A stretch of 64,000 nucleotides of DNA from a candidate division WOR-3 bacterium (lineage in GTDB: Bacteria; Hydrothermota; Tepidihabitantia; SM23-42), in contig CP070705.1 in the NCBI GenBank assembly GCA_020349965.1, positions 759,569-823,568 on the forward strand, read 5' to 3'. The number at the start of each line of letters is the position of its first letter. Within the stretch, counting starts at the first letter, position 1. Shown one piece after another: positions 1-64,000 of this stretch. The notes below the pieces were generated by a model. It saw only the letters and a program-made list of their open reading frames with translations. It had not been told where the DNA came from and made no database searches. A program made the position numbers and the translations under genes.

Positions 1-482
1 ACAAATTGAAAGAAGGAGTAATTCCGAGGCAGTTCGTGCCTGCGATAGAGCAGGGGGTACGGGAGCAAGCTGAGGTAGGTGTCCACTTTGGCTATCCAGT
101 TATCGATCTCCAGGTGACTATCCTCGACGGTCAGCATCACCCAATTGATTCATCCGATCTCGATTTCAAAGTGGCAGCCCAGATCGCACTGCGCGAGGGT
201 TTCGAAAAGGGTGAACCGACGCTGCTCGAACCGATTATGTCGCTGGAGATAATTGTGCCTCAGAATTACCTGGGCGATGTAATCAACGACATCAATTCCC
301 GAAAGGGTCGTATCCTGAGCATCGAAACGAATAAGCAGGAGAAGATCATCGAAGCGAGTTTGGCACTTGCCAAATCCTTTGGCTATGCAACGGATCTGAG
401 GTCTATTACACAGGGGCATGGTATACACACGATGCAGTTCTCTCACTATGAACCCAAGGAAGAGAAGGAAGGAACCATTTGA
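1..482 (+). CDS. fusA: Elongation factor G, C-terminal portion (5' end lies outside the window)
   Basis: The translation (…GVIPRQFVPAIEQG…, EF-G domain IV/V motifs) matches the EF-G C-terminus. The reading frame is open to the window edge. Confidence 0.85.
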   Translation, partial: KLKEGVIPRQFVPAIEQGVREQAEVGVHFGYPVIDLQVTILDGQHHPIDSSDLDFKVAAQIALREGFEKGEPTLLEPIMSLEIIVPQNYLGDVINDINSRKGRILSIETNKQEKIIEASLALAKSFGYATDLRSITQGHGIHTMQFSHYEPKEEKEGTI

Positions 483-676
483 TGCGTACATGCGAATTAG
501 TCGGTTGCGTCCGAACCCTACCATAGCAAGAAAGTAACGTCCAATGGTCAAGGGTTACGAAGCCCGTATCGTCTTAAAAGGTCACGGTTACGTGTTGGTA
601 ACGTGGGACGTAGCCCTTGAACGTAACGGGCATCGTCACCCTCAAACGACAGACGAGTTTTGAAAGTCGAGGTACA

Positions 677-1552
677 ATGAAAAAAGAGTGTGTCTTTATT
701 GACGTCTTCACCGATACCGCCTTTGCGGGAAACCAGCTTGCCGTCTTCCCAGATGGCAGTGGTCTTACCGTTGATCAGATGCAGAGACTTGCCAACGAAA
801 TCAACTATTCGGAGACAACATTCATTTTTGAAAGCGAACGATCTGAGTCAGATTTCGATATACGGATCTTCACGCCGGGCAGTGAACTCCCATTTGCCGG
901 TCATCCAACACTCGGTACTGCCTACGCGATAATGGATCTCTTTGACCTCGGGAAAAGCGGGAGTGATTCGCTGACATTGGGAACGAAGGTCGGTGCGATC
1001 TCGCTGCAGAAGCAGGGACGTATCCTCTGGATGACTCAGAACCAACCCGAATTTTTCGATCAGCACACAGATATGGAAAGAATCGCTGGGCTTGTTGACC
1101 TTTCGCCCGATGATATCTCGACTGATCTGCCGGTGGAAGAGGTGTCGACCGGCAACCGAGTGTTGATCATTCCGGTGAAGGCATTGAATGCCATAGGCCG
1201 TGCCAGGGGCAATGCGACAAATTTAAGCGGATACCTTGCAAAGGATGTCGTGGGCCCTTATCTCTTTTCCCTCGAAACCACGCGTGCAGACACGGCAGTG
1301 CATACTCGTTTCTTTGCGCCCCACCTGGGCATTATGGAAGACCCGGCAACGGGGTCTGCTGCCGGTCCACTGGTCGGTTATTTTCTTAAGCACAATGTTT
1401 TTGGTACAAGATTCGAGGTCGAGAACGAACAGGGTGTAGAGATGGGGCGACGCTCAAGGATACTGATGCGTGGTGTACTCGAAGGTGCTGAGTACACGAT
1501 TCAGATCGGTGGCGAGTGTGCCTACGCCGGCAGAGGCGAATTCGAGATCTAA
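677..1552 (+). CDS. PhzF-family (phenazine biosynthesis-like) isomerase
   Basis: The ORF spans 617..1552. The N-terminus 'MKKECVFIDVFTDTAFAGNQLAVF' and overall length are typical of PhzF/YddE-family proteins. I prefer the internal ATG at 677 because it follows a purine-rich stretch. Confidence 0.7.
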   Translation: MKKECVFIDVFTDTAFAGNQLAVFPDGSGLTVDQMQRLANEINYSETTFIFESERSESDFDIRIFTPGSELPFAGHPTLGTAYAIMDLFDLGKSGSDSLTLGTKVGAISLQKQGRILWMTQNQPEFFDQHTDMERIAGLVDLSPDDISTDLPVEEVSTGNRVLIIPVKALNAIGRARGNATNLSGYLAKDVVGPYLFSLETTRADTAVHTRFFAPHLGIMEDPATGSAAGPLVGYFLKHNVFGTRFEVENEQGVEMGRRSRILMRGVLEGAEYTIQIGGECAYAGRGEFEI

Positions 1553-1643
1553 AACACAACGATGATTCAATAGTCACGGCGTATGTGCCTTGCCGTGTGA
1601 TCCTGCGATGATGATTTATTCTAATTTGTAAGGGATTCCGGGT

Positions 1644-3053
1644 CTACCAGACGCCGGTCTTCAGGTATTCGTGCATCGACCGCGCGGCAATGCGGGCATC
1701 GCCCATGGCGAGTATTACGGTGGCGCCACCCCGGACTACGTCTCCACCTGCCCAACAGCCTTTCTTAGAGGTTTTGTTCGTTTTGGCGTCGATCTCAATG
1801 TTGCCCCACTTGCCGATCTTCAGGTCAGGCGTCGTCTGAGGAATGAGCGGGTTCGGACTCTGGCCGATTGCACATACTACAGTATCGACCGCAGTAATGA
1901 AGTTAGATCCTTCGATCGGGACAGGACGGCGCCGCCCTGACGCATCAGGTTCACCCAATTTCATGCGGATGCACTCCATTTCTTTCACCCAGCTGTATTC
2001 ATCCCCGACATATTGCAAGGGAAGCGTGAGGTACTCGAAGACGATACCTTCTTCTTCGGCGTGATGAATCTCTTCGGCGCGGGCGGGCATTTCCTTGAGG
2101 GACCTGCGGTAGACGATCCGCACTTCATCGGCACCGAGGCGAAGTGCCGTGCGTGCACAATCCATGGCCACATTACCACCGCCAATGACGGCGACCCTCT
2201 TACCCCGAACGATCGGCGTATCATACTGGGGGAAGAGGTATGCCTTCATCAAGTTTGCTCTCGTGAGGTACTCGTTTGCCGAATAGACGCCATTGAGGTT
2301 CTCACCGGGAATGTTCATGAACCATGGCAGACCAGCACCGGTACCGATGTATACTGCATCGAACTCTTGGAGAAGTTGGTCGATCGTAGCAGTCTTGCCG
2401 ACGACAAAATCAAGGTAGAGCTTGACCCCGCACTTGAGCAGATAGTCGACCTCGCGTTCGATGATCGCTTTAGGTAACCTGAATTCAGGAATGCCGTACA
2501 CGAGTACGCCCCCTGGTTTGTGCAGCGCCTCGAAGATCTTTATCCCGTGGCCGAGCATTACCAGGTCTCCGGCAACGGTCAATCCACCCGGACCGGCACC
2601 GATGACAGCAACCTTCTTGCCGGTCGGCGGCGGTATTTGGGGGATCGATGCTTCACCCGCGGAGGCTTCGCGGTCGGCAGCGAAGCGTTCAAGACGGCCG
2701 ATCGCTACCGGTTCATACTTTTTCGCCAATACGCACAATTTCTCGCACTGGTCTTCTTGGGGGCAGACCCGGCCGCATACGGCGGGCAGGACATTCCTTT
2801 CCTTCAGGCGTTTTATGGCACCTTCGAAGTCTCCCTCGGCAATGAATTTTATGAAGCCGGGTATGTCGATCTCGACCGGGCAGCCAGGTATGCAGGTAGG
2901 CTTCTTGCACTGCAAGCAGCGTTTTGCTTCGGCAATGGCTTCCTGATCATTGTAACCGTATGGTACTTCATCATAACCTTTTCTCCGCTCCTTGGCGGGC
3001 CGTTCGCGCATCGGCGTCTTCTTCGGTACGATCTTGTTAGCCATATTTCTCAC
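1644..3053 (-). CDS. nfnB: NfnB / GltD-like subunit of an NADH-dependent ferredoxin:NADP oxidoreductase (glutamate synthase small-chain family)
   Basis: 469 aa. The N-terminus has 2×[4Fe-4S] Cys clusters (CLQCKKPTC…CPVE; CGRVCPQEDQCEKLC). Two Rossmann motifs are present (VAVIGAGPGG, VAVIGGGNVAMDCA). It overlaps the upstream nfnA-like gene by 17 nt. Confidence 0.8.
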   Translation of the reverse strand: MRNMANKIVPKKTPMRERPAKERRKGYDEVPYGYNDQEAIAEAKRCLQCKKPTCIPGCPVEIDIPGFIKFIAEGDFEGAIKRLKERNVLPAVCGRVCPQEDQCEKLCVLAKKYEPVAIGRLERFAADREASAGEASIPQIPPPTGKKVAVIGAGPGGLTVAGDLVMLGHGIKIFEALHKPGGVLVYGIPEFRLPKAIIEREVDYLLKCGVKLYLDFVVGKTATIDQLLQEFDAVYIGTGAGLPWFMNIPGENLNGVYSANEYLTRANLMKAYLFPQYDTPIVRGKRVAVIGGGNVAMDCARTALRLGADEVRIVYRRSLKEMPARAEEIHHAEEEGIVFEYLTLPLQYVGDEYSWVKEMECIRMKLGEPDASGRRRPVPIEGSNFITAVDTVVCAIGQSPNPLIPQTTPDLKIGKWGNIEIDAKTNKTSKKGCWAGGDVVRGGATVILAMGDARIAARSMHEYLKTGVW

Positions 3054-3861
3054 ACTCGTAGAAACTCAATGAATAGACCTCTTCTTTCAAATAGATCTTG
3101 CGGCGGGACAAAAGATTCTGCCAGTCAACCTGGTGGCCGTCGAATTCGGGGCCGTCGACGCAGCCGAATTTGGTTTCGCCGTTTACGATGACCCGACAGA
3201 CACCGCACATGCCGGTGGCGTCGACCATGATCGGATTGAGTCCCACCAAGGTTCTTATGCCGAACGGGCGGGTCGTCTCGGAACAGAGATATGTAAGGTA
3301 GGTACATCCCTGAACATAGACGAGATCGATCCGTTCTCTTTTCAGATAATCATTGAGGAAATCATTAGCGTGTCCTTTGATGCCCCTTGTTCCATCGCGC
3401 GTTATCTCAAAGAACTCGTCACTATGCTCTTTCAGTCTATCCTGCCAGTAGAGCATGAATTCGCTTCGCGCTTCGATCGCCGTGATCACTCTGTTGCCGT
3501 TCTTCTTGAATGCACGTATCACGGGGAGGATCGCACCGATGCCGTAGCATCCACCGATGCACAGGACATTCTTGTCTTTCGTCAGTTCAGTGGGCTTGCC
3601 CAGAGGGCCGACAAGTGTCGCGAGTTCGTCACCTGCGTTCAGGGCTGCCAGCTTTCTGGTTGAGGTACCGATCTCGAGAAAAATGATGCTGATGCTCGTA
3701 TCGTTCCAGTCAACGAGATTGAGCGGGATCCGTTCACCATATTCATCGGCGCGGACAACGACGAATTCACCGGCTTGTGCATTCCTGTGGATAGCGTCGG
3801 ATTCGATGACCAGAAGGTGTATGTTGGGTACTATCTTCTCTCTCTTCAGGATTTTGTACAT
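3037..3861 (-). CDS. nfnA: NfnA / PyrK-like FAD and [2Fe-2S] electron-transfer subunit (sulfide dehydrogenase alpha-like)
   Basis: 274 aa. It has a ferredoxin-reductase-like fold and a C-terminal Cys cluster (GMCGVCRV…CVDGPEF) typical of PyrK/NfnA. It is translationally coupled to nfnB. Confidence 0.8.
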   Translation of the reverse strand: MYKILKREKIVPNIHLLVIESDAIHRNAQAGEFVVVRADEYGERIPLNLVDWNDTSISIIFLEIGTSTRKLAALNAGDELATLVGPLGKPTELTKDKNVLCIGGCYGIGAILPVIRAFKKNGNRVITAIEARSEFMLYWQDRLKEHSDEFFEITRDGTRGIKGHANDFLNDYLKRERIDLVYVQGCTYLTYLCSETTRPFGIRTLVGLNPIMVDATGMCGVCRVIVNGETKFGCVDGPEFDGHQVDWQNLLSRRKIYLKEEVYSLSFYECEKYG

Positions 3862-6023
3862 TCGAGCCTCACCGGTTCGTTCTTCAATCTGCGTGCTGAA
3901 GGGTGGTCGAATACGAGAACAGTACTTTGCGGTAGGTACGAAGAGATCTTTACCGGCATGATGAACGAAGTGCGGCGCCCGATGATGGTTGCCCGCGCTC
4001 CGTCACGCAGCCCGAACTTCTTCGCCGTATTTTCGTTGATCCACGCGGAGCGATCATGGCGCAGTCGGTCGAATCCTCTCAATATGGCCGAGAGCGTTTT
4101 GCCGCGGTATGTGTAGGCGTTCTCCCTGACGATGAGACGTAGTGGATATGCCCGGTTCGTTTTTCTTAGGGTCGCGCGCTTCGTCACTATTTTTCTCTTT
4201 CCTGACTTCTTGGTCAGTCTCAAGTCCATGGCGCGGGCGATGGCTTCGACGATCATGTCATCCGGCATCGCTCTACCGATTGGTTCAATGGCGCGGCGTA
4301 CCCTTTTCGTTCTGTCCTCGATGTCAACCATCTGGCCGTCCGTTTCGGCGAACGTGGCTGCCGGAAGGAAGACGTCAAAGTCAAAATCGGGCAGGAAGCA
4401 ATCTTGTACAATGACCGTACCGTACTTTCTCTCCAACTTCGGCGCAACACCGACAAGGTAGAGGCAGTCGATATTCTTGCTCGTCAACATTTCTTCATGT
4501 GTACAGTGAAATCCCATCCTGGATATCCTGAGGGCGTTGGGTTGACTGAAAAGGGGGAATGTCTTGCACGATTTGCTTGACTTTTCGATCACAGAATTCG
4601 ACGGATCGTATAGCACGTACACTTTCTTGCCTTTGACCAGTCGCTGTGCGAGCTCGATTTCGGCAGCGGAAATGCCCGATTCCTTGGGAAAGCGTCCTGG
4701 GCCGCAGAGTACGTCGACGATCTTTTGCTCGGTGCCGGGGTTTGGTTTCAAGACGGTGTCGGCAAAGCGGTCTGACGGGCGTGCGAAGGCGTCGATGACG
4801 ATGAAGGTCGCCCTGTCTTTCATTTTCCTGCGTAGTGTGAGGAGGAGGACCGAGTAATCGCCGACCATGTCGGTGTTCACGATGATCATCGCAGCCTTGC
4901 CTTTGATCTCACTGAGGGCGAGCGGCCTTGGGGGAACATTCGACAGGAAAGGCATGGCCAACTTCGCGCTCAAAGATCCACCGAGCGCATAGATATTTTC
5001 GGCTGCCTCGACTGTCAACTGAGGTGAAAACAGAAATCCGGTTCGGTTTCGGTGCTCCCGCAATTTTTGCGAAACGCATTCTAGTGCTTCATCCCACTCC
5101 ACTTCGATCACCCCGTCACGTTTCTTCATCAACGGCTTTGTTATGCGTCTGGGATGGTTCACAATGGGCGCGATGGCGAAACGGCCACGTGCACAAATCT
5201 GATCTTTGTGCGGCGTGGAACAGGTTATCTTCCCGTTCGAAACATTTAGATCGACCGCGCATCCTATGCTGCAAAGCATACAGGTCGTCTTGACCGTCCT
5301 TTCCGGAGGGCCGTCATACCGGCTGAATCGATCCCTGAGTGCGCCGGTGGGGCAGATGTCGACACAGGCACCGCAGAATTGACAGCCCGATTCGAGATGG
5401 GGTAGATCGAATGCGGTGCCGACGAGCGTCTTTGGTCCGCGATGATGGAATTCGAGTGTGTGGGCGTGCCTGATTTCGTGGCATGCGCGAATGCACCTGC
5501 CGCACAGTACGCACAGGTTGTAATCGCGATCGAAGAATGGGTCGTCCCTCTGCGTCTCGAGATTTCGGTAACGGAATTCGAAATGGAGATCTTTTATGTC
5601 CATGTCCCTGACCAGATCCTGCAGTTCGCATTTGTTATTCTGTGGGCACGACTTGCAGCCAAATGTGACGGCAGACTTCTTTATGCACTCCTGGAAATTG
5701 TCGCAGTCTTTCTCGCGTTCGCATATCAGGCAGGCACTCGGATGTTCGGAAAGGATGAGCTGGAGTGTCGATCTCCTTAGTTTTCGCAGGCGCGGAGTAT
5801 CGGTCTTGATTACCATTCCGTCTTCGGCGGTCAGCGTGCAGGCGGTAAGGGGCGTCTGCTTTCCCTTCATGTCAACGATGCAGAGACGGCAACCGCCGTA
5901 CGGCGACAGATCCTTGTGGTGGCAGAGCGTGGGGATGCGGATGCCCGATCTCTGGGCGACCTGGAGCACTGTTTCACCGTATCGTGCTGTGCATTTTTTT
6001 CCGTTGATCGTGATCCTCATCAT
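3846..6023 (-). CDS. NuoG-like Fe-S subunit with a truncated molybdopterin-oxidoreductase domain; no [FeFe]-hydrogenase H-cluster motifs seen
   Basis: 725 aa. The N-terminus has a [2Fe-2S] ferredoxin (CHHKDLSPYGGCRLC) and a His-ligated 4Fe-4S motif (HPSACLICEREKDC). Two ferredoxin-type 4Fe-4S motifs follow, then a MopB Fe4S4 domain (CMLCSIGCAVD…ICARGRF) and a short MopB-like C-terminus. Confidence 0.8.
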   Translation of the reverse strand: MMRITINGKKCTARYGETVLQVAQRSGIRIPTLCHHKDLSPYGGCRLCIVDMKGKQTPLTACTLTAEDGMVIKTDTPRLRKLRRSTLQLILSEHPSACLICEREKDCDNFQECIKKSAVTFGCKSCPQNNKCELQDLVRDMDIKDLHFEFRYRNLETQRDDPFFDRDYNLCVLCGRCIRACHEIRHAHTLEFHHRGPKTLVGTAFDLPHLESGCQFCGACVDICPTGALRDRFSRYDGPPERTVKTTCMLCSIGCAVDLNVSNGKITCSTPHKDQICARGRFAIAPIVNHPRRITKPLMKKRDGVIEVEWDEALECVSQKLREHRNRTGFLFSPQLTVEAAENIYALGGSLSAKLAMPFLSNVPPRPLALSEIKGKAAMIIVNTDMVGDYSVLLLTLRRKMKDRATFIVIDAFARPSDRFADTVLKPNPGTEQKIVDVLCGPGRFPKESGISAAEIELAQRLVKGKKVYVLYDPSNSVIEKSSKSCKTFPLFSQPNALRISRMGFHCTHEEMLTSKNIDCLYLVGVAPKLERKYGTVIVQDCFLPDFDFDVFLPAATFAETDGQMVDIEDRTKRVRRAIEPIGRAMPDDMIVEAIARAMDLRLTKKSGKRKIVTKRATLRKTNRAYPLRLIVRENAYTYRGKTLSAILRGFDRLRHDRSAWINENTAKKFGLRDGARATIIGRRTSFIMPVKISSYLPQSTVLVFDHPSARRLKNEPVRLECTKS

Positions 6024-7852
6024 TTCACCGCCGGGGATACTTTCTTCACCGCGTTGAATTTAGGCGGACAGACCGTGATGCAGATGCCACACTTCGTGCA
6101 CTTTTGTTGGTCAATGGTATGTATTTTTTTCGGTTCGCCGCTGATAGCGTCACTGGGGCAATTCTTGGCGCAGACCGTACAGCCGCCACACAGTTTGTCG
6201 TCGATGACGTAGGAGATTAGATCTTTGCAGACAAGGGCGGGGCAGCGTTTTTCTTTGATGTGCGCTTCGTATTCGTCACGAAAGTATCTGAGGGTCGTCA
6301 GCACGGGATGGGGTGCGGTCTGGCCCAGTCCGCACAGTGATGAGAGTTTCACGTTCTCAGCGATGCTCTCGAGAAATTGGATGTCGCCTTCGCGGCCTTT
6401 ACCTTTTGTCTTTCGATCGAGCGTGTAGACCATGTGCTTCGTGCCCATACGACAGGGTGGGCATTTACCGCACGATTCCTCTTGCGTGAAATTAAGGAAA
6501 TATCGCGCAACATCAACCATGCACGTATCCTCGTCCATTACGATCATGCCGCCCGAGCCCATCATCGAGCCGGCCTGGGTCAGGCTTTCGTAATCGATCG
6601 GCAGGTCGAGCATGTTTTTCGGGATGCACCCGCCCGATGGACCGCCGGTTTGGACTGCCTTGAATTCTTTTCCCTGCGGGATCCCTCCGCCTATGTCGTA
6701 GATGATCTCGCGCATGGTGATTCCCATCGGTACTTCGACGAGTCCGGTATTATTGATCTTGCCGACGAGTGAGAATATCTTCGTACCCTTGCTCGTTTTC
6801 GTGCCGATCGAAGAGAACCATTTCGCGCCACGGCTGATGATCATCGGCACATTTGCCCAGGTCTCCACGTTGTTGATGTTCGTCGGTTTGCCCCAGAGCC
6901 CTTTTTCTGAAGGGTAGGGCGGTCTCTGTCTCGGTCGACCGACCTTGCCTTCGATCGATGCGATCAGCGCCGTTTCCTCGCCGCACACAAAGGCACCGGC
7001 TCCTTGGACGACTTCAATGTCGAAGTCAAAATTTGTTCCCAGGATATCCTTACCGAGCAAGCCGTATTCTTCGGCCTGCGAAAGAGCGATCTTCAAACGC
7101 TTGACGGCGAGGGGATACTCGCTGCGTACATAGACAAATCCTTTGTGCACACTGATCGCCCGGGCTCCGATCGTCATGCCTTCGATCACCGAATGAGGAT
7201 CGGCTTCCAGCACGCTGCGGTCCATGAATGCGCCCGGGTCACCTTCGTCACCGTTGCAGATTATGTACTTGATACGCCCAGGTTCGCGACGGCACAGATC
7301 CCATTTCATACCGGTCGGAAAACCGGCACCGCCTCTTCCGCGCAAACCTGATGCCTTTACTTCCTTGATTATTCGTTCCGGTGTCATTCTGGTGAGGGCT
7401 ATCTCCAGCGCCTGATACCCGTTGAAACCGATGTATTCATCGATGTTTTCCGGATCGAGTCGCCCGCGATTGCGCAATATGATCAAGCGTTGATGCTTGA
7501 AAAATTCTATGTCCATCATTTTGGGTACGGGTGCTTCTCTTGGTGAGGGTATGTACATCAATTCCTTCACGGGCCGGCCTTTGAGGAGATGTTCTTCGAC
7601 GAGATGGGGTATGTCCTTCTTCTTCATCCGCTGATAGAAGATGCCGTCGGGTTGCACGATGACGATCGGCCCCCGTTCACAGAACCCCTGGCAGCCGGTT
7701 GTAACGACACCGATTTCGTCGCTCAGTTTCTTCCTGGCGATCTCCTTCTGGAGTTCTTCCTTGATGTCGAAAGCGTGGTTGGCAACACAACCAGTCCCGG
7801 CGCAGACCAGTAGATGGAGGCGGAATTCTTCAGTCTTTCTTCTTCTTTTCAT
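6020..7852 (-). CDS. NuoF/HydB-like NADH-binding flavoprotein with an N-terminal thioredoxin-like [2Fe-2S] domain and a C-terminal 2×[4Fe-4S] ferredoxin domain
   Basis: 610 aa. It carries the NuoF FMN/NADH motifs (GRGGAGFPTGMKW, ICNGDEGDPGAF, ESCGKCPPCR). The N-terminus reads 'LLVCAGTGC…GCQGFC'. The C-terminus reads 'CGGCTVCAKNCP…CTKCGICITVCP'. Confidence 0.85.
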   Translation of the reverse strand: MKRRRKTEEFRLHLLVCAGTGCVANHAFDIKEELQKEIARKKLSDEIGVVTTGCQGFCERGPIVIVQPDGIFYQRMKKKDIPHLVEEHLLKGRPVKELMYIPSPREAPVPKMMDIEFFKHQRLIILRNRGRLDPENIDEYIGFNGYQALEIALTRMTPERIIKEVKASGLRGRGGAGFPTGMKWDLCRREPGRIKYIICNGDEGDPGAFMDRSVLEADPHSVIEGMTIGARAISVHKGFVYVRSEYPLAVKRLKIALSQAEEYGLLGKDILGTNFDFDIEVVQGAGAFVCGEETALIASIEGKVGRPRQRPPYPSEKGLWGKPTNINNVETWANVPMIISRGAKWFSSIGTKTSKGTKIFSLVGKINNTGLVEVPMGITMREIIYDIGGGIPQGKEFKAVQTGGPSGGCIPKNMLDLPIDYESLTQAGSMMGSGGMIVMDEDTCMVDVARYFLNFTQEESCGKCPPCRMGTKHMVYTLDRKTKGKGREGDIQFLESIAENVKLSSLCGLGQTAPHPVLTTLRYFRDEYEAHIKEKRCPALVCKDLISYVIDDKLCGGCTVCAKNCPSDAISGEPKKIHTIDQQKCTKCGICITVCPPKFNAVKKVSPAVK

Positions 7853-8294
7853 ACTCTTTCAGGAGCCGGTCGACCTTGTTGACCGTAGTCTGACCGTGGT
7901 ACTCGTCATCGACGACGACGATCGGTGCGAGGGCGCACGCACCGAGGCAGTTAACGGTTTTCAATGTGAATTGATTGTCTTCGGTCGTGCCGCCGGTTTC
8001 GATCCGCAAGCGATCTTCGAGCCGGGACAGAACAGAGGGTGCGCCCCGGACATGGCATGCCGTGCCCATGCAGACCGTGACCAGATGTTCACCCCGCGGT
8101 TTTAGACTGAATGCGGAATAGAACGTGGCGATACTGTAAATACCACTCAACGGCATTCCCAGTCGTTGACCTGCATATTCGAGGACGTCCTTCGGAAGGT
8201 AGTTGTAAATGGACTGAATATCGTTGAGGATCTGTATAATCCTTTCTTTTCGGTAACCGTGGTGTTTGATGATGCGATCGATTTTTTTCATCAA
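7830..8294 (-). CDS. NuoE/HoxE-like [2Fe-2S] thioredoxin-fold subunit
   Basis: 154 aa with the motifs CMGTACHVRG…CLGACALAP. It overlaps the nuoF-like start and is the first gene of the operon. Confidence 0.85.
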   Translation of the reverse strand: MMKKIDRIIKHHGYRKERIIQILNDIQSIYNYLPKDVLEYAGQRLGMPLSGIYSIATFYSAFSLKPRGEHLVTVCMGTACHVRGAPSVLSRLEDRLRIETGGTTEDNQFTLKTVNCLGACALAPIVVVDDEYHGQTTVNKVDRLLKEYEKKKKD

Positions 8295-8424
8295 GCGCTA
8301 TTATACATACCATTGCAAAAAAATCAAGGGTTTGATGAGGTAATTTTTTGATCCTCAAGTACCTAATTCGTGGTCCGCCCTGTGATGTGTCTAATATACT
8401 ACTTTGTGTTGTGAGTCAACCTAC

Positions 8425-9750
8425 CTATTCGATGAGCACGACCTTTTTGGTCTTGGGCACGCCGTCGATATTTACCTGAATGAAATAGGTGCCGGCAGGT
8501 ACAGGTCTGTTTTGTCCGTCCAATCCATCCCAATTTATCGTATGAGTACCTGCGGTCTGTTCGGGTTCGATCATCGTCCTTATGAGTCGGCCTGAGTTAT
8601 CGTAAATATTCATGCAGAGTTCACCCGGTCTTTGCATAAAGGTTTCTATCTGGCACGGTAGTACCAGCGGGTTGGGTGCTACGCCTATTGGTGAATCTTC
8701 GCCCATTGGTTTTGGAATGAGTTCGGCAATACCCACGGGGTCAGTGTATAACGCGAATGTGGTGGCGAGTGCAACACCGGCATCACCTCCGAAAATGTAG
8801 ACGAGACCATTCTCTGGGCTGTAGCTGCCGCACGAGCCTCGTCTCGGAGCGACCGTGCCTGAAGGAACAACCTGTTGCCAGCTGATATCCGTGAGATTCA
8901 GTGCATAGACATCGCTGAGCAGTATAATGTAATAGGGACTACCTTCGTAACCAAACCCCACTATCAAAGCATTTTGAACCTCATCGTAGGCACAGAATGC
9001 TTGTCCTCTGCACTGGGGTGTGGGGCCGCTTGGATAGAGTTGCTCCCAGTTCTCATTTCCATACGTTAGATCGAGTGCCCAGACATCGCTCATCATGGGC
9101 GTTGCACAGCCGCTGAATACGATGATGCGGTGCTGGGTTTGATCGTATACTGAAGCACATGCGCTTCTCGGTATTGGAAGTGGTCCCGAAGGCCCGAGTT
9201 GTGTCCAGGCCATCGTTGTGAGATCGAGTTCCCAGGTTTCGTTGAGGCGTATGCCACCGCCAATGTCGCCGCCAAAGAATATCAATCTGTGGCTGACAGG
9301 GTCATAGATGCCAGTAACCTCTGTACGCGGACAAGGCGGTGTACCAGATGGCGTGAGTTGTGTCCAGTATTCGGCGCCGAGTGTAAGGTCAAGCCTCCAT
9401 ATATCATTGTAGAAAGTATATGCACTTCTTCCGCCGAACATGAACATCTGGTTAGTGGTAGGGTCGAGGATCAGTGATGGGTTCCTGCGGGGCGGTGGCG
9501 TCGGTGAGGTAACCTCTACTTGCTGCCAACTTTCGAGGGACGGGTCGAATGCCCAGATTTCATCATAACAATCACCGGAAAGATTGTAATCCTGACCACC
9601 GTACATGATTATTCGATGGTTGACCGTATCCGAAATCATACTTGCCATGGAGCGTTGTGCAGGATAGCAGTCCACAACGCAGAGGCTGCCTCCATATAAT
9701 GCGTTTATCGCAATAGCACATACTAATACTACAACAGGATATCTATGCAT
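8425..9750 (-). CDS. Secreted Kelch-repeat protein with a T9SS-type C-terminal sorting domain
   Basis: It has a signal-peptide-like N-terminus and repeated Kelch motifs (…GG…W.D…W). The C-terminal ~80 aa (NIYDNSGRLIRT…GTYFIQV…KKVVLIE) fits the Por secretion tail / FlgD-Ig-like pattern. Confidence 0.7.
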   Translation of the reverse strand: MHRYPVVVLVCAIAINALYGGSLCVVDCYPAQRSMASMISDTVNHRIIMYGGQDYNLSGDCYDEIWAFDPSLESWQQVEVTSPTPPPRRNPSLILDPTTNQMFMFGGRSAYTFYNDIWRLDLTLGAEYWTQLTPSGTPPCPRTEVTGIYDPVSHRLIFFGGDIGGGIRLNETWELDLTTMAWTQLGPSGPLPIPRSACASVYDQTQHRIIVFSGCATPMMSDVWALDLTYGNENWEQLYPSGPTPQCRGQAFCAYDEVQNALIVGFGYEGSPYYIILLSDVYALNLTDISWQQVVPSGTVAPRRGSCGSYSPENGLVYIFGGDAGVALATTFALYTDPVGIAELIPKPMGEDSPIGVAPNPLVLPCQIETFMQRPGELCMNIYDNSGRLIRTMIEPEQTAGTHTINWDGLDGQNRPVPAGTYFIQVNIDGVPKTKKVVLIE

Positions 9751-9812
9751 ACCTACCTCCGGTGGGATTATAGTAGAGTGGAAATAATTGTCAATAGTGT
9801 AATTCTATACTC

Positions 9813-9840
9813 TTGACTTTTTTCCGCGTATTCATATAAT
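9813..9840 (+). promoter_or_regulatory. σ70-type promoter for the FG-GAP cargo gene
   Basis: TTGACT (9813-18), a 16-nt spacer, and TATAAT (9835-40). A GGGAGGAG ribosome-binding site lies at 9881-88, and the ATG is at 9891. Confidence 0.55.
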
Positions 9841-9890
9841 TACTTTAAAGGGGTTTCGACTTAAGTCTAAGTAAGCGAAAGGGAGGAGTT

Positions 9891-12011
9891 ATGGTAAGTA
9901 GATGTATTTACGCAGCTTCTGTCATGTTCTTATTCTCTTTTGGCCAGAGTGAGTGGGTAGAGACAACGCAGGGTGATTTTGCCGACGGTCAATTCGAGCG
10001 CAACATCTATGCATCTCATGCTGCAGGTGGCGCAGTGGAATTCGCCCCGCGGTTCGATCTCAACAATGACGGATACATCGATCTGTTCACTGCCGACCGT
10101 TCCGGGCCTTATGTCCGCATATATTGGGGAAGCGCAGGCGGATATTCGGCCGGCAATGTGCAGTTATTCAACAGCAGCGGCGGAGCAAACTGCGATGCGG
10201 CAGACCTCAATTGCGACGGTTACCCTGAATTCTTGGTCGCTCACTATCTCGAGAAGATTTCGATATACTGGGGTACGGCCGGTGGACCCGATCCAATGAA
10301 TTATACTGATCTGCCGATGACGGCGTGGAACCGGAAAGGCATATTCTCAGCCGACTTCGACAAAGATGGGTATCTCGACATTGCGACAACGCAGGGCATT
10401 GACCCCGACCACGGAGCGGTTTACTGGGGAAGTGACACCGGATACTCGGTCAGTGATCGTATCGACCTGCCTTGTACGTTTGGAAATCATAACATTGAGG
10501 TCGCGGATTTGAACCTGGATAATTGGCTGGATATCCTCTTTGTCGAGTACGCGGGTGGTTATGCAGGGCAGATCTCGATCTACTGGGGTAGCGTTAGTGG
10601 ATTCATTCCTTCCGCGGTCACGATCCTTCCCGGGCTGATAGGGAACAGCGGGGTCTCGGTCGCAGATCTGAACGGAGATGGGTATCTGGATCTCATCGGT
10701 ACCGGCTGGTACGATCCTAGGTCGTATATCTACTGGGGCACTGCAGGCGGATACTCCGTTGCCAATATGCAGGTATTGAGTCCGGGATACTGCTATGGTG
10801 GAAGTTCGGTCGCCGATTTGGACGGCGATTCCTATCTCGACATTGTCTATCACCATGGTGGGTATGGCGTCGATTACCAAAAGGTATACTGGGGCAGCGT
10901 CTCGGGTTACTCGAACGGCAACTACAGCGATCTCGGGATTCCCCTTGAAACATCGGGGGGACTTGTTGCCGATTTTAACGGCGACGGGCACCTGGACGTC
11001 TTCTGCAACACGAGAACTCCTGGATGGGAGAGCCACGTATTTTATGGGCCCTCTCATACGACGAGCCAGACGTTGCCGGTCTATCAGGATCATCACGCGA
11101 TGTTCCGTGAAATCGGCAATGTCTATGACCGTGAGTACTACGAAGACTATTTGTCTTCGGTGTTCGATGCCGGTGCGCTTACTGATTGGGGTACGGTCGA
11201 ATGGGATGCTGCGACACCCGGTCAATCGTCGGTTCTACTGTGGATCCGCACCGGCAGCACGGCTGTGCCTGATTCTACTTGGTCGAATTGGGAAACGGTA
11301 AGCAACGGCGGCCACATACCCGATTTCCTAAATGCTCAGTACCTGCAATATAGAGCCCGTTTATGTTATGACAATCCGTGTTTTCTGCCGGCGCTGAGAG
11401 AGGTTTCAATCGGTTATGGAACATCGACCGCAATCCTGGCTTCAGTGGCGATCAAACCCAGGACGATCAACCTGGGCAGTCACGGCATATTCACTGCATT
11501 CATAACCCTGCCGACGGGATATTGTCACACGGATATCGATCGCTCGACTGTCATGTGTGAAGGGGCAAATGCAGTTTGGGGTCATGCCACGCCCCCTTTC
11601 TATACGGCAAAGTTCAATGTGCAGGATCTTGTTGGGGTCGTTGCCGGTTCTTCGGTCACGTTCACGGTCAGTGGTGAGCTGAGCGACGGGACGGAGTTTT
11701 TAGGGTATGATACGGTCAGGGTCGTTGACCACGTGGATGGTGAGCAGGTCGAGTGCAGACCTAATCCCGTTTTGACCGAAGCCACCATCTCATTTTCGAA
11801 TATCGCCGATGAAAAAGTGGCGGTGAAGATATATGATGTCAAAGGGGCGCTGGTCCGTTCATTTGATGGTGTCGAGTGCATGGGCGGTTATGGCGGCATT
11901 ATGTGGGACAGACATGACAATAGGGGACGAAGAATGCCGTCAGGCATCTATCTTTTCATTATAGAGGGCAAGAGTACGCGCCTCGCTGAAAAGATAATTG
12001 TCATGGACTGA
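9891..12011 (+). CDS. Secreted FG-GAP/VCBS-repeat protein with a T9SS-type C-terminal sorting domain
   Basis: It shows repeated 'ADLNGDGYLD / YWG' integrin-alpha-like FG-GAP motifs. The C-terminal domain (PNPVLTEATISF…VKIYDVKGALV…GIYLFI) is typical of T9SS cargo. A GGGAGGAG ribosome-binding site precedes the ATG. Confidence 0.7.
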   Translation: MVSRCIYAASVMFLFSFGQSEWVETTQGDFADGQFERNIYASHAAGGAVEFAPRFDLNNDGYIDLFTADRSGPYVRIYWGSAGGYSAGNVQLFNSSGGANCDAADLNCDGYPEFLVAHYLEKISIYWGTAGGPDPMNYTDLPMTAWNRKGIFSADFDKDGYLDIATTQGIDPDHGAVYWGSDTGYSVSDRIDLPCTFGNHNIEVADLNLDNWLDILFVEYAGGYAGQISIYWGSVSGFIPSAVTILPGLIGNSGVSVADLNGDGYLDLIGTGWYDPRSYIYWGTAGGYSVANMQVLSPGYCYGGSSVADLDGDSYLDIVYHHGGYGVDYQKVYWGSVSGYSNGNYSDLGIPLETSGGLVADFNGDGHLDVFCNTRTPGWESHVFYGPSHTTSQTLPVYQDHHAMFREIGNVYDREYYEDYLSSVFDAGALTDWGTVEWDAATPGQSSVLLWIRTGSTAVPDSTWSNWETVSNGGHIPDFLNAQYLQYRARLCYDNPCFLPALREVSIGYGTSTAILASVAIKPRTINLGSHGIFTAFITLPTGYCHTDIDRSTVMCEGANAVWGHATPPFYTAKFNVQDLVGVVAGSSVTFTVSGELSDGTEFLGYDTVRVVDHVDGEQVECRPNPVLTEATISFSNIADEKVAVKIYDVKGALVRSFDGVECMGGYGGIMWDRHDNRGRRMPSGIYLFIIEGKSTRLAEKIIVMD

Positions 12012-12049
12012 ACCGGGGGAGGACCCGATTGTTTAGGGAGATGTAGCCG

Positions 12050-12490
12050 TCAGTCGGTCTTGATGAACTCGATCCCGGCCTCTTTCAGCATACCGATCGC
12101 CAGTTCATCAGGATACTCTTTCTTGTAGCATATCTTCTCGATCTTTGCATTGATCAGCATCTTCGTGCAGATGAAACAAGGCTGATGTGTTGTGTAAACG
12201 ACGGCGCCGTTCACGCTTGCGCCGAACGTCGCCGCTTGGAGCAGAGCGTTCTGCTCGGCATGGACGCCGCGGCATAGTTCGTGGCGCTCACCCGATGCCA
12301 CGCCCATCTTGCCGCGTAAACAACCTACTTTGTCGCAATGAGCAACGCCAGCCGGTGCACCGTTATAACCGGTCGCCAGGACGCGTCTGTCCTTGACGAT
12401 GACGGCACCGACTTGCCTGCGGAGGCAGGTCGATCGCTGGGCCACGAGTTCAGCAATCGACATGAAATATTCATCCCAGGGTTTTCTCAT
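12050..12490 (-). CDS. dCMP deaminase / ComEB-family cytidine-deoxycytidylate deaminase
   Basis: 146 aa with the zinc-binding motifs HAEQNA and PCFICTK. Confidence 0.8.
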
Positions 12491-12522
12491 CCCGTTCTAT
12501 CTCTTGATTCTCTTTCGGCGGA

Positions 12523-14943
12523 TCACACCTGCGCCTTGATCGGGGCAATGCTTACGACCGAGTCGTCTTTTGCCAGGGCGATTATTTTCACTCCCTTTGC
12601 CTGACGGCTCAAGACCTTCACCTCGTTTACGGGCGTCCGGATCACCTTGCCGACTTTTGTCATGACGATCAAGTCGTCGTCATCACTAACATTTGCCACG
12701 CCCGCTACTTTGCCTGTCTTCGCGTCGATGGTCATGCCCTTCATACCCTTTCCGCCGCGGCCTTTTTCGCCGATCGCATCGAATTTGACTCTCTTGCCAA
12801 TGCCCCGCTGGCCGACTATGAGCATATCCTCGTCGGTCCGTGCGATGTTGAAACCGACGACTTCATTGCTTTTACGGAGACCGATGCCTTTGACGCCCCC
12901 GGCATTACGGCCCATCGATCTTATGAGCTTCTCCCTGAACCGGAGTGTCAAACCATCTCTCGTAGTTAGTAATACCGAATCATTTCCCGAAGTGAGTCTG
13001 ACCGCGATGAGCCTGTCGTTCTTCGCAAGTTTGATTGCGATGATACCTTTCTTCCTGGTATTCTCAAAATCACTTAGGGACGTCTTCTTCACCTTACCCA
13101 TCTTCGTTGCCATGAACACGTAATCCTTGGAGGAAAAGTCTTTGATCGACAAACACGCCGTGATGTGCTCATTGGACGCAAGTTGAACGAGGTTGGCTAT
13201 CGAGCGGCCTTTGGAAATGGGTCCCGACTCGGGGATTTCATAGACTTTGGAAGCGAAGACTTTACCCTGGTCTGAGAAGAAGAGCAGGGTATCGGTGGTC
13301 TTCGAAACAAGTAGCTGGTAGGCAACATCCTCGTCACGGACCTCATGGATCTTTCGGCCGTGTCCTCCACGCGCCTGGTTCCGGTAAGTGGTTATTGGCA
13401 GCCTCTTTATGTACCCGCGTTGTGTGAGGCTTATTACCATATCTTCCTCGCCAATGAGATCCTCGATGGTCAGCTCCTCAGCCTCGGCATCGACGATGAT
13501 CGTGCGTCTCGGATCATGATACCGTTCGGCCAATTTAGTGAGCTCTTCCTTAATTACCTGATAAATGCCTTTGGGCGATTTGAGGATGGATTTTAGCCGG
13601 GCGATCTCTTTTATAAGGGCCAGATACTCATTCTCGAGCGTTTCCTTTTCGAGGTTTGTCAATCGAGCAAGGCGCATATCAAGGATCGCCTGCGCTTGAA
13701 CTTCACTGAGCGAGAAACGTTTCATTAATCTTTGGCGCGCTACGTGGGTGTCTTGCGATTTCTTGATGATCTTGACTACCTCATCGATGTTTTCGATAGC
13801 GACCTTCAGGCCTTCAAGGATGTGCGCCCTTTTCTCGGCTTGGGCCAGCTCGAACTTGGTCCGACGGCTGACGACATCGAAACGGAAATCGAGAAAGTGT
13901 TGGAGTGCCTGGCGAAGCGATAAAGTCTGCGGCGCGTCAGACACGAGGGCAAGCATCTGTATGCCATACGGTACCTGAAGGTTCGTGTACTTATACAAAT
14001 TGTTCAAGACGATCTGCGGATTTGCGTCCCGTTTCAGCTCCACGACGACCCTGATGCCGTCCTTGTCCGATTCGTCCCTCAGATCGGAGATATCTTCGAT
14101 TTTCTTCTGGCGTGCAAGATCTGCGATCTTTTCGAGCAGAGTACTTTTGTTCACCTGATAGGGAATCTCGGTTATGACAATGGACGATTTGCCGCCTTTC
14201 AACTCTTCGATGCGAGCCTTGCCCCTGATAATAATTCTACCCTTGCCGGTCCGGTATGCTTGTTTGATGCCAGCGTGCCCGATTATTATCGCGCCGGTCG
14301 GAAAATCCGGACCCGGCACAAGTCTGATGAGAGCATCGTCTTTTATTTTAGGATCATCGATCATAGCTATCAGAGCTCTGACAACTTCCCTTAAATTATG
14401 GGGCGGAATGTTCGTCGCCATGCCGACCGCGATGCCCGAAGCACCGTTGCAGAGTAGATTTGGTACATTGGCAGGGAGGGGAATGGGTTCTTTCAAGCGG
14501 CCGTCGAAGTTTGGAATGAAGTCGACTGTGTCCTTGCCCAGGTCTTTCAATATCTCCTCAGCAAGCGGGGTGAGTTTCGCCTCTGTATACCGGTAGGCTG
14601 CTGCCGCATCACCGTCGATTGAGCCGAAATTACCCTGGCCATCGACGAGGGCATAACGCATTGAAAAATCTTGTGCCATGCGTACCAGGGCGTCGTAGAT
14701 CGCCATGTCACCGTGGGGATGATACTTGCCGAGAACATCACCAATGACCGTTGCCGATTTCTTATAGGGGCGGTTTGGTTGCAGCCCGGCTTCTGACATG
14801 GCGTAGAGGATGCGCCGCTGCACTGGCTTGAGCCCATCGCGGGCATCGGGCAGTGCCCGGCCGACGATGACACTCATCGCATAGTCGAGATATGAAGCTT
14901 TTATCTCATCTTCGATATAAACATTGCTGATTCTCTGCTCCAT
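12523..14943 (-). CDS. gyrA: DNA gyrase subunit A
   Basis: 806 aa. The N-terminus reads '[29 protein letters not shown]', and the C-terminus has beta-pinwheel repeats. Confidence 0.95.
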
Positions 14944-15061
14944 TGTAGTATTATATCCAGAAAAAGTCGCCCGTCAATATGACCAAATGGCGAAAGCCGC
15001 GTATTTGAGAAGAAACGACCGGCAGTATCTCGTTTGAGAATGAACGTCTAAGGATTATGGA

Positions 15062-15898
15062 CTATATGCTGATTGAAGACGAACGTCTTCTGTCGAACGT
15101 GGAGGTTTCTGCAAAACCATAAGACCTCGCATAGTCGAAGGCTAGGGCCAGGTCTTTCGCGAGATCGGTGGGTCGATGGCTGTCCGAGCCGATGGTGATG
15201 CGCTTCAGACCGCAGTCGTGTGCCAATTCCATGAGAAGAGGTCCGGGGTAGAATTCGTTCATGAAACGCATACCGGCCGTGTTGATCTCGAGTGCCACGT
15301 CGTTTTCTACCATCAGTTGAAACACACGCGTAGCGGCATCACGGGGGAAATTGTTAATGGCCGGGCCGTAGCGGTCACGTCCATATTTCTTGTAAACGTC
15401 GAAATGGGCGAGCGAATCGAACAGACGGCTTTTGATCAAGGCGGCTGCCGTGGTGTAGTAATCCTCAAAATATTCGTCCATACCATGCCGGTCGAAGTAT
15501 TGCCCGCATTCTTTCGAGCTATCGATGCAAATATGTCGTAGGCAGTGGACCGCACCGATGACGAAATCGAGATCGACACAGTCGAGTACATCTTTTATTG
15601 TCGTCTCGATTCCTGGATCATATCCGACCTCGATGCCGAATTTCACGCTCAGTCCGTGTTCTTTGAACCGTTCTCTCGCGTTAAAGATTTCTTCCTGTAA
15701 TCTCAGGAGGTTCTCTTTCGAGAATGGCTCGCGTCCTCCATCAAACATGATGAACGAATCGTTTCGCTCGGGGTCTAGCTCGCAGTGATTCGTGAAGCAG
15801 ATTTCATTCAGGCCGATCTCGAGTGCACGGGCGCAGTATTCGGCGATTGTTCCCGAGGCATCGACCGAATGATCCGTGTGGACGTGGTAATCAATCAT
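15062..15898 (-). CDS. PHP-family histidinol-phosphatase-like metal-dependent phosphoesterase
   Basis: 278 aa. The N-terminus 'MIDYHVHTDHS' is a PHP domain motif, and histidine/aspartate metal ligands are spread through the protein. Confidence 0.75.
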   Translation of the reverse strand: MIDYHVHTDHSVDASGTIAEYCARALEIGLNEICFTNHCELDPERNDSFIMFDGGREPFSKENLLRLQEEIFNARERFKEHGLSVKFGIEVGYDPGIETTIKDVLDCVDLDFVIGAVHCLRHICIDSSKECGQYFDRHGMDEYFEDYYTTAAALIKSRLFDSLAHFDVYKKYGRDRYGPAINNFPRDAATRVFQLMVENDVALEINTAGMRFMNEFYPGPLLMELAHDCGLKRITIGSDSHRPTDLAKDLALAFDYARSYGFAETSTFDRRRSSSISI

Positions 15899-15964
15899 GT
15901 TGGTGGCGAGTGCTTAAGGTTTTGGGTTTTGCCCGCGCGTCGATTGTCCTTGCTGTTAGTCGCA

Positions 15965-16579
15965 TCAGGTGAGTATGACGTTCTCTCCCAGCGGCTCAAA
16001 GCGGTCGGCTTTATCCTTCAAATCGTAGGCAGTATTGTCAGGGAAAGCGAATATTTCGACACGCTTGTTCTTCGCCCTGATGAAGTCTACGAGCGGCACG
16101 AAATCGCCATCACCCGATGCTAGAACTATGGTATCAACGCGATCGAGTATGCCAAGGATATCGAGTGCTATTCCCATGTCCCAGTTTGCCTTCGCCGAGC
16201 CGTTTGCTCGGGTCCTTACATCCTTTGTCTTCACGATGTAGCCGATGCGTTCGAGGCTTGTGGCAAAGGGTTTGACATCACCTTCGGGCGGCTGGACGAT
16301 GTAGGCATATGCTTTTATGAGGTGCCGTGTGCCGGTTATCAATCTCAGGAGTTTCTCATAATTCACTTTCGCCGCGTATCCCGTGCGCGCCGAGTAGTAC
16401 AGATTCTGTGAGTCCACGAAAATAGCGACCGTTTCTTTGTGGACGAGTTTCGAAGATTCGATCAATTCTCTGAGGGCTTTTATCTCATCCTCGATTTTCC
16501 GCAGATACTTTTCTATCTGGCGCCTACACTCATCCTCGATCTTTCTGGCGATACGAGCGTCAAGATCATCACCATTCAT
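15965..16579 (-). CDS. NYN/LabA-like domain protein with an N-terminal coiled coil
   Basis: 204 aa. The motifs 'AIFVDSQNLYY … LASGDGDFVPL' are characteristic of the NYN (LabA-like) nuclease fold. Confidence 0.7.
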   Translation of the reverse strand: MNGDDLDARIARKIEDECRRQIEKYLRKIEDEIKALRELIESSKLVHKETVAIFVDSQNLYYSARTGYAAKVNYEKLLRLITGTRHLIKAYAYIVQPPEGDVKPFATSLERIGYIVKTKDVRTRANGSAKANWDMGIALDILGILDRVDTIVLASGDGDFVPLVDFIRAKNKRVEIFAFPDNTAYDLKDKADRFEPLGENVILT

Positions 16580-16628
16580 TCCAAGTCTCCCATGCGTTTG
16601 TAGAATCTCCAGGTATTGTATCGTTTAC

Positions 16629-17912
16629 TTACTGGATGAGTTCTAACTTATCGGCCGGCAGGTACTTGTACAATGTGGGCTGGCTTCTTTCGTCGATGGC
16701 GTTTGTCCAAACGAGGACATACTCATTCGTTCCCCGAATGTCGACGAATATGAATTGTTGCCCATTCGCATATTGCCAATGCTCGTAGGGTCTGGATTCC
16801 TGTTGTTGTAGAGGTAGTGGATGTTCGATTTCCTCCGGTTCGCCATACTGCACGTAGATTCGCCCGCGATCGGTTCTATGGCCGGGCGTATCTCCAATGT
16901 AGAAGTGTTCATCCGCATATTCGAATCTTGCAGCGATCGTTGGATAGTCATGAATACGCCAGAATCTGACGAGAAACGCCTCTTTCCCCTCCTTGGGGAG
17001 ATCCTTGAATTTTCTGTAATCTCCGGGAGCGAGAAAATATTCGATCTCGCCGTAAAACGGCATGCCCTGGTAGCTTACTTCCTGGCGCTGCACTCTGGAG
17101 ATGCTGAAAGGCACACCTTTTTGTGCTAGTGTATTCGCTTCCTTATCTTCCACGGCAACAGTCAACTCATATTCACCCGAAGGTATGCTCTGTATATCTA
17201 TGCCACAGTTGACTGCTTGGGCCGGATAGATCTTATCGACCGTCCTCGATACCCGGCGTAGGGTTCGGCCTTCGGGGTCTGTAATTGTATAAACGGCAGT
17301 GAGAGTGTCGTGGCCCGGAACGATATCATATAGTTCGTAGTAAAAGAAGAGATTTCTGAACCGGTCGTCGAATGAACGTGAAGGGTGCGGTACGACTCTC
17401 AAGTCACCTTTTCTAAGATTTTCGCCGACAGTGTCGACCGTTATGTCGCTTGCGAGACAGATGTCGCTCATGGCATAATCTTCACTGCGGATTTCGAGAG
17501 TGGATTCGGATACTCCGATTTTCTCGCCGGATAATATTTCGACGCGATACTTGAATCTGCCTTCGTTTAGATAGGTCCCGAATTGTACGAGAAAGGTGGC
17601 TTGTTCCTTTGCCGCAGTGGAAAACGATGGAATGGTGAATTGTCGGTACAGGGTGTCGACCAGTGAATCGGGCCGCTCGGTGTCGACGATCCGGAATGGT
17701 ATGATAGCGTTTGCGTAGATGATATCCTCGGTCGACTGATAGTGGAGTTCCTGGTAGGGAATCTCGCAGTTGAACTCCGCATAGTAGACATCAGCGGATG
17801 TGATTGTTTGGGCAACCGTGTCTTCTATCTCTAAACTGGTCTTGTAGACGACCGGATCGGTAAAGAATCTTATTGTGCTACCTGATGCAATCAATAAAAG
17901 TAATGTTATCAT
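16629..17912 (-). CDS. GWxTD-domain protein
   Basis: 427 aa. The C-terminus 'GHRTDRGRIYVQYGEPEEIE…YEHWQY…FIFVD' matches the GWxTD domain pattern, and the N-terminus is signal-peptide-like. Confidence 0.7.
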   Translation of the reverse strand: MITLLLLIASGSTIRFFTDPVVYKTSLEIEDTVAQTITSADVYYAEFNCEIPYQELHYQSTEDIIYANAIIPFRIVDTERPDSLVDTLYRQFTIPSFSTAAKEQATFLVQFGTYLNEGRFKYRVEILSGEKIGVSESTLEIRSEDYAMSDICLASDITVDTVGENLRKGDLRVVPHPSRSFDDRFRNLFFYYELYDIVPGHDTLTAVYTITDPEGRTLRRVSRTVDKIYPAQAVNCGIDIQSIPSGEYELTVAVEDKEANTLAQKGVPFSISRVQRQEVSYQGMPFYGEIEYFLAPGDYRKFKDLPKEGKEAFLVRFWRIHDYPTIAARFEYADEHFYIGDTPGHRTDRGRIYVQYGEPEEIEHPLPLQQQESRPYEHWQYANGQQFIFVDIRGTNEYVLVWTNAIDERSQPTLYKYLPADKLELIQ

Positions 17913-18952
17913 ATGCCTAACCCATCACGGTTAACAAGTAAATATTGACCGAATCCGTAGCGGTCAACAAATACGAACCTAAGATTGTTCTTGTAATAGA
18001 GCCACACTTCGTACGGGAAGGAATCCAGTTCGTACGGGAACGATTGAATTTCATCGGGGGGTCCGTACCTGACAAAGACCCGGGCCCGGTCACTACGCCA
18101 GCCGCGATCACCATTGGCGAAGCGTTCTTCTGCGTAGGCTATTCGCTCATAGTATTCGATTTCTTTTTCATTGTAGGCCGTATTTGGCGTCGGGTCGAAA
18201 TTCTTCCAGAATGCCACCCAAAGAGAATCTCGTTGTTCGACATCGGCTTGTTTCAGAACGTTCATTTCGGAGGGTGTCGCAATGTATTGAAGCTGGTCGA
18301 CTTTCGTGAACCAGATATTGTCATCCAGGTAAAAAGGGCGCGAGATCTTTATCGGTATGATCGATTCATCTATCTTCCCCGCGTTGCCGTAGACGTCGAG
18401 TTTCAGGTCATAGCCGTCTATAGGTAGACCCGCTACGTCGAATTCGATCGAATCGGGGTAAGTGCCTCGGCGTGCCTTTACTACGCTTTTCGAGTCGGCG
18501 ATCGTGGCTGCGATGCTATCGATATTGTCCTGCTGGTTGAAGACGGTGAATGTGAGTCGGAGTGTGTCTTCTTTTACCGACCAGAATATATTGGCCACAT
18601 TCTTAACTTGGATCAATCGCTGGGTAGATTTGAATATTTCACCGCCGTGCAGATCGAGAATCTTGAGGACAAAGAACTCGCTCTTTCGCGGAATGGAGAT
18701 CTTAACCGAATCTACGATATCGGCAGTATCGTTCAAGACGGTTCGGCGCCAGTAGTCACCGGTCAGTTGATTGGTTTGTTCGTCATACACCGTCACCTGG
18801 ATTTCATATGAGGCGAGAAAGTCTTTCTCTCTTGAGATATATTGAAGCTTACGTTCGGGTATGTTCAAATACAGCACCAATTCTTGTGCACCGTCATTCT
18901 GCACGCGGTTGACTGCTTGGTACTCGATTTGAAAGAAAAGGATAAAGATCAT
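17909..18952 (-). CDS. GWxTD-domain protein (paralog of the downstream gene)
   Basis: 347 aa. The C-terminus 'GWRSDRARVFVRYGPPDEIQ…YEVWLY…FVFVD' is a GWxTD domain. It overlaps the next gene by 4 nt. Confidence 0.7.
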   Translation of the reverse strand: MIFILFFQIEYQAVNRVQNDGAQELVLYLNIPERKLQYISREKDFLASYEIQVTVYDEQTNQLTGDYWRRTVLNDTADIVDSVKISIPRKSEFFVLKILDLHGGEIFKSTQRLIQVKNVANIFWSVKEDTLRLTFTVFNQQDNIDSIAATIADSKSVVKARRGTYPDSIEFDVAGLPIDGYDLKLDVYGNAGKIDESIIPIKISRPFYLDDNIWFTKVDQLQYIATPSEMNVLKQADVEQRDSLWVAFWKNFDPTPNTAYNEKEIEYYERIAYAEERFANGDRGWRSDRARVFVRYGPPDEIQSFPYELDSFPYEVWLYYKNNLRFVFVDRYGFGQYLLVNRDGLGI

Positions 18953-21300
18953 TTCCTCACTCCTATTTTTTTATTGGAGAATATCCGGCTTAATGCCTGG
19001 TCTATCTTCGATGCAAAAATAAAAGAAACTCCGGTACGGACGTGCTTCGGTATTTCCTGCAGATCATTTTTGTTTTCTCTCGGCAGGATGATCGTATTGA
19101 TACCCGCCCTTTTTGCGGCAATCACTTTTTCTTTTATACCGCCCACCGGCAGCACTCGCCCGGAGAGTGTTATTTCGCCAGAAAAGGCGATCTTAGGGTC
19201 GATGGGTTCATTTCTGATCAGTGAAGCAAGCGACATCACCACGGCGAGCCCGGCTGAAGGTCCATCTTTAGGGATGGCGCCTGAAGGAATATGGACGTGC
19301 AATTCCTGGTTCTCAAAGCTATCCTCGGCGATTTTCCAGCGCACGAGTATCGTCTTCAAGTACGACAAGGCAGCCTGGCACGATTCCTTCATGACATCGC
19401 CAAGAAGTCCCGTCAGTATCAGGCCTTTCTTGCCTCGCGTTTTCAGAGACTCGACAAAGAGTATCTCGCCGCCGTATGGTGTCCAGGCAAGGCCGGTGGC
19501 GATGCCGACCTGGCCGGCACGGGCTGCGACGTCTGATACGATCTTCTGTGGGCCGAGCAGTCGATGGAGATTCTTCGCGGCGATCTTGATCTTGCCGTTC
19601 TTGCCTTCGGCCACGCGTTTGGCAACCTTGCGGCAGATAGAACCGATCATCCGTTCGAGATTTCGGACACCAGCTTCCTTTGTGTAATTGCTGATGATGC
19701 TCTTAATCGCTTCTTCTTCGAAGGTTATGTTTGCGGATTTGAGCCCGGCATCATGGATCTGGCGCGGGATCAAATATTTCCTCGCAATCTGGAGCTTCTC
19801 TTCGAGAATATACCCTGGCAATTCAATCATCTCCATACGATCCTTCAAGGCCGGTATTATGGGATCAACGACGTTGCCGGTGGCAATGAACATCACATGA
19901 GAAAGGTCGAAAGGTACTTCGAGATAATGATCCGAGAAAGCACTGTTCTGCTCGGGGTCGAGTACTTCCAGCAAAGCCGAGGAAGGGTCGCCACGGAAGT
20001 CGGCACCGACTTTGTCAATCTCATCTAGCATGAAAACGGGATTGTTAGTGGCGCTGGTTTTGATAGACTGGATGATTCGCCCTGGGAGTGCGCCGACGTA
20101 GGTTCTCCGGTGGCCTCTTATTTCTGCTTCATCACGAATACCGCCCAATGATATGCGTATGAATTTCCGCCCCAGGGCGCGGGCGATCGATTTGCCGAGT
20201 GATGTCTTACCCACTCCAGGTGGACCGATGAAGCAGAGAATCGTCCCTTTGGAATCCGGTTTGAGTTTCTTCACCGCAAGATACTCGAGGATCCGTGTTT
20301 TTACCTTTTCAAGGTCATAGTGGTCTTCATCGAGAATCTCCTGTGCTTGTTTGATGTTCAGGTTGTCCCTGGTGGAAACGGACCAGGGTAGTGATATGAG
20401 CCAGTCGATGTATGTTCGCGAGACTGTATACTCAGCAGCCTGGGGCGGCATTTTGGCTAGACGATCGAGTTCTTTGAGAGCCACTTTATTCGTTTGCTCG
20501 GGCATTTTCGCCTGCAATATCTTCCTTTTCAAATCCTTGATTTCACGAGCATGCTCGTCGGTTTCACCAAGTTCTTTCTGGATCGCCTTCAGTTGTTCAC
20601 GGAGGTAGAATTCTCGTTGACCCTTATCTAGCTCGCTTTTGACGTCAGAGCGTATCTTGGCACCCAGTTCAAGAATGCTGATTTCCTTCTGGAGCATGGG
20701 GATGAGTTTGGCGAAGCGTTCTTTGGGATCCGTGATCTCGAGGAGCATTTGTTTTTCGTTATAGTCGAAATTGATCGTGCTGGCAACGAAATCAACGAGA
20801 CTATCCGCATTCTCCATGTTGAGGACGACCGCGGCATATTCATCTGGCAAATAGGGAGCGAGTGATACGAGGTTTTGGAACATGGCGACGACATTGCGCA
20901 TCATTGCCTCGAGAGCAACTGTTTTACGATAGGTGGGAGAGATGATGTCTATCTTGGCTTTGAGATATGGTTCGTGCTGGCTGAATTCAGCGACTTCGAA
21001 CCGCTTGAGTCCTTTGATCAGGAGGCGGATGGTACCGTCCGGGAATCGTAGCATCTTGGTAATCTGGATGACGCAACCGATCTTGAATACTTCTTCTGGT
21101 TTTGGTTCCTCAATGTCGGGGTTGCGTTGAGTCAATGCTCCCGCGAGTTTGTTGGTCGTGAGTATCTCGTCGATCAATTTCGCGAGTTTCTGCGTATGTA
21201 TGATGAGCGGTACGATCTGGTCGGGAAAGATCACGCCTCCCTTGATCGGTATTATCCCTAGCTCATCAGGTATTTTTATTGATGTATCGATCATGTTCAT
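18949..21300 (-). CDS. lon: ATP-dependent Lon protease
   Basis: 783 aa with a Lon N-terminal domain, a Walker A motif (GPPGVGKTS) and the protease serine motif PKDGPSAG. Confidence 0.95.
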   Translation of the reverse strand: MNMIDTSIKIPDELGIIPIKGGVIFPDQIVPLIIHTQKLAKLIDEILTTNKLAGALTQRNPDIEEPKPEEVFKIGCVIQITKMLRFPDGTIRLLIKGLKRFEVAEFSQHEPYLKAKIDIISPTYRKTVALEAMMRNVVAMFQNLVSLAPYLPDEYAAVVLNMENADSLVDFVASTINFDYNEKQMLLEITDPKERFAKLIPMLQKEISILELGAKIRSDVKSELDKGQREFYLREQLKAIQKELGETDEHAREIKDLKRKILQAKMPEQTNKVALKELDRLAKMPPQAAEYTVSRTYIDWLISLPWSVSTRDNLNIKQAQEILDEDHYDLEKVKTRILEYLAVKKLKPDSKGTILCFIGPPGVGKTSLGKSIARALGRKFIRISLGGIRDEAEIRGHRRTYVGALPGRIIQSIKTSATNNPVFMLDEIDKVGADFRGDPSSALLEVLDPEQNSAFSDHYLEVPFDLSHVMFIATGNVVDPIIPALKDRMEMIELPGYILEEKLQIARKYLIPRQIHDAGLKSANITFEEEAIKSIISNYTKEAGVRNLERMIGSICRKVAKRVAEGKNGKIKIAAKNLHRLLGPQKIVSDVAARAGQVGIATGLAWTPYGGEILFVESLKTRGKKGLILTGLLGDVMKESCQAALSYLKTILVRWKIAEDSFENQELHVHIPSGAIPKDGPSAGLAVVMSLASLIRNEPIDPKIAFSGEITLSGRVLPVGGIKEKVIAAKRAGINTIILPRENKNDLQEIPKHVRTGVSFIFASKIDQALSRIFSNKKIGVRK

Positions 21301-21448
21301 CTCTGTTCTATAACGTCTTCGTCGAGCTATTCATGCAAAATTTGCCCCCAAATCGCGCGTTTTCAATATAGAAGGCAACGGCCGGCTAACATCCATTGTT
21401 TGGACAATACGCGGTTTCTAATGTTTATCCCGGTTTCCTTATCTATCT

Positions 21449-21877
21449 TCATTCTCCCTCAATGGTTATAATCTTCTCCCTCATCATACGGAGCTGGATA
21501 GTCAGAATGCCGTTTCGCAAATCATATTGATATTCATGTGGTTCGATCGGCATTGGAAAGTCTATCCGCCGGTGAAATTTGCCGAAGGGTATTTCCAGAT
21601 TGTGGAAAACACAGTGGTCTTCAGTGATCCCCTGCTGCAAAATTCGGGTGCCGGTTACTATCATATATCGGCTTCGGAGGAAGACTGAAATTTCTTTCTC
21701 CGTCACACCGGCCAGTTCGAGGTGGATAATTGTGCTCTCACTCGTAACGTAAAGATTGTAAAGCGGCTGCCAGTTCGTAAGTTCTGAAAATTCCGTGTTT
21801 GTCTCGTATTCTAAATCCGCGTCCGTAACGAACCTTATCCGCACTCTTTGTTCATTGTTCGAAAGCGCATCCTTCAT
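21449..21877 (-). CDS. Hsp20/alpha-crystallin-family small heat-shock protein
   Basis: 142 aa with an alpha-crystallin domain pattern (…FHRRIDFP…GILTIQL…). It lies 7 nt downstream of the HEAT-repeat gene. Confidence 0.75.
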   Translation of the reverse strand: MKDALSNNEQRVRIRFVTDADLEYETNTEFSELTNWQPLYNLYVTSESTIIHLELAGVTEKEISVFLRSRYMIVTGTRILQQGITEDHCVFHNLEIPFGKFHRRIDFPMPIEPHEYQYDLRNGILTIQLRMMREKIITIEGE

Positions 21878-21884
21878 TTTCTAC

Positions 21885-24080
21885 CTATGATTCAGTTTCT
21901 TCTTTGGCCTCGGTCGTTATGCGCTGGAGAACATCTTGGGCAGTGGCCGCGATAAAGCGATTCCTGCTGTTTGCGGACTTCTGGAGTGCTTGCATTGCCT
22001 TTGGCGTGGCTATCTGTGCAAGAGCCGTTAGCGCAGCTGCTTTCGTTGGCAAGAGCACAGCGCGTTTGAGCAAGGCACGTTCTCTGACGATGGATGTCAG
22101 AGCATTGATGACCGATTCTTCTTTACTCTTGGCGAGGGCCTCTATTACGGCAGCCCTGAATTGTTCATCTGTTTCATTCGGGATCGCCTTCTGCCTCTTC
22201 AGCCATTGCAGTACCTGGGGGAGCTTGTGTTTGAAATCGTCTGGTGCCAGGCATTTCATTGCTTCCAGCGTCACGTATGGATACTTGCTGTTCAAAGCCT
22301 TCTTTAGGTATCCGACCGATTTCTCGCCGCCGATTTTGCTGAGACTTGAAACGACTTCGAGCTGTATTTGCGGTCTGTCTTCGTCTATCAGGGCGCCTAT
22401 ATTGTCGATCGTTGCCTCCGCCTTCAACTCGCCGAGAATGAAAACTCCGTTGCGACGGGCGTACCACTCATCTGCCTGGAGCAGCTTGAGTATTTCGGGG
22501 ATGGCCTTGTCGCTCATTCGTTTCAAGGTGTCGAGGATCTTCATGCGGACCGCGTAGTTGTCAATTTCGCGGAGGGCTTGAACTAAAAGAGGCGCAGAGG
22601 TGTCGGCGAGGGCGATCAAAGCTTCTCTCGCTTCGGCATAGGTACCTGCGGCCCACAAGGAAGATAGGAGTTCCGGCATATACGTGGGGTCACGCGTCTC
22701 TCCAATGGCTTTTATCACTACCCGTTTTCGCTCCAAGAATATCGTATCTTTACGCATTAGATACTTGGCGAATTTTTTTGCGATGAACTCCATCACTTCG
22801 GTATTGCCGCGGTCGCGTGCTTTAATGTAGAGAATTTTCAACCCTCCGATTGCTTTGGCGAATGCATTCAGGTCCTGTTCTGCTTCGGCCATGGCATCGA
22901 GGCGGTTTGCCATCAGGCAGACGAGGTCGTAATTCTCGGCTTCAAAAAGCCGGTCTGCGAACGCGACTAACTGATCGATCGTGTCGATTCGCTCTTCGGT
23001 CGAGTTGCTGCGCAGTGCAGGAAAATGGCTTTTCATTTCCATTTCGAGGTTCTTGATGTTGTATTTCATCGCGGCCTCAGGTCCCCTTGTTGCTTTAACA
23101 CGTTTCATCAGGCGATCGAGGAAGTCGCTCGTGTAGGTTTCCGGTGCACGAGTGCCAAGGGTCGTCAGGATGTCTGGCAATTTGCTGCTTGTCACGTTCT
23201 TCAGAATGTCTACTATGTCATTCTCGGCGTTAGGTGATCGTTTCTTAGCGATCATCATAACGATGTCAACGATGTCATCATCTTCCATCGTAGGCACCAA
23301 CTTTCTGAACATTTCGGCAAGTTTCGCGTTCTCGCTGCGGTATCTTATAATATTCTTCTTCACAGAAGGCGACAGAATGGCCAGTATTCTGGAGAAAACG
23401 AGCGAGTACTCGTTCCATCTTTCCTCGCCATAGCGGTCCATGACCATCAGCGCAAGTTTCTCCAATCCGGTAAGGATTTTCTCGGTCTGTATTTCTGTAG
23501 TATCTTCACTCGTGACGCCGAGGACACCGAGAAAGCTGCCCAACTCCTTGAGCCTTTCCTCTTCGGTCTTGGGTTCCTGGGCCGTTATCATCGATTCGAG
23601 GAAGTTATCCCAATCCAATTCCCTGAATTCCGAGTCAGAGGTGACGACGCCCACGCGATAAATATTCACCTTGATGCCGGTGATATTGCGGGTCCGCATC
23701 AGGGTCGCGATGTCTCCGTAGTCATCGATCTCCGCAGGTTGGAGGGCCATCACCGAAAAGAACTCATTGAGTTCCCATTCACTGACTTCTGTGTTGAATG
23801 TGATGCTATTCACTCCCACTTGGTTGAACCGGTCGACGAGGAATTTAACGATCGAAAGCTTCTGGGAATCGAAGCGTTCTTCATCGATCTTCAGGACGCT
23901 CTCGATCACAACGATACTCACGACACGCTTTTCGATACGGAGTTCTTCGAAGACCTTATGCACGCGCTCGACGGTCAATTTGAGTGAGGGATGACCCTCT
24001 GGGTAGGTGCGCGAAAGGTATACACCCATTCGCAGGAGTTTGAGCAGATCATCATACAGTTTCTTGACGTTTTCTTCCAT
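21885..24080 (-). CDS. Large HEAT/PBS-lyase-repeat protein of unknown function
   Basis: 731 aa. The C-terminal half has repeated HEAT-like units (…AIPEILKLLQADEWYARRNGVFILGEL…VRERALL…). No recognisable catalytic or cNMP-binding motif was seen. Its start abuts the stop of the small cyclase gene. Confidence 0.6.
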   Translation of the reverse strand: MEENVKKLYDDLLKLLRMGVYLSRTYPEGHPSLKLTVERVHKVFEELRIEKRVVSIVVIESVLKIDEERFDSQKLSIVKFLVDRFNQVGVNSITFNTEVSEWELNEFFSVMALQPAEIDDYGDIATLMRTRNITGIKVNIYRVGVVTSDSEFRELDWDNFLESMITAQEPKTEEERLKELGSFLGVLGVTSEDTTEIQTEKILTGLEKLALMVMDRYGEERWNEYSLVFSRILAILSPSVKKNIIRYRSENAKLAEMFRKLVPTMEDDDIVDIVMMIAKKRSPNAENDIVDILKNVTSSKLPDILTTLGTRAPETYTSDFLDRLMKRVKATRGPEAAMKYNIKNLEMEMKSHFPALRSNSTEERIDTIDQLVAFADRLFEAENYDLVCLMANRLDAMAEAEQDLNAFAKAIGGLKILYIKARDRGNTEVMEFIAKKFAKYLMRKDTIFLERKRVVIKAIGETRDPTYMPELLSSLWAAGTYAEAREALIALADTSAPLLVQALREIDNYAVRMKILDTLKRMSDKAIPEILKLLQADEWYARRNGVFILGELKAEATIDNIGALIDEDRPQIQLEVVSSLSKIGGEKSVGYLKKALNSKYPYVTLEAMKCLAPDDFKHKLPQVLQWLKRQKAIPNETDEQFRAAVIEALAKSKEESVINALTSIVRERALLKRAVLLPTKAAALTALAQIATPKAMQALQKSANSRNRFIAATAQDVLQRITTEAKEETES

Positions 24081-24727
24081 CAGCCCTTCAGTTTCAGTTT
24101 ATACTCGTATGCCTTTACGCCAAAAGACTCTTCGACGAATTCGCCAATTTCTCTGTATGCGAAGAAACCCTTGGTTACCTTGTGGAGATTCTCGCCAACG
24201 AGTATGGTATTGCTCACCGCGTTCTTCTGTAGTATTTGACTCTTGCGAAAGCCTTTGGTGAGTATCAATGCATTTCTCAAATCAGGATGCAGGTTGAAAA
24301 TTGACGCAGGTTCGATCTCGGCGCCAACCTTGAGGCCGAGCGGACTTTTTACACTGCCTTTCTTATTGAAATCGTATAGCCGGTTGAACATCTCCTCAGC
24401 CGTGAGTATTGCCATGTGCGGTGCAAATCCTGTTTCGAGGTCGAGGCCGAAGATACTTACGATCTCATCACCAACTACTTGATATATGGTTCCTTTGTTC
24501 TTGGCGATTATCTTCGCGAACATATCGAAGATATCGTTCAATACGGCCATGACGTCCTCAGCTATCATGGTTTCGCTCATTCTAGTGAAGCCAGATAGAT
24601 CGACGCGGAGAAATGTTAACTTCAGATCTTCGAAAGGTGACGTGATATCATCATGGAGTGGCGCGCCACACCACGGACAGAAATTGAAGGTCTGGGTGAT
24701 CTCTTTATTACAGTTGCCGCAGATCAT
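24080..24727 (-). CDS. Small class III nucleotidyl cyclase with an N-terminal zinc ribbon
   Basis: 215 aa. The zinc ribbon reads 'CGNCNKEI…CPWCG'. Cyclase motifs are present: 'FLRVDLSGFT' supplies metal-Asp 1 and 'VVGDEIVSIFG' supplies metal-Asp 2. The C2-type Asn/Arg box is altered to 'GENLHKVTK'. Confidence 0.7.
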   Translation of the reverse strand: MICGNCNKEITQTFNFCPWCGAPLHDDITSPFEDLKLTFLRVDLSGFTRMSETMIAEDVMAVLNDIFDMFAKIIAKNKGTIYQVVGDEIVSIFGLDLETGFAPHMAILTAEEMFNRLYDFNKKGSVKSPLGLKVGAEIEPASIFNLHPDLRNALILTKGFRKSQILQKNAVSNTILVGENLHKVTKGFFAYREIGEFVEESFGVKAYEYKLKLKG

Positions 24728-24728
24728 A

Positions 24729-27700
24729 CTAAATCTGGAGTAGCGCGGAATACTCGGGGCGGTGGATATAGTGTTTCCGGTTGGCGTCGCTGAGCCTCGA
24801 TTTTATGTCATCATAGACGACGAGTGCCTTTCGACCGTAATATCGTGCCCTTTCGATATCTTTGTTCTCAGAAAATATTTGAGAGATACGATATAAGGCG
24901 TCAGCGATAAGCGGCGGTAGCTTCATTCGTTCTGCTAGGTCGAGCGCCCTTCGTGCATTTTCCATGTTGTGACTTGCATCGATCTTCGAGAGAAGTTTGT
25001 AGCACTGGAATTCAATCTCGCGTTGATTCAACTTTTCCGCGATTCTAATGCTATTGATGACGAAGTCATTAGCCTTCCTGTAATCGTGGCGATTATAGTG
25101 AATGAGGGCTTTCTTGAGATCTATTTCGGCCAGAAGGTTTTCCCTGATGAGGAATGAGATTTTTTTATCGACATCCTTCAAATACCCCGTAACGTGACCG
25201 GAATCGCCGTTAAGCGAATAGATGTAAGCGAGATCGAGTGCCGATCTGATGTATGCATCGAAGCTGCCGATCGAATCAGCTGTCATGAGGCACTCATTGA
25301 GCGCATCCTTGGCTTTTTGTACATTCCATATCTCGTAGTCAATACCGGCGATCAGGTATTGTAGTTCGATGTTCTTTCGTATATCTTCGGTTTCAACGAG
25401 CATCTCCAGCCCGTGGTTCAGGTAGTCGAGAGCAATTTCATAATTACCCAGTCCCTTGTGTAGTTTTGAAAGGTTAAGGAGGCATAGTATCTCTGCTTCT
25501 TTGATCCTGTTGGCGCGTGCAGTCCGCCAGCTGAGATTATAATTGAGAAGACACTTATCGTACTCATACCTAGCAGCGTATAGCATTCCAAGATCCGCAT
25601 ACAAGATGGGAGTGATATTAACCACCTCGCTGTCGTATTTTTCAATGGTCTCGATGAGGAGTTCTTCGGCCTGTTTCATGTGGTTCAGCAGTATGAGTCC
25701 GTATGCTTCTCTTTCAGCAAAAAGGACCACATTTTCCCGGTCACCATCCTGCTGTGCCTGAAGTAGTCTCTCCCGAGCCATCTTCTCCATTTTGCTGATG
25801 TCTCCTTTGATTTCGTATATGTCGATCAAATTGAGCATGATGTCGCGGTACATATCCCCTGGTAAGGGGAAGCCGAATTCCTTATTGATGGTCATGACCT
25901 GCTCATAGAATGATACTGCCTGATCGATTGCGTAGAGGTTCTTGGCCTTGTCACCAGCGAGTTTATAGTACTTTGTTGCGTGTTCATGCTGGTCGGCAGC
26001 CAGGTAATGTCTCGCCACATCTTCATAGAAAGATGAAAGATGATGCGAATAGATTTGCTCGAATAGATTTGCCACTTTGAGGTGAATCTCCTTCCGTTTA
26101 CGGACGGGTAAAACAGTGTAGGCGGCATCCTTTAGCAGGTTATGCCTGAAAAGGTATACGGGATCTTCGCCATCTGACGATAGGACCACGTATCCTTCGG
26201 CGACAAGATGATCGAGGTGATCTTTGAGATCGGGCCGCGTGAGCAGTTCTTTCAGGATGCGCAGGCTGAAACGGTAACCGATCACCGACGCATAATCGAC
26301 TATGAGTCGCGCATCCGGAGCAAGTGAATCGATCGTAGACATGACCAAGCCGTATAGGTCATCGAGAAAGACAAGCGCCTGGTCTTTTGCCAGGTACCAC
26401 TTCCCACTTTCTTGTTTGATAGCTTGGTTACGTCGCGTGTTTCGTATTGCTTCAATTGTGAAAAGCGGATTACCACCCGCTTCGCGGTATATGAAATCCG
26501 AGAGCTCGGTATCAACGTTGCCGAGGATATGCCGGACGAGAGCATGGATATCTTGTTTTGTAAGAGGTCTTAGATCCATTTCATGAACGTCGGCGGATAT
26601 ACCTTCAAGGTGATATTCCGGGGCGTTTATCAATAGTAACATCACTGGATCATCGGTCAATTCAGACATGAGATAGGTGATAAGTTCCTTGGACATTATG
26701 TCTGCCTGGCCGAATTCCTCGAAGATTATGATCATTGGTTTCTTACGGCATTCGGTTCGGATTATATTCCGCACCGATGCGTATATCTCTTCATTCACCA
26801 TGCGCATTTCTTCGGAATGCAATCGTCCGATATCGGTCATTAGCAGGTGCTTCATGCCTTTTGCCAGGGTCGGGTTAAGATTTCTCTCGCTCACCAGTGC
26901 ATCGATGCGTTTGCCCATGATTTCTTTGCTGTCAAGTTCGTGGAGGTTCAGGATGTCCCTGAGCAACGTTCGAAACGGGAAGTAAGGTGATTGTGTGTTG
27001 ACCGAGCAGTTTGTCTCGAAACACGTCACTTCATCATTGGCATTTAGACGGACCTCCAACTCCTCCTTCAGTCGAGTCTTGCCAATACCCAATTGTCCGT
27101 TGATTACGCAGTACACCGCTCCTTGAATCAGTGATTCCTGTGCGAGGGTGAGCAGTTGCGTCAGTTCAGATTCTCTGCCGAACAGAGGCATTCGCATTGG
27201 TTCTACTGTGCGCGGCGTAGTGCGGATTTTCATGAGACGGTAGATATCGACCTTGGTCTTTCTCCCTTTGACCGTCTGCTCGCCAACATGTTCGGCATTG
27301 ATGTAACGGAAGACTGCATTATAGGTCGTTCTGCTCATGAGGATCTCACTCTGCTGGCTGATTTCTGTTAGTCGGGCAGCGATGTTGATGGTATCTCCGA
27401 TCACGGTTAAGAAAGGTGATTCCTTGAGCACGAACCCAAAGAAAGCCCGACCGGTGTTCAGTCCGATTCTGAGATCGATATCGCGCAAGACCTTCGACCC
27501 TTGCTTTGCTTTTGTCCACCAGTCACGAATTCGACTAACACAACGTGTCGCCCTTAGCGCATCGTCGTGATGCGTATGGGGTGCTCCAAAGATGCCGAGG
27601 ATCCGAAAGTCGGGGATGATTCGATTCGAGGTGCCGTTGTATTCGTGGATGATGGCTTCGATGTTAGTGAGGAAATCCTGAATATGATCCTTCATTACCG

Positions 27701-27905
27701 GATACGTCTCTTTCTTGATGAGTCTGTCGATACCGCTGAGGTTCACAAAGAATACGGTGAGCAATCTGAGTTCACCTCCCAGCAGCCGGAGGCGTTCGGA
27801 CTCGACGGCCCGAATCATTTCGGCCTTCAATGCTGCACCGCATCTTGGGCAGAATAAAGCGCCGTCGGGTGTGTCAGGATAATTACAGTGTGTACATCTA
27901 ATCAT
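24729..27905 (-). CDS. Multidomain protein: zinc ribbon, class III nucleotidyl cyclase, STAND/AAA NTPase and a C-terminal TPR-like array
   Basis: 1058 aa. The zinc ribbon reads 'CTHCNYP…CPRCG'. The cyclase domain has an intact 'RIGLNTG…TVIGDTINIAARL' box, but the first metal-Asp is replaced by Asn in 'FFVNLSGID'. A Walker A motif 'GQLGIGKT' follows, then about 450 aa of TPR-like helical repeats. No C-terminal HTH is obvious. Confidence 0.75.
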   Translation of the reverse strand: MIRCTHCNYPDTPDGALFCPRCGAALKAEMIRAVESERLRLLGGELRLLTVFFVNLSGIDRLIKKETYPVMKDHIQDFLTNIEAIIHEYNGTSNRIIPDFRILGIFGAPHTHHDDALRATRCVSRIRDWWTKAKQGSKVLRDIDLRIGLNTGRAFFGFVLKESPFLTVIGDTINIAARLTEISQQSEILMSRTTYNAVFRYINAEHVGEQTVKGRKTKVDIYRLMKIRTTPRTVEPMRMPLFGRESELTQLLTLAQESLIQGAVYCVINGQLGIGKTRLKEELEVRLNANDEVTCFETNCSVNTQSPYFPFRTLLRDILNLHELDSKEIMGKRIDALVSERNLNPTLAKGMKHLLMTDIGRLHSEEMRMVNEEIYASVRNIIRTECRKKPMIIIFEEFGQADIMSKELITYLMSELTDDPVMLLLINAPEYHLEGISADVHEMDLRPLTKQDIHALVRHILGNVDTELSDFIYREAGGNPLFTIEAIRNTRRNQAIKQESGKWYLAKDQALVFLDDLYGLVMSTIDSLAPDARLIVDYASVIGYRFSLRILKELLTRPDLKDHLDHLVAEGYVVLSSDGEDPVYLFRHNLLKDAAYTVLPVRKRKEIHLKVANLFEQIYSHHLSSFYEDVARHYLAADQHEHATKYYKLAGDKAKNLYAIDQAVSFYEQVMTINKEFGFPLPGDMYRDIMLNLIDIYEIKGDISKMEKMARERLLQAQQDGDRENVVLFAEREAYGLILLNHMKQAEELLIETIEKYDSEVVNITPILYADLGMLYAARYEYDKCLLNYNLSWRTARANRIKEAEILCLLNLSKLHKGLGNYEIALDYLNHGLEMLVETEDIRKNIELQYLIAGIDYEIWNVQKAKDALNECLMTADSIGSFDAYIRSALDLAYIYSLNGDSGHVTGYLKDVDKKISFLIRENLLAEIDLKKALIHYNRHDYRKANDFVINSIRIAEKLNQREIEFQCYKLLSKIDASHNMENARRALDLAERMKLPPLIADALYRISQIFSENKDIERARYYGRKALVVYDDIKSRLSDANRKHYIHRPEYSALLQI

Positions 27906-28035
27906 TGGTCATCGATCCTTTTTCTCATATCCACGATTTCGACCCATTGGAAAGATTATAGGCAAATTTCAAGATACGTCAAGATTCTCCGCATCTCAGC
28001 CGTTGAATATGTGTGTGGGTTGACTATAATCATCG

Positions 28036-29052
28036 ATGAAGGAGAACTTCCGGCGCCATTCTCTTTGCCAGGCAAGGGATACAGTCGTTTCAATCGGGCT
28101 CGAAGAATACCGAGCTGAGCAGATCTTCAAGTGGATCTGGCAGAAGAACGCCGAAGATTTTTCGAAGATGACAAATCTCTCCCGGGCACTACGTGAAGAT
28201 CTTGACCGGCGTTATTCGATCGCCGGACTGGAGATTGCGGGCCTGGTTCGGGAAGGGCAGGGTGCGCATAAGTATCTGCTCAGGCTCGAGGATGGGAAGG
28301 AGATTGAGTCGGTATTTATGCGCGAAGGCCGCAGGCGAACGATCTGTGTGTCGTGTCAGGTTGGGTGTCCTTTAGGTTGTCGGTTCTGCGCAACAGGGCT
28401 CATCGGTTTGACGCGAAACCTCTATGCTTACGAAATTGCCGATCAGGTCCGGGTCATCCAGAAGGCCGTAGGTGAGAAGTGTACCAATGTCGTTTTTATG
28501 GGCATGGGCGAACCGTTCCTTAATTTCGTAGAGGTCGTGGCGGCGCTCGAAATCATCTCATCGCCGCTTGGTTTAGGTGTCGGTCGCCGGCATACTACGT
28601 TGTCCACGGTCGGTCTTGTTGAAGGTATGGAGGCTTTGCTGAGATCGCCCATCCGCGCAAAACTGGCGGTCTCATTGAATTTCGCGGATGAGGAACAAAG
28701 GAGAGAATATATGCCGGCGGCAAGATACAATTCACTGTTAGATATAATGAAAGTGGCCAAAGCATATTCGTGTGAAAAAGAAATGGTCACCTTTGAATAC
28801 GTGATGATCAAGGGTGTCAACGATCGCTTGAGTGATGCGAAACGTCTGGTGAGATTGTTGAGGGGCATACCGTCGAAGATCAATCTCATACCCTACAACG
28901 AGCACCCGCGCCTGCCCTTTAGAAGACCTGCTGACCAGAGGATCGAGAAGTTCTACGAATACCTTTTGAATTCGCATCATACCGTCGTAATCAGGAAATC
29001 AAAGGGGCAGAAGATTCTTGCTGGTTGTGGCCAGTTGAGCGGGAAGGCATAG
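28036..29052 (+). CDS. rlmN: 23S rRNA (adenine2503-C2)-methyltransferase, radical SAM
   Basis: 338 aa. The N-terminus 'EQIFKWIWQK…MTNLSRALRE' and the radical-SAM motif 'CQVGCPLGCRFCATG' match RlmN. Confidence 0.85.
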   Translation: MKENFRRHSLCQARDTVVSIGLEEYRAEQIFKWIWQKNAEDFSKMTNLSRALREDLDRRYSIAGLEIAGLVREGQGAHKYLLRLEDGKEIESVFMREGRRRTICVSCQVGCPLGCRFCATGLIGLTRNLYAYEIADQVRVIQKAVGEKCTNVVFMGMGEPFLNFVEVVAALEIISSPLGLGVGRRHTTLSTVGLVEGMEALLRSPIRAKLAVSLNFADEEQRREYMPAARYNSLLDIMKVAKAYSCEKEMVTFEYVMIKGVNDRLSDAKRLVRLLRGIPSKINLIPYNEHPRLPFRRPADQRIEKFYEYLLNSHHTVVIRKSKGQKILAGCGQLSGKA

Positions 29053-29157
29053 AGACACGGTGCTCAAAACACGATTCATTACATACGATATTTCTGCTGA
29101 CGGCTGCTTGAGTGATCACGACACTTTTAACATGGTCGTCCTTACACGATAATCGAG

Positions 29158-29433
29158 ATGGGTGAATGCGTTCGTGTCCGTATGATAATATGGGGTGTTG
29201 TGCAAGGTGTTTTCTTTCGTGCGAATACCGTAGAGAAAGCGCGATCACTGAATCTATCCGGGTGGGTGCGGAATCTACCCGATGGCAGTGTAGAAGTTGT
29301 TGCCGAGGGTCCGCGCGACACGTTGGTCGACCTCGTAAGATGGTGTCACAGAGGACCGGTGGAGGCAAGGGTCGATACCGTCGATATCGAGTGGCAATCC
29401 GCGATTGGTGAGAGAGGATTCGAAATCCACTGA
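29158..29433 (+). CDS. acyP: Acylphosphatase
   Basis: 91 aa with the motifs 'VQGVFFR…GWVRNLPDGSVE'. Confidence 0.85.
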   Translation: MGECVRVRMIIWGVVQGVFFRANTVEKARSLNLSGWVRNLPDGSVEVVAEGPRDTLVDLVRWCHRGPVEARVDTVDIEWQSAIGERGFEIH

Positions 29434-29511
29434 CGAATTAGAATACGCAGTTCGCTCCGTAGAATCCGGTGTACGTGCCGTGTTCGTCGCGGGCTACGGT
29501 CCGTGCCTATC

Positions 29512-29539
29512 TTGACTTCGGCGGGAAATTCTGTATAAT
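29512..29539 (+). promoter_or_regulatory. σ70-type promoter candidate upstream of the leuC-like cluster
   Basis: TTGACT (29512-29517), a 16-nt spacer, and TATAAT (29534-29539) preceded by TG. A ~100 nt leader follows, with a GGAGG site before the ATG at 29641. Confidence 0.55.
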
Positions 29540-29640
29540 CATATGTTATCTGTGACGTACCGTGTTGATGCGCTAAGCATCTGATAGCTACTTGCTTACG
29601 GAGCAGTCCACGTTTAACCATAGATTGGAGAATTGGAGGC

Positions 29641-30948
29641 ATGATGGGAAAGACCATGGCGGAGAAGATTCTATCCGAGAAGAGCGGCAAGGATGCACAC
29701 GCAGGCGATATCGTGATCGCTCATGTCCATGTTGCTGCTTTTCAGGACGGCACAGGGCCGCTAGGCGTACGTCAGCTCCAGAAAATGAGTTTGGAAGAGG
29801 TCCGGGCGCGCCGGTCAATACTATTCATCGATCATGCGGCGCCGTCGCCACGCAAGGAGCTATCGAATGATCATATGTTATTACGTGAATTCAGCCGAAA
29901 AACCGGCGCCATATTGTCTGAAATTGGTGAAGGGGTGATCCATCAGCGGTTGGTTGAGTCCTACGCGCGCCCCGGTGATGTTGTCATCGGCGCCGATTCG
30001 CATACCTGTACATCGGGTGCGCTGGGCGCCTTTGCTACAGGCATGGGTTCTACTGACGTGGCAATCGGTATGGCAATGGGAAAGACATGGTTCAAGGTTC
30101 CCGAGACGTATCGAATCGAGGTGAAGGGTGATTTTAAGCCCGGGGTCGGCTCAAAAGATCTCATCCTTTACCTCATTGGTATGTTGGGCGCTGATGGTGC
30201 AACGTACAAAGCCTTGGAATTCGGCGGCCCGGCGATCGATAAGATGTCCATGGAGTCACGTTTTGTGTTGTCCAATATGGCGGTTGAGGCAGGCGCCAAG
30301 GCCGGCTTGATTGCATCGGACAGGAAGACAAGACAGTATCTAAAGGCACGCGGTCGCGTCAAGGATTGGCGTGCATTGGCACCTGAGGAGGGCGCGAAGT
30401 ATGAGCGCGTCATCGTTGTCGATGCCCGCAAGCTGGTACCCCAGGTCGCATTCCCGCATACTGTTGATAACACCAAGGACATTGACAAGGCACGCGGGAT
30501 AAAGATCGACCAGGTCTTCATCGGTACCTGCACTAACGGCCGCATTGAAGACCTGAGAATCGCTGCTAGGATTCTGAGGGGTAGAGAACGTGCTCCTCAT
30601 ACAAGACTCGTTGTCGTTCCGGCGTCACGCGAAATATATCTTGAAGCGCTCGAAAGTGGATTGTTGAATATCTTCGTGCGCGCTGGCGGCATTATTATGG
30701 GTCCGGGATGCGGTCCATGTGTCGGCGTCCATCAGGGTGTGCTTGGGGACGGCGAGGTCTGTCTGTCGACGGCAAACCGCAATTTCCGCGGACGAATGGG
30801 CAATCCCGACGGTTTCGTCTACCTCGCATCGCCGGCTACTGCAGCCTTCAGTGCGATAAAAGGGCAGATCAGTGATCCGAGAGATTTCTTCGCGAGGCGG
30901 CAGCACAAGAAAGTTGCCAAGCCCGGAAAAGCGCGAAAGAAGAGGTAG
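29641..30948 (+). CDS. LeuC-family hydro-lyase large subunit (3-isopropylmalate dehydratase / homoaconitase type; possibly an aconitase here)
   Basis: 435 aa of the short archaeal-type LeuC length. It has Fe-S ligand motifs (CTSGALGAF, GTCTNGR, GPGCGPCVG). Its genomic context is citrate synthase and IDH rather than leuA/leuB. Confidence 0.8.
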   Translation: MMGKTMAEKILSEKSGKDAHAGDIVIAHVHVAAFQDGTGPLGVRQLQKMSLEEVRARRSILFIDHAAPSPRKELSNDHMLLREFSRKTGAILSEIGEGVIHQRLVESYARPGDVVIGADSHTCTSGALGAFATGMGSTDVAIGMAMGKTWFKVPETYRIEVKGDFKPGVGSKDLILYLIGMLGADGATYKALEFGGPAIDKMSMESRFVLSNMAVEAGAKAGLIASDRKTRQYLKARGRVKDWRALAPEEGAKYERVIVVDARKLVPQVAFPHTVDNTKDIDKARGIKIDQVFIGTCTNGRIEDLRIAARILRGRERAPHTRLVVVPASREIYLEALESGLLNIFVRAGGIIMGPGCGPCVGVHQGVLGDGEVCLSTANRNFRGRMGNPDGFVYLASPATAAFSAIKGQISDPRDFFARRQHKKVAKPGKARKKR

Positions 30949-30990
30949 GAAAATTAATAGATAGTTCTGTAGGAAGCAAGGAGGAAGAAG

Positions 30991-32271
30991 ATGGCTAACA
31001 TGATAGACAAACTTGCAGGGACAATTCCCGCACTGCGGGATGACATCAAGGCTTTTGTTAAGCAGAACGGTGACAAGGTTATATCTGAGGTTACGGTTGC
31101 ACAGGCGTACGGGGGGATGCGAGGCGTGAAGGCACTTGTTTGCGACACCTCGGTCGTGCCTCCGGACAAGGGGCTCATTATTCGTAGTCACCCGATCGGT
31201 GAGTTGAAAGAAAAACTGCCAGAAGCAGTATTCTATTTGCTTGTCACCGGTGAGATGCCGGATGATGCTGCTGTACAAGCCTTGACAAAGGACTTTGGTA
31301 GCCGTGCCATAGTGCCTGATTATGTCTGGAAGACATTGGCCGCGATGCCAAAGGATTCACACCCGATGGTAATGTTCAGTTTGGGTATTTTGGCCATGGA
31401 GAAAGAATCGGTATTCAGGAAAAAGTACACCGAAGGTATGAAGAAAGAAGATTATTGGCAATCGACGCTCGAAGACTGCCTCAATCTCATCGGCAAATTA
31501 CCCAATCTTGCAGCCGGTATATACAGGATGAGATTTGACAAGGGACCTCGGATCGAGCCCGAGCCAAAGCTCGACTGGGCGGCGAACTACGCGCATATGC
31601 TCGGTATCTCTGATCCCAGTGGTGAGTTTGCCAATCTCATGAGACTCTATATGGTGCTGCATTCTGATCATGAAGGTGGTAACGTGAGTGCCCATACGTG
31701 CCACTGCGTTGGTTCGGCTCTTTCTGATCCTTACTACGCTGTCTCGGCCGGTTTGAACGGTCTGGCTGGTCCCTTACACGGGCTAGCAAATCAAGAATGC
31801 CTGCGCTGGGTTATCATGGTCAAGGAGAAATTCGGCGGTGTTCCAACGGATGAGCAGTTGAAGCAATTTGCCTGGGATACCCTCAATTCGGGGCAGGTCA
31901 TTCCCGGCTATGGTCACGCCGTACTGAGGATCACAGACCCGCGTTTTGACGCCTTCCGTGAATTCGGCGCCCGTGTGTGTGCCGATGATCCCTATTTCCA
32001 GATTGTAGATAAGGTATTCAGGGTCGTGCCGGGAGTGCTGAAGGAGCATGGCAAAGCTAAGGATCCATGGCCCAACGTCGATGCCGCTTCGGGTTGTCTG
32101 CTCTATCATTTTGGTATGACGGAATTCCAATATTACACCGTCCTCTTCGGCGTGTCGAGGGCGATGGGGATGTGTGCTCAGTTGATCGTCAGCCGTGCGC
32201 TAGGAGAGGCAATTGAGCGTCCAAAGTCAGTGACCACGGGTTGGGTCAAGCAGGCAGTGGCCAAAGGATGA
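30991..32271 (+). CDS. Citrate synthase, mitochondrial-like (type I) form
   Basis: 426 aa. The signature 'GYGHAVLRITDPR' is the eukaryotic/mitochondrial-type citrate synthase signature; the common bacterial form is GFGHRVY. Confidence 0.85.
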   Translation: MANMIDKLAGTIPALRDDIKAFVKQNGDKVISEVTVAQAYGGMRGVKALVCDTSVVPPDKGLIIRSHPIGELKEKLPEAVFYLLVTGEMPDDAAVQALTKDFGSRAIVPDYVWKTLAAMPKDSHPMVMFSLGILAMEKESVFRKKYTEGMKKEDYWQSTLEDCLNLIGKLPNLAAGIYRMRFDKGPRIEPEPKLDWAANYAHMLGISDPSGEFANLMRLYMVLHSDHEGGNVSAHTCHCVGSALSDPYYAVSAGLNGLAGPLHGLANQECLRWVIMVKEKFGGVPTDEQLKQFAWDTLNSGQVIPGYGHAVLRITDPRFDAFREFGARVCADDPYFQIVDKVFRVVPGVLKEHGKAKDPWPNVDAASGCLLYHFGMTEFQYYTVLFGVSRAMGMCAQLIVSRALGEAIERPKSVTTGWVKQAVAKG

Positions 32272-32295
32272 TGTAGTCCAGTCAGGAGGTAAGTC

Positions 32296-32796
32296 ATGGT
32301 CCTTAGGGGAAAGGCCTGGAAGTTTGGCGATAGCATATCAACTGATTTGATCTGCCCAGGCAGATTTTTCCATCTGCGTTCGAACCTACCCGAACTCGCC
32401 AAGCATGTTCTTGAAGATGCTGATCCGAATTTTGCGTCGCGGATGTCGAAGGGAGATTTCGTCGTGGCGGGCAATAATTTCGGCTTGGGTAGTTCCCGTG
32501 AACATGCACCTACGATAATAAAATTGGCTGGAGTTTCCGCCGTGCTGGCCAAGTCATTTGCGAGGATTTTCTACCGTAATGCAATAAATGTAGGCCTTCC
32601 GCTGCTTGAGTGCGATACCGATAAGATCGAATTGAGCGACGAAATAGAAGTTGATCTGGCAGCCGGTATGATAAAGAATGTTTCAAAAGGTATCGAACTC
32701 AAAGCCCATCCGCTCCCAAAAGCGATGCTTAATATATTGAATGATGGTGGACTTCTCGCCCATATCGAGAAACACGGTGGTTTCAAATTAGATTAA
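32296..32796 (+). CDS. LeuD-family hydro-lyase small subunit
   Basis: 166 aa with a LeuD/aconitase swivel-domain motif (GDSISTDLI…GNNFGLGSSREHAP). Confidence 0.8.
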   Translation: MVLRGKAWKFGDSISTDLICPGRFFHLRSNLPELAKHVLEDADPNFASRMSKGDFVVAGNNFGLGSSREHAPTIIKLAGVSAVLAKSFARIFYRNAINVGLPLLECDTDKIELSDEIEVDLAAGMIKNVSKGIELKAHPLPKAMLNILNDGGLLAHIEKHGGFKLD

Positions 32797-32813
32797 TCCA
32801 AGGAGAGAACACT

Positions 32814-34124
32814 ATGAAAAGGTTGAAAAAAAAGAGTCCGAAAGTGACCAAGGCGATGAAAAAGAGGAAAGTGATGAAGAGCAGGAAGGCAGCCACAACT
32901 AAAAGGAAGAAGGCGGGAAAAAGCAAGCCCTCAGCTCCAATTGTCAGGGCTCAAGAGCATTTCAAGGGTATACTCGAAGCTCAGATTGTACGAGTGAACC
33001 GCATAAAGAAAGCCCAGGATTGGATAGACTATGCGAAGGTGAAGCCAGTGATTGTTGGCATTCTTGGCGGAGACGGGATCGGACCCTACATAACAGCTGA
33101 GGCAAAACGGGTGCTTGAACACCTGCTCAACGGTGAAGTTGCCCGGGGAAAGGTCGAATTCCGTGTGATCGAAGGAATGACCATCGAGCGGAGGTCAGAG
33201 GTCGGAAAAGCCATCCCGGACGACATTCTGCGGGAAGTGAAGAAATGCCACGTTACGTTGAAGGGGCCGACGACGACACCAAAGAAAGGCGACCCCTGGC
33301 CAAACATCGAAAGCGCGAACGTGGCGATGCGGAAGGAGCTGGATCTTTTTGCCAACGTTCGGCCGGTCAAGGTTCCCAAACTCGGTATAGACTGGATGTT
33401 CTTTCGGGAGAACACCGAAGATATGTATGCACTGGGTCCGTTCGGCATAGAGGTTACGCCCGATATCGCGATCGATTTCAGACTGATAACTAGACCCGGT
33501 AGCCACCGTATCATCAAAATGGCATTCGAATATGCAAAGAAGAACGGAATCAATCGTGTCACGGCCGTAACAAAGGCGAATGTGGTAAAAACGACCGACG
33601 GTCTGTTCCTCAAGACATTCTACGAGATCGCAAAGTCATACTCGGGGATCGAGGCGGATGATTGGTTTATCGATATTATGACGGCGAAGTTAGTCGATGA
33701 AAAACGCCGCCGGGAGTTTAAGGTGATGGTGTTGCCCAATCTTTACGGTGACATTCTAACCGACGAAGCCGCTGAATTTCAGGGTGGCGTGGGTACTGCC
33801 GGTAGTGCGAATGTCGGCAAGCGGTATGCCATGTTCGAGGCAATCCATGGCAGTGCTCCGCGCATGGTCAAAGAAGGCCGGGCGCAATATGCAGATCCAA
33901 GCAGCGTCATCCGTGCCGGTTCCATGTTGTTGAATCATATCGGCTATAGAGAGTTGGGTAATAAGTTGGAGATGGCACTCGATATATGCGGTCAGTACGA
34001 GAAGAAGCTGGTGATGACCGGGCGTTCTACCGGTGCGAACGGACGTGAATTCTGTGATTACATACTCCAAACGATGGCTGACCCGAATCTCGTTGCGCGC
34101 TGGAAATCATATCAGCAGGTGTAG
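32814..34124 (+). CDS. Isocitrate/isopropylmalate dehydrogenase-family enzyme (probably isocitrate dehydrogenase) with a Lys-rich N-terminal extension
   Basis: 436 aa with the motifs 'GILGGDGIGPYI', 'NLYGDILTDEAAEFQGG' and 'GSAP'. The first ~47 aa are K/R-rich (MKRLKKKSPKVTKAMKKRKVMKSRK…). A GGAGAG ribosome-binding site precedes the 32814 ATG. Confidence 0.8.
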   Translation: MKRLKKKSPKVTKAMKKRKVMKSRKAATTKRKKAGKSKPSAPIVRAQEHFKGILEAQIVRVNRIKKAQDWIDYAKVKPVIVGILGGDGIGPYITAEAKRVLEHLLNGEVARGKVEFRVIEGMTIERRSEVGKAIPDDILREVKKCHVTLKGPTTTPKKGDPWPNIESANVAMRKELDLFANVRPVKVPKLGIDWMFFRENTEDMYALGPFGIEVTPDIAIDFRLITRPGSHRIIKMAFEYAKKNGINRVTAVTKANVVKTTDGLFLKTFYEIAKSYSGIEADDWFIDIMTAKLVDEKRRREFKVMVLPNLYGDILTDEAAEFQGGVGTAGSANVGKRYAMFEAIHGSAPRMVKEGRAQYADPSSVIRAGSMLLNHIGYRELGNKLEMALDICGQYEKKLVMTGRSTGANGREFCDYILQTMADPNLVARWKSYQQV

Positions 34125-34140
34125 GTTATTTCATTCTGAT

Positions 34141-34169
34141 GCCCCGTCGGTCGGCGGGGCATTTTTTTT
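34141..34169 (+). terminator. Rho-independent terminator after the icd-like gene
   Basis: A GC-rich hairpin (gccccg-tcggtcgg-cggggc) is followed by T8. Confidence 0.7.
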
Positions 34170-34203
34170 GTCCCACATCCCGAGCAATTGGCAGCCCGTG
34201 CAC

Positions 34204-34231
34204 TTGACATCAATTCAAAATTGAATAGAAT
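34204..34231 (+). promoter_or_regulatory. σ70-type promoter for fabG-acpP-fabF with an embedded palindrome
   Basis: TTGACA (34204-09), a 16-nt spacer containing the palindrome TTCAA-AA-TTGAA (34215-26), and TAGAAT (34226-31). The ATG lies at 34235/34238, so the transcript may be leaderless. Confidence 0.55.
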
Positions 34232-34234
34232 TTC

Positions 34235-34972
34235 ATGATGGCTGCCGAAGTGAAAATCGCTCTCGTCACCGGTGGTGCCACGGGTATAGGCGCCGCAATT
34301 GTGCGCTGTTTTGCAGAGCAATCCATGAAAGTCGCAGTTTGTGATATTGACAGGAAACACGGTGAAGAGTTGGCAGCGGAGAGAAATACGGCTGTCAGGT
34401 TCTACGAGCTTGATATCGCCAATGAAGCGCAGGTCGTCGGTACGGTGGACAAGATAGTCGAAGATTTGGGGAGGATTGACGTTCTTGTCAATAACGCGGG
34501 AATCACTGCCGACAAATTACTGATACGGATGGACAGCGGCGACTGGAATCGTGTCTTGGATGTCAACCTTACCGGTACTTTCTTAATGACCAGAGCCGTG
34601 GCCAGATACATGATGAAACAACGTTACGGCAGAATAGTTAACATTTCGTCAGTGATAGGCATATTGGGCAATTTTGGTCAGGCAAACTATGCCGCAAGCA
34701 AAGCGGGGATCATCGCGTTCACTAAATCTTGTGCAAAAGAGCTGGCAAGCCGCAATATTAACGTAAATGCAATCGCTCCGGGTTTCATCAAAACGAGGAT
34801 GACCGATGCCATCCCGGAGGAGATAAGGCAAAATTACTTGAAACTCATTCCCCTCAATCGTTTCGGCGAACCGAAGGATGTCGCCGATCTCGTTGCGTTC
34901 CTTGTTTCGGATGAAGCAGGATACATAACTGGCCAGACGATATGTGTCGATGGAGGAATGGTAATGCAGTAG
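34235..34972 (+). CDS. fabG: 3-oxoacyl-ACP reductase
   Basis: 245 aa SDR. The N-terminus reads 'ALVTGGATGIGAAI', and the catalytic YxxxK region is present (NYAASKAG). Confidence 0.9.
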   Translation: MMAAEVKIALVTGGATGIGAAIVRCFAEQSMKVAVCDIDRKHGEELAAERNTAVRFYELDIANEAQVVGTVDKIVEDLGRIDVLVNNAGITADKLLIRMDSGDWNRVLDVNLTGTFLMTRAVARYMMKQRYGRIVNISSVIGILGNFGQANYAASKAGIIAFTKSCAKELASRNINVNAIAPGFIKTRMTDAIPEEIRQNYLKLIPLNRFGEPKDVADLVAFLVSDEAGYITGQTICVDGGMVMQ

Positions 34973-35029
34973 TAGGGCACTGACCGGTTTGTCTGTGCCT
35001 CGAGCAGATGGATAGAAAGGAGGAATAAG

Positions 35030-35269
35030 ATGGCTCTTTTTGATGACGTAAGAAATATAATCGTGGAACAACTACATGTACCACCGGAGAAAGTGACTAT
35101 CGATGCCAAGTTCATAGAGGACCTTGGTGCTGATTCTCTGGATACGGTTGAGCTGATCATGGCTTTCGAAGAGAAGTTCGGGCTGCAGATTTCAGAGGAA
35201 GAGGCTCAGAAACTAGATAATGTGGGTAAGGCAGTGACCTACCTAGAGGAGAAGCTGAAGCAAAAATGA
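35030..35269 (+). CDS. acpP: Acyl carrier protein
   Basis: 79 aa with the phosphopantetheine attachment motif 'DLGADSLDTVELIMAFEEKF'. Confidence 0.9.
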   Translation: MALFDDVRNIIVEQLHVPPEKVTIDAKFIEDLGADSLDTVELIMAFEEKFGLQISEEEAQKLDNVGKAVTYLEEKLKQK

Positions 35270-36501
35270 GAAGGGTCGTAGTCACAGGGATCGGCGCGAT
35301 TACACCTCTGGGGAACGACGTCAAGACGACTTGGGAGGCGTTGCTCAAAGGCGTGAGTGGGGTCGGCTCCATCACGGCATTTGATACATCAAACCACGTG
35401 GTGAAGATCGCGGGTGAGGTGAAGAATTGGTCGCCTGATGAGCGAATACCTCCGAAGTCGGCGAGGCGGCTGGACCGTTGCGTACAACTATCGTTATGGT
35501 CGTCAATCGAAGCGGTGGAAGATGCTAAGATCGACTTCGGCAAATACGACCCGGACCGTGTGGGCGTCATAATAGGTTCCGGCATCGGAGGTCTTCTGAC
35601 CTGGGAGACCGAGCACACGAAATTCATCGAACAAGGGCCAAGTCGCGTATCGCCATTTCTGATACCGATGATGATCTGCGATATGACATCCGGCTACGCT
35701 TCGATTCACTGGGGTCTGAAAGGACCTAACTATACGACTGTATCTGCGTGCGCTTCAGGAGCTCATGCGATCGGGGATGCCTTCAGGGCGATCAAGTACG
35801 GCGATGCGGACGTGATGCTGACCGGTGGGTCTGAAGCTCCGATCACTCCTTTTGCACTCGCCGGGTTCAGTAATATGCGCGCCCTCTCACGCCGCAATGA
35901 CGAACCGCAGCGGGCTTCGAGACCTTTTGATAAGGCGCGTGACGGTTTCGTGTTGGCCGAAGGAGCTGGGGCATTGGTATTGGAGGAGTTCGATTCCGCC
36001 GTTCGCCGCGGTGCAAAGATCTACTGCGAGATCGTTGGCTTCGGTGCGACTGGTGATGGTTACCATATAACCGCCCCTGCGCCCGAAGGTGAGGGCGCCC
36101 GACGGTCAATGGCAAGAGCGATCCGGGAAACAGGTTGTTCCAACGAAGACATTGATTTTATCAATACGCACGGGACATCGACCGAACTCAACGACAAATT
36201 CGAAGCCCGGGCGATCAAAGATCTAATGGGTCCGCACGTTGGTAAAGTAGTGCTAAATGCTACAAAATCGATGCTCGGGCACAGCCTGGGCGCGGCCGGT
36301 GCCGTTGAAGCAGTAGCCACGATACTCTCGATCAAGGACCAGATCGTACACCCTACCCTCAATCTCGAAGACCCTGATCCTGAATGTGAGGGGTTGGATA
36401 TGATCATTGGCGATTCGCGGGAGGTGAAGATCGAGTATGCGCTGTCGAATTCTCTCGGATTTGGCGGGCACAACGCAACGCTTTGTTTTAAACGTATGTA
36501 A
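35266..36501 (+). CDS. fabF: Beta-ketoacyl-ACP synthase II
   Basis: 411 aa with the active-site Cys region (VSACASGAHAIG) and the C-terminal motifs HGTSTELND and 'NSLGFGGHNATL'. Confidence 0.9.
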   Translation: MRRVVVTGIGAITPLGNDVKTTWEALLKGVSGVGSITAFDTSNHVVKIAGEVKNWSPDERIPPKSARRLDRCVQLSLWSSIEAVEDAKIDFGKYDPDRVGVIIGSGIGGLLTWETEHTKFIEQGPSRVSPFLIPMMICDMTSGYASIHWGLKGPNYTTVSACASGAHAIGDAFRAIKYGDADVMLTGGSEAPITPFALAGFSNMRALSRRNDEPQRASRPFDKARDGFVLAEGAGALVLEEFDSAVRRGAKIYCEIVGFGATGDGYHITAPAPEGEGARRSMARAIRETGCSNEDIDFINTHGTSTELNDKFEARAIKDLMGPHVGKVVLNATKSMLGHSLGAAGAVEAVATILSIKDQIVHPTLNLEDPDPECEGLDMIIGDSREVKIEYALSNSLGFGGHNATLCFKRM

Positions 36502-36512
36502 AAGGTGTTCCA

Positions 36513-37106
36513 ATGCGCCCTGGTTCAAAGGTAGTAGTTGGTATCGGAGGGAATATCGGCGCAGGTAAGACGGCGGCAGTCGGTGTATTCAAAGATCTTG
36601 GCGCCGAGTGCATCGCCGCGGATGAGCTGGGTTGGGAGGTACTGCCCGAAATAGTTCACGTATTGAAAGGAGAATTTGGGGGGCAGATAATGCGCGGAAG
36701 TGAGATCGATAGAAAGAAACTCCGGGAACTGGTCTTCTCGGACCCTGCGAAGGTGAAGTTCCTTAATCGCGTATCACATCCATTACTCATCAGGAAGATC
36801 GCTCAAAAAATCCAAAGCATAGAATCGGGTGTTGTGGTTATTGACGCAGCGTTGCTCTTTGACTGGCCCGAGATACTCCAAGTAGTCGATCACACCATCC
36901 TGATCGCATCCAGGCGTTCAGCTAAGAGGAAGCGGGCCCAGGCAAAGGACATCGGCAGCCATTTGTTTTCAGTGATTCTGTCGACACAACAGAGCGATCA
37001 GGAGATGGCCGCAAAAGCCAACTTCGTGATTCGCAACGACGGCACACTCGATGAATTGAGAGACAGGTGTCGCGAAATATACGAGTGGGTCAAAGATGAT
37101 TGCTGA
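36513..37106 (+). CDS. coaE: Dephospho-CoA kinase
   Basis: 197 aa with a P-loop 'GIGGNIGAGKT' and CoaE-like length and pattern. Confidence 0.75.
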   Translation: MRPGSKVVVGIGGNIGAGKTAAVGVFKDLGAECIAADELGWEVLPEIVHVLKGEFGGQIMRGSEIDRKKLRELVFSDPAKVKFLNRVSHPLLIRKIAQKIQSIESGVVVIDAALLFDWPEILQVVDHTILIASRRSAKRKRAQAKDIGSHLFSVILSTQQSDQEMAAKANFVIRNDGTLDELRDRCREIYEWVKDDC

Positions 37107-37683
37107 ATGCGGTACCTGCCACACCAGGTACAACATAGACGAACGGAAGATACCACCCGCTGGCGTGAAGGTTCGCTGCAAGAAATGCGGGAATGTGATC
37201 TACATACGAAGGCCGTCTCCTCAACCTGCCGTACCGAAAACCCAGACCGTACCTTCAGAGGGTGAGTCGCCGGCGACAACGAGGTCCACCATATCAAAGA
37301 CTGGGCCGCCGCCGCCAGTCGTCGAAAAGCCGCCTTCTCTGGAATTACCGAAAAAGGCAGAAGCCGAGCGCAAGGCGGTAGAAGAATCTGTTGAACGGAA
37401 AGTTCATCTCTCGGAAACACAGTTGAGCGATGAGGATAAGAAATGGCATGCGAGGGCGCGACGGTTGGCCAAGGCCCTGGCATCAGACCTCGTTCTGTAC
37501 AATAAATCCCGTGTCGAAAAGGGCCTGAAAGACGGAACTCTGGCTGAACTCCTAGGGCCGGAGATTCGCAGGTCCTGGGACTACTATTGTCAGCAGATTC
37601 CGAAACATATTGTAGATAGTACCGACTATTTTAAGGAGCAACTGAACACGATCGTCGGCAAAGGTATGAAAATATTCAAATAG
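37096..37683 (+). CDS. MJ0042-type zinc-ribbon protein with a Pro-rich linker and a conserved C-terminal domain
   Basis: 195 aa. The N-terminus 'CGTCHTRYNIDERKI…VRCKKCGNVIYI' is an MJ0042-family zinc finger. It overlaps the coaE end by 11 nt. Confidence 0.5.
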   Translation: MIAECGTCHTRYNIDERKIPPAGVKVRCKKCGNVIYIRRPSPQPAVPKTQTVPSEGESPATTRSTISKTGPPPPVVEKPPSLELPKKAEAERKAVEESVERKVHLSETQLSDEDKKWHARARRLAKALASDLVLYNKSRVEKGLKDGTLAELLGPEIRRSWDYYCQQIPKHIVDSTDYFKEQLNTIVGKGMKIFK

Positions 37684-37707
37684 AGGTATTCATTACCACG
37701 TAAGTCG

Positions 37708-38670
37708 TCAGGAACGGCGTCTTACCTTCCGGTAGTAAAAGACGAGCGCAAACGCAATGATTGTAAAATATGCGATGATATTGTATGGAAATGGTACGAT
37801 ATGTCTATCGTACCTATTTACGCAGTACGTGTCATATGTTACATAAGCAGTGAACACCTGAAAGACCGCGAACATCATGACGATGAAATAAGGCGTATCC
37901 GGTCTCCTCGTTGCCCTTCTGACTACGAGGAAAATACCGATGCTTAGGACAAGAAGGATCGTTGCCGGTAAGATACCTGAATAGAGAAAGGATATTCTGG
38001 ATGCCCACCCGTCAGGATTGCCCTGGAGGTCGAAATGGACCGCAATGCGTTCGGGCAGTTGCGTGTAGGCCACATAGATCAAAATCACGGTGAGCAGGAA
38101 AAGGACAGCAGGTAGTATGAGGATTAAACCGCTTGCCCGTTTTACGGTTTCAGGGGGTTCGGGCTCGAGTTTCTGCGTTTTGCCGCCGGCACCGGCGATC
38201 ACGGCGGCCAATTGGACCTCGAATCGGTCCATATCGTCAGGTGACAAAGCAAAGGCATTGTCCTTTGTTTTGAGGATGATCACGTTCTTGAGACTACGTA
38301 ATTGGCAGTTGACAGTGCCGTATTCCGCGGTGGAGAAAGTACCGTAGTAGCCAAAGAGGCCGCCATTGCCAAAGGTGCGCACAGCCTTGAGCTTCGTGAA
38401 ATCCGGTACGATCGTATAACCGAGAGTATCGGCTAACGATATCATGATTTCCCTGCCGATCACCTTTCTAACTATCAAATACGATCCTCTAAAACGATAT
38501 GCAACAGGACTATATAAGTAGGAGACAACAATGATCGAGAGCATGATCGCAACCAGAGTCCAGCCGTACGGCAGCGCCATGAAGAATACCGACAATCCGA
38601 CCAACAGCGCGCAAACTACGGCGGTTGTCACGATTGCCGGCAAATCGAGTTTTGCCGGTCTGAAATCCAC
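37708..38670 (-). CDS. Integral membrane protein (DUF1648/SdpI-like C-terminal motif; bacterial PH-like N-terminal region)
   Basis: 320 aa with multiple hydrophobic helices. The motif 'IAVHFDLQGNPDGWASR' resembles a DUF1648 signature. Confidence 0.5.
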   Translation of the reverse strand: MDFRPAKLDLPAIVTTAVVCALLVGLSVFFMALPYGWTLVAIMLSIIVVSYLYSPVAYRFRGSYLIVRKVIGREIMISLADTLGYTIVPDFTKLKAVRTFGNGGLFGYYGTFSTAEYGTVNCQLRSLKNVIILKTKDNAFALSPDDMDRFEVQLAAVIAGAGGKTQKLEPEPPETVKRASGLILILPAVLFLLTVILIYVAYTQLPERIAVHFDLQGNPDGWASRISFLYSGILPATILLVLSIGIFLVVRRATRRPDTPYFIVMMFAVFQVFTAYVTYDTYCVNRYDRHIVPFPYNIIAYFTIIAFALVFYYRKVRRRS

Positions 38671-38793
38671 AATGGGAGTATATCCCTGGCCCTTCGTGTG
38701 TCAATGATCGTGGCAGGGGTCAGCTGGCGCGGGCGTACCTACGATCCAATCGTGGAAACACTGGCATGCCATTTCTCAGAACACGCCGGCAAG

Positions 38794-39297
38794 CTATTTT
38801 ATTTGCTCCTTTACTTTCTCCAACTCATGGCGGAGTTCTTCGATCGCCTCTCGCAACTCATCGAGGTTCTTACGCATTTCCTCCGTCTTGAGAATAACCT
38901 TCAGGTCCGGAATATCTGGTATGTCGACTTCGAAACGGAGCTTTGATTTTTCACGCTGTCCGAGTGTGAGTGTTTTGGTGATATTCTTCCCCTGGCGGTG
39001 GAATTTGATGGTCACACGTTCGTTTGGCTTTCCCTTCACGGTTCGCTTCAGGGACTTGCCGTCGGTGATTTTCTGATCGTCTATTGTCAGTATGATATCC
39101 CCGGCCATCAACCCGATCGACTCGGCTGGCGAGCCTTCTTCGACGTCCTCGACGATCAAACCGTATTCTATGCCAAGCGCTATCCTCATCGCTTCGGATA
39201 GGTCGTGAGTAGCAACACCCAGATAGCCGAACATCTCTTGGTCAGCATGCAGTGACAGGGGCAAGACGAAAGCCATAACAATGACGATGTTCTTCAT
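38794..39297 (-). CDS. Secreted PDZ-domain protein with a C-terminal coiled coil
   Basis: 167 aa with a signal peptide and the PDZ motif 'GLIVEDVEEGSPAESIGLMAGDIILTIDDQKI'. Confidence 0.65.
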   Translation of the reverse strand: MKNIVIVMAFVLPLSLHADQEMFGYLGVATHDLSEAMRIALGIEYGLIVEDVEEGSPAESIGLMAGDIILTIDDQKITDGKSLKRTVKGKPNERVTIKFHRQGKNITKTLTLGQREKSKLRFEVDIPDIPDLKVILKTEEMRKNLDELREAIEELRHELEKVKEQIK

Positions 39298-39373
39298 CTG
39301 CTACCTCCTTTCTTAATTCGACGCCAGATAATGACGATTGGTTTAAATGATCAGCGAATGGACAGTCGGTCCT

Positions 39374-41437
39374 CTAAAGCGCCGGGCTGATCTTAATGAT
39401 GGTGTATTCGGTACGGTCTATTTTCACACGTTCGCCGCATTTTCTTCCCATCAGAATTTGGGCAAGAGGTGCTTCATTGGATATGATATTGTGCGACAGA
39501 TCAGTATCCCACCGCCCCATTATTGTGTAGTGTACGATCGAATCATCTTCGGTGCTCTGTAATTTTACAACTGCCCCGACGTTGACTTTATCTATGTTTA
39601 TCTTATGAGGATCGATTATTCGTGTATTGAGCAGTTCCGATTCGATGTTCTTTACTTTTGCGTACAGTTGATCCTGCTTCTCTTTTGCCGCCTTATATTC
39701 GAAATTCTCGCTGAGGTCGCCGAATTCACGGGCACTGCTTATCTCTTTCTTGTTTGCCGGAATCTCGACGGAAAGGATGTGCTCGAGTTCCCTCTTCTTA
39801 CGTGCCAGGGCAACTTCTGTGGCGTATATGACGTCAGACGCCTCCTCTGCCAAGTTCGGAAAGTGATGCTCGAGAATTCTCAGATAGCCGGATATCTCGT
39901 GGTCGGTCAATGTGTTACTGGTTCTGATCGAATCATGTATCCTTTCTGCATCACCCTCTTCTGCTCCGGATATGATAAGGTCAAAATTCTTCAATGCCAG
40001 AATTCTTTTGACGATTGCCGTGACACCCGGGACGTAGTTGGTGCAGTCGAGGATTCTAGGGATGAGGTTTGGTTTCAAATGGTCTTGGAGTGCTCCGCTC
40101 TCGATTTTCTTCAGCATCCAGTGAAACTGTTTGGGATATGCTCTCGGCATAGCAAGTATTCTCTGGTACGTTTCCTCCATTTTCTGAGGCACATCACTGA
40201 GATGGTCGGCGACAGCATCCATTATTCTGAAATCGTCAGAACCGAAAAATATTTCAGCCGCAGTAGTCTGCCACCTATCAGGTGCCTTTACCTTCACGTA
40301 TTCGAGGAAACTGCCGCGGTGCTTTGGGTTGGTAATTTCCTGCAGAATATCTGCGGGTTTGTGCGATTCGAGGAGATCGTCGATAGAGTAAGCCAATTCA
40401 GCGTCCGGTTTTCTGTTTTGGAGTAGCATTAAAATGTCCAGGGCTATGCCAGGGTGATCCTTCAGCGATTGTCTCCCCAATTTGGTGAGGTCGGGGATGA
40501 GGACATTGAAAATATCGGGCATCTTGTCGACGTATTCTTCGGCGATTCCATACCTGTCTTCCCATTTTGCCTTGTGAAATGCTTTGATCGCCTGATCTTC
40601 TTTGTCAGCAATCGTATCGACGTACGAGTAAGTCTTGGATGTTTTGCCGGCGATCCTTATATTATCATGTTTTTCGAGAATCTTACGCGTTTTTTCCCAG
40701 AACCTATTCAATCGGGTTTGTTCTATTATACCCTGGAGGAACCCTTTGATCTTCGATGCTGGCATCGGTTCACGGATACTGTGTAAAAGCATCACGACGA
40801 TTTCTTCGGGTTTTTCCTCGGCCAACTTTCTTAGCTTCTCCACTTCTGCATGCTTCAAGAATAGGAAATGGTTTCGGTCGACCGGTTTGAGCAGGCCTCG
40901 AGCCACGTCGATACTCAGGAAGTGTCGGTCTTTCTTCTCAAAATCCAAGACGATTTCTCGCTTCTCGGGAACGACGGCAACGACTTTACCCAAGCCGTAG
41001 CGTTCGAAGAAGAAGAATTTCCCTATGTCATATTTAAGGTATTCTTCGAGTCTGTGAATGGCTTTCATGATCGGCTCGTCACTATCGAAACCCGATTGCC
41101 GCAAGTAATCGTCGAGATGCTCGGATTTCAGATACTGGCGGCGGTAAAGGTCAATGAGTTTCTTGCGTATTCGTGGATGCTCTTCGTGAAAGCGAAGCAA
41201 GGACTTCTGGACCTCTATCGCACACTTCAGTCGGTCTCGGGCTTCATAGTGTTCGCCGAGAAGTTCGAGCAATAGAGATGCCTGTTCGATTTTCCCCTTT
41301 ACCTTCAGCGCATCGATGATGCCGAGATATTGTTCCAGCTCGATGCTGTCATCCGTGACGAGGTCGGTCCATAGATCGTCGAGCCTTTCAAATGCTCCAT
41401 CGGCGATGAGTTGTTTGGCCTGCTCAATATTTGACAT
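39374..41437 (-). CDS. Long GreA/GreB-family transcript-cleavage-factor homologue with a ~530-aa N-terminal extension
   Basis: 687 aa. The C-terminal ~150 aa carry GreA signatures ('EFGDLSENFEYKAAKEKQ', a coiled-coil, then the FKBP-like 'VNVGAVVKL…YTIMG…PLAQILMGRKCGERV'). The N-terminal region is helical and has no known motif. Confidence 0.75.
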   Translation of the reverse strand: MSNIEQAKQLIADGAFERLDDLWTDLVTDDSIELEQYLGIIDALKVKGKIEQASLLLELLGEHYEARDRLKCAIEVQKSLLRFHEEHPRIRKKLIDLYRRQYLKSEHLDDYLRQSGFDSDEPIMKAIHRLEEYLKYDIGKFFFFERYGLGKVVAVVPEKREIVLDFEKKDRHFLSIDVARGLLKPVDRNHFLFLKHAEVEKLRKLAEEKPEEIVVMLLHSIREPMPASKIKGFLQGIIEQTRLNRFWEKTRKILEKHDNIRIAGKTSKTYSYVDTIADKEDQAIKAFHKAKWEDRYGIAEEYVDKMPDIFNVLIPDLTKLGRQSLKDHPGIALDILMLLQNRKPDAELAYSIDDLLESHKPADILQEITNPKHRGSFLEYVKVKAPDRWQTTAAEIFFGSDDFRIMDAVADHLSDVPQKMEETYQRILAMPRAYPKQFHWMLKKIESGALQDHLKPNLIPRILDCTNYVPGVTAIVKRILALKNFDLIISGAEEGDAERIHDSIRTSNTLTDHEISGYLRILEHHFPNLAEEASDVIYATEVALARKKRELEHILSVEIPANKKEISSAREFGDLSENFEYKAAKEKQDQLYAKVKNIESELLNTRIIDPHKINIDKVNVGAVVKLQSTEDDSIVHYTIMGRWDTDLSHNIISNEAPLAQILMGRKCGERVKIDRTEYTIIKISPAL

Positions 41438-41523
41438 ATTCCATTATATCTGGATGTCTTGGGATTGCAACAAGGATAGAAAGAGAGAGGCCGGCTTGGC
41501 GCCGGCCTCTCGTGCAAGAAGGT

Positions 41524-42873
41524 TTACTTCTTCGTCGTTGTCTCAGCCACCTTTGTCTCAGCCACCTTCTGTTTGCTTATGAGAGCATATATAACACCAC
41601 CAAGGCTGATGGTCAATATGACATAGATAAGCGCGAAACCGATTACGAAGACAGGCGGTCCGATGAGTATGAGTACTATGGGCACCAACATTATTGCGAG
41701 CCAACCGAGACTTAACCGGCCGATCAGGCTTTCGACGTTCCAGTTGAATCCTTTGCAGACACGTTTCCCGGTGGTAAAAGAAAGTGCAGAGAGTCCGAAT
41801 ATTGTAGCGAGTAAGATCGCGAGGGGCAGAGCCATGAGGAGTGGTATGCCGATTATCGAAACGGCAAGGATGATGACCAAAGGCACGAATAATATCTGTA
41901 ACGCAAAACCCAAACCGACCGATACCCATACGTTCTGTTCGATTCTTGAGTCCACTTTCTCCACTGCCCTAGGAAATATGACTGCGATCAGTAGATTGAA
42001 TAGATAGAGAACCAACAGCATACCGAGAAATACGGCAGCTGGAAAAGCTTGGCCGCCAGGTATCATTCTTGGAAGCCTGAACGCCCGGCTAATGCGAGGC
42101 AAGATCTTCTCAAGTGCTTTGATCTCAACCGATTCGACCTTGCCGCGGACGATCGCATCCTCGTCACGTTCAACCGTGCCACCGACCATACTGATGTCGC
42201 CACTCACGACCGATGCCGAGTCAAGATAAACTGTCCCACCGACGACGTGGAGATCACCTTCGATAGTACCACGGTTTTTGATGTTACCGCCGAAGACAGC
42301 AGCATCTCCATCGATCGAACCTGTCAAGTCGAGGTTGCCGCCCAGTACTGCTACGTCGCCTTCGACGATACCGCTTATGTCCACGGTACCGCCCATGACG
42401 GCCAGGTCACCGCTGATCACGCCGTTGATCCGGGCGTTTCCACCGGTGATGGTAACATCGTCCTCTATGGTGTCCGTTTGTGGCAGGTTATAATCGCCGC
42501 TGAATGTCACGGCACCTGGGATCACGCTGAATATCCCCAGATCCGAGATCTCGATCTGCATTTGGGCGTTTCTTGGTCTTTCACAGTAGACCTCGATCTT
42601 CTTCTCGAGTGTTGCCGGTAGATATGGGGTCGGATGGAAATTGGCTTTTTCTTCGATCTGTAAGATGCCGGTCGTCTGTCTTTCTATGGCGTGATAACGC
42701 GGTGCAGTGACATCGATGCCTGGCAGCAATCCGCTCCAGGCAATGTCCTCCTCATCGTATCGTACTGCCATTACCTCTACTTCGGGTAGCGAGCCGACAT
42801 ACCCGTAATCGTCTGCGACGAGCGGGTTGACGATGGCCGCTACAGCAAATACCAACAATATCATGTTCTGCAT
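41524..42873 (-). CDS. Membrane-anchored bactofilin-like (polymer-forming cytoskeletal repeat) protein; putative anti-sigma-associated envelope protein
   Basis: 449 aa. It has a signal peptide, tandem 'GD..V.GG.V' β-helix repeats (ISGDLAVMGGTVDISGIVEGDVAVLGGNLDL…), and four or more C-terminal transmembrane helices. Confidence 0.6.
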   Translation of the reverse strand: MQNMILLVFAVAAIVNPLVADDYGYVGSLPEVEVMAVRYDEEDIAWSGLLPGIDVTAPRYHAIERQTTGILQIEEKANFHPTPYLPATLEKKIEVYCERPRNAQMQIEISDLGIFSVIPGAVTFSGDYNLPQTDTIEDDVTITGGNARINGVISGDLAVMGGTVDISGIVEGDVAVLGGNLDLTGSIDGDAAVFGGNIKNRGTIEGDLHVVGGTVYLDSASVVSGDISMVGGTVERDEDAIVRGKVESVEIKALEKILPRISRAFRLPRMIPGGQAFPAAVFLGMLLVLYLFNLLIAVIFPRAVEKVDSRIEQNVWVSVGLGFALQILFVPLVIILAVSIIGIPLLMALPLAILLATIFGLSALSFTTGKRVCKGFNWNVESLIGRLSLGWLAIMLVPIVLILIGPPVFVIGFALIYVILTISLGGVIYALISKQKVAETKVAETTTKK

Positions 42874-43385
42874 TTTGCCTCCTTTTGCAGCGTTTTACCT
42901 AAGATGTAGATAAATAGAACACTGAAAACCGCTCCGATAACTGGGCCTGTTGCGTCGATAGAATTCTTGACGACCGGGGTCAAAAGGCTGGTCAGCGATG
43001 AGACGACGATCGCTGCGTTGTCATAGAACCGCACGAGCGCCGGAAATGAAGTTGCGATCTTTCCCAGCAATTCAGCAGGCAGGGGGGAATATGCCGCGAA
43101 AAGGGCGGCGGCCAGCCAACCTCCGACAAGGACAATTCCCGCCTTCGCCCAGGCAAATCTCCTGCGCAATCCGAGTCTGGAAATGACCCGGTCGTTGAAA
43201 CCAGGCTGGGGGTAGAATTCAGTGAGTTTACGGAGTGCAGCCGTCGAGTGAACCATTTCTCTAGAGAATTCGGCACATTCTGGGCATACAGCCAGATGCT
43301 TATCCAGCCTGCCTTTGTCGCGGGGGCTTATTTCGCCATCGAGCGTCTTTTGGATCAGTCTTGCTATTTCTCTATGCTTCATCAA
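42861..43385 (-). CDS. Anti-sigma factor (zf-HC2 type), membrane-anchored
   Basis: 174 aa with the zf-HC2 motif 'HLAVCPECAEF' and a transmembrane segment. It follows the ECF sigma gene. Confidence 0.7.
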   Translation of the reverse strand: MMKHREIARLIQKTLDGEISPRDKGRLDKHLAVCPECAEFSREMVHSTAALRKLTEFYPQPGFNDRVISRLGLRRRFAWAKAGIVLVGGWLAAALFAAYSPLPAELLGKIATSFPALVRFYDNAAIVVSSLTSLLTPVVKNSIDATGPVIGAVFSVLFIYILGKTLQKEAKCRT

Positions 43386-43421
43386 TAGGTAATACGCAAT
43401 AAACGCGAGGAAGTTTCATGC

Positions 43422-43964
43422 TCATTCCTTTGGTTTATGGACGAGATCACGTAGCTTCCTGCGAGCCCGGTGCAGCCTGGTTTTGATGGTCGTGACTGGT
43501 ATGCTCAGAATTTCACTGATCTCCTGATAGGAATATTCCTCTTTATGGAAAAGAATGACCAGTTCACGGTCGATCGGAGGCAATTGACTGACTACGAGGT
43601 CGATCTGTTCCAATTTCCTCTTTTTCTCGTAGTCCGCTGTCAGGTCATCGCCGCTGCGATGGAACTCATCTATATATTCAAATTCGATTTTGTTCTTCCG
43701 GAAATGGTCCATCGTCAAATTATGGGCGATAGTGAAAAGCCATGTTGCGAACGGTCTCGATGTGTCGAAAGTGGCCAAGGCACGGAAACACTTAATGAAC
43801 GTATCGAACGTTATATCCTCAGCGTCGTGGTAATTACGGACCATCCGGTAGATGTAACTGAAGATCCTACCCTTGTACAAATTCAGTATTCGTTGGCAGG
43901 CACCTTCATCCCCGGACAATGCCTTCTGTATCAATGTGTGGATTTCGGCGGGCGCTTTTCTCAA
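43422..43964 (-). CDS. ECF-type RNA polymerase sigma-70 factor
   Basis: 180 aa. Region 2 reads 'FATWLFTIAHNLTMDHFRK' and region 4 reads 'SYQEISEILSIPVTTIKTRLHRAR'. Its start overlaps the nifU stop (ATGA). Confidence 0.85.
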   Translation of the reverse strand: MRKAPAEIHTLIQKALSGDEGACQRILNLYKGRIFSYIYRMVRNYHDAEDITFDTFIKCFRALATFDTSRPFATWLFTIAHNLTMDHFRKNKIEFEYIDEFHRSGDDLTADYEKKRKLEQIDLVVSQLPPIDRELVILFHKEEYSYQEISEILSIPVTTIKTRLHRARRKLRDLVHKPKE

Positions 43965-44404
43965 TGGGATTCTTTAGGGCAACCTTTAACCTTGACGGCA
44001 AGATCTTGGCGCCCGATTCTTTTCAGGTAATCTTTGATTGCTTCCTGGATGGCTTGAACACCGATGTTGGAGCAGTGCATTTTGATTGGGGGCAATCCGT
44101 CCAGGCTGTTCGCAACATCATCGCGTGACATCTGGATCACCTCAGAAAGGGTTTTGCCTTGCGCCATCTCGCTTGCCATCGATGCAACGGCGATGGCGGC
44201 ACCGCAGCCAAAGGTCTTGAACCGTATCTGGGAGATGCGTGCGGCATTCAGATCATCACTATGGGGTTCTACCTTTATATGGAATGTCATCAGATCGCCG
44301 CAGACCGGATTACCACAGGTACCGATGCCGTCGGGATTCTCGATTTCTCCGACGTTTCGCGGATTCATGAAGTGATCCATGACTTTTTGTGAATACTGCA
44401 TCAT
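43961..44404 (-). CDS. nifU: NifU/IscU-type Fe-S cluster scaffold
   Basis: 147 aa. The N-terminus 'YSQKVMDHFMNPRNVG' and the Cys ligands (GNPVCGD…GCGAAIA…HCS) match NifU/IscU. Confidence 0.85.
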   Translation of the reverse strand: MMQYSQKVMDHFMNPRNVGEIENPDGIGTCGNPVCGDLMTFHIKVEPHSDDLNAARISQIRFKTFGCGAAIAVASMASEMAQGKTLSEVIQMSRDDVANSLDGLPPIKMHCSNIGVQAIQEAIKDYLKRIGRQDLAVKVKGCPKESH

Positions 44405-44429
44405 CTCTCCTTATTGCATACGCGCGGGA

Positions 44430-45599
44430 TCAACGTTGGTAGAGCGGTGATATCTCTCGCAGCTTTTCAACGATACCAGGAAGCACGTTGATCACGGCAT
44501 CAGTATCTTTTTCTGTATTGAACCTGCCAAGCGAAAAGCGCAAAGAACCGTGCGCCAGCGCATGAGGTATACCCATTGCGACGAGTACGTGCGACGCCTC
44601 CAGACTGCCAGATGTGCAGGCTGAACCACTTGATGCGCATATTCCTTCAAGGTCTAGTTTAAGGAGCATCGATTCGCCTTCCACATACTCCACAGAGAAA
44701 TTGAGCGTACCTGACAGGCGCTCCGTTGGATGGCCGTTCAGGCTGACTTTCGGGATCTTCTCCCAAATGCTCTGCCAGAGCCTGTCTCGCAATGCCTTGA
44801 GACGGAGTTCTTCAGCGGTCATTTCATTGAGTGCGATCGCACACGCTTCACCGAGACCAATGATGCCAGGTACGTTCTCGGTGCCGGCGCGTTTGCTCCG
44901 TTCATGGTGTCCGCCGTGAGCCAGTGGGTCAAAGCGAATTCCCCGGCGTACGTAGAGTGCACCGATTCCCTTTGGGCCGTAGAATTTGTGGCCCGAGAGT
45001 GAAAGCATATCGACCATGAGGGCGTTCGTATCGATAGGGATCTTACCTACCGTCTGTACGGCGTCGGTGTGGAATATGGCACCGTGTCGGCGTGTTATCT
45101 CAATTATCTTCTGTATTGGCTCGATAGTGCCTGTTTCGTTGTTTGCGTGCATGATCGAAACCAGGAGGGTATGGTCATCGACCGCCCGGTTCAGAAAATC
45201 GAGATCTACGATACCGTGCCGATCGACAGGAACCTTCACCAGCTCGTAGCCGAATTTCTGCATGTATTCGCACACTGTAAGGACGGCATGGTGTTCGATC
45301 GATGATGTGATGATCTTTTTCCGTTCTTCCTGTGCAAAACAGGTGCCTTTGATCGCGATATTGTCCGACTCGGTTCCCCCTGACGTGAAGTAGATTTCGT
45401 CGCTCCGGCAACCCAAGAGCGCAGATACTCTTCCCCTCGCACTATCCACGGCTTGCCTGGCTTTTCGACCGGCGGCATGTATCGACGAGGGATTGCCCGG
45501 CATGGTGTGAAAGTACGGAAGCATAGCGTCCAGTACGCGCGGGTCAGTCGGTGTCGTCGCGTTGTTATCAAGGTAGATGCACTTCTCTTCTCTTGCCAT
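44430..45599 (-). CDS. nifS: Cysteine desulfurase (NifS/IscS class)
   Basis: 389 aa with the PLP-Lys motif 'SGHKFYGPKGIGALY' and the active-site loop 'SSGSACTS'. Confidence 0.9.
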   Translation of the reverse strand: MAREEKCIYLDNNATTPTDPRVLDAMLPYFHTMPGNPSSIHAAGRKARQAVDSARGRVSALLGCRSDEIYFTSGGTESDNIAIKGTCFAQEERKKIITSSIEHHAVLTVCEYMQKFGYELVKVPVDRHGIVDLDFLNRAVDDHTLLVSIMHANNETGTIEPIQKIIEITRRHGAIFHTDAVQTVGKIPIDTNALMVDMLSLSGHKFYGPKGIGALYVRRGIRFDPLAHGGHHERSKRAGTENVPGIIGLGEACAIALNEMTAEELRLKALRDRLWQSIWEKIPKVSLNGHPTERLSGTLNFSVEYVEGESMLLKLDLEGICASSGSACTSGSLEASHVLVAMGIPHALAHGSLRFSLGRFNTEKDTDAVINVLPGIVEKLREISPLYQR

Positions 45600-46667
45600 T
45601 TACGATTCCATGTCCTTGTAGCGGCGGAGTGCATCGTAGAATGCATGCCAGAAAGGATCGACTTCTGGATGCTCGAGTTTCTTCTCTTTCCCATCTTCTA
45701 CGAGAATCATCCCGCGTTCAGGTGCTGTCAATTCTCCAACGACCGATGCGGTGACGTCGTTTTCGGCAAGAATCCTCAACAGGTCCCCGACCTTATGTTC
45801 GCGACAGGTGATGATTAAAGTCCCCTCGCTTATTGATTTATAGGGGTCGATCTTGAAAAGGTTGCAGATCCGGCAAGCACGCTCGTCGGTAACGATTCGC
45901 GACTTGTCGATGCGCACTCCGAAACCGGCTGCCTCTGCCATCTCGTATATCCCGCCCCAGATCCCGCACTCGGTTGCGTCGTGCATCGCCGAGACTCCAT
46001 CATCGCGTACCCCGATCTTGACCGCAGTCAGAGCATCGTGTACGACCGACATTTTGTAAAAGAGGTCCTGTGCGGCATTTGCGAAGTCTTCACCGCATTG
46101 CCGCGCTATGTACGTGGGAAACATAGTAGCGAAGATCCCGGCAGCCTCTATCGCCGGACCTTTTGTGATGATCAACTGGTCACCCTCCTCCGCAAATCTT
46201 GGTGATACATATCTGTCGATATCGCCGACGGCCAGCACCGTGGCACCACCTACCATCGGATAGTGGCAGTTTTCGTACCTCGCCGTATGCCCGCACACGA
46301 TTGCCATTTCCATTTTCTTACATTCGGCGTCGATGGTGTTCCAGACAGTGGTAAGTTCTTCTTCGGTCATGGAGAGCGGCAGATTCAAATCGATCGTTAG
46401 ATATGCGGGCGGCAGTCCCGACGTTACTACATCGGAAGCAAGAATGTGGGTCGCGAACCAGGCTGCCTTATCAAAGCCATATTCGGGGACGATGAAGACC
46501 GGATCGCTGGTCATGGCGACGGCTTTGTTGCCGATTCGAACGACACCTACGTCAACACCGTGCTGCGGACCGACGAGGATTTCGGGGCGGGACGCACCAA
46601 GGTGAGGAAAGATCAGTTCTCTGAACGCTACTGCTGAGATCTTTCCGATTCCGGGCAGCTTAGACAT
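45600..46667 (-). CDS. AIR-synthase-related (PurM/HypE/SelD-superfamily) protein, co-operonic with nifS/nifU
   Basis: 355 aa with a PurM-like N/C domain pattern. There is no SelD Cys motif and no HypE C-terminal Cys. Confidence 0.65.
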   Translation of the reverse strand: MSKLPGIGKISAVAFRELIFPHLGASRPEILVGPQHGVDVGVVRIGNKAVAMTSDPVFIVPEYGFDKAAWFATHILASDVVTSGLPPAYLTIDLNLPLSMTEEELTTVWNTIDAECKKMEMAIVCGHTARYENCHYPMVGGATVLAVGDIDRYVSPRFAEEGDQLIITKGPAIEAAGIFATMFPTYIARQCGEDFANAAQDLFYKMSVVHDALTAVKIGVRDDGVSAMHDATECGIWGGIYEMAEAAGFGVRIDKSRIVTDERACRICNLFKIDPYKSISEGTLIITCREHKVGDLLRILAENDVTASVVGELTAPERGMILVEDGKEKKLEHPEVDPFWHAFYDALRRYKDMES

Positions 46668-46703
46668 AAATATTCTCTCCTTCTAAATGCAGACGACTGA
46701 AGT

Positions 46704-47123
46704 TCATGTTTTCTTCTTCTCTCGCATGATGTCATAGAGTGTCGATGAATCGAGGAATTGATCGATCGTATCTTTCATCTTCTTCCAGTAGACCCTCAAT
46801 GAACAATCTTCTGCACGCGAGCAGTGTTTCTGCGTGCCCGTTATGAGACAGCGGACCGGTGCGCTCGATTCGCCTACTGCTTCCATGATCTCGGCGATCT
46901 TGATGGCGTTGATCGGCCGATCGAGATAGTAGCCGCCGCCCGGGCCCTTCTTGCTTTTAACCAGACCGGCGTGATTGAGTTTGATGAAGATTTGCTCCAG
47001 GTACTTCGCCTTTATCCCATGTCGGGCAGCGATCTTCCTCAGAGAAACGACCTTACCGATCGGCTGGTCAGCCAGCTCCAGCATGGCCTGGACCGCGTAG
47101 GTCGTCATCGTTGTCAGCCGCAT
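46704..47123 (-). CDS. Rrf2-family transcriptional regulator (IscR-like)
   Basis: 139 aa. The N-terminal wHTH reads 'TYAVQAMLELA…SLRKIAARHGI', and a Cys cluster is present (CLITGTQKHCSRAEDC). Confidence 0.85.
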   Translation of the reverse strand: MRLTTMTTYAVQAMLELADQPIGKVVSLRKIAARHGIKAKYLEQIFIKLNHAGLVKSKKGPGGGYYLDRPINAIKIAEIMEAVGESSAPVRCLITGTQKHCSRAEDCSLRVYWKKMKDTIDQFLDSSTLYDIMREKKKT

Positions 47124-47198
47124 GCAATATTCTATAAAAAAAGTAGGGTATTGTCAAGGTCACACTTAAATTGACTTTCGGGCATCCTTATCTATAAT

Positions 47199-47795
47199 GT
47201 GAGTAACCTTATGCAGGATGATACGTCTATATTGATAAAGAGAGACATTGGCAGTGAGGAGTTAGCCAATCTCATCGAGGAGGGCAAACATGGTGATGAC
47301 AACGCGCTGGGAAAACTCTGCGCTTATATCTATTCGCATGTCTATGCTTTCTTATTTTACCGTGTTTCGAATCCTGAGGATGCTGAAGATCTGACGAGCG
47401 AGGTGGTGTTGAAGATCACGAAGGCGCTCAAGAAGCAGCGCGGGAATTTTCACGCCTGGATGTACCGTATTGCAAGAAACCGGCTCGTGGACTATTATCG
47501 GCAGCGTGCGGTGCGCCAGGAGGTTAGTCTTACTGATATACCGGAGAAGGAAATCGTTGGAGCCGGTGATTTGAGCAAGCAGATATTGACGAAGGAAAAA
47601 TTAAGAAAAGGATTGGGAAAATTGACCGAGGAGCAAAAACAGGTGATAGTACTGAAATTCATTCAGGGTTACAATAACCAGGAGGTTGCGGATATCGTCG
47701 GTAAATCAGTGGGTGCGGTGAAAGTACTGCAATTCAGGGCTTTGAGGGCCATGCGTGAATATTTTTCTAGGCGGGATCATGAACCAGAAAATTGA
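47199..47795 (+). CDS. ECF-type sigma-70 factor
   Basis: 198 aa. Region 2 reads 'HAWMYRIARNRLVDYYR' and region 4 reads 'QEVADIVGKSVGAVKVLQFRALRAM'. Confidence 0.8.
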   Translation: MSNLMQDDTSILIKRDIGSEELANLIEEGKHGDDNALGKLCAYIYSHVYAFLFYRVSNPEDAEDLTSEVVLKITKALKKQRGNFHAWMYRIARNRLVDYYRQRAVRQEVSLTDIPEKEIVGAGDLSKQILTKEKLRKGLGKLTEEQKQVIVLKFIQGYNNQEVADIVGKSVGAVKVLQFRALRAMREYFSRRDHEPEN

Positions 47796-48552
47796 GGACA
47801 TTCTCGACCTTTTGTTGGCAGAGGTTGCGGGCGGCAGGTCGGTGGAAGATTGTCTTAATGATTATCCCGACCAGGCAGAGGCATTGCTGCCATTATTGCA
47901 GCTCGCCGAAGAAATAAGAGAGTTACCGAAACCAGAACCAACCAGTGGCGCCGTACGGGCGGTCTTAAGAAAGGTGCAGGCAGCTCGTGCCGAGAGGCAG
48001 CGGTTCTCCTTGCGAGGGCTGTTCAAGGTAGGCGTCGTTCCAGTAAGAGTCCTGACTGTACTCTTCTTTCTATTTCTGTTCGAAATAACGACGGTTTCTT
48101 TGAGTGCCAAGACTCTACCGGGCCATATGTTGTATCCGTTGAAGAGGTTCGCCGAAGACGTCCAGCACTTCCTGACCGTCGATTCCGAGGTCAGAGCGAC
48201 TATCCACATCGTTCTCGCCGACCGTCGAACATATGAATTTGCCTGTCTACCCAAAATCGACGCCAAGGTAAATGAGTTCTTGCTCGCGGAGATGCTCCAA
48301 GAGATTGAATATGCGCTCAAGCACGTCGGCGGTCTTAGCAGCGAGAGTGCGGTGAGGGTTATCAACCAGATCTATGACTGCCATCAATTCCAGCTGCAAG
48401 TCCTGGAAGAAACGAAAGGCACTGCTTGTGATTGCAATATCGGCCTGATCGAGGAGGCGATAAAGTGCTGTCTGGAGCAGCGTGAGTGTATCGAGTGCAT
48501 CAAAGAACACCTCATTTCAGATCATAGCGGACGTGGTGATCCGGGTACATGA
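47779..48552 (+). CDS. Putative anti-sigma factor (single transmembrane helix, Cys-rich C-terminus)
   Basis: The ORF spans 47755..48552, and I prefer the ATG at 47779 (MNQKIEDILDLL). It overlaps the sigma gene's 3' end. It has one hydrophobic helix (VLTVLFFLFLFEITTV) and C-terminal Cys pairs (CDCN…CC…CIEC). Confidence 0.5.
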   Translation: MNQKIEDILDLLLAEVAGGRSVEDCLNDYPDQAEALLPLLQLAEEIRELPKPEPTSGAVRAVLRKVQAARAERQRFSLRGLFKVGVVPVRVLTVLFFLFLFEITTVSLSAKTLPGHMLYPLKRFAEDVQHFLTVDSEVRATIHIVLADRRTYEFACLPKIDAKVNEFLLAEMLQEIEYALKHVGGLSSESAVRVINQIYDCHQFQLQVLEETKGTACDCNIGLIEEAIKCCLEQRECIECIKEHLISDHSGRGDPGT

Positions 48553-48663
48553 TCTGACAATACACAGAGTATTCTAGACGGGTGCAATTGTTTTGCCAGG
48601 GGTCGGTCTTAACTCCTGCGTAACTTTTCCATTACATAGACGTCAGTACTTATATAATAAAAG

Positions 48664-48689
48664 GGAACTGAAGCATAGGAGTTGTCTTA
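48664..48689 (+). promoter_or_regulatory. ECF(σE)-type promoter candidate upstream of tolC-cusBA
   Basis: GGAACT (48664-69), a 15-nt spacer, and TCTTA (48685-89). This resembles the GGAACTT-N16-TCTGA σE-class consensus. It lies in a 280-nt leader directly downstream of the ECF sigma/anti-sigma pair. Confidence 0.4.
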
Positions 48690-48836
48690 GTGGTTCCTCC
48701 CAACCGGTGCTTACCATTACAGAGAAATTTAATCTGCTTTGTCGGTAAGCGCCGGTTTTCTTTTCCAGCCGCTATTCAAGCCGACTCGATTTCTCTGTGC
48801 CGTAACCTCCACTGGATATTTCCGTCTGTTATAGTG

Positions 48837-50036
48837 ATGCGAAAAACGGCATTTCTATTTGTCTTTTTGATTTCGCTGTTGGCATTTGCCCATGCGAACA
48901 CCGATACGCTGATAGACCTGGATGGATTACTCGCTGAAGCAATAGCGAACAATCCCGAGCTCAGCGCGCTCATGGCAGAATACAGGGCAGCAGGCATGAG
49001 AATATCGGTATTGCGGTATTTGCCGGATCCAATGGTTTCCATAGAATGGGAAGGTGAAAATAGGATGTACGGTATTAGCCAGAAACTTCCGTTTCCAACG
49101 AAGATTGCTGCTCAATCAAAGGTTGAAGCGCTGACAGCGGAGCAGGACTATTTGAAATATGCGTATAGAGTTAACTCCGTGATCCTTGACGTCAAAACCG
49201 CATATGCCCAACTCTATTTTTCGCATGGGAAGGCAGGGGCAGCCGAGAAGGCAGTATCATTTCTCAAACAAGTATACAATGTCACTTTGAATAGATATGC
49301 GCTCGGTGAGGCATCGCAGTCCGAAGTATTACGTGCCCAGATCGAATTGTCGAAGGCAGAGAACGACCGGGCAGCGGCAGAGGACGACATTTCGATATCG
49401 GAGGCGGTGCTCAACGTGCTGCTCCACCGGCACGTCGACGAACCATTGGGCATTCCTCGAGAACCAATGTCGCAAATCGGTGAACGGAATCTGGAGGAGC
49501 TGTATGCTCATGCCAACGAACATGAACCCATGCTGAGGGCATATGGTGTAGCATTAAAGAAAGCAGCGGTGATGAAGTCATTGGCGTACCAGGCATATCT
49601 TCCAGACTTCATGTTGGGATTCAACCAGATGGATGGGGTCATGAACGACCGTAAGTACATGCTGGGGTTCACAATCCCATTGTGGTTCATAGGCAAGCAG
49701 AGGAATCTCGTAAGAGAGGCGGAATTCGGCCGTGAAATGGCTTTAGCCGATTATGAAGCGATGAAGAACAACGTCATGCTGTCCGTAAAAAGAGCGAAGT
49801 TGCAGGTCGACAAGAAGAAACGTTTGGTCGCCTTGTATAAGAACTCGTTGCTGCCCCAGACCGAAGCGGCACTGAAGTCAGCCTTAGCTGCATATGGAGT
49901 CGGCGGGGTCGAATTCGAACATTTGCTCGAAACGGCAACGTTGCTGGTACGGATAGAACTGGAGTATCATCAGGCCAATGCCGACTTTTTCACGGCAGCG
50001 GCAGAGTTGGAAAGAGTAATAGGAATAGTCGACTAA
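48837..50036 (+). CDS. TolC-family outer-membrane efflux protein
   Basis: The ORF spans 48690..50036. I prefer the start at the signal peptide 'MRKTAFLFVFLISLLAFA' (48837). The protein has two repeat halves typical of outer-membrane factors. Confidence 0.75.
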   Translation: MRKTAFLFVFLISLLAFAHANTDTLIDLDGLLAEAIANNPELSALMAEYRAAGMRISVLRYLPDPMVSIEWEGENRMYGISQKLPFPTKIAAQSKVEALTAEQDYLKYAYRVNSVILDVKTAYAQLYFSHGKAGAAEKAVSFLKQVYNVTLNRYALGEASQSEVLRAQIELSKAENDRAAAEDDISISEAVLNVLLHRHVDEPLGIPREPMSQIGERNLEELYAHANEHEPMLRAYGVALKKAAVMKSLAYQAYLPDFMLGFNQMDGVMNDRKYMLGFTIPLWFIGKQRNLVREAEFGREMALADYEAMKNNVMLSVKRAKLQVDKKKRLVALYKNSLLPQTEAALKSALAAYGVGGVEFEHLLETATLLVRIELEYHQANADFFTAAAELERVIGIVD

Positions 50037-50052
50037 AATTTAAGGAGATATT

Positions 50053-51375
50053 ATGTTTAGCAAAAAAACAATGATTGCAGGCGCGGTTTTTTTTACGGTG
50101 CTGTTGCTGCTCTTAATTTCGTGCGGTGGCCGAGCCGAGAAGGCGGTCGTCGATACGGGGATGATCGGCAGGCAAGCAATGTGTCCGGTCACTGGAGACA
50201 CATTCACGATTCACGCATCGACACCGGTTGTCGTATACAAAGGTGAGGAATACTACATGTGCTGTCCTGGTTGTGACCTTGAATTCATGAAAGACCCCGA
50301 TAAATATCTGAACGACAAGAAAGGAGACGATGGAAGAGGACAGAAAGCAGAGCCCTCGAATGAGGAGATCGCATACTGGACATGTTCGATGCACCCTGAA
50401 GTGAGGTCGGAGACCGAAGGCAGCTGTCCAATTTGCGGCATGACTCTTATCCCGGCATATGAGCGATCAGAATCGAGCGATATACTCCCTTTAAAGAATA
50501 GTGCGGCAGCTCTCGCGGGTATCAGAACATATCCGGTTAGGAAGGAAAGGTTGCACAGGGAAATAAGATTGGCGGGCAGAGTGGCATTTGATCCGGAACT
50601 GGTTACAGCGCAGGAAGAGTACATCAATGCGATTAAGATGAGAGATGATATCGAAAGCATTGACGAAATTTCTCTAAAGAGAGCGGAGCAGCTTATTGCC
50701 AATGCAGAATACAGGCTGAGATTAATGGGCATGGATGAGGCGGAGATTAGAATCCTGGCGCGTTCAAGAAAGGTTCAGTCATCGCTTGTCATGCCACAGA
50801 ATGAATCTTGGGTATATGCGGATGCTTACGAATCCGATATTGGATGGATTGAAAGAGGACAGTCGGTGATAGTGAAATCAGCTGCACAACCCGATAAGCG
50901 ATTCGCTGGCAAAGTGATGGCGGTCAGCCCGACTTTTTCGCAAGGGTCGCGTTCGAATCTGATCAGGATCAAATTGTCGAACCCTGAAGCGAAATTGAAA
51001 CCGGGGATGTACGTGGAGACAACGATCATTTCACCCATTCATGTGGGAGGACCGCGGAGTCCAGAATCTCGAGTACTGGCCATTCCTGTGGAAGCTCTCC
51101 TTGACACCGGCAGTCGAAAGGTCGTGTGGGTTTATATCGAGGGCAGAGGTTATCAGCCTCGTACGGTGAAGATTGGACCCGTAGGGTATTTGCATGGTGG
51201 TAGCACAGAAGAGCGCTACTACCCAGTGCTGGAAGGCTTGAATGAAGATGAATTGGTCGTGACTAATGGTAATTTCCTCCTCGATTCCGAAAGCAGGATA
51301 ACGGGTGTCGCGGCAATTGGATATGGTGGCGCACTAGGTGTTGATGACCAGACATTACCTGCCCATCAACATTAA
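50053..51375 (+). CDS. Heavy-metal efflux RND periplasmic adaptor (CusB/CzcB family) with N-terminal YHS-like and HMBD metal-binding domains
   Basis: 440 aa with a lipoprotein-like signal (LLISCGG). A YHS-like region reads 'MCPVTGDTF…YYMCCPGC'. The CusB N-terminal metal-binding motif 'WTCSMHPEV…CPICGM' is present. A membrane-fusion-protein β-barrel and lipoyl core follows. Confidence 0.8.
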   Translation: MFSKKTMIAGAVFFTVLLLLLISCGGRAEKAVVDTGMIGRQAMCPVTGDTFTIHASTPVVVYKGEEYYMCCPGCDLEFMKDPDKYLNDKKGDDGRGQKAEPSNEEIAYWTCSMHPEVRSETEGSCPICGMTLIPAYERSESSDILPLKNSAAALAGIRTYPVRKERLHREIRLAGRVAFDPELVTAQEEYINAIKMRDDIESIDEISLKRAEQLIANAEYRLRLMGMDEAEIRILARSRKVQSSLVMPQNESWVYADAYESDIGWIERGQSVIVKSAAQPDKRFAGKVMAVSPTFSQGSRSNLIRIKLSNPEAKLKPGMYVETTIISPIHVGGPRSPESRVLAIPVEALLDTGSRKVVWVYIEGRGYQPRTVKIGPVGYLHGGSTEERYYPVLEGLNEDELVVTNGNFLLDSESRITGVAAIGYGGALGVDDQTLPAHQH

Positions 51376-51438
51376 GGATCATTAAAGTCCTCATAGAGAT
51401 ATCAATGGCACTGCGTAGTTGAAAGGGTTCGTAGAAGA

Positions 51439-54400
51439 ATGGTCGAAAAATTAATAGAGATATGTTTAAAGAATAGATTCCTGGTAATGGGTGCGTTCAT
51501 ACTGATCGTGCTTTGGGGTGTCTTCGCCCTCAGGAACACGCCGATCGATGCCATCCCGGATATCGGAGATATGCAGGTGATCGTTTATGTAGACTGGGAG
51601 GGGCGGAGTCCTAAGGACGTAGAAGATCAGATCGTCTATCCCTTGACGACACGGCTCACGGGGACCCCAGGCGTCAAAACGATCAGATCGACATCCGAGT
51701 TCGGCTTCGGCATGGTGAGCATAATTTTCGAAGAAGGTGTGGAATACTACTGGGCACGGACCAGAGTCCTGGAAAGGTTGAGCTTCGCAACAGGTGGCAT
51801 GCCGGTCGATGCCAGAGTGGTATTGGGTCCGGATGTCACAGCAGTCGGACAGATCTTCTGGTATACGGTTGAGAACGGATATTATTGTCCGGATCACCCT
51901 CAGGAATCTTTCGCAGGGGACGGTGTATGCCCAGAGGACGGTAAGAAACTCATGCCATCGAACTACGATCTCAGTGAATTACGGGGTATCCAGGATTGGT
52001 ATGTTCGCTTTCAACTCAATTCGGTAAGTGGAGTATCCGAAGTTGCATCGGTTGGCGGATACGTCAAACAGTATCAGATCGATGTGGATCCCTACAAACT
52101 CGTTCACTATCACGTCATGATTACTGATGTCATCAATGCGGTCAAAAGTTCAAATATCGACATTGGGGCGAAGGTGTTCACGGAGGGCAGTGTTGAGTTC
52201 ATCGTTCGTGGTCTCGGATTCATAAAGAATACCCGTGATATCGAAAACATCGCGGTCGGTGTGCACGAAAGTGTACCGGTATACATAAGGGATGTAGGAA
52301 GGGTGACCGTCGGCCCTGATTTCAGGCGTGGTGCGCTTGACAAGGAAGGCCGGGAAGTCACCGGCGGCGTAGTCGTCATGCGTTACGGTGAAAATCCGCT
52401 GCGCGTCATTGAAGGCATCAAGGAGCGGATTGAGGAATTGGAGGTCGGACTGCCGCCTGGTGTTCGGGTAGTGCCGTTCTATGATCGCACGGGGCTGATT
52501 GACCGCACGGTGAATACACTCAGAGACGCTCTGACACAGGAGATATTGATCACTGCCTTCGTCATCATCGTCTTTCTCCTTCACTTTTTTGGCAGTCTCG
52601 TGATCTCGATCGTCCTGCCGGTCGGTGTTCTCATTTCATTCATTTTCATGCGCATTTTCGGCATCGATGCCAACATCATGTCGCTCGGCGGTATAGCCAT
52701 AGCGATCGGCGTCATGGTCGATTCAGGTTCGGTTCTCGTTGAGAACATATACCGTAGGGTCGCCGAACGGCAGAGGCACGGGGAGCTGACCGCGGTTCAA
52801 AGATTAGAGACGACGATCGAAGCCGCCAAGGAGGTCGGTAGGCCGGTATTCTTTGCGCTCTTGACCACTATCATTGGGTTCATCCCGGTCTTTGTGCTGA
52901 CAGGGCAAGCCGGAAAGCTGTTTCGTCCGCTTGCTTTCACAAAAACGTTCGCCATGGCCGGCGCGGCATTTATCGCCGTGTGCCTTTTACCGACCCTTGC
53001 GTTCTACCTTGTGCGAGGCCGCTTGAGATTACCCGATGAGAACATCATGTCGCGCTTGCTGAGGAGAATATACCGCCCTACTCTCGATTGGTCGCTGAAC
53101 CACAAAAAGATAGTCGTTGCCATCTTCGGACTCGTTCTTGTTATTGGCCTCTTCACGACGTTACTCATTAAGCAGGAATTCATGCCGCCGCTGAACGAAG
53201 GCGATTTGCTATTCATGCCGGTACTGCTGCCCGGTGCCTCTCTGACTCAGGTCATGGAGGTGATGCAGAAACAGGACATGATCATCAAGAACGAATTTCC
53301 TGATGAGGTAGAGTGGGTCGTTGGTAAACTCGGTCATGCTGAAACTTCGACGGATCCAGCGCCGGTGACCATGATCGAGACGATCATTCATTTGAAACCG
53401 CAGAAATCATGGCGCAAGGGTATGACCCGCGAAAAGTTGATCGAAGAGATTCAGATTAAGACAAAGATTCCAGGTGTCAGTCCTATCATGACACAGCCGA
53501 TACGCAACAGAATTGATATGTTGGCGACAGGTATCCAGACGCCGGTGGGCATAAAAGTCTTTGGCCCTGATCTTGGCCAGATAGAAAGAATCGCAGAGGA
53601 ACTTGAAAGAATCGTCACGAATGTGGAGGGGGCGGCGAATGTGTTTGCCGAGCGCATTGGCAATCGTCCCTATTATGAACTCGAGATAGACCGTAACAGG
53701 ATCGCTCGCTATGGTGTTAATCTGGGAATGGTCCAAGAGGTGATTGCGATGGCGATCGGCGGGATGAACGTGACACAGACTGTCGAGGGGCGTGAGCGAT
53801 ACCCGATACGGGTGAGGTATATGCGAGAACTGCGTGACAATCCAGAGGCGATGAATCGGATCTTTATCAGCGCAGCCGATGGACAACAGATCCCGCTGGG
53901 GATTCTCGTTAATGCTTCGAGGAAGCTTGGTCCCGCCATGCTGCAGTCTGAAAATACCATGCCGTATGTAAGAGTCTTCATCAACGTTCGGCAGGATATC
54001 ATCGGTCTCGTTGATTTTGTGAGACTAGCCCAGAGAACCGTAGAAGAGAAGATAGAGAGCGGTGAATTGACGATTCCTCCGGGATACTACCTTCGCTGGA
54101 GCGGACAATTCGAATCTGAGGTCGAGGCCAGAAACAGATTGGCCGTTGTGCTACCGATCTGTTTGGCAGTCATCATGCTGTTGTTGTATGTTGCTTTCAA
54201 AGATCTACCTTCGGTTCTCGTCGTAGCATTGAGTTTGCCGTTCTCACTCGTAGGAGGGATAATACCTCTGTATCTGTTCGGTTTCAAATTTTCAACTGCG
54301 GTCTGGGTGGGATTCATCGCCCTGTTCGGTGTGGCCACCGATAATGCGGTCGTGCTCTTGACCGTCTTCAAGAACATCTTCGGAGAGAAGAAACCCTCGG

Positions 54401-54660
54401 ATGTTCCTGAAGTACGCGAGAATGTCATCAGGGGAGGATTGCTGCGTGTGAGGCCGATAATGATGACCGTCCTCACAACGGTCTTGGCACTCGTGCCGAT
54501 CATGTTCTTCACTTCGGCGGGTTCCGAGGTGATTAAACCCATGGCGTCGCCGATCATTGGCGGCTTGCTGAGCGCCACCTTTGCCAATCTGATTCTTATA
54601 CCGATCGTCTATGCGTGGATCAAGGAGCGGCAACTGACAAGGCAGAAGATTCAACATTGA
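51439..54660 (+). CDS. Heavy-metal efflux RND transporter (CusA/CzcA family)
   Basis: 1073 aa with 12 predicted transmembrane helices and two large periplasmic loops. The N-terminus 'MVEKLIEICLKNRFLVM' and the overall HME-RND pattern match CusA/CzcA. Confidence 0.9.
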   Translation: MVEKLIEICLKNRFLVMGAFILIVLWGVFALRNTPIDAIPDIGDMQVIVYVDWEGRSPKDVEDQIVYPLTTRLTGTPGVKTIRSTSEFGFGMVSIIFEEGVEYYWARTRVLERLSFATGGMPVDARVVLGPDVTAVGQIFWYTVENGYYCPDHPQESFAGDGVCPEDGKKLMPSNYDLSELRGIQDWYVRFQLNSVSGVSEVASVGGYVKQYQIDVDPYKLVHYHVMITDVINAVKSSNIDIGAKVFTEGSVEFIVRGLGFIKNTRDIENIAVGVHESVPVYIRDVGRVTVGPDFRRGALDKEGREVTGGVVVMRYGENPLRVIEGIKERIEELEVGLPPGVRVVPFYDRTGLIDRTVNTLRDALTQEILITAFVIIVFLLHFFGSLVISIVLPVGVLISFIFMRIFGIDANIMSLGGIAIAIGVMVDSGSVLVENIYRRVAERQRHGELTAVQRLETTIEAAKEVGRPVFFALLTTIIGFIPVFVLTGQAGKLFRPLAFTKTFAMAGAAFIAVCLLPTLAFYLVRGRLRLPDENIMSRLLRRIYRPTLDWSLNHKKIVVAIFGLVLVIGLFTTLLIKQEFMPPLNEGDLLFMPVLLPGASLTQVMEVMQKQDMIIKNEFPDEVEWVVGKLGHAETSTDPAPVTMIETIIHLKPQKSWRKGMTREKLIEEIQIKTKIPGVSPIMTQPIRNRIDMLATGIQTPVGIKVFGPDLGQIERIAEELERIVTNVEGAANVFAERIGNRPYYELEIDRNRIARYGVNLGMVQEVIAMAIGGMNVTQTVEGRERYPIRVRYMRELRDNPEAMNRIFISAADGQQIPLGILVNASRKLGPAMLQSENTMPYVRVFINVRQDIIGLVDFVRLAQRTVEEKIESGELTIPPGYYLRWSGQFESEVEARNRLAVVLPICLAVIMLLLYVAFKDLPSVLVVALSLPFSLVGGIIPLYLFGFKFSTAVWVGFIALFGVATDNAVVLLTVFKNIFGEKKPSDVPEVRENVIRGGLLRVRPIMMTVLTTVLALVPIMFFTSAGSEVIKPMASPIIGGLLSATFANLILIPIVYAWIKERQLTRQKIQH

Positions 54661-54717
54661 CCGGCAGCAAGGTTGACGGCCGATGGTCCAGTAATTATAA
54701 TCAGCTAGGAGGAAGTC

Positions 54718-55101
54718 ATGGATTATGGGTTCGTAAAGAAGACCGAGTTGGAATTCGACAGTGCGTTGAAAAAAATAGAGGAAGAATTGCAGAAAGAAGG
54801 ATTCAAGATTCTTACAAAGATCGACGTCCAGGGAAAATTCAGGGAGAAGTTGAACATCGATTTTCCGAAATATATGATACTCGGAGCATGCAATCCGGAG
54901 TTGGCGCACAATGCCATCTCTGCCGAGTGGGATATTGGTCTATTGTTACCGTGCAATGTGATCGTTTATGAAAAAAGCAGAGAGGTGTGGGTCGGTGTAA
55001 TGCGGCCGACCGCAGCAATGGCAGTAGTGCAAAATGATTCACTTCGAGGGTTGGCGGCAGAAGTTGAGGCAAAATTGAAGAAGGTTTTTGACGGTATATA
55101 A
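54718..55101 (+). CDS. DUF302-domain protein
   Basis: 127 aa. The ~125-aa α/β pattern '…FKILTKIDVQ…YMILGACNP' is typical of DUF302, which is often found in metal-resistance loci. Confidence 0.65.
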   Translation: MDYGFVKKTELEFDSALKKIEEELQKEGFKILTKIDVQGKFREKLNIDFPKYMILGACNPELAHNAISAEWDIGLLLPCNVIVYEKSREVWVGVMRPTAAMAVVQNDSLRGLAAEVEAKLKKVFDGI

Positions 55102-55110
55102 GGGGGCACT

Positions 55111-55413
55111 ATGAGGTTATTGGTAATACTGGTGTCGTTGGTCTTGCTACAGCCGGCGTGTTATTATCCGAGAGGGTGGCACATGATGGAAGGTTGGGAT
55201 CATATGCCATGGTGGAGTTACGGAGGTGTTTTTATGTGGTTGATATTCTTGGCATTAGTTGCCTTTGTAATCTATTTCATTGTCCGTGGTGAAAAATGGA
55301 TGAAGCGTGGCAACGGTGAAGAAAGTGCCCTCGATATTCTTAAGAAACGTTACGCCAAGGGAGAGATTACGAAAGAAGAATACGATAGGATCAAGAAGGA
55401 ACTCATACCCTAA
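55111..55413 (+). CDS. Small membrane protein with a C-terminal SHOCT domain
   Basis: 100 aa with two hydrophobic segments and the SHOCT motif 'ALDILKKRYAKGEITKEEYDRIKKEL'. Confidence 0.65.
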   Translation: MRLLVILVSLVLLQPACYYPRGWHMMEGWDHMPWWSYGGVFMWLIFLALVAFVIYFIVRGEKWMKRGNGEESALDILKKRYAKGEITKEEYDRIKKELIP

Positions 55414-56795
55414 CCCGAAATCAATAGACCATCTTTATCGAGAGGCCAGAGGTAAAATGAGCCGGCAATGATGATCGGCAGAGTGTTTATTTTCCTCGTT
55501 CGAAGGAGGTCGAGAGCGTTCCATACCGAATCTGCCAGTGTGATATTTCTCTGATATTTTCGGGCTTGTTGGTACAGTTCCCCGGGTTCTATTGCCCTTG
55601 GGCTATCCGCCTTCACAAGGAGAACTTCCCTCGCCCTCGGGAATATGTTCTTCAGGCAATATCGCTTGTCTTTGTCCCGGTTGCTGCCGAAGATAAGAAA
55701 GAAATCATTGATATTGAAGAGATCGAGGTTGCGCTCGAAAGCTCGGAACGAATCTCCGTTATGACAGCAGTCGAATATGATCAGAGGTCGATCAGATATG
55801 ACTTCAAACCTGCCACGCAGTTGGGTATGTTTAATGCCCAGTGCAATCTTCTGGGGTTTTAGCAAGAAACCCGTGCTTTTCAGTTCGGACAATACTGCCA
55901 GTGCAATAGAAAGATTCTCTATCTGGTGCGCACCGGTTAGGGGTAGATGAGCTTGGATGTCCCCCATCGAACCATCGATGATGAGACTGCTTCCTCTGAT
56001 TGACTGCTCGAGTATCCGGACGGTGCATCGGTCGTCAGCGAAGATTATTTTGCTCCCTTTCTTTGCCGCAATGCGTGCAAGAACACGCTCAACGACGGGT
56101 CTCTGGTGTATGGTGATCAGCGTACCATGCTCGCGTATGATCCCGGCCTTTTCGGTTGTGATCGCGCTGAGCGTGTTGCCCAGTAGGTTGGTGTGGTCGT
56201 AACCGATCCTAGTGATGACTGAAATGAGTGGGTCAGATGCATTCGTAGCGTCCAGGCGTCCTCCTAAGCCGACTTCGAGGAGAGTGAAATCGACGTGTTG
56301 TTCCAGAAAGTATAGAAAGGCTATCGTCGTAAGCGCTTCAAAGAAGCTTCTCGCACCCGTCTTCCTGCGCATTAGTGGCCTTAGCATCGCAGCGTAGCGG
56401 TCCAGGTCCGAGTCACTGATCTCTTTGCCGTTTACCTTGATACGTTCATTCATCCTGGTTAAATGGGGTGATGTGTACATGCCCACGATGTACCCGTTAT
56501 TCATCAAAGATGCTGCCAGGATTGCCGCTGTCGAGCCTTTTCCCTTCGTTCCTCCGATTAGTATTACATTATTTAGTTTCTTTTGGGGTGCTCCGACATG
56601 GCCGAGAAATTTCTTATAGATGTCCAGGTCATAATTGTAGCCGACGGTTCTTTCGTAGTCGACCAGTGAATGGAGAAAATCCTGGTGGCCTGTTTTCAAA
56701 TAGCCTTGGGGCCGAGTGGCTTCAGTTTGAGGGCAATATCGAGGGCCTTTGCAGAATGGGTTAGTGCTCCAATCGAAATATAATCTGCACCGCAC
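55410..56795 (-). CDS. folC: Folylpolyglutamate synthase / dihydrofolate synthase (Mur ligase family)
   Basis: The P-loop 'IGGTKGKGS' and FolC N-terminal and C-terminal Mur-ligase domains are present. The ORF start at 56795 overlaps nadC by ~100 nt. The true start is probably a downstream non-ATG codon near 56700. Confidence 0.8.
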   Translation of the reverse strand: MRCRLYFDWSTNPFCKGPRYCPQTEATRPQGYLKTGHQDFLHSLVDYERTVGYNYDLDIYKKFLGHVGAPQKKLNNVILIGGTKGKGSTAAILAASLMNNGYIVGMYTSPHLTRMNERIKVNGKEISDSDLDRYAAMLRPLMRRKTGARSFFEALTTIAFLYFLEQHVDFTLLEVGLGGRLDATNASDPLISVITRIGYDHTNLLGNTLSAITTEKAGIIREHGTLITIHQRPVVERVLARIAAKKGSKIIFADDRCTVRILEQSIRGSSLIIDGSMGDIQAHLPLTGAHQIENLSIALAVLSELKSTGFLLKPQKIALGIKHTQLRGRFEVISDRPLIIFDCCHNGDSFRAFERNLDLFNINDFFLIFGSNRDKDKRYCLKNIFPRAREVLLVKADSPRAIEPGELYQQARKYQRNITLADSVWNALDLLRTRKINTLPIIIAGSFYLWPLDKDGLLISG

Positions 56796-57589
56796 GAGGC
56801 GAGTTGCGCGATATTTGTCATGTCGACACCACCGCTTATCTCAATTTCGGTTGTGGCAGCTGTTGTGCGAACGAGGTTAACGGCCCGGGTGATCTGATTG
56901 ACATTCATGTTGTCGAGCATTATCCGGTCGACCTCGAGAGCTAATGCCTCTTTGACTTCGGACATGGTCTTGACCTCGACTTCGATGAACTGTTTCCTCC
57001 TCCTCCTGACGCGCTTCACTGCTTCGGTTATGTCGCCCGCGATCTGAATGTGGTTGTCTTTTATCATTATCCTGTCATACAGACCAGAGCGGTGATTGAA
57101 ACCGCCGCCTGTGCGAACCGCATATTTCTCCATTATTCTCAAACCGGGCATTGTCTTCCGTGTGTCGAGGATTCTGATCTTATCACCGGCGACATTCACG
57201 AACTCTCTTGTCCTGGTTGCGATGCCGCTCAGGTGCTGCAGGAAATTCAGTGCAGTCCGCTCGGCCTTTAGACAGGTTGAGGCTTTTCCAATCAGTATGG
57301 CGATCGTATCTCCTCGAGACAATGTACTTCCATCATTCATCTGTTTCTGAAAATCGATCGCCGGATCGAGTTGTTCAAAGACGTTCTGCGCAATATCGAT
57401 ACCGCAGAGTATCCCCTCTTCTTTCGCAAAAATTACGCCCAGCGCACGGTCATTTTCCAACACGATCGCGTCGGTCGTAATGTCACCTCGACCGATGTCT
57501 TCCCTGAGCGCTCTCTTTATGATCGTTAGGAACTTAAGGGTCGCTCTATCTTTTTTTGGATACTTGGTCCTTTTGCTTCTTCCCTTCAT
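56696..57589 (-). CDS. nadC: Nicotinate-nucleotide pyrophosphorylase (carboxylating)
   Basis: 297 aa with the motifs 'ALREDIGRGDITT', 'RKTMPGLR' and 'IMLDNM'. The start may be slightly downstream; the ORF overlaps the uvrB 3' end. Confidence 0.85.
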   Translation of the reverse strand: MKGRSKRTKYPKKDRATLKFLTIIKRALREDIGRGDITTDAIVLENDRALGVIFAKEEGILCGIDIAQNVFEQLDPAIDFQKQMNDGSTLSRGDTIAILIGKASTCLKAERTALNFLQHLSGIATRTREFVNVAGDKIRILDTRKTMPGLRIMEKYAVRTGGGFNHRSGLYDRIMIKDNHIQIAGDITEAVKRVRRRRKQFIEVEVKTMSEVKEALALEVDRIMLDNMNVNQITRAVNLVRTTAATTEIEISGGVDMTNIAQLASCGADYISIGALTHSAKALDIALKLKPLGPKAI

Positions 57590-59576
57590 ATTTCTCCATT
57601 TTGCGCTTTATCGCTTTGATCCTATCCCTTATCTCTGCCGCTTGCTCGAATTCGAGAAGCGCGGCCGCCTCCTCCATTTCCTTGTACAACCGTCCGAGTT
57701 CTTCGATACCATCTCTTTCATTACTATCCTCCCTCATGATGCGGTCGGCCACCGATGTTGCCTTCATAATCTCTTCATGGCTCTTTGTAATGCTCTTCGG
57801 TATGATGCTATGTTCTTCGTTGTACTCGATCTGCTTGTTTCGGCGTCTTTCCATCTCTTTAATTGCATTGCGCATGGAACTTGTGATCTCGTCGGCATAC
57901 ATTATCACCTCACTGCGGACGTTACGCGCGGCTCGACCGGCGGTCTGTATCAGTGACCGTTCGCTCCGCAGAAATCCCTCACGATCGGCATCTAGGATCG
58001 CAACAAGAGCGACTTCTGGCAGATCCAACCCCTCCCTGAGGAGATTGATGCCGACGAGAATGTCAAATTCACCGAGCCTGAGCCCTCTTAGAATATCAAC
58101 ACGTTCAATGGCGTTTATTTCCGAGTGCATATAACGCACGCGTAGGCCCAGTTCATGCAAATATTCGGTAAGATCTTCGGCCATGCGCTTAGTCAGGGTC
58201 GTCACCAGAATTCGTTCTTTGTTGACGATCCGCTTTTGTACCTCATTGAGCAGGTCATCTACCTGATTTTTTGCCGGTTTGACGGTTACCTTGGGGTCGA
58301 CGATCCCTGTGGGCCGGACGATCTGTTCAACAATGCGATGCTGGGATTTTCCCATTTCCCACTCTCCAGGCGTGGCAGAGATGCAAATTGCCTGGTTGAC
58401 CAGTGATTCGAATTCGGCGAATCTCAGCGGTCTGTTCTCAAGTGCCGATGGTAATCGGAAGCCGTGTTCGACCAACGTTGATTTGCGTGAGTGGTCGCCT
58501 TCGTACATGCCATTGATCTGGGGGATCGTAACGTGCGATTCATCGATTATAATAAGGAACTCCCTCGGAAAATAATCGATGAGGCAAAATGGCCTTTCAC
58601 CTGGCTGACGGCCGGAGAGATGCATCGAGTAATTCTCTATGCCCGGGCAATAGCCCATTTCAGTGAGCATTTCGATGTCAAAATTGGTTCGCTGCTCAAG
58701 GCGCTGGGCTTCAAGCAATTTGCCTCTTTCCCTGAAATGACCCACCCTGTTCCGGAGTTCATTTCTGATATTTTCGATCGCGCTTTCGATTCTGGTCTGC
58801 GTCGTTATGAAGTGTCTGGCAGGAAATATCACGATACTGTCAGGCTCTTCCCTGACGTGGCCGGAAACGGGTTCAAATATCTGTATGCGCTCGATCCTGT
58901 CATCGTCAACCTGTATTCTAATGCCGTGTTCCTCGTCCGCAGGATGTATGTCAACCGTATCGCCGCGCACTCTGAAGGTACCTCTCGCAAAATCGATATC
59001 GTTTCTACTGTATTGGATTGAAACGAGAGCATTCAATAATGATTCTCTTTCTCTCTTCATGCCCTTCCGGAGAACAACTACGAGTTCCTTAATTTCGTCT
59101 GGCGAACCGATGTTGTATATGCATGATACGGAAGCCACGATGATGACATCGGGGCGGGTTATGAGGGAGGAGGTTGCACGCAAGCGCAAACGTTCGATCT
59201 CTTCGTTGATCGATGCATCTTTTTCAACATACAAATCGCTTTCAGGAACATATGCTTCTGGTTGGTAATAATCATAGTAGGAGATGAAATACTCCACTGC
59301 ATTGTTGGGGAAGAAGGATTTGAATTCACCGTAGAGCTGCGCTGCCAATGTTTTGTTATGGGATATGATGAGCGTGGGTCGTTGGATTTGTTCGATTACA
59401 TTGGCTATTGTAAATGTCTTGCCTGAACCTGTTACACCGAGCAGCGTTTGATATTTCTCGCCCTGGTTTATCGCCTGGACCAGATTGTTTATTGCCTCTG
59501 GTTGATCACCTTTTGGGGTAAAGGTAGTTACGAGCTTAAATCCCACGTTTGAGGATTCGGTATGACATCGGCTCAA
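57546..59576 (-). CDS. uvrB: Excinuclease ABC subunit B
   Basis: 676 aa. The N-terminus 'FKLVTTFTPKGDQPEAI' and a Walker A motif 'GVTGSGKT' are present. The UVR domain lies at the C-terminus. Confidence 0.95.
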   Translation of the reverse strand: MSRCHTESSNVGFKLVTTFTPKGDQPEAINNLVQAINQGEKYQTLLGVTGSGKTFTIANVIEQIQRPTLIISHNKTLAAQLYGEFKSFFPNNAVEYFISYYDYYQPEAYVPESDLYVEKDASINEEIERLRLRATSSLITRPDVIIVASVSCIYNIGSPDEIKELVVVLRKGMKRERESLLNALVSIQYSRNDIDFARGTFRVRGDTVDIHPADEEHGIRIQVDDDRIERIQIFEPVSGHVREEPDSIVIFPARHFITTQTRIESAIENIRNELRNRVGHFRERGKLLEAQRLEQRTNFDIEMLTEMGYCPGIENYSMHLSGRQPGERPFCLIDYFPREFLIIIDESHVTIPQINGMYEGDHSRKSTLVEHGFRLPSALENRPLRFAEFESLVNQAICISATPGEWEMGKSQHRIVEQIVRPTGIVDPKVTVKPAKNQVDDLLNEVQKRIVNKERILVTTLTKRMAEDLTEYLHELGLRVRYMHSEINAIERVDILRGLRLGEFDILVGINLLREGLDLPEVALVAILDADREGFLRSERSLIQTAGRAARNVRSEVIMYADEITSSMRNAIKEMERRRNKQIEYNEEHSIIPKSITKSHEEIMKATSVADRIMREDSNERDGIEELGRLYKEMEEAAALLEFEQAAEIRDRIKAIKRKMEKYEGKKQKDQVSKKR

Positions 59577-61221
59577 CGGATAATCTGAGGATCTGAGAAT
59601 AGGCAGTGTATTTTTCTCTATTTATGAGATCGACGTATGATCCATCCCAAGCCGGCAGTTCGACGAAGACCTGTGCTGGATTGCAGTTCAATACGACGAT
59701 GATACCTCCACGGTCGTACGCATAGACCTTCTTAATGTCGTCGATATACAGGCTGTAGAAGTGTTGACCCGTTAGTTCAGGGTTTTCCCTGCGTATCCTC
59801 ATTAGATTACGGATTCTGTTCCACAGGGCACGGTCCTGCTGGCCGATATTCCAGGGAAAACTGCCCCAATTAAGGAATGCGCAGTCGCTCATGCCCATCT
59901 CGTCGCCTGAAAGCAGAATCGGTGAACATTGACATGTGAAAATGAATGCATACATCAATTCTAATAGATCATCATCTACTATGCTCCGGATACGCTTTGA
60001 ATAGTCAAACAAGCCAACGAGGTTATTTTGATTACGCTGCTCGGGAACGTAAAAATGCATGTAGTTTATGGTACTATCGAATTCAGCGGTTGTTATTTCG
60101 TTGTTGACGAAATAGTCGATCAAAGTTGATATTAATGCTCTATCAAAGCAACAATCAGATATGCCTTCACGCCGTGAGCGGTAATCACTGGTGATCAGCA
60201 AGAGGTTTGGATACCTGACCTTCATGTAGTTGTGTAACCTCACCATGAAGTCATTGTCGATTTCGTCCTGTTCGCCAATATACAAACCGTCGAATCCAAA
60301 GCGTGTCCAATAGTCGATAAAACCGATCAGGTAATTCTGAAGTTGTTGATTGCGAAGGTTCAGTAACGGAAAGCGAAGATCGGAGCGCCAAGTACGGTAG
60401 GTGAAACCACGCTCATCAGGGTCCGTCGATTGGATGCGATACCAGTCAATGAACCGAGAGGCACGCTGCTTGGCGAGAATATCTGTAAACGCCGGGAAAT
60501 CATCGCCGGTGTGTGAAAACACGACACTCAGTACGACCCTCTTTCGTACGGCGTGGATCGCATCCACCAGTCTCCTGAGATCATTTGTGTCCCCAAATGC
60601 TGGATCGATTGTTGCATAGTCACGGGGATTGAACTTATGGTTTGAATTGGCGGTGAAGATAGGCGACAGCATTATAATGTCGGGTCCGAGCGAATCCAGG
60701 TACCCGATCTTCTGAATGATACCTCTAAGATCGCCGCCGTACGGTGTCCAATCCTCAGGTTTTGTGTTCCATTCCTTCTTTTCGACGGGGTCATTCCTCG
60801 TATCACCGTTATTGAATCCATCGACGTTGACGTAGTAGTATGTTTTCCCTGCGGCCCAGGATGGTGTCGTTATGGACTTTGCGGTAGGCCGGAAATTACC
60901 TTCGGCAGGAATGACTAGTGAATCGGCGCCAAGCCTGACGAGAAACCTGTATGACAGCGTAGAATCGAACGCACTCAATCTGACTACATGGTATTCATAT
61001 TCCCTATCACTGTAGCCGAGGTGCATGCCGAAGGATCTCGTTCCAATAACGAGCATTGCCTGCCCAACCGTACCCTTTTTCGTTCTGAGGCGAATGCTTC
61101 CTGCTTGTGGGTTGGCATAGAGTAGGTCTGCGGGATCATGGAATATGTCTTGGGCACTGATTGCGTGTGCGTTTCGTTGCAATGTCAATAATATCAATAT
61201 TCCAGCAAGTGCAAGGCGCAT
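59536..61221 (-). CDS. Secreted GH13 (alpha-amylase family)-like protein
   Basis: 561 aa with a signal peptide. GH13 region I-like motifs are present ('YGGDLRGIIQKIGYLDSLG', 'VVLSVVFSHTG'), and the region II-like motif 'FGFDGLYIGE' is divergent. Confidence 0.6.
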   Translation of the reverse strand: MRLALAGILILLTLQRNAHAISAQDIFHDPADLLYANPQAGSIRLRTKKGTVGQAMLVIGTRSFGMHLGYSDREYEYHVVRLSAFDSTLSYRFLVRLGADSLVIPAEGNFRPTAKSITTPSWAAGKTYYYVNVDGFNNGDTRNDPVEKKEWNTKPEDWTPYGGDLRGIIQKIGYLDSLGPDIIMLSPIFTANSNHKFNPRDYATIDPAFGDTNDLRRLVDAIHAVRKRVVLSVVFSHTGDDFPAFTDILAKQRASRFIDWYRIQSTDPDERGFTYRTWRSDLRFPLLNLRNQQLQNYLIGFIDYWTRFGFDGLYIGEQDEIDNDFMVRLHNYMKVRYPNLLLITSDYRSRREGISDCCFDRALISTLIDYFVNNEITTAEFDSTINYMHFYVPEQRNQNNLVGLFDYSKRIRSIVDDDLLELMYAFIFTCQCSPILLSGDEMGMSDCAFLNWGSFPWNIGQQDRALWNRIRNLMRIRRENPELTGQHFYSLYIDDIKKVYAYDRGGIIVVLNCNPAQVFVELPAWDGSYVDLINREKYTAYSQILRLSVEPMSYRILKRGI

Positions 61222-61272
61222 AATGAAAGTGTATGCGAAATGTGAGTATTTGTCAATAATTGGGCATATATC

Positions 61273-61300
61273 TTGACAGATTTAACATATTAAATATAAT
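61273..61300 (+). promoter_or_regulatory. Consensus σ70 promoter immediately upstream of hslU
   Basis: TTGACA (61273-78), a 16-nt spacer, and TATAAT (61295-61300). The ATG lies at 61309, 8 nt after the -10 element, so a leaderless or near-leaderless mRNA is likely. Confidence 0.6.
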
Positions 61301-61308
61301 AAGAATTG

Positions 61309-62688
61309 ATGGGGGATAAGGCCTCGAAGACAGCAGTAACCAGTGATGCCTTTCCTACTCCCCAAGAAATAGTAGCCCGCCTCGACCGGTACGTCATTGG
61401 TCAATCCGAAGCTAAGAAGGCAGTGGCAATTGCTCTGAGAAATCGATGGCGACGACAGCGGGTCCAAGATAAGCTAAAGGAAGAAATTTATCCCAACAAT
61501 ATCATTCTCATAGGTCCGACAGGAGTGGGAAAGACGGAGATAGCCAGGCGGCTGGCTGGTTTAGCGCGCGCTCCTTTCATGAAGGTGGAGGCGTCGCGTT
61601 TTACAGAAGTCGGCTACGTCGGGCGGGACGTTGAAGCAATGGTCAGGGATCTGGTTGAAATATCAGTGAATATGGTTCGTCAGGAGAAAACGAAGGCGGT
61701 ACAGGAAAAAGCTGAGGTTTATGCTGAGGAGAGGATTCTCGATATTCTTCTTCCTACACCGGTACGGTCTGACAAGGAAGTTTCTGCTTCTGAAGTTTCG
61801 GAGACGGCAGTTCAAACGAGGGAAAAGATGCGTTGGAAACTGCGCCGCGGAGAACTCGACGGACGTGTTGTCGAGCTGGAAGTCTCCAGGCAGGGAGCCA
61901 TGCCGATCGTTGAGATCTTTAGCCAGGGGGGAATAGAGGAGTTGAGCATGGCTCTTGAAGAAGCCTTTGGCGGACGCATGCCAAGGCGGAAAAAGAAGAG
62001 GAAGATGCCGGTCAAGGAGGCGATAAGGTATTTGCAGAGCGAAGAGGCGGAAAAACTCATCGACATGGATGAGGTCGTGAACGAAGCAAGGCAAAGGGCA
62101 GAGAATTCAGGGATTATTTTTGTCGATGAAATAGACAAGGTTGCCGGTGGCGGCGGTTCGAGCGGTCCGGACGTTTCGCGTGAGGGCGTCCAACGTGACC
62201 TGCTGCCGATCGTTGAGGGTTCGAACGTCATGACGAAATACGGCATGATAAAGACCAACCACATACTGTTCATTGCAGCGGGGGCATTTCATAACAAGAA
62301 ACCGTCTGACCTCATACCAGAACTTCAGGGAAGATTTCCGATTCGGGTCGAACTCTCCGCCTTATCCGAAGATGATTTTCGACGTATCCTGGTCGAGCCA
62401 GAGAATTCCTTGATCAAGCAATACGTCGCACTGTTGGCGAGCGATGGTGTTGCGCTGGAGTTCTCCGATGAAGCCATCGTAGCGATTGCGAGAATCGCGG
62501 GAATGGTGAATGAGACGACGGAGAACATTGGTGCGCGACGCTTGCACACGGTTATGACCAAACTCCTGGAGGAATTACTGTTTAATGCGCCTCAGGCTGA
62601 GAAAAAAGTGGTTGTCACAAACAAATATGTCGATGGAAAGTTAGGTGAAATAGTGCGCAACGTAGATGTCTCTCGCTACATATTGTGA
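61309..62688 (+). CDS. hslU: ATP-dependent protease HslVU, ATPase subunit
   Basis: Motifs include '[33 protein letters not shown]', the Walker A motif '[15 protein letters not shown]', and 'IIFVDEIDK'. The ORF track begins at a TTG at 61306. Confidence 0.9.
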
Positions 62689-62702
62689 GAGCATAGAATG
62701 AA

Positions 62703-63098
62703 ATGGAATTCAAGAGATACTTGCTGGTCTTGACGAGCGAGACCGATCAAGCGATTTTGTCGACAGCCGTTCAGTTATGCAAGAATTCGCGCGCGAAATT
62801 ATACGTGATGTTCGTTATCGAACCCAACCGAGTATCGCGGTTGGCGAGTCTTACCCATCAAAAGGTTAAGGCGATTTATGATAAGACAGAAGAGAACGGG
62901 TGGCAGTTGCTATACCTTGTGGAGGATGAGGCGGTCGAAAATGGCATCTGGACTTCCTTGCACCTCGAAGAAGGTAATTTGCTGGAACTGACCAAACGCT
63001 ATGCTGAGACGTATCAAATCGATGCGCTCGTGATCAGGAAGAAAGACGAGGCTAAGAACGTTTTCGTTTCTTCTTCGGTCCCTGTCATCGGCCTATGA
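62703..63098 (+). CDS. Universal-stress-protein (UspA)-like domain protein
   Basis: 131 aa with a Usp-like α/β fold pattern. The C-terminus reads 'ALVIRKKDEA…SSSVPVIGL'. Confidence 0.5.
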   Translation: MEFKRYLLVLTSETDQAILSTAVQLCKNSRAKLYVMFVIEPNRVSRLASLTHQKVKAIYDKTEENGWQLLYLVEDEAVENGIWTSLHLEEGNLLELTKRYAETYQIDALVIRKKDEAKNVFVSSSVPVIGL

Positions 63099-63171
63099 GT
63101 AGCTTCTTCTCGTATCTGGATCTGTTCTCACTGTGTTGTACGAACATGGTTGGACAATGGGAGGTTTGATG

Positions 63172-63630
63172 CAACTGAAAATCTCTGAGTATCTTAAACC
63201 AGAGGCTATAATAATGGAAATAAAGGCAAAGGAAAAAATTGCCGCGATCAATGAAATCGTGGAACACATGGTGGAACACAAATTGGTCAGTGATGGAAAA
63301 GAATTCATCAAGGCCCTGGCGAAAAGAGAGAACCTTGAGTCTACCGGGATAGGTGACGGGATCGCGATCCCCCACGCCCGCACGAATGCGGTTGGAGACC
63401 TCATCCTGGCCTTTGCCCACTCTCCTCAGGGAATAGATTTTTCATCAATAGACGGAAAACCGTCGCATATAATCTTTCTTATCGCATCGCCCGAGAATCA
63501 GAAATCCGAATATATAATGGCCCTGGCCAAACTATCCAAATTGCTTCGCAAGCATCCGGTGAGGGAGATGTTGAGAAATGCAAAGGATCCAGAAGAGATC
63601 CTCCAGATCGTCAGGGCTAACGAGGAGTAG
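63172..63630 (+). CDS. PTS EIIA (type 2, PtsN/EIIA-Ntr-like) protein
   Basis: The ORF spans 63133..63630, and I prefer the start at 'MQLKISEYL' (63172). The phospho-His motif 'GIGDGIAIPHAR' is present. Confidence 0.75.
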   Translation, partial: QLKISEYLKPEAIIMEIKAKEKIAAINEIVEHMVEHKLVSDGKEFIKALAKRENLESTGIGDGIAIPHARTNAVGDLILAFAHSPQGIDFSSIDGKPSHIIFLIASPENQKSEYIMALAKLSKLLRKHPVREMLRNAKDPEEILQIVRANEE

Positions 63631-63633
63631 GCT

Positions 63634-64000
63634 TTGCTGGCGAGATTCCTTGTGTTCATTTGTTTGCTCGGTAATCTCTATGGGGATAAGTTACTGATCC
63701 CGATGGACATATCACAAACAGATCACCTGAAAGCTTACGGTATAGCCTTTCGCGCCGTGAGTACAGGTAACAATGTAGAATGGTTGCTTAATTTTCGTGG
63801 TGGCTCGTTTCTCATGGACTACGGGGCAGCAGTGGAAAAGGATTGCGCGATGAACGGTGTACGATGGGAACTGATTTCAGTATCCGATGTTCTATCGATC
63901 TATCAGACCATCGAAGAAAACAATATGGAAACAATACTGCTTGAGAAGGCACCGAGAATCGCCGTGTACATACCGGAGAATTTTGAACCATGGGATGATG
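63634..64000 (+). CDS. Hypothetical secreted protein (5' portion; continues past the window end)
   Basis: The frame opens at a TTG at 63634 and stays open to 64000. The translation 'LLARFLVFICLLGNLYG…' looks like a signal peptide. There is no ATG-start ORF in the track because the gene is incomplete. Confidence 0.35.
   Translation, partial: MLARFLVFICLLGNLYGDKLLIPMDISQTDHLKAYGIAFRAVSTGNNVEWLLNFRGGSFLMDYGAAVEKDCAMNGVRWELISVSDVLSIYQTIEENNMETILLEKAPRIAVYIPENFEPWDD

Follow-up and report, generated by a model that had tools for sequence, protein, structure and literature searches.

Do the five overlapping genes at this locus of an uncultured WOR-3 bacterium encode one enzyme or two? The literature presents NfnSL and Nfn-Bfu (Stn) as two unrelated solutions to one reaction, and organisms are described as typically carrying one of them. 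Judged from its sequence, the operon joins both of these known, unrelated kinds of electron-bifurcating NADH/NADPH/ferredoxin transhydrogenase, the full NfnSL following the full Bfu core, and it recurs across many phyla of mostly uncultured anaerobes. An initial annotation of this DNA had called the subunit composition unusual. This holds for the literature we searched, in which we found no description of a five-gene arrangement of Bfu core and NfnSL, but not for genomes, where the arrangement is widespread (more than ten phyla).

The open reading frames lie on the minus strand at positions 1644-8294 of the window (the whole 64-kb stretch of DNA analysed), exactly where five abutting or overlapping genes had been placed, and consecutive neighbors all overlap. 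In order of transcription, bfuC (7830-8294; 154 amino acids) encodes a NuoE/HydC-like [2Fe-2S] subunit, bfuB (6020-7852; 610 amino acids) a HydB-type FMN/NAD(H) subunit, bfuA (3846-6023; 725 amino acids) a NuoG/FdsA-like iron-sulfur subunit whose MopB-like domain is reduced and which lacks a catalytic site, nfnS (3037-3861; 274 amino acids) an NfnA/NfnS-type subunit for FAD and a [2Fe-2S] cluster, and nfnL (1644-3053; listed at 469 amino acids) an NfnB/NfnL-type subunit for NADP(H), FAD and two [4Fe-4S] clusters. The overlaps C/B, B/A, A/S and S/L measure 23, 4, 16 and 17 nt. Translation of bfuC probably starts at the ATG at 8291 rather than the TTG at 8294, and that of nfnL probably at the ATG at 3044, giving 466 amino acids as in its homologs. 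Directly upstream of bfuC, on the minus strand at 8300-8327, is a promoter-like site (TTGATT-16-TATAAT; a consensus match only, at 10 of 12 positions) that scores highest in the region 1400-8600. With only 6-9 nt between the end of its -10 box and the start codon, the transcript would have little or no 5' UTR. It is the only better-than-weak site, the three other, internal sigma-70-like sites all being weak, and the total of such sites in the region is not above the shuffled-sequence expectation. The five genes form one operon, in agreement with the single-operon layout first described.

The Pfam and NCBIfam matches agree with the NuoE-, NuoF- and NuoG-like plus NfnA and NfnB content and domain architecture of the initial annotation. 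BfuC has a NuoE/HoxE-like 2Fe-2S_thioredx domain (PF01257, 170.7 bits) that also matches the HoxE and NuoE NCBIfam models, and its C75, C80, C116 and C120 are 100% conserved over 50 loci. BfuB carries an N-terminal 2Fe-2S_thioredx domain, Complex1_51K, SLBB, NADH_4Fe-4S and a C-terminal Fer4 dicluster (PF01512, PF10531, PF10589 and PF14697/PF12838 were all found by Pfam). These include the Pfam equivalents of the InterPro entries that define BfuB in the Bfu family, namely NuoF FMN-binding (IPR011538), SLBB (IPR019554), NuoF [4Fe-4S] (IPR019575) and ferredoxin-type 4Fe-4S (IPR017896) (Schut 2022). The partners of the family are also encoded beside BfuB in overlapping genes, a NuoE-like BfuC (IPR002023) and a [2Fe-2S]/4Fe-4S BfuA. 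BfuB aligns end to end with the HydB of a bifurcating NiFe-hydrogenase (7t2r_B, 868 bits) and with 7q4v_B (862 bits). Its cluster sites are an N-terminal [2Fe-2S], an N3-type [4Fe-4S], H531/C537/C542 and a C-terminal 2x[4Fe-4S]; C17, C22, C54 and C58, the H531, C537 and C542 site and two CxxCxxCxxxC motifs align with both structures, and these ligands are kept across 50 loci except for C17 and C22 (60%). Mapping the Cys ligands of this subunit, a check proposed at the outset, places in BfuB the extra Bfu sites that are absent from NuoF and FdsB (the N-terminal [2Fe-2S], B2 and the C-terminal B3/B4). By its domains and ligands, BfuB is a full Bfu-type subunit.

In BfuA, Pfam finds Fer2_4, NADH-G_4Fe-4S_3, a Fer4 pair and Molybdop_Fe4S4 (PF13510, PF12838 and PF22117 among the matches), and only partial matches to Molybdopterin and Molydop_binding. 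Its sequence matches in the PDB are 6tg9_A, 7t2r_A, 9bov_A and 8oh5_C, and a Foldseek search with an AF2 model (pLDDT 84, pTM 0.84) returned FdsA-type subunits at TMq 0.77-0.80 and Nqo3 at 0.74. Regular expressions for the H-cluster motifs TSCCPxW, MPCxxKxxE and ExMACxxGCxxG, also in relaxed form, found nothing in BfuA, nor did Pfam find Fe_hyd_lg_C, leaving BfuA without the H-cluster of an [FeFe]-hydrogenase HydABC. Also missing is the hallmark of a Mo/W-bisPGD formate dehydrogenase, a full MopB domain in which His comes after the Cys or Sec that ligates the metal: residues 283-519 hold no Cys conserved among 119 homologs, the ORF has no in-frame stop or TGA and hence no Sec, and a distant relative (L035) also lacks the Mo-ligand Cys, with SFSP aligned to the VCHSP of FdsA. 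The reported absence of H-cluster motifs and the truncated molybdopterin domain thus stand, and the suggested search for H-cluster and Mo/W-bisPGD ligands came back empty. Having no H-cluster, Mo-ligand Cys or Sec in BfuA, BfuABC alone encodes no third-substrate site, which the Bfu scheme requires (Schut 2022).

BfuA does have a Cys-rich insertion of about 25 residues beside its His-ligated A3 site. Residues 94-135 (codons at 5619-5744, minus strand) span the cluster motif and the insertion, with the residues H94, C98, C101, C107, C113, C123, C126 and C132, then ELQ. None of these eight residues varies among the 118 full-length homologs spanning the region (42-100% identity); over 50 loci from many phyla, H94 and six Cys are 100% conserved and C113 occurs in 40%, and the double motif is found in 139 of 149 representatives at 50% identity. 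Both the A3 ligands (H94, C98, C101 and C107 or C132) and the A5 ligands (C248, C251, C255 and C277) are invariant. The insertion probably holds an extra cluster; AF2 confidence is low here and the model gives no confident geometry. No such insertion occurs in FdsA or NiFe-HydA; in StnA and NfnA, this same point is occupied by a GltD-like domain.

The two downstream genes encode close relatives of the Thermotoga maritima and Pyrococcus furiosus enzymes, as expected from the claim that a Bfu core is combined here with a complete NfnAB. NfnS matches PRK06222 (327 bits; cutoff 220) and DHODB_Fe-S_bind, scores 251 bits against P. furiosus NfnI-S (5jca_S) and 209 bits against T. maritima NfnA (4ylf_A), and conserves the Asp and C219/C222/C234 motif of the [2Fe-2S] cluster. 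Its nucleotide-binding loops are altered. The first (residues 102-108, IGGCYGI, with C105; 3538-3558, minus strand) reads GGC[YF]G in 50/50 Bfu-linked copies, compared with GGGVG in T. maritima and P. furiosus NfnS and GAYTG in P. furiosus NfnII-S. The second (residues 184-189, QGCTYL, with C186; 3295-3312, minus strand) reads GCT[YF] in 50/50 copies where three solved NfnS-type subunits have GP. A Cys in both loops is, in the copies compared, a clade-specific signature of Bfu-linked NfnS. NfnL matches TIGR01316 (596 bits; cutoff 472), T. maritima NfnB (4ylf_B, 599 bits) and P. furiosus NfnL (525 bits). It retains the residues tied to the bifurcating FAD, two flavin-facing Arg and a Glu cluster ligand (R192, R325 and E100, conserved in 50/50 loci), and has a long N-terminus with the first Cys at position 46; we took the features of a bifurcating NfnB from PMC12221290 and found them in NfnL, with nfnS upstream and overlapping. 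By comparison, the GltD domain fused to BfuB in one locus (L070) has Tyr and Asp at the R325 and E100 positions. In a tree, Bfu-linked NfnL forms one clade apart from the free-standing enzymes, of which only two references were included, with no bootstrap support.

The order C-B-A-S-L, with nfnS directly after bfuA, is found in 69 of 70 informative species-representative loci (those whose downstream sequence reaches far enough) in over ten phyla, among them WOR-3, Stahlbacteria, TA06, Fischerbacteria, Edwardsbacteria, Aminicenantes, Gemmatimonadota, Chloroflexota, Planctomycetota, Coatesbacteria and others. Such recurrence in other genomes is far beyond chance. The flanks of the five-gene unit are unrelated between lineages and differ in every one of them, and beside bfuCBA-nfnSL we found no further conserved gene that could be a partner. 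In one Chloroflexota locus (L052), nfnSL is not found within 7 kb of bfuCBA, an observation that speaks against a single complex. The bfuA/nfnS junction is the tightest of the four (median gap -1 nt, 59% overlapping, n=73). Pairwise distances of BfuA correlate at 0.94 with NfnS, 0.88 with NfnL and 0.82 with BfuB; shared phylogeny inflates such figures. The partial correlation r(BfuA,NfnS|BfuB) is 0.81. Within the WOR-3-like group alone the three coefficients are 0.90, 0.87 and 0.62, and here BfuBC looks to have been swapped as a pair, independently of BfuA-NfnSL. The ORFs of at least 200 amino acids that we scanned in the 64-kb window include neither nuoA-N nor hydrogenase genes, and no nuo genes were seen in related loci.

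We consider it somewhat probable that the five proteins make up one complex, a Type-3-like Bfu enzyme in which NfnSL serves as the NADP(H) module. The bifurcating FMN/iron-sulfur core, which deals with NAD(H) and ferredoxin, would consist of BfuB and BfuC, and BfuA would act as a wire with no catalytic site, holding one [2Fe-2S], four canonical [4Fe-4S] and the probable extra cluster. NfnS and NfnL would occupy the place of HydSL in the bifurcating NiFe-hydrogenase and supply NADP(H) as the third substrate, with electrons possibly passing from A3 through the extra cluster to NfnSL, so that the enzyme would interconvert NADPH, NADH and reduced ferredoxin. The contact of BfuA on NfnSL might be the distal [4Fe-4S] of NfnL or the altered nucleotide site of NfnS, and the stoichiometry would depend on which. 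We infer physical association of the five proteins from several features: the fixed order in 69 of 70 loci amid unrelated flanks, the overlapping genes with their best promoter-like site upstream of bfuC, the tight BfuA-NfnS junction with the strongest distance correlation, the BfuA insertion at the site of the GltD-like domain of StnA and NfnA, the Cys signature of the NfnS loops together with the separate NfnL clade, and a BfuB that has every Bfu-specific domain and aligns throughout with bifurcating HydB proteins. BfuABC, moreover, offers no third-substrate site, yet the Bfu scheme needs one. It counts against one complex that the third-substrate module would use the same three substrates as the core, with no obvious thermodynamic rationale.

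Alternatively, one transcript might encode two co-regulated enzymes that both balance the NADH, NADPH and ferredoxin pools, a self-sufficient NfnSL transhydrogenase and a BfuABC whose third partner lies elsewhere or is not known. We regard this as possible but doubtful. NfnL and NfnS keep features of a self-sufficient enzyme, which speaks against one complex, NfnL having every published feature of a bifurcating NfnB and NfnS its cluster ligands, and nfnAB genes occur in varied operons beside separate, functionally related enzymes, bifurcating hydrogenases included (Liang 2019). The locus with no adjacent nfnSL is in keeping with two enzymes, and the apparent exchange of BfuBC suggests that the modules can separate. 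However, a free-standing BfuABC would have no catalytic site in BfuA and no conserved neighbor as candidate partner, and it would leave unaccounted for the nearly invariant gene order with its tight bfuA/nfnS junction, a BfuA that tracks NfnS more closely than BfuB, and nucleotide-binding loops unlike those of solved free-standing NfnS. It is highly improbable that these genes encode an ordinary formate dehydrogenase or hydrogenase, NAD-linked or bifurcating, or a complex I NADH-input module, that merely lies beside nfnAB. The top sequence and fold matches of BfuA do include FdsA-type formate dehydrogenase alpha subunits and NuoG/Nqo3, and NCBIfam models for NuoE, NuoF and NuoG match below or near their cutoffs, but the H-cluster motifs and domain are absent, the Mo-ligand position has neither Cys nor Sec in a reduced MopB domain, BfuB has N- and C-terminal cluster domains not found in NuoF or FdsB, and the scanned ORFs of the window include no nuoA-N or hydrogenase genes.

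Within a single complex, the role of the NfnL flavin could differ. It is quite improbable, in our estimate, that this FAD is non-bifurcating as in Stn/Nfn-Bfu, with NfnSL serving only as the entry for NADP(H), NfnS as a structural or relay adaptor that has lost NAD(H) binding, and the standard Nfn reaction overall. The homologous FAD of Stn/NfnABC does not bifurcate (Kumar 2023), the NfnS loops are changed in 50/50 linked copies (GGGVG to GGC[YF]G and GP to GC), and NfnS co-varies best with BfuA; the Arg pair and Glu linked to bifurcation are nevertheless 100% conserved, unlike in the BfuB-fused GltD domain. StnC also retains the first Arg (Kumar 2023), and so sequence alone does not settle the behavior of the flavin. 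The opposite arrangement, which we hold to be unlikely, would place two bifurcating centers in series, the NfnL BF-FAD and the BfuBC FMN/iron-sulfur flavobicluster, joined by BfuA and its extra cluster. The product would be a gear-shifted transhydrogenase of non-canonical stoichiometry, with about 3 NADH and 2 reduced ferredoxin per 4 NADPH if BfuA docked at the ferredoxin site of NfnL, or about 1 NADH and 6 reduced ferredoxin per 4 NADPH if it docked at the altered nucleotide site of NfnS. Such a tandem device could also be an unfused evolutionary precursor of Stn/Nfn-Bfu.

If the five proteins do form one complex, NfnSL would be a new third-substrate module for the Bfu family and the locus a natural unfused intermediate for the insertion of an NfnL-like domain into BfuA, its insertion point marked by the conserved Cys-rich loop. 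It would also pose a testable question, namely whether two bifurcating sites in series alter the ferredoxin cost of NADPH. These genes currently go by the names NuoE, NuoF, NuoG, "(2Fe-2S)-binding protein", "molybdopterin-dependent oxidoreductase" and "glutamate synthase", and one homolog (P0048) is annotated at source as "NADPH-Fe(3+) oxidoreductase subunit alpha". With such annotations, metabolic reconstructions of WOR-3, Aminicenantes and others will mis-assign them.

Among known systems, the N-module of respiratory complex I differs in that BfuB has extra N- and C-terminal domains, and the NuoF and NuoG equivalog models of NCBIfam score these proteins below cutoff except for one NuoF model (NF010120). 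In SfrAB of Geobacter sulfurreducens, a NuoG/FdhA-like subunit lacking Mo is partnered by a GltD-like NADPH subunit; SfrAB is not known to have a HydBC-type core or an NfnS. NfnSL/NfnAB (T. maritima 4ylf, P. furiosus NfnI 5jca) resembles the downstream pair in that both NfnL and NfnS align over their whole length and share the Asp/Cys3 [2Fe-2S], both [4Fe-4S] including the Glu, both Arg, the long N-terminus and the overlapping order nfnS then nfnL. It differs in that the Bfu-linked pair lies downstream of bfuCBA in 69/70 loci and in its loops (GGC[YF]G and GCT[YF] here, GGGVG and GP[AT]I there). For a Bfu module in series with a flavin-based bifurcating enzyme, Bam-Bfu (BamBCDEFGHI; Geobacter, Desulfosarcina) is a proposed precedent, the partner there being HdrA (Schut 2022). 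Its second module is HdrA/benzoyl-CoA rather than NfnSL/NADP(H), and its BfuA is of Type 2, with neither A3 nor A5, sites that are both present here.

Two systems come closest. Nfn-Bfu/StnABC (Type 1; Sporomusa ovata 8oh5, Caldicellulosiruptor saccharolyticus 9bov, Thermococcus sibiricus 9n5u) shares the HydBC-type core (742-758 bits for BfuB), a NuoG-like subunit with no catalytic metal site, a GltD/NfnL-type NADP(H)-FAD module, and NADPH, NAD and ferredoxin as predicted substrates. In Stn, StnAB is the HydBC-type core and StnC combines GltD with a NuoG-like part (Kumar 2023). The NADPH module joins at the His-ligated A3 region, where the BfuA insertion sits, and the solved electron path of Nfn-Bfu is FAD-A7-A6-A3-A2-A1 (PMC11829005). 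The Type 1 plan of three subunits with a GltD/NfnL-like domain fused within the NuoG-like subunit and no NfnS is not what we find: here the NADPH module has its own gene, whose product is an NfnL-clade protein (300-345 bits to Stn/NfnA GltD-like domains, 599 to T. maritima NfnB) that keeps the bifurcation-linked residues, NfnS is present, and BfuA has a short Cys-rich insertion where StnA has a domain of about 450 residues. The initial annotation had likened the locus to StnABC with additional NuoE-like and NfnA-like subunits. NfnS is indeed additional, given that "there is no NfnA homologue in Stn" just as "there is no HydBC homologue in Nfn", but a NuoE-like subunit is already part of StnABC (Kumar 2023), and the closest solved relative of BfuB and BfuA is not Stn. 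That relative is NiFe-HydABCSL of Acetomicrobium mobile (Type 3; 7t2r, 7t30), the best solved match for BfuB and the structural match of highest identity for BfuA (22-24%), in which five subunits include an empty NuoG-like BfuA that passes electrons via A3 to two extra subunits (Schut 2022). Its HydA lacks the Cys-rich insertion, and its extra subunits are the small and large subunits of a NiFe-hydrogenase, to which NfnS and NfnL are unrelated. Since the nearest solved counterpart is this enzyme, the better analogy for the locus would be one in which NfnSL takes the place of HydSL.

The five genes lie on the minus strand, with open reading frames at exactly the coordinates where the initial annotation had placed an operon (1644-8294). 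In order of transcription, these are bfuC (7830-8294; 154 aa, likely start ATG at 8291), bfuB (6020-7852; 610 aa), bfuA (3846-6023; 725 aa), nfnS (3037-3861; 274 aa) and nfnL (1644-3053; 469 aa, likely start ATG at 3044), and successive genes overlap by 23, 4, 16 and 17 nt. The top sigma-70-like site of the region (TTGATT-16-TATAAT, 10/12 matches, 8327-8300) is found directly before bfuC, and its -10 box ends 6-9 nt ahead of the bfuC start (TTG 8294 or ATG 8291). A transcript from this promoter-like site, if the site is real, would have little or no leader. A second promoter-like candidate, TTGACT-15-TATATT, is located upstream of bfuC at ~8393-8419. The count of sigma-70-like sites in the operon region, including three weak internal matches of 9/12, is not above that of shuffled sequence, and a search inside the operon for a promoter or terminator that would separate nfnSL returned nothing better than 9/12 promoter matches. 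On the 3' side of nfnL there is a weak hairpin (CACGGC-11 nt-GCCGTG, 1575-1597) that carries no score in the scan. No Rex operator was detected upstream of bfuC; a single match with three mismatches elsewhere in the window is below chance expectation.

Based on Pfam, the genes flanking the operon are unrelated to it. Downstream is a convergent PhzF-family gene, and a gene for a Kelch-repeat and FlgD-Ig protein (8425-9750, minus strand) ends 130 nt upstream. The product of this gene and that of 9891-12011 (plus strand), which carries FG-GAP repeats, FlgD-Ig and a Por_Secre_tail (T9SS sorting) domain, are predicted to be large surface or secreted proteins; FG-GAP and FlgD-Ig/Por_Secre_tail proteins of similar kind are encoded near the five-gene cluster in two related loci from other genomes (L001 and L004). 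The stretch 21885-29052 encodes an adenylate/guanylate cyclase and AAA_16 protein (1058 aa), a 215-aa ORF, a HEAT-repeat protein (731 aa) and RlmN. The WOR-3 genome CP070834 (L003) has this set right beside its five-gene cluster; synteny is thus conserved at a distance. In the 687-aa product of 39374-41437 (minus strand), the GreA/GreB N- and C-terminal domains are confined to the final ~150 residues, and Pfam gives no match for the first ~530 at E <= 1e-8; the same threshold returned no Pfam family for two other minus-strand ORFs, 16629-17912 (427 aa) and 41524-42873 (449 aa).

We find that BfuC is a NuoE/HydC-type [2Fe-2S] protein (PF01257, 171 bits) and that BfuB begins with a thioredoxin-like [2Fe-2S] domain, followed by the FMN/NADH domain and SLBB, with an N3-type [4Fe-4S], an H531/C537/C542 site and a C-terminal 2x[4Fe-4S] domain. 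BfuB has the full HydB-type architecture. Its earlier reading as NuoF/HydB-like is borne out by an end-to-end alignment with solved bifurcating B subunits: the score is 868 bits against Acetomicrobium mobile NiFe-HydB (7t2r_B), 862 bits against HydB (7q4v_B) and 742-758 bits against the Nfn-Bfu/Stn B subunits, but only ~400 bits against NuoF and FdsB.

BfuA is NuoG/FdsA-like. The ligands of its [2Fe-2S] cluster (C34, C45, C48, C62), of two ferredoxin-type [4Fe-4S] clusters (C171/174/177/181 and C214/217/220/224) and of a MopB-type [4Fe-4S] (C248/251/255/277) are invariant, as is the His-ligated [4Fe-4S] set, and the MopB-like domain that comes after the MopB-type cluster is reduced. An AF2 model built with 119 homologues (pLDDT 84, pTM 0.84) superposes over its full length on FdsA-type formate dehydrogenase (FDH) alpha subunits (TMq 0.77-0.80), on Nqo3 (TMq 0.74) and on NiFe-HydA (TMq 0.62), the last with the highest identity of these matches (24%). 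The initial annotation had held that this protein has no H-cluster, and neither the domain nor the motif was found in it. Likewise, a search for Mo/W ligands found no conserved Cys in residues 283-519 across 119 homologues, and the bfuA ORF has no in-frame stop and therefore no Sec. In L035, a distant relative whose MopB domain is more complete, 'SFSP' aligns to the FdsA catalytic motif 'VCHSP'. With no H-cluster, no conserved Mo-ligand Cys and no Sec, a hydrogenase or FDH reading is rejected. A complex-I reading was also rejected. Pfam scans of 20 of the larger ORFs elsewhere in the window (at least 200 aa) returned only housekeeping functions, with no nuo or hydrogenase genes.

The remaining two proteins closely resemble the canonical enzymes in sequence. 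For NfnL the score is 599 bits against T. maritima NfnB and 525 bits against P. furiosus NfnL, but only 300-345 bits against the GltD-like domains of Stn and NfnA, and NfnS scores 251 bits against P. furiosus NfnI-S and 209 bits against T. maritima NfnA. The operon had been said to hold a complete NfnAB, and NfnL indeed has every feature published for a genuine NfnB (PMC12221290): a long N-terminus whose first Cys is residue 46, the flavin-facing arginines R192 and R325 (R201 and R333 in P. furiosus) and an nfnA gene upstream. NfnL also retains E100, the Glu that ligates the proximal cluster, and these three residues are conserved in 50/50 related loci. The Bfu-linked NfnS has a signature of its own: in 50/50 loci its two nucleotide-binding loops read GGC[YF]G and GCT[YF], versus GGGVG and GP[AT]I in T. 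maritima and P. furiosus NfnS and GAYTG and GPV in P. furiosus NfnII-S. The cysteines of the first (C105; 3538-3558, minus strand) and second loop (C186; 3295-3312, minus strand) are each 100% conserved across the 50 loci and absent from the three solved NfnS-type subunits, and in the window NfnS C101 and C193 are also close by, making four Cys. These loop cysteines might modify NAD(H) binding or take its place, or they might bind a metal.

The arrangement of the operon is conserved far beyond WOR-3. BfuA homologues at 44-62% identity are found in the same five-gene arrangement with wholly different flanking genes. Taking one genome per species, 568 relatives were returned, of which the best 80 were used. 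These come from WOR-3, Stahlbacteria, TA06, Fischerbacteria, Edwardsbacteria, Aminicenantes, Gemmatimonadota, Chloroflexota, Planctomycetota and Coatesbacteria, and include some MAGs labelled delta-proteobacterial, actinomycete, Clostridiales or Bathyarchaeia. Using ORF calling and BLASTP with the five window proteins on these best 80 of 568, we find BfuB directly upstream of BfuA in all 64 loci with room for it, NfnS directly downstream of BfuA in 69 of 70 (67 by automatic count, with L028 and L078 added back as ORF-calling artefacts) and NfnL next after NfnS in 58 of 59. The bfuA/nfnS junction is the tightest of the four, with a median gap of -1 nt, 59% overlap and 90% at <=50 nt (n=73). In L077 the bfuC-bfuB pair is downstream of nfnL instead of upstream of bfuA. 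The sole true exception to the bfuA-nfnS order is L052 (Chloroflexota MAG JBMOLU010000002.1, 4620-9292), which has bfuC-bfuB-bfuA with the insertion described below but neither nfnS nor nfnL in the 7 kb that follow; genes for a SAM hydroxide adenosyltransferase and a CTP-transferase-family protein follow there on the opposite strand. Variant clusters also occur (L070, 3853-7008; L029, 1-1188; L004, 1-127) that encode a BfuB of ~1050 aa in which a GltD-like FAD/NADPH domain replaces the C-terminal ferredoxin domain. In L070 this BfuB-GltD fusion is directly upstream of bfuA-nfnS-nfnL, so the cluster has two NADPH-type modules, and L004 encodes a comparable NuoF-GltD fusion next to an HdrA-like and an MvhD/FlpD protein, ~5.7 kb upstream of the five-gene cluster.

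In FdsA, Nqo3 and NiFe-HydA the His-ligated motif, H-x3-C-x2-C-x5-C-ELQ, is uninterrupted. In BfuA, ~25 residues break it and add a second C-x2-C-x5-C (residues 94-135, 5619-5744, minus strand: SEH94PSAC98LIC101EREKDC107DNFQEC113IKKSAVTFGC123KSC126PQNNKC132ELQ). The 118 full-length homologues that span the region (of 120 listed) all have H94 and the seven Cys; across the 50 loci from all phyla H94 and six Cys are invariant, and C113 is confined to the WOR-3-like group. A correlation of C113 loss with an N-terminally extended NfnL was considered and dropped, as it does not hold consistently between groups. Among representatives of 50% clusters, 1385 proteins match BfuA at E <= 1e-30, and the double motif H-x3-C-x2-C-x5-C ... 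C-x2-C-x5-C is present in 139 of the best 149 of these (P0121-P0269, 460-1080 aa). It therefore marks a large and apparently uncharacterised NuoG-like subfamily that extends beyond the close relatives of the operon. StnA/NfnA carries a whole GltD-like domain of ~450 residues at the position of the Cys-rich insertion (BfuA 3-113 aligns to StnA 5-120, and 112-339 to StnA 554-791). In the solved Nfn-Bfu, electrons pass by FAD-A7-A6-A3-A2-A1 to the bifurcating core (PMC11829005). The BfuA insertion probably binds an extra cluster that would extend the wire from A3 towards a partner. In AF2 models from 25 and 119 aligned sequences, residues 95-131 are below pLDDT 56 in both, so no cluster geometry can be read and the extra cluster remains inferred.

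To compare the histories of the subunits we correlated pairwise-distance matrices over 50 loci. These values, which are inflated by shared ancestry and taken as supportive only, are r = 0.94 for BfuA-NfnS, 0.90 for NfnS-NfnL, 0.88 for BfuA-NfnL, 0.91 for BfuB-BfuC and 0.82 for BfuA-BfuB. Within the WOR-3-like group BfuA-NfnS (0.90) and BfuA-NfnL (0.87) exceed BfuA-BfuB (0.62), and the partial correlation r(BfuA,NfnS|BfuB) is 0.81. BfuA therefore travels with NfnSL, and BfuB with BfuC. In five loci (L011, L013, L017, L030, L034) identity to the window proteins is only 59-66% for BfuB and 52-58% for BfuC, while for BfuA, NfnS and NfnL it matches that of WOR-3-like loci whose BfuB is 75-79% identical. 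This suggests that the BfuBC pair was swapped in some lineages independently of the BfuA-NfnSL trio. In a neighbor-joining tree without bootstrap, rooted on a BfuB-fused GltD domain, all 50 linked NfnL group in a single clade that excludes the only two free-standing references, T. maritima and P. furiosus NfnL.

In the Bfu scheme of Schut 2022, bifurcation between NAD(H) and ferredoxin takes place in an invariant BfuBC core, and the sole task of BfuA is to supply it with third-substrate electrons; in Types 2 and 3 BfuA is empty and extra subunits hold the third-substrate site. Because BfuA here is empty, keeps A3 and A5, and is conserved with nfnS and nfnL alone, we lean towards NfnSL-BfuABC forming one complex, a Type-3-like Bfu enzyme. 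The gene set, the conserved ligands, the lack of other catalytic sites, the operon layout and its recurrence across phyla are observed; that the proteins associate, that the extra cluster exists and the path the electrons take are inferred. Two separate enzymes encoded on one transcript are a serious but less likely alternative. NfnSL has the look of a self-sufficient enzyme, nfnAB has been found next to other redox enzymes (Liang 2019), and the Chloroflexota locus L052 lacks nfnSL, all of which would fit two enzymes. However, that arrangement would leave BfuABC without any encoded third-substrate site, and it leaves unexplained the fixed gene order, the overlap between bfuA and nfnS, the co-variation and the Cys signature of NfnS.

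In the single complex, NfnSL would take the place that HydSL, the small and large NiFe-hydrogenase subunits, holds in the NiFe enzyme, and would bring in NADP(H). By arithmetic from published half-reactions, BfuA docked at the NfnL ferredoxin site with the flavin bifurcating would consume ~3 NADH and 2 reduced ferredoxin per 4 NADPH, and docking at the altered NfnS nucleotide site, again with the flavin bifurcating, would require ~1 NADH and 6 reduced ferredoxin per 4 NADPH. If the NfnL flavin were non-bifurcating, as in Stn, either docking site would give the standard 1:2:2. Elsewhere in the window, aconitase-family, citrate synthase and isocitrate/isopropylmalate dehydrogenase genes in a row (29641-34124, plus strand) make up an oxidative TCA branch to 2-oxoglutarate, and this dehydrogenase, if NADP-dependent, would be a second source of NADPH.

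The initial annotation had called the subunit composition unusual. This stands insofar as our search of the open-access literature found no description of a BfuABC and NfnSL operon, but not for its distribution, which is wide across phyla. The combination is absent from the available text of Schut 2022, Kumar 2023, two 2025 cryo-EM papers, Liang 2019, Huang 2025 and the Hydrogenedentota Bfu paper, and the 2022 catalogue of third-substrate modules, in the same text, lists none made of NfnSL (Schut 2022). The literature, in the parts available, treats NfnSL and NfnABC as alternatives, with organisms typically having one or the other. The five-gene operon is widespread and currently mis-annotated, with a mechanism that is intriguing but unproven. 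Nfn-Bfu/Stn shares its core and substrates, but there the GltD-like domain is fused and diverged and NfnS is missing. NiFe-HydABCSL follows the same five-subunit logic and has the closest BfuB and BfuA, but its SL subunits are different. Free-standing NfnSL is also among the closest known systems, and Bam-Bfu is a proposed earlier case of a Bfu module connected in series to a second bifurcating flavoprotein.

What the first reader, a model, noticed from the sequence alone, without database searches (positions are those of the whole stretch)
21449..27905. Cyclase–STAND–TPR protein, HEAT-repeat protein and Hsp20/Lon form one transcriptional block: a candidate novel signalling or defence module
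The 1058-aa protein has the tripartite layout of NLR-like/Avs-type STAND proteins: an N-terminal enzymatic domain, a central P-loop NTPase with Walker A 'GQLGIGKT', and a C-terminal TPR sensor array. Its N-terminal domain is a nucleotidyl cyclase preceded by a zinc ribbon.

Unlike the mycobacterial cyclase-ATPase-TPR-LuxR regulators, no C-terminal HTH is visible. The small partner cyclase follows it, then a 731-aa HEAT-repeat protein with no recognisable catalytic motif, with start and stop juxtaposed at 24080. An Hsp20 and Lon come next on the same strand with tiny gaps.

A sensor-coupled second-messenger generator linked to an orphan HEAT-repeat protein and proteostasis genes is not a described system. 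The HEAT protein could be the receptor or effector of the cyclic nucleotide, though it has no canonical cNMP-binding domain. Alternatively the locus is a stress-responsive regulator.
Basis: inference. Interest (0 to 1): 0.7.

Follow-up and report, generated by a model that had tools for sequence, protein, structure and literature searches.

The report
Split cyclase with STAND and HEAT partner
Three tightly linked genes, conserved in every WOR-3 relative examined, appear to encode a signalling enzyme whose two halves must pair to make a cyclic nucleotide, controlled by an ATP-driven switch and a helical-repeat partner protein; it is not a defence system, and the heat-shock genes next to it are only neighbours.

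Summary
The unit is three genes, not five: a 1058-aa zinc-ribbon–cyclase–STAND NTPase–TPR protein, a 215-aa zinc-ribbon–cyclase protein and a 731-aa HEAT protein. They occur in that order, with junctions of -1 to +5 nt between the two cyclase genes, in every related locus with enough DNA (38 of 38). The flanks are housekeeping genes that differ between loci.

Hsp20 and Lon follow only in one close clade, 8 of 38 loci. Lon lies 148 bp downstream of Hsp20.

The two cyclase domains have lost complementary catalytic residues:
- The small protein keeps both metal-binding Asp and lacks the Asn/Arg pair.
- The large protein lacks the first Asp and keeps Thr, Asn and Arg.

This is the C1/C2 pattern of mammalian and soluble adenylyl cyclases, so I infer one heterodimeric active site.

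The HEAT protein starts with an unannotated ~150-aa domain carrying a YPxxHP motif. In other phyla the whole HEAT protein is fused behind GGDEF–STAND proteins, exactly where the TPR arm sits here. It is therefore more likely a sensor or adaptor arm than a cyclic-nucleotide receptor.

There is no HTH, no defence-model hit and no defence-island context. Verdict: a new variant of STAND-regulated cyclases. The biochemistry is untested.

The parts
27955..27982 (-). sigma-70-like promoter candidate (TTGACG-16-TATAAT, 11 of 12) about 50 nt upstream of the large gene. A second one faces the other way toward rlmN at 28003..28030.
   Evidence: This is a consensus match only. The number of sites in the region is not above the shuffled expectation.
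24729..27905 (-). Large subunit, 1058 aa: zinc ribbon, C2-like cyclase domain, STAND NTPase, TPR-like arm.
27828..27896 (-). Zinc ribbon of the large subunit (aa 4-26, CxxC...CxxC).
   Evidence: Zn_Ribbon_1, weak; alignment
27225..27770 (-). Cyclase homology domain of the large subunit (aa 46-227), C2-like. First metal Asp replaced (N55). D99, T167, N174 and R178 are invariant and K213 is nearly so.
   Evidence: It aligns to the C2 domain of human sAC (residues 272-433 / 273-434).
25965..27188 (-). STAND NTPase core (aa 240-647). AAA_16 covers 240-423 with Walker A GQLGIGKT and Walker B IIIFEEF, followed by a helical region.
   Evidence: (TIGR03903 segment, 4.7e-50)
24732..25964 (-). TPR-like helical repeat arm (aa 648-1058). 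No HTH.
   Evidence: TPR_12 and TPR_MalT, below cut-off; PADLOC TPR, 4e-05
24080..24727 (-). Small subunit, 215 aa: zinc ribbon (aa 3-24) plus C1-like cyclase domain (aa ~35-204). D43, D87 and K133 are invariant. GFxKSQxLQKNA replaces the Asn/Arg motif.
21885..24080 (-). HEAT partner protein, 731 aa.
23616..24080 (-). N-dom (aa 1-155): an unannotated alpha/beta domain with a YPxGHP motif. pLDDT is about 78-95 over aa 1-140, followed by a disordered linker (aa 141-154, pLDDT below 50).
23046..23615 (-). Middle helical region (aa 156-345). Conserved in sequence but modelled with low confidence.
21888..23045 (-). HEAT / PBS-lyase-type solenoid (aa 346-731), pLDDT mostly above 90.
21449..21877 (-). 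Divergent Hsp20-like gene. A neighbour only, not part of the conserved module.
18949..21300 (-). Lon protease. A neighbour only. It is coupled by 4-nt overlaps to two downstream GWxTD genes.

Best explanation
This is a three-protein cytoplasmic signalling module conserved in every related WOR-3 locus examined.

1. Inferred from sequence: the cyclase domain of the large protein (C2-like) and that of the small protein (C1-like) pair head to tail. They form one complete class III active site and one degenerate pseudo-site, as in mammalian membrane and soluble adenylyl cyclases. Here the two halves are separate polypeptides, each preceded by a zinc ribbon. The small subunit supplies the two metal-binding Asp. 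The large subunit supplies the base-contacting Arg/Lys and Thr, the transition-state Asn and Arg, and the phosphate-binding Lys.

2. Inferred from family knowledge: the STAND NTPase of the large subunit is the ATP-dependent on/off switch. It is held off by its C-terminal repeat arm and released by an unknown cytoplasmic cue.

3. Inferred from gene fusions: the N-dom-HEAT protein binds this switch as a second, trans-encoded sensor or adaptor arm. It is not the receiver of the nucleotide.

The output is a cyclic nucleotide, most likely cAMP. Hsp20 and Lon are not part of the module.
For: Co-conservation:
- Order, sizes and junctions are kept in 6 of 6 distant loci and in every one of 38 loci with upstream DNA. 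Large-to-small gaps are -1 to +5 nt.
- The block is also kept in three deeper lineages, L048, L053 and L055.

Complementary residues (34 large and 42 small orthologues):
- Large: position 55 is N21/S7/D3/Q2. D99, T167, N174 and R178 are present in 34/34, and K213 in 31/34.
- Small: D43, D87 and K133 are present in 42/42, and Q83 in 41/42. There is no Asn/Arg motif.
- The same split holds in the deep lineages.

Domain affinities:
- The large domain aligns to the C2 half of human sAC, and sAC C2 also carries FVN at that site.
- The small domain hits the C1 domain of type V cyclase.
- Relatives carry a tandem C1-C2-AAA_16-TPR paralogue whose best PDB match is sAC (5.8e-22).

Fusions:
- All six proteins of 1321-1438 aa that were scanned among the representative hits are GGDEF-AAA_16-N-dom-HEAT.
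- P0202 residues 170-603 are collinear with large residues 214-647 (5e-18). P0202 residues 639-1385 are collinear with the whole HEAT protein, 11-728 (6e-10).
- More than 55 such clusters exist in several phyla, next to a sister set with TPR arms.
- N-dom also occurs in histidine kinases and heads a CheW-CheY-CheA operon.

A promoter-like site lies upstream of the large gene.
Against: - No biochemical or structural test of the heterodimer was possible.
- The base-contacting position of the large subunit varies (R18/K8/Q4 and others), so substrate and product are uncertain.
- The second metal Asp is still invariant in the WOR-3 large subunits, which a pure C2 domain would not need.
- The TPR assignment rests on hits below Pfam cut-offs.
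- The role of the HEAT protein is inferred from fusions with a different cyclase type (GGDEF) and from contexts of distant relatives. One relative (L051) sits in a non-signalling context.
- N-dom has no recognisable fold relative, so a nucleotide-binding role cannot be excluded.
Confidence: 0.6

Rival explanations
1. The HEAT protein is the receptor or effector of the cyclic nucleotide made by the cyclase pair.
For: - Strict co-conservation and translational coupling with the cyclase genes.
- N-dom is a conserved domain of unknown function with invariant polar residues: Y26, H30, R39, E46, D120, D123 and N139.
- No fold relative excludes ligand binding.
Against: - No cNMP-binding, GAF or other known nucleotide-sensor domain is present.
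- The same module is fused to diguanylate cyclases, which make c-di-GMP, and it occupies the sensor-arm position of the STAND protein.
- It also occurs with histidine kinases and a Che operon, which use no cyclic nucleotide.
Confidence: 0.15
2. The cyclase domains are pseudo-enzymes. The pair serves only as a dimerisation or nucleotide-sensing module of a STAND scaffold, and no second messenger is made.
For: - Neither chain has a full catalytic set.
- The base-contacting residue is variable.
- In L053 Pfam no longer recognises either cyclase domain.
Against: Across deep divergence, each catalytic residue is kept invariant in exactly one of the two partners. That is the expectation for a working shared site, not for decay.
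Confidence: 0.1
3. In the clade of this window the module is functionally tied to proteostasis: a stress-responsive operon with Hsp20 and Lon.
For: - Same strand, with a 7-nt gap to Hsp20 in the window.
- No terminator-like site between the genes.
- Hsp20 and Lon follow in 8 related loci.
Against: - Hsp20 and Lon are absent from the other 30 loci and from all deeper lineages.
- In most of the 8 loci the tblastn match to Hsp20 starts about 100-125 nt after the end of the HEAT match.
- Lon lies 148 bp downstream of Hsp20 and overlaps the downstream GWxTD genes instead.
Confidence: 0.1
4. It is an antiphage defence system of the Avs/NLR or Pycsar kind.
For: - Effector-STAND-TPR layout.
- Weak PADLOC PycC hits (best 1.9e-08).
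Against: - The PycC hits cover only the generic cyclase fold.
- There is no hit to any STAND defence model, and none for the HEAT protein.
- There is no toxic effector domain.
- One locus per genome was found in the four complete chromosomes scanned.
- The block is conserved across every related locus found, with housekeeping flanks.
Confidence: 0.03

Closest known systems
Soluble adenylyl cyclase (sAC, ADCY10) and bacterial sAC-like proteins: C1-C2-STAND(P-loop)-repeat region
   Same: - One active site is built from a C1 half that donates two Asp and a C2 half that donates Lys/Thr/Asn/Arg.
- C2 carries Asn at the first Asp position (FVN).
- Thr sits at the substrate position, the class IIIb signature.
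- A STAND NTPase follows C2 (PMC12802110 for the predicted STAND domain of full-length sAC).
   Different: - C1 is a separate 215-aa protein encoded after the C2-STAND gene, not fused in front of it.
- Both halves carry a zinc ribbon.
- The sAC bicarbonate-site residues (K95 and R176 of C1, positions recalled from the sAC literature and not checked here) correspond to Q83 and I165.
- An obligatory HEAT partner gene is present.
- Whether the split arose by fission or by duplication is undecided.
Mycobacterial cyclase-ATPase-TPR-LuxR proteins (Rv0386, Rv1358, Rv2488c)
   Same: An N-terminal class III cyclase domain followed by an AAA_16-type NTPase and helical repeats. A non-canonical residue sits at the substrate Lys position (Rv0386; from my own knowledge of the literature).
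   Different: There is no C-terminal LuxR HTH. The cyclase is not self-sufficient. A partner half-cyclase and a HEAT protein are present.
GGDEF-AAA_16-N-dom-HEAT and GGDEF-AAA_16-TPR proteins (unnamed; Deltaproteobacteria, Planctomycetota, Omnitrophota and others)
   Same: The same STAND core (5e-18 over 434 residues) and the same N-dom-HEAT module (collinear over the whole 731-aa protein).
   Different: The output is a diguanylate cyclase rather than a class III cyclase. The HEAT module is fused in cis and replaces the TPR arm. In the window both a cis TPR arm and a trans HEAT protein are present.
TOMM system kinase/cyclase fusion protein (TIGR03903)
   Same: The cyclase-STAND-helical segment matches (4.7e-50, residues 74-670 against model positions 317-917).
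   Different: The score is 170 bits against a cut-off of 706. There is no kinase domain and no TOMM genes nearby.

Membership tests
Class III nucleotidyl cyclase (PF00211) | Cyclase homology domain above the Pfam gathering score | tested here: met
   Large 45.9 bits and small 26.1 bits, against a cut-off of 21.9
Class III nucleotidyl cyclase, homodimeric bacterial type | All six catalytic residues (two Asp, Lys, Asp/Thr, Asn, Arg) in one chain | tested here: not met
   The large chain lacks the first Asp. The small chain lacks Lys, Thr, Asn and Arg.
Class III nucleotidyl cyclase, heterodimeric C1/C2 type | Catalytic residues split in a complementary way between two different domains | tested here: met
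   Small: D43, D87 and K133 invariant. Large: T167, N174 and R178 invariant and K213 in 31/34. This holds over 34 and 42 orthologues and three deeper lineages.
Class III nucleotidyl cyclase, heterodimeric C1/C2 type | Physical heterodimer with cyclase activity | not testable with these tools
   No complex prediction or assay is available.
sAC / ADCY10-type cyclase | Tandem C1-C2 in one polypeptide followed by a STAND region | tested here: not met
   C2 and STAND are in the large protein and C1 is a separate downstream gene. A true tandem paralogue exists in relatives.
sAC / ADCY10-type cyclase | Bicarbonate-site Lys and Arg in C1 (residue identities K95/R176 recalled from the sAC literature) | tested here: not met
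   The equivalent positions are Q83 (41/42) and I165 (I/V/L/A).
STAND NTPase (AAA_16 / MalT-like) | P-loop NTPase with Walker A and an acidic Walker B, followed by a helical region and a C-terminal repeat arm, with an N-terminal effector | tested here: met
   AAA_16 at 56.8 bits against a cut-off of 32.6. GQ[LM]GxGK[TS] and hhhhE[EN]F are conserved. TPR hits are weak.
STAND NTPase (AAA_16 / MalT-like) | Inducer- and ATP-dependent oligomerisation | not testable with these tools
   The mechanism is taken from the family (PMC6468293).
LuxR/MalT-type transcription regulators | C-terminal HTH DNA-binding domain | tested here: not met
   No HTH family at E <= 0.01. The C-terminus is a conserved helical repeat ending in RPEYxxLL.
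Avs / NLR-like or Pycsar defence systems | Match to defence-system models, a toxic effector, and a variable island context | tested here: not met
   Only generic PycC hits and no hit for the HEAT protein. Flanks are housekeeping genes and every related locus found keeps the block.
HEAT / PBS-lyase-type repeat proteins | HEAT repeats by profile and by predicted structure | tested here: met
NblB / CpcE bilin lyase-type proteins | NCBIfam equivalog score | tested here: not met
   35 bits against a cut-off of 300.

The most novel reading that the evidence does not exclude
N-dom-HEAT is a previously undescribed sensor or adaptor module that plugs into one family of STAND NTPases, either fused in cis (GGDEF-STAND-N-dom-HEAT) or encoded in trans, as here. 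On this reading the WOR-3 triad is a natural three-part version of a soluble-adenylyl-cyclase-type enzyme. Pairing of a free C1 subunit with a STAND-tethered C2 is the regulated step. The degenerate pseudo-site, with its invariant KSQxLQKNA motif, would be a regulatory pocket. This would give a bacterial model for the still unexplained STAND region of sAC.
Probability: 0.3. Interest if true: 0.7.

Novelty: new variant of a known kind. Interest (0 to 1): 0.55.

Why it matters
Cyclase-STAND-repeat proteins are common in bacteria, and the same layout exists in human soluble adenylyl cyclase. How the STAND part controls the cyclase is unknown. A recent study of full-length sAC found no regulator specific to it and suggested that a binding partner or regulatory metabolite might be missing from the purified preparations (PMC12802110).

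This locus offers a natural dissection of that layout:
- The two catalytic halves are separate genes.
- A partner protein is strictly co-inherited with them.
- The same partner module is fused to STAND diguanylate cyclases in other phyla.

The analysis also defines a widespread, unannotated ~150-aa signalling-associated domain with a YPxxHP motif. It gave 372 representative clusters at E <= 0.001.

All of this is inference from sequence in an uncultured phylum, and it needs heterologous biochemistry.

Tried and rejected
- **AlphaFold database.** The afdb50 library was not available.
- **Family models for N-dom.** Pfam and NCBIfam gave nothing at permissive E-values.
- **N-dom profile against PDB sequences.** It matched only a de novo designed protein.
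- **Protein search with the N-dom profile.** It returned only short fragments.
- **Truncated alignment rows.** I rebuilt the alignment without them.
- **Literature.** Searches for WOR-3 cyclases, for natural bacterial heterodimeric class III cyclases and for HEAT partners found nothing specific. The text held for PMC2447327 lacked the terms I searched for.
- **Origin of the split.** Pairwise BLASTP of the four cyclase domains could not decide between fission of a tandem gene and duplication.
- **Rfam.** No RNA family was found in the window.
- **Rejected readings.** Defence system, LuxR/MalT regulator and a five-gene operon with Hsp20/Lon, for the reasons given in the report.
Full report
**What is in the window**

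The region carries five same-strand ORFs on the minus strand:
- a 1058-aa protein (27905..24729)
- a 215-aa protein (24727..24080)
- a 731-aa protein (24080..21885)
- a 142-aa protein (21877..21449)
- after a 148-bp gap, Lon (21300..18949)

- The large protein has a zinc ribbon, a class III cyclase domain (45.9 bits), an AAA_16 STAND-type NTPase (56.8 bits; Walker A GQLGIGKT) and weak TPR hits. No HTH is found.
- The small protein has a zinc ribbon and a cyclase domain (26.1 bits).
- The 731-aa protein has HEAT_2 and HEAT_PBS repeats in its C-terminal half only.
- The 142-aa protein is a divergent Hsp20.

An identical HEAT protein sits on a 2.3-Mb contig of a candidate division WOR-3 bacterium. 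The rest of the window is housekeeping: gyrA, Nuo-like subunits, UvrB, TCA enzymes, RlmN and an AcrB-type pump. Rfam found no RNA family in the window.

**The conserved unit is three genes**

The HEAT protein has 97 homologues, most of them full length (719-742 aa, with a few truncated), at 43-88% identity. Where a source names the organism it is mostly WOR-3, with one TA06 bin and several unnamed 'bacterium' MAGs.

In six distant contigs the same three genes recur in the same order, with sizes of 1034-1061, 212-215 and 726-735 aa. Their flanks differ: CysRS/AsnA, IMPDH, RlmN, PolX and a peptidase.

A scan of one genome per species found 39 loci, labelled WOR-3, 'Ca. Stahlbacteria', TA06 DG_78 or unnamed MAGs.
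- tblastn finds the small gene directly upstream of the HEAT gene in all 38 loci that have upstream DNA. The large gene lies upstream of that wherever the contig reaches.
- In 30 loci with both genes complete, the large-to-small gap is -1 to +5 nt.
- Three deeper lineages, found through a profile search, also keep the triad: L048, L053 and L055.

Hsp20 and Lon follow only in the eight loci whose HEAT protein is at least 68% identical to the window's. In the window Lon is 148 bp from Hsp20. Lon overlaps the first of two downstream GWxTD genes by 4 nt, and that gene overlaps the second by 4 nt. Hsp20 and Lon are therefore neighbours in one clade, not members of the module.

A near-consensus sigma-70-like site (TTGACG-16-TATAAT) lies about 50 nt upstream of the large gene. 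This is a consensus match only.

**The two cyclase domains are complementary halves**

I aligned both domains to solved class III cyclases and tallied 34 large and 42 small orthologues.

| Catalytic position | Large subunit | Small subunit |
|---|---|---|
| First metal Asp | lost: N21/S7/D3/Q2 at position 55 | D43, 42/42 |
| Second metal Asp | D99, 34/34 | D87, 42/42 |
| Base-contacting Lys | variable, mostly basic: R18/K8/Q4 | Q83, 41/42 |
| Substrate Thr | T167, 34/34 | absent |
| Transition-state Asn | N174, 34/34 | absent |
| Transition-state Arg | R178, 34/34 | absent |
| Phosphate Lys | K213, 31/34 | not assessed |

The small subunit also keeps K133 in 42/42. It carries a conserved GFxKSQxLQKNA stretch where the Asn/Arg motif would be.

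In the three deeper lineages the pattern is sharper still. The large subunit has K, G or E at the first Asp and often lacks the second, but keeps Thr, Asn and Arg (Lys in one case). The small subunit keeps both Asp and lacks Asn/Arg.

By established knowledge of class III cyclases, each active site is built from the Asp pair of one domain and the Lys, Asp/Thr, Asn and Arg of the other. Neither homodimer could then be complete, and the heterodimer would have exactly one complete site. That is the C1/C2 arrangement of mammalian membrane cyclases and sAC. Bacterial class III cyclases such as Mycobacterium tuberculosis Cya are homodimers with two nucleotide sites (PMC9433096).

Further points are consistent with this:
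- The large domain aligns to the C2 half of human sAC (chain residues 272-433 / 273-434).
- sAC C2 has the same FVN at the first Asp position.
- The small domain's hits include the C1 domain of type V adenylyl cyclase.
- WOR-3 relatives also carry a 1282-1284-aa paralogue with tandem C1-C2-AAA_16-TPR. Its best solved match is sAC, in two stretches (5.8e-22).

The triad therefore works like an sAC-type enzyme whose C1 is a separate subunit. It is not a member of that family in the strict sense. The domains are on two chains, and the positions equivalent to the sAC bicarbonate site are Q83 and I165. The identity of that site as K95 and R176 of C1 is recalled from the sAC literature, not checked here.

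The two zinc-ribbon-plus-cyclase N-termini are paralogous (27.6% identity over 152 aa). Whether the arrangement arose by duplication or by fission could not be decided.

**The HEAT protein**

AlphaFold2 with 36 homologues gave a mean pLDDT of 80.9. The model has four parts:
- a confident alpha/beta N-terminal domain (aa 1-140)
- a disordered linker (aa 141-154)
- a conserved but poorly modelled helical region (aa 155-345)
- a confident HEAT solenoid (aa 350-730)

The N-terminal domain (N-dom) has no Pfam or NCBIfam model. It has no fold or sequence relative among solved structures.

A profile of the first 350 aa, searched against 1.84 billion representatives, found 372 clusters at E <= 0.001. 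Most matches cover only N-dom (positions ~7-152). Its signature over 144 copies is Y26 (92%), H30 (86%), P31 (83%) and G122 (81%).

N-dom occurs in several settings:
- at the N-terminus of many HEAT proteins
- in PAS-histidine kinases
- with MshEN/T2SSE, HD and GAF domains
- in the middle of 1320-1440-aa GGDEF-AAA_16-N-dom-HEAT proteins

**The fusion that links HEAT to STAND**

In fusion protein P0202, residues 170-603 are collinear with the large protein's 214-647 (the STAND core, 5e-18). Residues 639-1385 are collinear with the entire HEAT protein, 11-728 (6e-10). The HEAT module thus begins where the TPR arm begins in the window's large protein.

More than 55 clusters share this architecture, with named sources in Deltaproteobacteria, Planctomycetota, Omnitrophota and Vulcanimicrobiota. 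They rank just ahead of a sister set of GGDEF-AAA_16-TPR proteins. A more distant N-dom-HEAT protein heads a CheW-CheY-CheA-CheC/X operon.

Taken together, N-dom-HEAT behaves as an input or adaptor module that can be coupled to different outputs: a class III cyclase, a diguanylate cyclase, a kinase or a Che pathway. This argues against it being the receptor of one particular nucleotide. One relative sits in an unrelated Fe-S gene context, so the family is not restricted to signalling operons.

**Proposed mechanism**

Shown here:
- gene order
- strict co-inheritance
- complementary residue conservation
- the fusion architecture

Inferred:
- The large and small subunits form a C2·C1 heterodimer with one active site.
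- The STAND core acts as an ATP-dependent switch, autoinhibited by its repeat arm, as described for TPR-bearing STAND proteins (PMC6468293).
- The N-dom-HEAT protein binds this switch as a trans-acting second arm that senses or relays an unknown cytoplasmic cue.
- Activation promotes or stabilises productive C1·C2 pairing, and a cyclic nucleotide is made. cAMP is likely, given Thr167 and a mostly Arg/Lys base-contact position. The variability at that position leaves the product open.

The paired zinc ribbons may help bring the two N-termini together. This is speculation.

**Rivals**

- Defence system: rejected (confidence 0.03). PADLOC gives only generic PycC hits and nothing for the HEAT protein. 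There is no effector, flanks are housekeeping, every related locus found keeps the block, and each of the four complete chromosomes scanned has one locus.
- LuxR/MalT-type regulator: rejected, because there is no HTH.
- HEAT protein as nucleotide receptor: not excluded (about 0.15).
- Pseudo-enzyme scaffold: possible (about 0.1), but hard to reconcile with residue-by-residue complementarity over deep divergence.
- Link to Hsp20/Lon: at most clade-specific (about 0.1).

**Novelty and verdict**

Cyclase-STAND-repeat proteins are known, including sAC, the mycobacterial Rv0386 group and TIGR03903. Three features appear to be new. My literature searches found no description of them.
- A natural two-polypeptide C1/C2 class III cyclase tied to a STAND switch.
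- An obligatory N-dom-HEAT partner.
- The N-dom family itself.

I rate this a new variant of a known kind, with interest 0.55 and confidence 0.6 in the overall model. It matters because the function of the STAND region of sAC-type cyclases is still open (PMC12802110), and this system separates the parts genetically.

Noticed in passing
L001:1-926 (-) and L003:1-1135 (-): About 5 kb upstream of the triad, on the opposite strand, two distant WOR-3 relatives carry a 1282-1284-aa protein with tandem C1-C2 cyclase domains, AAA_16 and TPR. Its best solved match is human soluble adenylyl cyclase (5.8e-22, two stretches). No copy lies inside this window.
   Followed up: partly
window 28036..29052 (+) and intergenic 27906..28035: rlmN is transcribed divergently from the large cyclase gene across a 130-bp spacer holding two back-to-back sigma-70-like sites. 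A match to RlmN lies upstream, on the opposite strand, in 21 of the 38 related loci with upstream DNA (one match is weak and cut by a contig end). That is far more widely than Hsp20/Lon.
   Followed up: partly
window 15965..21300 (-): Lon overlaps a GWxTD-domain gene by 4 nt, and that gene overlaps a second GWxTD gene by 4 nt. A NYN-domain gene follows. The same run is kept in L006. A protease translationally coupled to two GWxTD proteins is unexplained.
   Followed up: no
L048, L053, L005: Purine nucleotide genes recur next to the triad in distant lineages: purH directly upstream in L048 and L053, guaA directly downstream in L053 with overlapping coordinates, and IMPDH downstream in L005. This may be chance, or a link between the cyclase and purine nucleotide supply.
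   Followed up: no
L049:696-6665: A distant N-dom-HEAT protein (897 aa) sits at the head of a CheW-CheY-CheA-CheC/X operon, and none of the called genes in the 11 kb fetched had a methyl-accepting chemoreceptor domain hit. It may stand in for the receptor.
   Followed up: no
window 39374..41437 (-): A 687-aa ORF has GreA/GreB domains only at residues 537-684. The first ~530 residues have no Pfam match at E <= 1e-5.
   Followed up: no
window 24323..24721 and 27462..27896 (-): The zinc ribbon plus the first half of the cyclase domain of the large and small proteins are recognisably paralogous (27.6% identity over 152 aa, E about 5e-5). This points to an internal duplication.
   Followed up: partly
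L005:19489-22196: A GGDEF-AAA_16-TPR protein (over 1046 aa) lies about 7 kb downstream of the triad in one WOR-3 relative. These genomes carry several STAND-linked nucleotide cyclases.
   Followed up: no
window 1..64000: No Rfam family reaches its gathering score anywhere in the 64-kb window.
   Followed up: yes

Follow-up and report, generated by a model that had tools for sequence, protein, structure and literature searches.

A LeuC/LeuD-type hydro-lyase encoded around a citrate synthase gene in a WOR-3 bacterium is a probable two-subunit aconitase

Which enzyme would connect citrate synthase (CS) with isocitrate dehydrogenase (IDH) is the question raised by a four-gene locus of a candidate division WOR-3 bacterium, in which a CS gene lies between the genes of a LeuC-like and a LeuD-like hydro-lyase subunit. 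The locus was studied within a 64-kb stretch of DNA (64,000 nucleotides, hereafter the window), and the best homologues of its LeuC-like protein are also found in WOR-3. The order LeuC-like, CS, LeuD-like and IDH, as read in a preliminary description made from the DNA letters, agrees with the coordinates and the family scores (Table 1). The genes are separated by gaps of 42, 24 and 17 nt, in that order. The strong terminator that was said to close the cluster is a hairpin with an 11-bp stem (7 G-C pairs) and a 4-nt loop, starting 14 nt past the IDH stop codon and directly followed on its 3' side by TTTTTTGT. We consider it likely that the four genes belong to a single operon of an oxidative TCA branch, a judgement that covers the whole reading, the aconitase included. 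The 64-kb window contains neither a LeuA-family ORF nor any further ORF for LeuC, LeuD, CS or an IDH-family protein, in keeping with the earlier statement that leuA and leuB are missing.

Table 1. Features of the locus, numbered from the first letter of the window
Feature	Position	Strand	Details
Sigma-70-like promoter candidate, TTGACT-16 nt-TATAAT	29512..29539	+	11/12 consensus matches, pattern match only; ~100 nt 5' of first gene
LeuC-like large subunit	29641-30948	+	435 aa; Pfam Aconitase
(Si)-citrate synthase, eukaryote-like PRK09569 type	30991-32271	+	426 aa; between hydro-lyase subunit genes
LeuD-like small (swivel-domain) subunit	32296-32796	+	166 aa; Aconitase_C
Isocitrate dehydrogenase (IDH), predicted	32814-34124	+	436 aa; Pfam Iso_dh
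Intrinsic terminator	34138..34173	+	stem-loop 34138-34163, then TTTTTTGT

In the proposed route, CS would form citrate from acetyl-CoA and oxaloacetate, the heterodimer of the 435-aa and 166-aa subunits would act as a split [4Fe-4S] aconitase that takes citrate through cis-aconitate to isocitrate, and the fourth gene product would yield 2-oxoglutarate by oxidative decarboxylation of isocitrate. Arg28 of the small subunit, located in the motif RSNLP at the position of mitochondrial Arg580, is predicted to bind the extra carboxylate of citrate and isocitrate, and Gln35 of the large subunit, equivalent to Gln72, would be the second main determinant of substrate choice. If this is true, the aconitase gap in the WOR-3 phylum is filled, and an aconitase pair has been mislabelled in databases as a leucine-pathway isomerase. 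The idea of a two-subunit aconitase is not of a new kind, because Islam et al. (2015) annotated "aconitase large/small subunits" beside the IDH of Dehalococcoides mccartyi. New are the membership of WOR-3, the diagnostic residues and the position of the CS gene, between those of the two subunits. In the literature searched, we found no enzymatic, genetic or expression data for members of the clade described below.

The LeuC-like large protein is predicted to be the catalytic part of a split [4Fe-4S] hydro-lyase. Its cluster cysteines are Cys297, Cys357 and Cys360, with DSH at 119-121, NRNFRGR at 379-385 and a Lys/Arg-rich C-terminal tail from about residue 417; the small subunit has GSSREHA at 65-71. 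All the catalytic hallmarks of the superfamily (three Cys ligands, DSH, NRNFxGR, GSSREHA) are found in the pair. As first described, the large subunit is a short LeuC of archaeal type (TIGR02086 IPMI_arch, 557 bits). It passes the subfamily models TIGR01343 hacA_fam (571 bits, the top model) and NF001614 (569 bits), and misses the equivalog cut-offs of LEU2 (481 against 610.65) and HacA_Meth (470 against 550). The small subunit passes the subfamily model TIGR02087 LEUD_arch (188.6 bits, cut-off 108.95), and misses the equivalogs HacB2 (192.9 against 230) and leud (191 against 245.85). That the top models are TIGR01343 hacA_fam for the large and HacB2_Meth for the small subunit could point to a homoaconitase working with a homoisocitrate dehydrogenase in 2-oxoacid elongation (alpha-aminoadipate lysine or coenzyme-B-type chain extension), but neither the HacA nor the HacB equivalog cut-off is reached and the partner synthase in the window is a CS, which makes no homocitrate.

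A neighbour-joining tree built from 245 LeuC-type sequences places the window LeuC in a 51-member clade whose bootstrap support of 69/100 is moderate and distance-based. The characterised isopropylmalate (IPM) isomerase (MJ0499) and homoaconitase (MJ1003) of Methanocaldococcus jannaschii lie outside this clade, which has further members in Zixibacteria, Dehalococcoidales, Actinomycetota and Melainabacteria. The recognition loop of the window small subunit reads PGRFFHLR28SNLPELAK, and the pattern PGRxxHLR[ST]N-L-x-ELAK, mostly with NLPELAK, is present in all clade members with a linked LeuD. The RSN-L-P core of the clade loop HLR[ST]NLPELAK matches the fused aconitases of the PRK07229 family, where [YFL]RSN[LIV]P occurs in 111 of 120 collected homologues and in three family-scored members (P0248, L117 and L153), whereas loops of the IPM isomerase type (YLVY, YLNT, FLVT) are shorter and without Arg. 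Arg28, the PRK07229 Arg and pig Arg580 share one column in an L-INS-i alignment. The homoaconitase of M. jannaschii has a loop Arg too, offset by one column, so that the loop Arg alone cannot separate aconitase from homoaconitase. At the position of Gln72 of pig mitochondrial aconitase, occupied in the window LeuC by Gln35, Gln is found in 51/51 clade members, 118/120 WOR-3 homologues and 120/120 PRK07229 aconitases. Both MJ0499 and MJ1003 have His at this position, and the other sequences mostly His or Asn. The His of MJ1003, its place outside the clade and the RSNLP loop common to PRK07229-family aconitases all speak against a homoaconitase.

The CS scores 560.6 bits with NF007128/PRK09569 (cut-off 344) and 535 bits, below the cut-off of 619.75, with TIGR01793 cit_synth_euk. 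It contains VIPGYGHAVLR, and its catalytic-motif residues are His227 (DHEGGN), His309 (GYGHAVLR) and Asp364 (NVDAASG). Its best solved relative is 8xxd (516 bits), and the pig and chicken mitochondrial enzymes follow with 443-466 bits and conserved motifs. The GYGHAVLR signature and the likeness to eukaryotic enzymes, both reported earlier, were borne out, but PRK09569 is a curated bacterial subfamily, and a eukaryote-like CS in an FCB-group bacterium is no surprise by itself. The fourth gene product is, judged from its sequence, an IDH of an unclassified subfamily of beta-decarboxylating dehydrogenases. Its best model is NF006673 NADP-IDH (266 bits, below the cut-off of 509), and it misses every curated equivalog cut-off. 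It carries the S-x-N motif of IDHs (Ser167-Ala-Asn169) and not the E..LL motif of LeuB; its closest solved relatives are the NAD-IDHs 6lky, 6m3s and 6ltf and the Thermus thermophilus IDH 2d1c, with which it shares an identical KSANV. At the N-terminus there is a Lys-rich extension of ~44 aa and a conserved helix of roughly 40 aa.

Among 26 metagenome loci with a CS at least 77% identical to that of the window, the order LeuC-CS-LeuD-IDH is consistent in 24 as far as the contigs reach, with all four genes in 22 and with varying flanks; in L096 and L105 the CS stands alone. The same order is seen, between unrelated neighbours, in the complete WOR-3 genome CP070834.1. It is therefore not due to chance, and the co-function first suggested by the inserted CS gene gains support. 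The WOR-3 locus L004 shows LeuC-LeuD-IDH but lacks a CS within 7 kb. These data bear on the view that an ordinary leucine/isoleucine isomerase and a LeuB-like dehydrogenase remain from a leuCDB operon, with the CS landing inside by accident. Such a remnant would accord with the automatic annotation as IPM dehydratase and with the true leu operons of the scan, which are commonly ordered LeuC-LeuD-dehydrogenase. However, the CS insertion is kept in 24 of the 26 close loci and also in another LeuCD lineage, whose partner is a bona fide NADP-IDH; the dehydrogenase of the window shows the IDH motif and has IDHs as nearest solved structures; the LEU2 and leud cut-offs are not reached; the loop and Gln35 resemble aconitase; and leuA is absent from the 64-kb window. 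We regard this already disfavoured view as highly improbable.

Relatives in the clade are found in TCA operons with IDH and candidate citrate synthases of the Si- or Re-type. The dehydrogenase adjacent to the clade LeuCD is an S-x-N IDH-family protein in every locus having one, and bona fide TIGR00183 NADP-IDHs are among them (L097, 645.8 bits; L007, 666.4; cut-off 567.3). In L015 and L014 the order is carboxyltransferase, PYC_OADA carboxylase subunit, LeuC, LeuD, IDH, malate dehydrogenase or malic enzyme, and fumarase. LeuCDs with the IPM isomerase loop have LeuB-type genes 3' and often LeuA 5'; leucine genes of the LeuB or LeuA type never lie beside clade members with an adjoining small-subunit gene. 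The only LeuA-family genes adjoining clade loci are NifV-like synthases, 5' of some of them (L010, 541.7 bits; cut-off 462.9). This group includes the Re-citrate synthases (Li et al. 2007, cited indirectly). These "homocitrate synthase" genes would fit a homoaconitase, but the dehydrogenase partners include bona fide NADP-IDHs and also the IDH of D. mccartyi, which was confirmed biochemically; we hold homoaconitase to be the least probable reading.

The pair may instead be promiscuous or bifunctional, serving as aconitase and, as the sole LeuCD of a small genome, as isopropylmalate/citramalate isomerase for leucine and isoleucine. Every WOR-3 homologue is publicly annotated as 3-isopropylmalate/(R)-2-methylmalate dehydratase, archaeal-type LeuCDs are known to accept a broad range of substrates (MJ0499/MJ1277, for instance, is entered as "isopropylmalate/citramalate isomerase"), the relative L094 has an additional, unassigned beta-decarboxylating dehydrogenase directly 5' of LeuC, and the 64 kb hold no second LeuCD. 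Against this, the loop Arg and Gln35 are invariant in the clade and missing from IPM isomerase-type enzymes, and leuA and leuB are absent from the window and from the neighbourhood of any clade locus, where NifV-like synthases are the sole LeuA-family genes. Additionally, D. mccartyi has a separate leuA-leuC-leuD-leuB operon besides its TCA-linked pair, and therefore a specialisation of paralogues is indicated. A dual function thus appears unlikely.

An aconitase between CS and IDH is also suggested by what takes its place elsewhere. L117, which comes from an organism related to Candidatus Oleimicrobiaceae (Zhuqueibacterota, FCB group), encodes a CS with 72% identity, an aconitase of the PRK07229 family (949 bits) and an IDH of the window subfamily with 67% identity; in this sister lineage of the FCB group, the fused aconitase stands in for LeuCD and is flanked by orthologues of CS and IDH. 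In a published KEGG-based table, which may not include the window lineage, K01681 and K01682 (acnA, acnB) are scored 0 in all 44 WOR-3 genome columns covered here, six of which have CS plus IDH. Together with the phylogeny, residues and gene context, this makes the LeuCD-type aconitase that was initially proposed probable, and we infer that the genome has no other aconitase.

Among known systems, the closest is that of D. mccartyi, where two-subunit "putative aconitase" genes lie 5' of the biochemically validated IDH DET0450/KB1_0495 (Islam et al. 2015, PMC4720418, Fig. S2). As in the window, LeuC-like and LeuD-like subunits are encoded directly upstream of IDH in a TCA gene cluster. This comparison is made through the published gene order and Dehalococcoidales loci, and the aconitase role is predicted in both. 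In Dehalococcoidales and related loci (L012, L014-L018, L022), which are members of the window clade, LeuC is 56-61% identical to that of the window and the loop is likewise HLRSNLPELAK; the order in L015 equals that of the published D. mccartyi TCA operon. However, the CS of D. mccartyi is of the Re-type and encoded elsewhere, whereas that of the window is Si-type, eukaryote-like and placed between the subunit genes; the IDHs, too, belong to different subfamilies. The PRK07229 (NF005558)/TIGR01342 acon_putative family, of ~645 aa, shares with the window pair the superfamily, the RSN[LIV]P loop, the Arg column and the Gln, and has the same partners in L117 and L153 (CS, aconitase, IDH). In contrast, its members consist of one fused chain, share only 36-38% identity with the window LeuC and form a separate clade (support 100/100); its model gives 379.8 and 90.7 bits for the window proteins, below the cut-off of 612.

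The best solved relatives are the M. jannaschii IPM/citramalate isomerase MJ0499/MJ1277 (4kp1, 3vba) and homoaconitase MJ1003/MJ1271 (4kp2, 2pkp), with 418 and 383 bits for the large and 167 and 130 bits for the small subunit, and with the same two-subunit architecture and size. The specificity of such enzymes is set by the recognition loop of the small subunit (Jeyakanthan et al. 2010, as summarised in PMC7308503). Their loops (YLVY, YLRT) are one to two residues shorter than FFHLRS of the window, and their partners are LeuA/LeuB or AksA/AksF-type instead of CS and IDH. Pig mitochondrial aconitase (7acn) catalyses the reaction predicted for the window pair, in which equivalents of its Arg580 and Gln72 are found, but it is a monomeric, four-domain protein of 754 aa that gives only ~145 bits against the window LeuC. 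Finally, an oxidative-branch cluster of the Bacteroides type reportedly (Baughn & Malamy 2002) includes a eukaryote-like CS, the same CS type as in the window.

The hydro-lyase subunits LeuC and LeuD, encoded together with citrate synthase (CS) and isocitrate dehydrogenase (IDH), are very probably the cell's aconitase for the route from CS to IDH. The preliminary description had read the gene order LeuC-CS-LeuD-IDH with a strong terminator closing the cluster, and both are borne out, with four forward-strand ORFs exactly where it had placed them and, behind them, an 11-bp hairpin rich in G+C that leads into a T-run. The gaps between the four genes are 42, 24 and 17 nt. FabG, the next gene downstream, has a promoter-like site of its own; together with the operon's own promoter-like site and the terminator, this gives LeuC-CS-LeuD-IDH the look of a self-contained operon. 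The genes on either side, named by reading their translations, are presumably unrelated housekeeping genes (RlmN-like, acylphosphatase, FabG, FabF and CoaE).

Features of the LeuC-CS-LeuD-IDH operon, in window coordinates
Feature	Position	Strand	Basis or remark
Sigma-70-like site TTGACT-16-TATAAT	29512-29539	+	pattern match
LeuC-like protein, 435 aa	29641-30948	+	ORF, passes Pfam Aconitase
Lys/Arg-rich low-complexity tail, LeuC C-terminus	30889-30945		residues ~417-435
Citrate synthase, 426 aa	30991-32271	+	ORF, passes NF007128
LeuD-like protein, 166 aa	32296-32796	+	ORF, passes Pfam Aconitase_C
Isocitrate/isopropylmalate dehydrogenase family member, 436 aa	32814-34124	+	ORF
Lys/Arg-rich low-complexity tail, IDH N-terminus	32814-32945		residues 1-~44
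Hairpin and T-run	34138-34173	+	14 nt past the IDH stop codon

Membership of the aconitase superfamily was judged by three Cys cluster ligands, Asp-Ser-His and NRNFxGR in the large part, and GSSRE in the swivel domain. In our own alignment, Cys297, Cys357, Cys360, D119-S120-H121, R380 and R385 of the window LeuC are invariant. This subunit also carries NRNFRGR, and the window LeuD has GSSREHA at residues 65-71, holding the catalytic Ser and Arg of the swivel domain. By these motifs, all hallmarks of a putative [4Fe-4S] hydro-lyase of the superfamily are intact. Both subunits pass NCBIfam models at the subfamily level only, including hacA_fam, IPMI_arch and LEUD_arch, and miss every equivalog cut-off. 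This applies to isopropylmalate isomerase (TIGR02083, LEU2, 481.4 bits vs 610.65; TIGR02084, leud, 191 vs 245.85), to methanogen homoaconitase (NF040615, HacA_Meth, 470.3 bits vs 550; NF040604/NF040625, HacB, 146.7 and 192.9 vs 230) and to PRK07229, the family of fused, one-polypeptide aconitate hydratases (379.8 and 90.7 bits vs 612). The nearest solved structures are the isopropylmalate/citramalate isomerase (IPMI) and the homoaconitase (HACN) of M. jannaschii. The top homologues of the window LeuC are 75-95% identical, and all those with a phylum-level name belong to candidate division WOR-3, where their public label is 3-isopropylmalate dehydratase. An exact look-up of the window LeuC across public assemblies returned no record.

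According to the summary in PMC7308503, a recognition loop of the small subunit governs substrate preference in the heterodimeric members of the superfamily (Jeyakanthan et al. 2010, Lee et al. 2012). The loop of the window LeuD, PGRFFHLR28SNLPELAK, was compared with those of LeuD genes in 80 genome loci, the top-ranking 80 out of at least 600 matches with one WOR-3 genome locus among those listed, and in 80 metagenome loci. Loops of the form PGRxxHLR[ST]NLPELAK occur in WOR-3, Zixibacteria, Actinomycetota, Dehalococcoidales, a MAG labelled delta-proteobacterium and Gastranaerophilales, beside an IDH-family gene with the S-x-N motif. Shorter loops without the Arg (YLVY, YLNT, FLVT and similar) are found in various taxa beside a LeuB-type dehydrogenase, often with LeuA. 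The window loop is thus unlike the IPMI type, since the loops of MJ1277, the M. jannaschii IPMI small subunit, and of the LeuB-linked loci are shorter and miss the motif Arg; it is also longer than the YLRT-type loop of homoaconitase. Three PRK07229 members share its RSN[LIV]P core: P0248, a protein-library representative (891 bits on the family model), and those of the scanned loci L117 (949 bits) and L153 (968 bits). The core is also present in 111 of 120 collected L117 homologues.

Two residues connect this loop and the large subunit to canonical aconitase. Arg580 of pig mitochondrial aconitase sits in TDHISAAGPWLKFR580GHLD, as checked on PDB chains, and in an L-INS-i alignment it shares one column with Arg28 of the window LeuD and the PRK07229 Arg. 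That column is a gap in IPMI and HACN, the latter having its own Arg one column earlier. Additionally, Gln35 of the window LeuC (VAAFQ35DGTG) aligns with pig Gln72, the pig numbering being confirmed. Gln72 and Arg580 are reportedly substrate contacts in the Lauble/Stout structures of mitochondrial aconitase. Gln occupies the Gln72 position in all 51 members of the LeuC clade described below, in 118 of 120 WOR-3 homologues and in 120 of 120 PRK07229 proteins; MJ0499 and MJ1003, the large subunits of M. jannaschii IPMI and HACN, have His, and most other LeuC-type sequences His or Asn. From this comparison, the HLR[ST]NLP loop of LeuD and Gln35 of LeuC are diagnostic markers of a predicted aconitase type.

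A further loop type, GKYKFK, is found in Coriobacteriia, Eubacteriales, Methanomassiliicoccales, Omnitrophota and Thermoprotei. The neighbouring LeuCD group with loop G[KR]YKF[KA] comprises L021, L023, L024, L025, L027 and L028 (Eubacteriales, Coriobacteriia, Omnitrophota and Methanomassiliicoccales), and most members examined have Gln at the Gln72 position. A LeuA-family gene lies directly upstream in L021, L023, L025 and L028, passing the NifV model in L021 and L023. Every adjoining dehydrogenase has S-x-N, L025 being without one. In Thermoprotei, L026, L029 and L051 have loops resembling these; of the three, L026 was checked at the Gln72 position and has His. This group may be a second lineage of split aconitases or homoaconitases, paired with Re-citrate or homocitrate synthases.

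A neighbour-joining (NJ) tree was built from 245 LeuC-type sequences over 417 columns, using representatives of a 1.84-billion-protein library and two M. jannaschii enzymes. Placement against isopropylmalate isomerases and homoaconitases, which the preliminary description had proposed as a check on its reading, puts the window LeuC in a separate clade of 51 members (bootstrap 69/100). All sequences with an HLR[ST]NLP LeuD partner belong to this clade, and no member has a partner loop of the IPMI or HACN type. MJ1003 falls outside it, and the PRK07229 sequences form a separate clade (100/100). Among the nearest library representatives of the window LeuC, none reaches any equivalog cut-off, and curated models assign no function across the neighbourhood.

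Some members of the 51-member clade stand alone. Seven LeuC genes at about 7000-8250 of their loci (L006, L008, L009, L011, L013, L019 and L082) come from Gastranaerophilales and other MAGs of the gut Melainabacteria type. They carry Gln at the Gln72 position and lack a LeuD-like ORF within 7 kb, even at E ≤ 10; around them lie unrelated genes (sigma factor, enolase, ABC transporter and Kdo transferase). L068, a MAG related to this group, has the order NifV-like-LeuC-LeuD-IDH.

The window CS passes NF007128 (PRK09569, eukaryote-like (Si)-type) with 560.6 bits vs 344 and misses the eukaryotic equivalog TIGR01793 (535.1, below 619.75). Its closest solved relatives are 8xxd and mitochondrial CS structures, and DHEGGN, GYGHAVLR and NVDAxSG, the His/His/Asp catalytic motifs, are conserved in the alignment with 8xxd. 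The GYGHAVLR signature, which had earlier been singled out as eukaryote-like, is correctly read; it is not remarkable, as PRK09569 is a curated bacterial subfamily whose occurrence in the FCB group is unsurprising. A 2-methylcitrate cycle was also considered and dropped, the CS scoring only 152.6 bits on the 2-methylcitrate/CS-II model and prpB/prpD-like genes being absent. The window IDH has the substrate motif S167-A-N169, with KSANV identical to T. thermophilus IDH 2d1c, and all of its top matches among solved structures are IDHs. We take the Ser-x-Asn motif to correspond to Ser113 and Asn115 of E. coli IDH. The protein fails all curated IDH equivalogs (best NF006673, 266.5 bits vs 509), and its subfamily is unclassified.

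Most of the remaining probability goes to a promiscuous LeuCD that would also serve leucine or isoleucine synthesis. The preliminary description had pointed out that leuA and leuB are missing, and this stands: across the 64 kb of the window there is neither a LeuA-family ORF nor another gene for LeuC, LeuD, CS or an IDH-family protein, and the neighbouring dehydrogenase carries S-x-N, not the E..LL of LeuB. A search of the literature on leucine biosynthesis or auxotrophy in WOR-3 gave nothing useful.

The aconitase reading can also be followed through genomic context. The complete WOR-3 genome CP070834.1 has the same gene order, set between wholly different neighbours. Among 26 metagenome loci with a CS of 77% identity or more, the full set of four genes stands in order in 22; two more, cut off by contig ends, are consistent with it, and two have CS alone. 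The wider RlmN-AcyP...FabG-FabF-CoaE synteny is confined to the closest relatives, so the operon moves as a unit. The WOR-3 MAG JZ-2_202302_bins_123.1 (L004, 6992-9974) has LeuC-LeuD-IDH, with orthologues 73-78% identical and no CS within 7 kb, and LeuC-LeuD-IDH is the usual order beyond WOR-3; this marks the insertion of CS between the two subunit genes as a derived trait of a sub-lineage. Five mosaic operons (L097, L098, L101, L104 and L109, about 4600-9300 each) keep the order LeuC-CS-LeuD-IDH, with CS 77-83% identical to the window's, LeuC only 64-67% and LeuD only 65-68%. Their IDHs are of another type (37-39% identical, ~110-127 bits vs the window IDH), and the one scanned, from L097, is a bona fide NADP-IDH (TIGR00183, 645.8 bits, above the cut-off of 567.3). 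These mosaics suggest that parts of the operon were exchanged between lineages. As a separate observation, the WOR-3-type locus L094 (147-1292) has an extra beta-decarboxylating dehydrogenase of unassigned specificity just upstream of LeuC-CS-LeuD-IDH, with the motif SPIVGLRQ and scores below all NCBIfam cut-offs.

A split LeuC/LeuD pair adjoins IDH in the window, L004, L007, L010, L012-L018, L022 and L068; in the zixibacterial L007, LeuCD of the 51-member clade is paired with a bona fide NADP-IDH. Additional TCA enzymes are found in L015, whose order is carboxyltransferase, PYC_OADA carboxylase subunit, LeuC, LeuD, IDH, malate dehydrogenase, hypothetical protein, and fumarase alpha and beta, and in L014, a variant of this cluster with malic enzyme and fumarase. 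A LeuA-family gene lies directly upstream in three loci of the clade; that of L010 passes the NifV homocitrate synthase model, that of L068 is below the cut-off, and for that of L020 no model is matched at the applied threshold. Re-citrate synthases have their relatives in the NifV/LeuA group (Li et al. 2007, as reported in a citing paper).

The place between CS and IDH can also be held by a recognised enzyme. In L117 (FWPU01000017.1, 3825-8544), whose closest named relative is Candidatus Oleimicrobiaceae of Zhuqueibacterota in the same FCB group, a fused PRK07229 aconitase lies between a CS and an IDH that share 72% and 67% identity, respectively, with those of the window; this IDH, an orthologue of the same subfamily, directly adjoins the aconitase. 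In L153 (1433-5968), the order is CS (67% identity to the window CS), PRK07229 aconitase and NADP-IDH. The position between CS and IDH is thus taken in some loci by a recognised aconitase and in others by the LeuCD clade. No WOR-3 name appears among the 120 closest collected relatives of the Zhuqueibacterota-type PRK07229 aconitase, a weak negative. A 2025 survey of 181 WOR-3 MAGs leaves aconitase unmentioned in its text, and its Table S4 scores K01681 (ACO/acnA) and K01682 (acnB) as 0 in all 44 WOR-3 genome columns covered. The rows covered include none for leuC or K01703. The same table scores CS and both IDH groups (K00031, K00030) in six of the 44 genomes, and succinate dehydrogenase / fumarate reductase in none of the columns. 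This pattern fits an oxidative branch, not a full cycle. Taken with the loop and Gln35, the clade placement and the IDH linkage, the displacement by PRK07229 supports the non-canonical, LeuCD-type aconitase first proposed for this cluster, as a predicted activity.

A more far-reaching proposal is that CS, aconitase and IDH would form a bacterial "metabolon", assembled during operon translation and channelling citrate and isocitrate; we consider this improbable. It draws on the CS gene being conserved in its position between the subunit genes and on the lineage-specific Lys/Arg-rich tails, which may reflect such coupling. No termini in the window are more basic than these tails, which, among the four operon enzymes, belong to LeuC and IDH only. 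Their length and sequence vary among WOR-3 relatives, some of which (L004, L094, L099 and L100) lack them; in P0121 (a 60%-identical representative) and L131 they exceed 100 aa and abound in Ala, Lys and Pro.

In the phylum-wide WOR-3 survey, as far as its Table S4 goes, TCA completeness was judged without an aconitase, acnA and acnB being scored absent. Once the clade is recognised as aconitase, the gap from CS to IDH closes in WOR-3, and by the same signatures it would close in Zixibacteria, Dehalococcoidia, some Actinomycetota and gut Melainabacteria. The HLR[ST]NLP loop and Gln35 offer a simple annotation rule for telling aconitase-type from leucine-type LeuCD. The two residues would also represent a small, testable specificity switch in the aconitase superfamily, and the LeuCD pair a compact system in which to study its specificity. 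The general picture of the TCA cycle is unchanged.

The nearest known system is that of D. mccartyi, where LeuC-like and LeuD-like genes likewise adjoin IDH in a TCA cluster, and the order of L015 is that of the published operon. Its IDH (DET0450/KB1_0495) is biochemically validated, and leuA, leuC, leuD and leuB lie apart from it in an ilv-leu operon of those genomes (Islam et al. 2015, PMC4720418). At the level of annotation, a split LeuCD-type aconitase has therefore been proposed before; in the literature searchable to us, no enzymology or characterisation of a split LeuCD-type or heterodimeric aconitase was found. LeuC of Dehalococcoidales MAG loci is 56-61% identical to the window LeuC and falls in the same clade, the comparison covering these MAG loci. 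A paper on fusion and fission holds that AcnA can be viewed as a fusion of LeuCD-like parts. The PRK07229 aconitases share with the window the RSN[LIV]P loop (HLRSNLP here) and Gln at the Gln72 position (Gln35), but are single polypeptides of ~645 aa, whereas the window has two genes parted by the CS gene. Relative to these systems, what is new here is the presence of WOR-3 in the clade, the Si-type CS between the subunit genes, the two diagnostic residues, and the in-situ displacement that links the clade to PRK07229.
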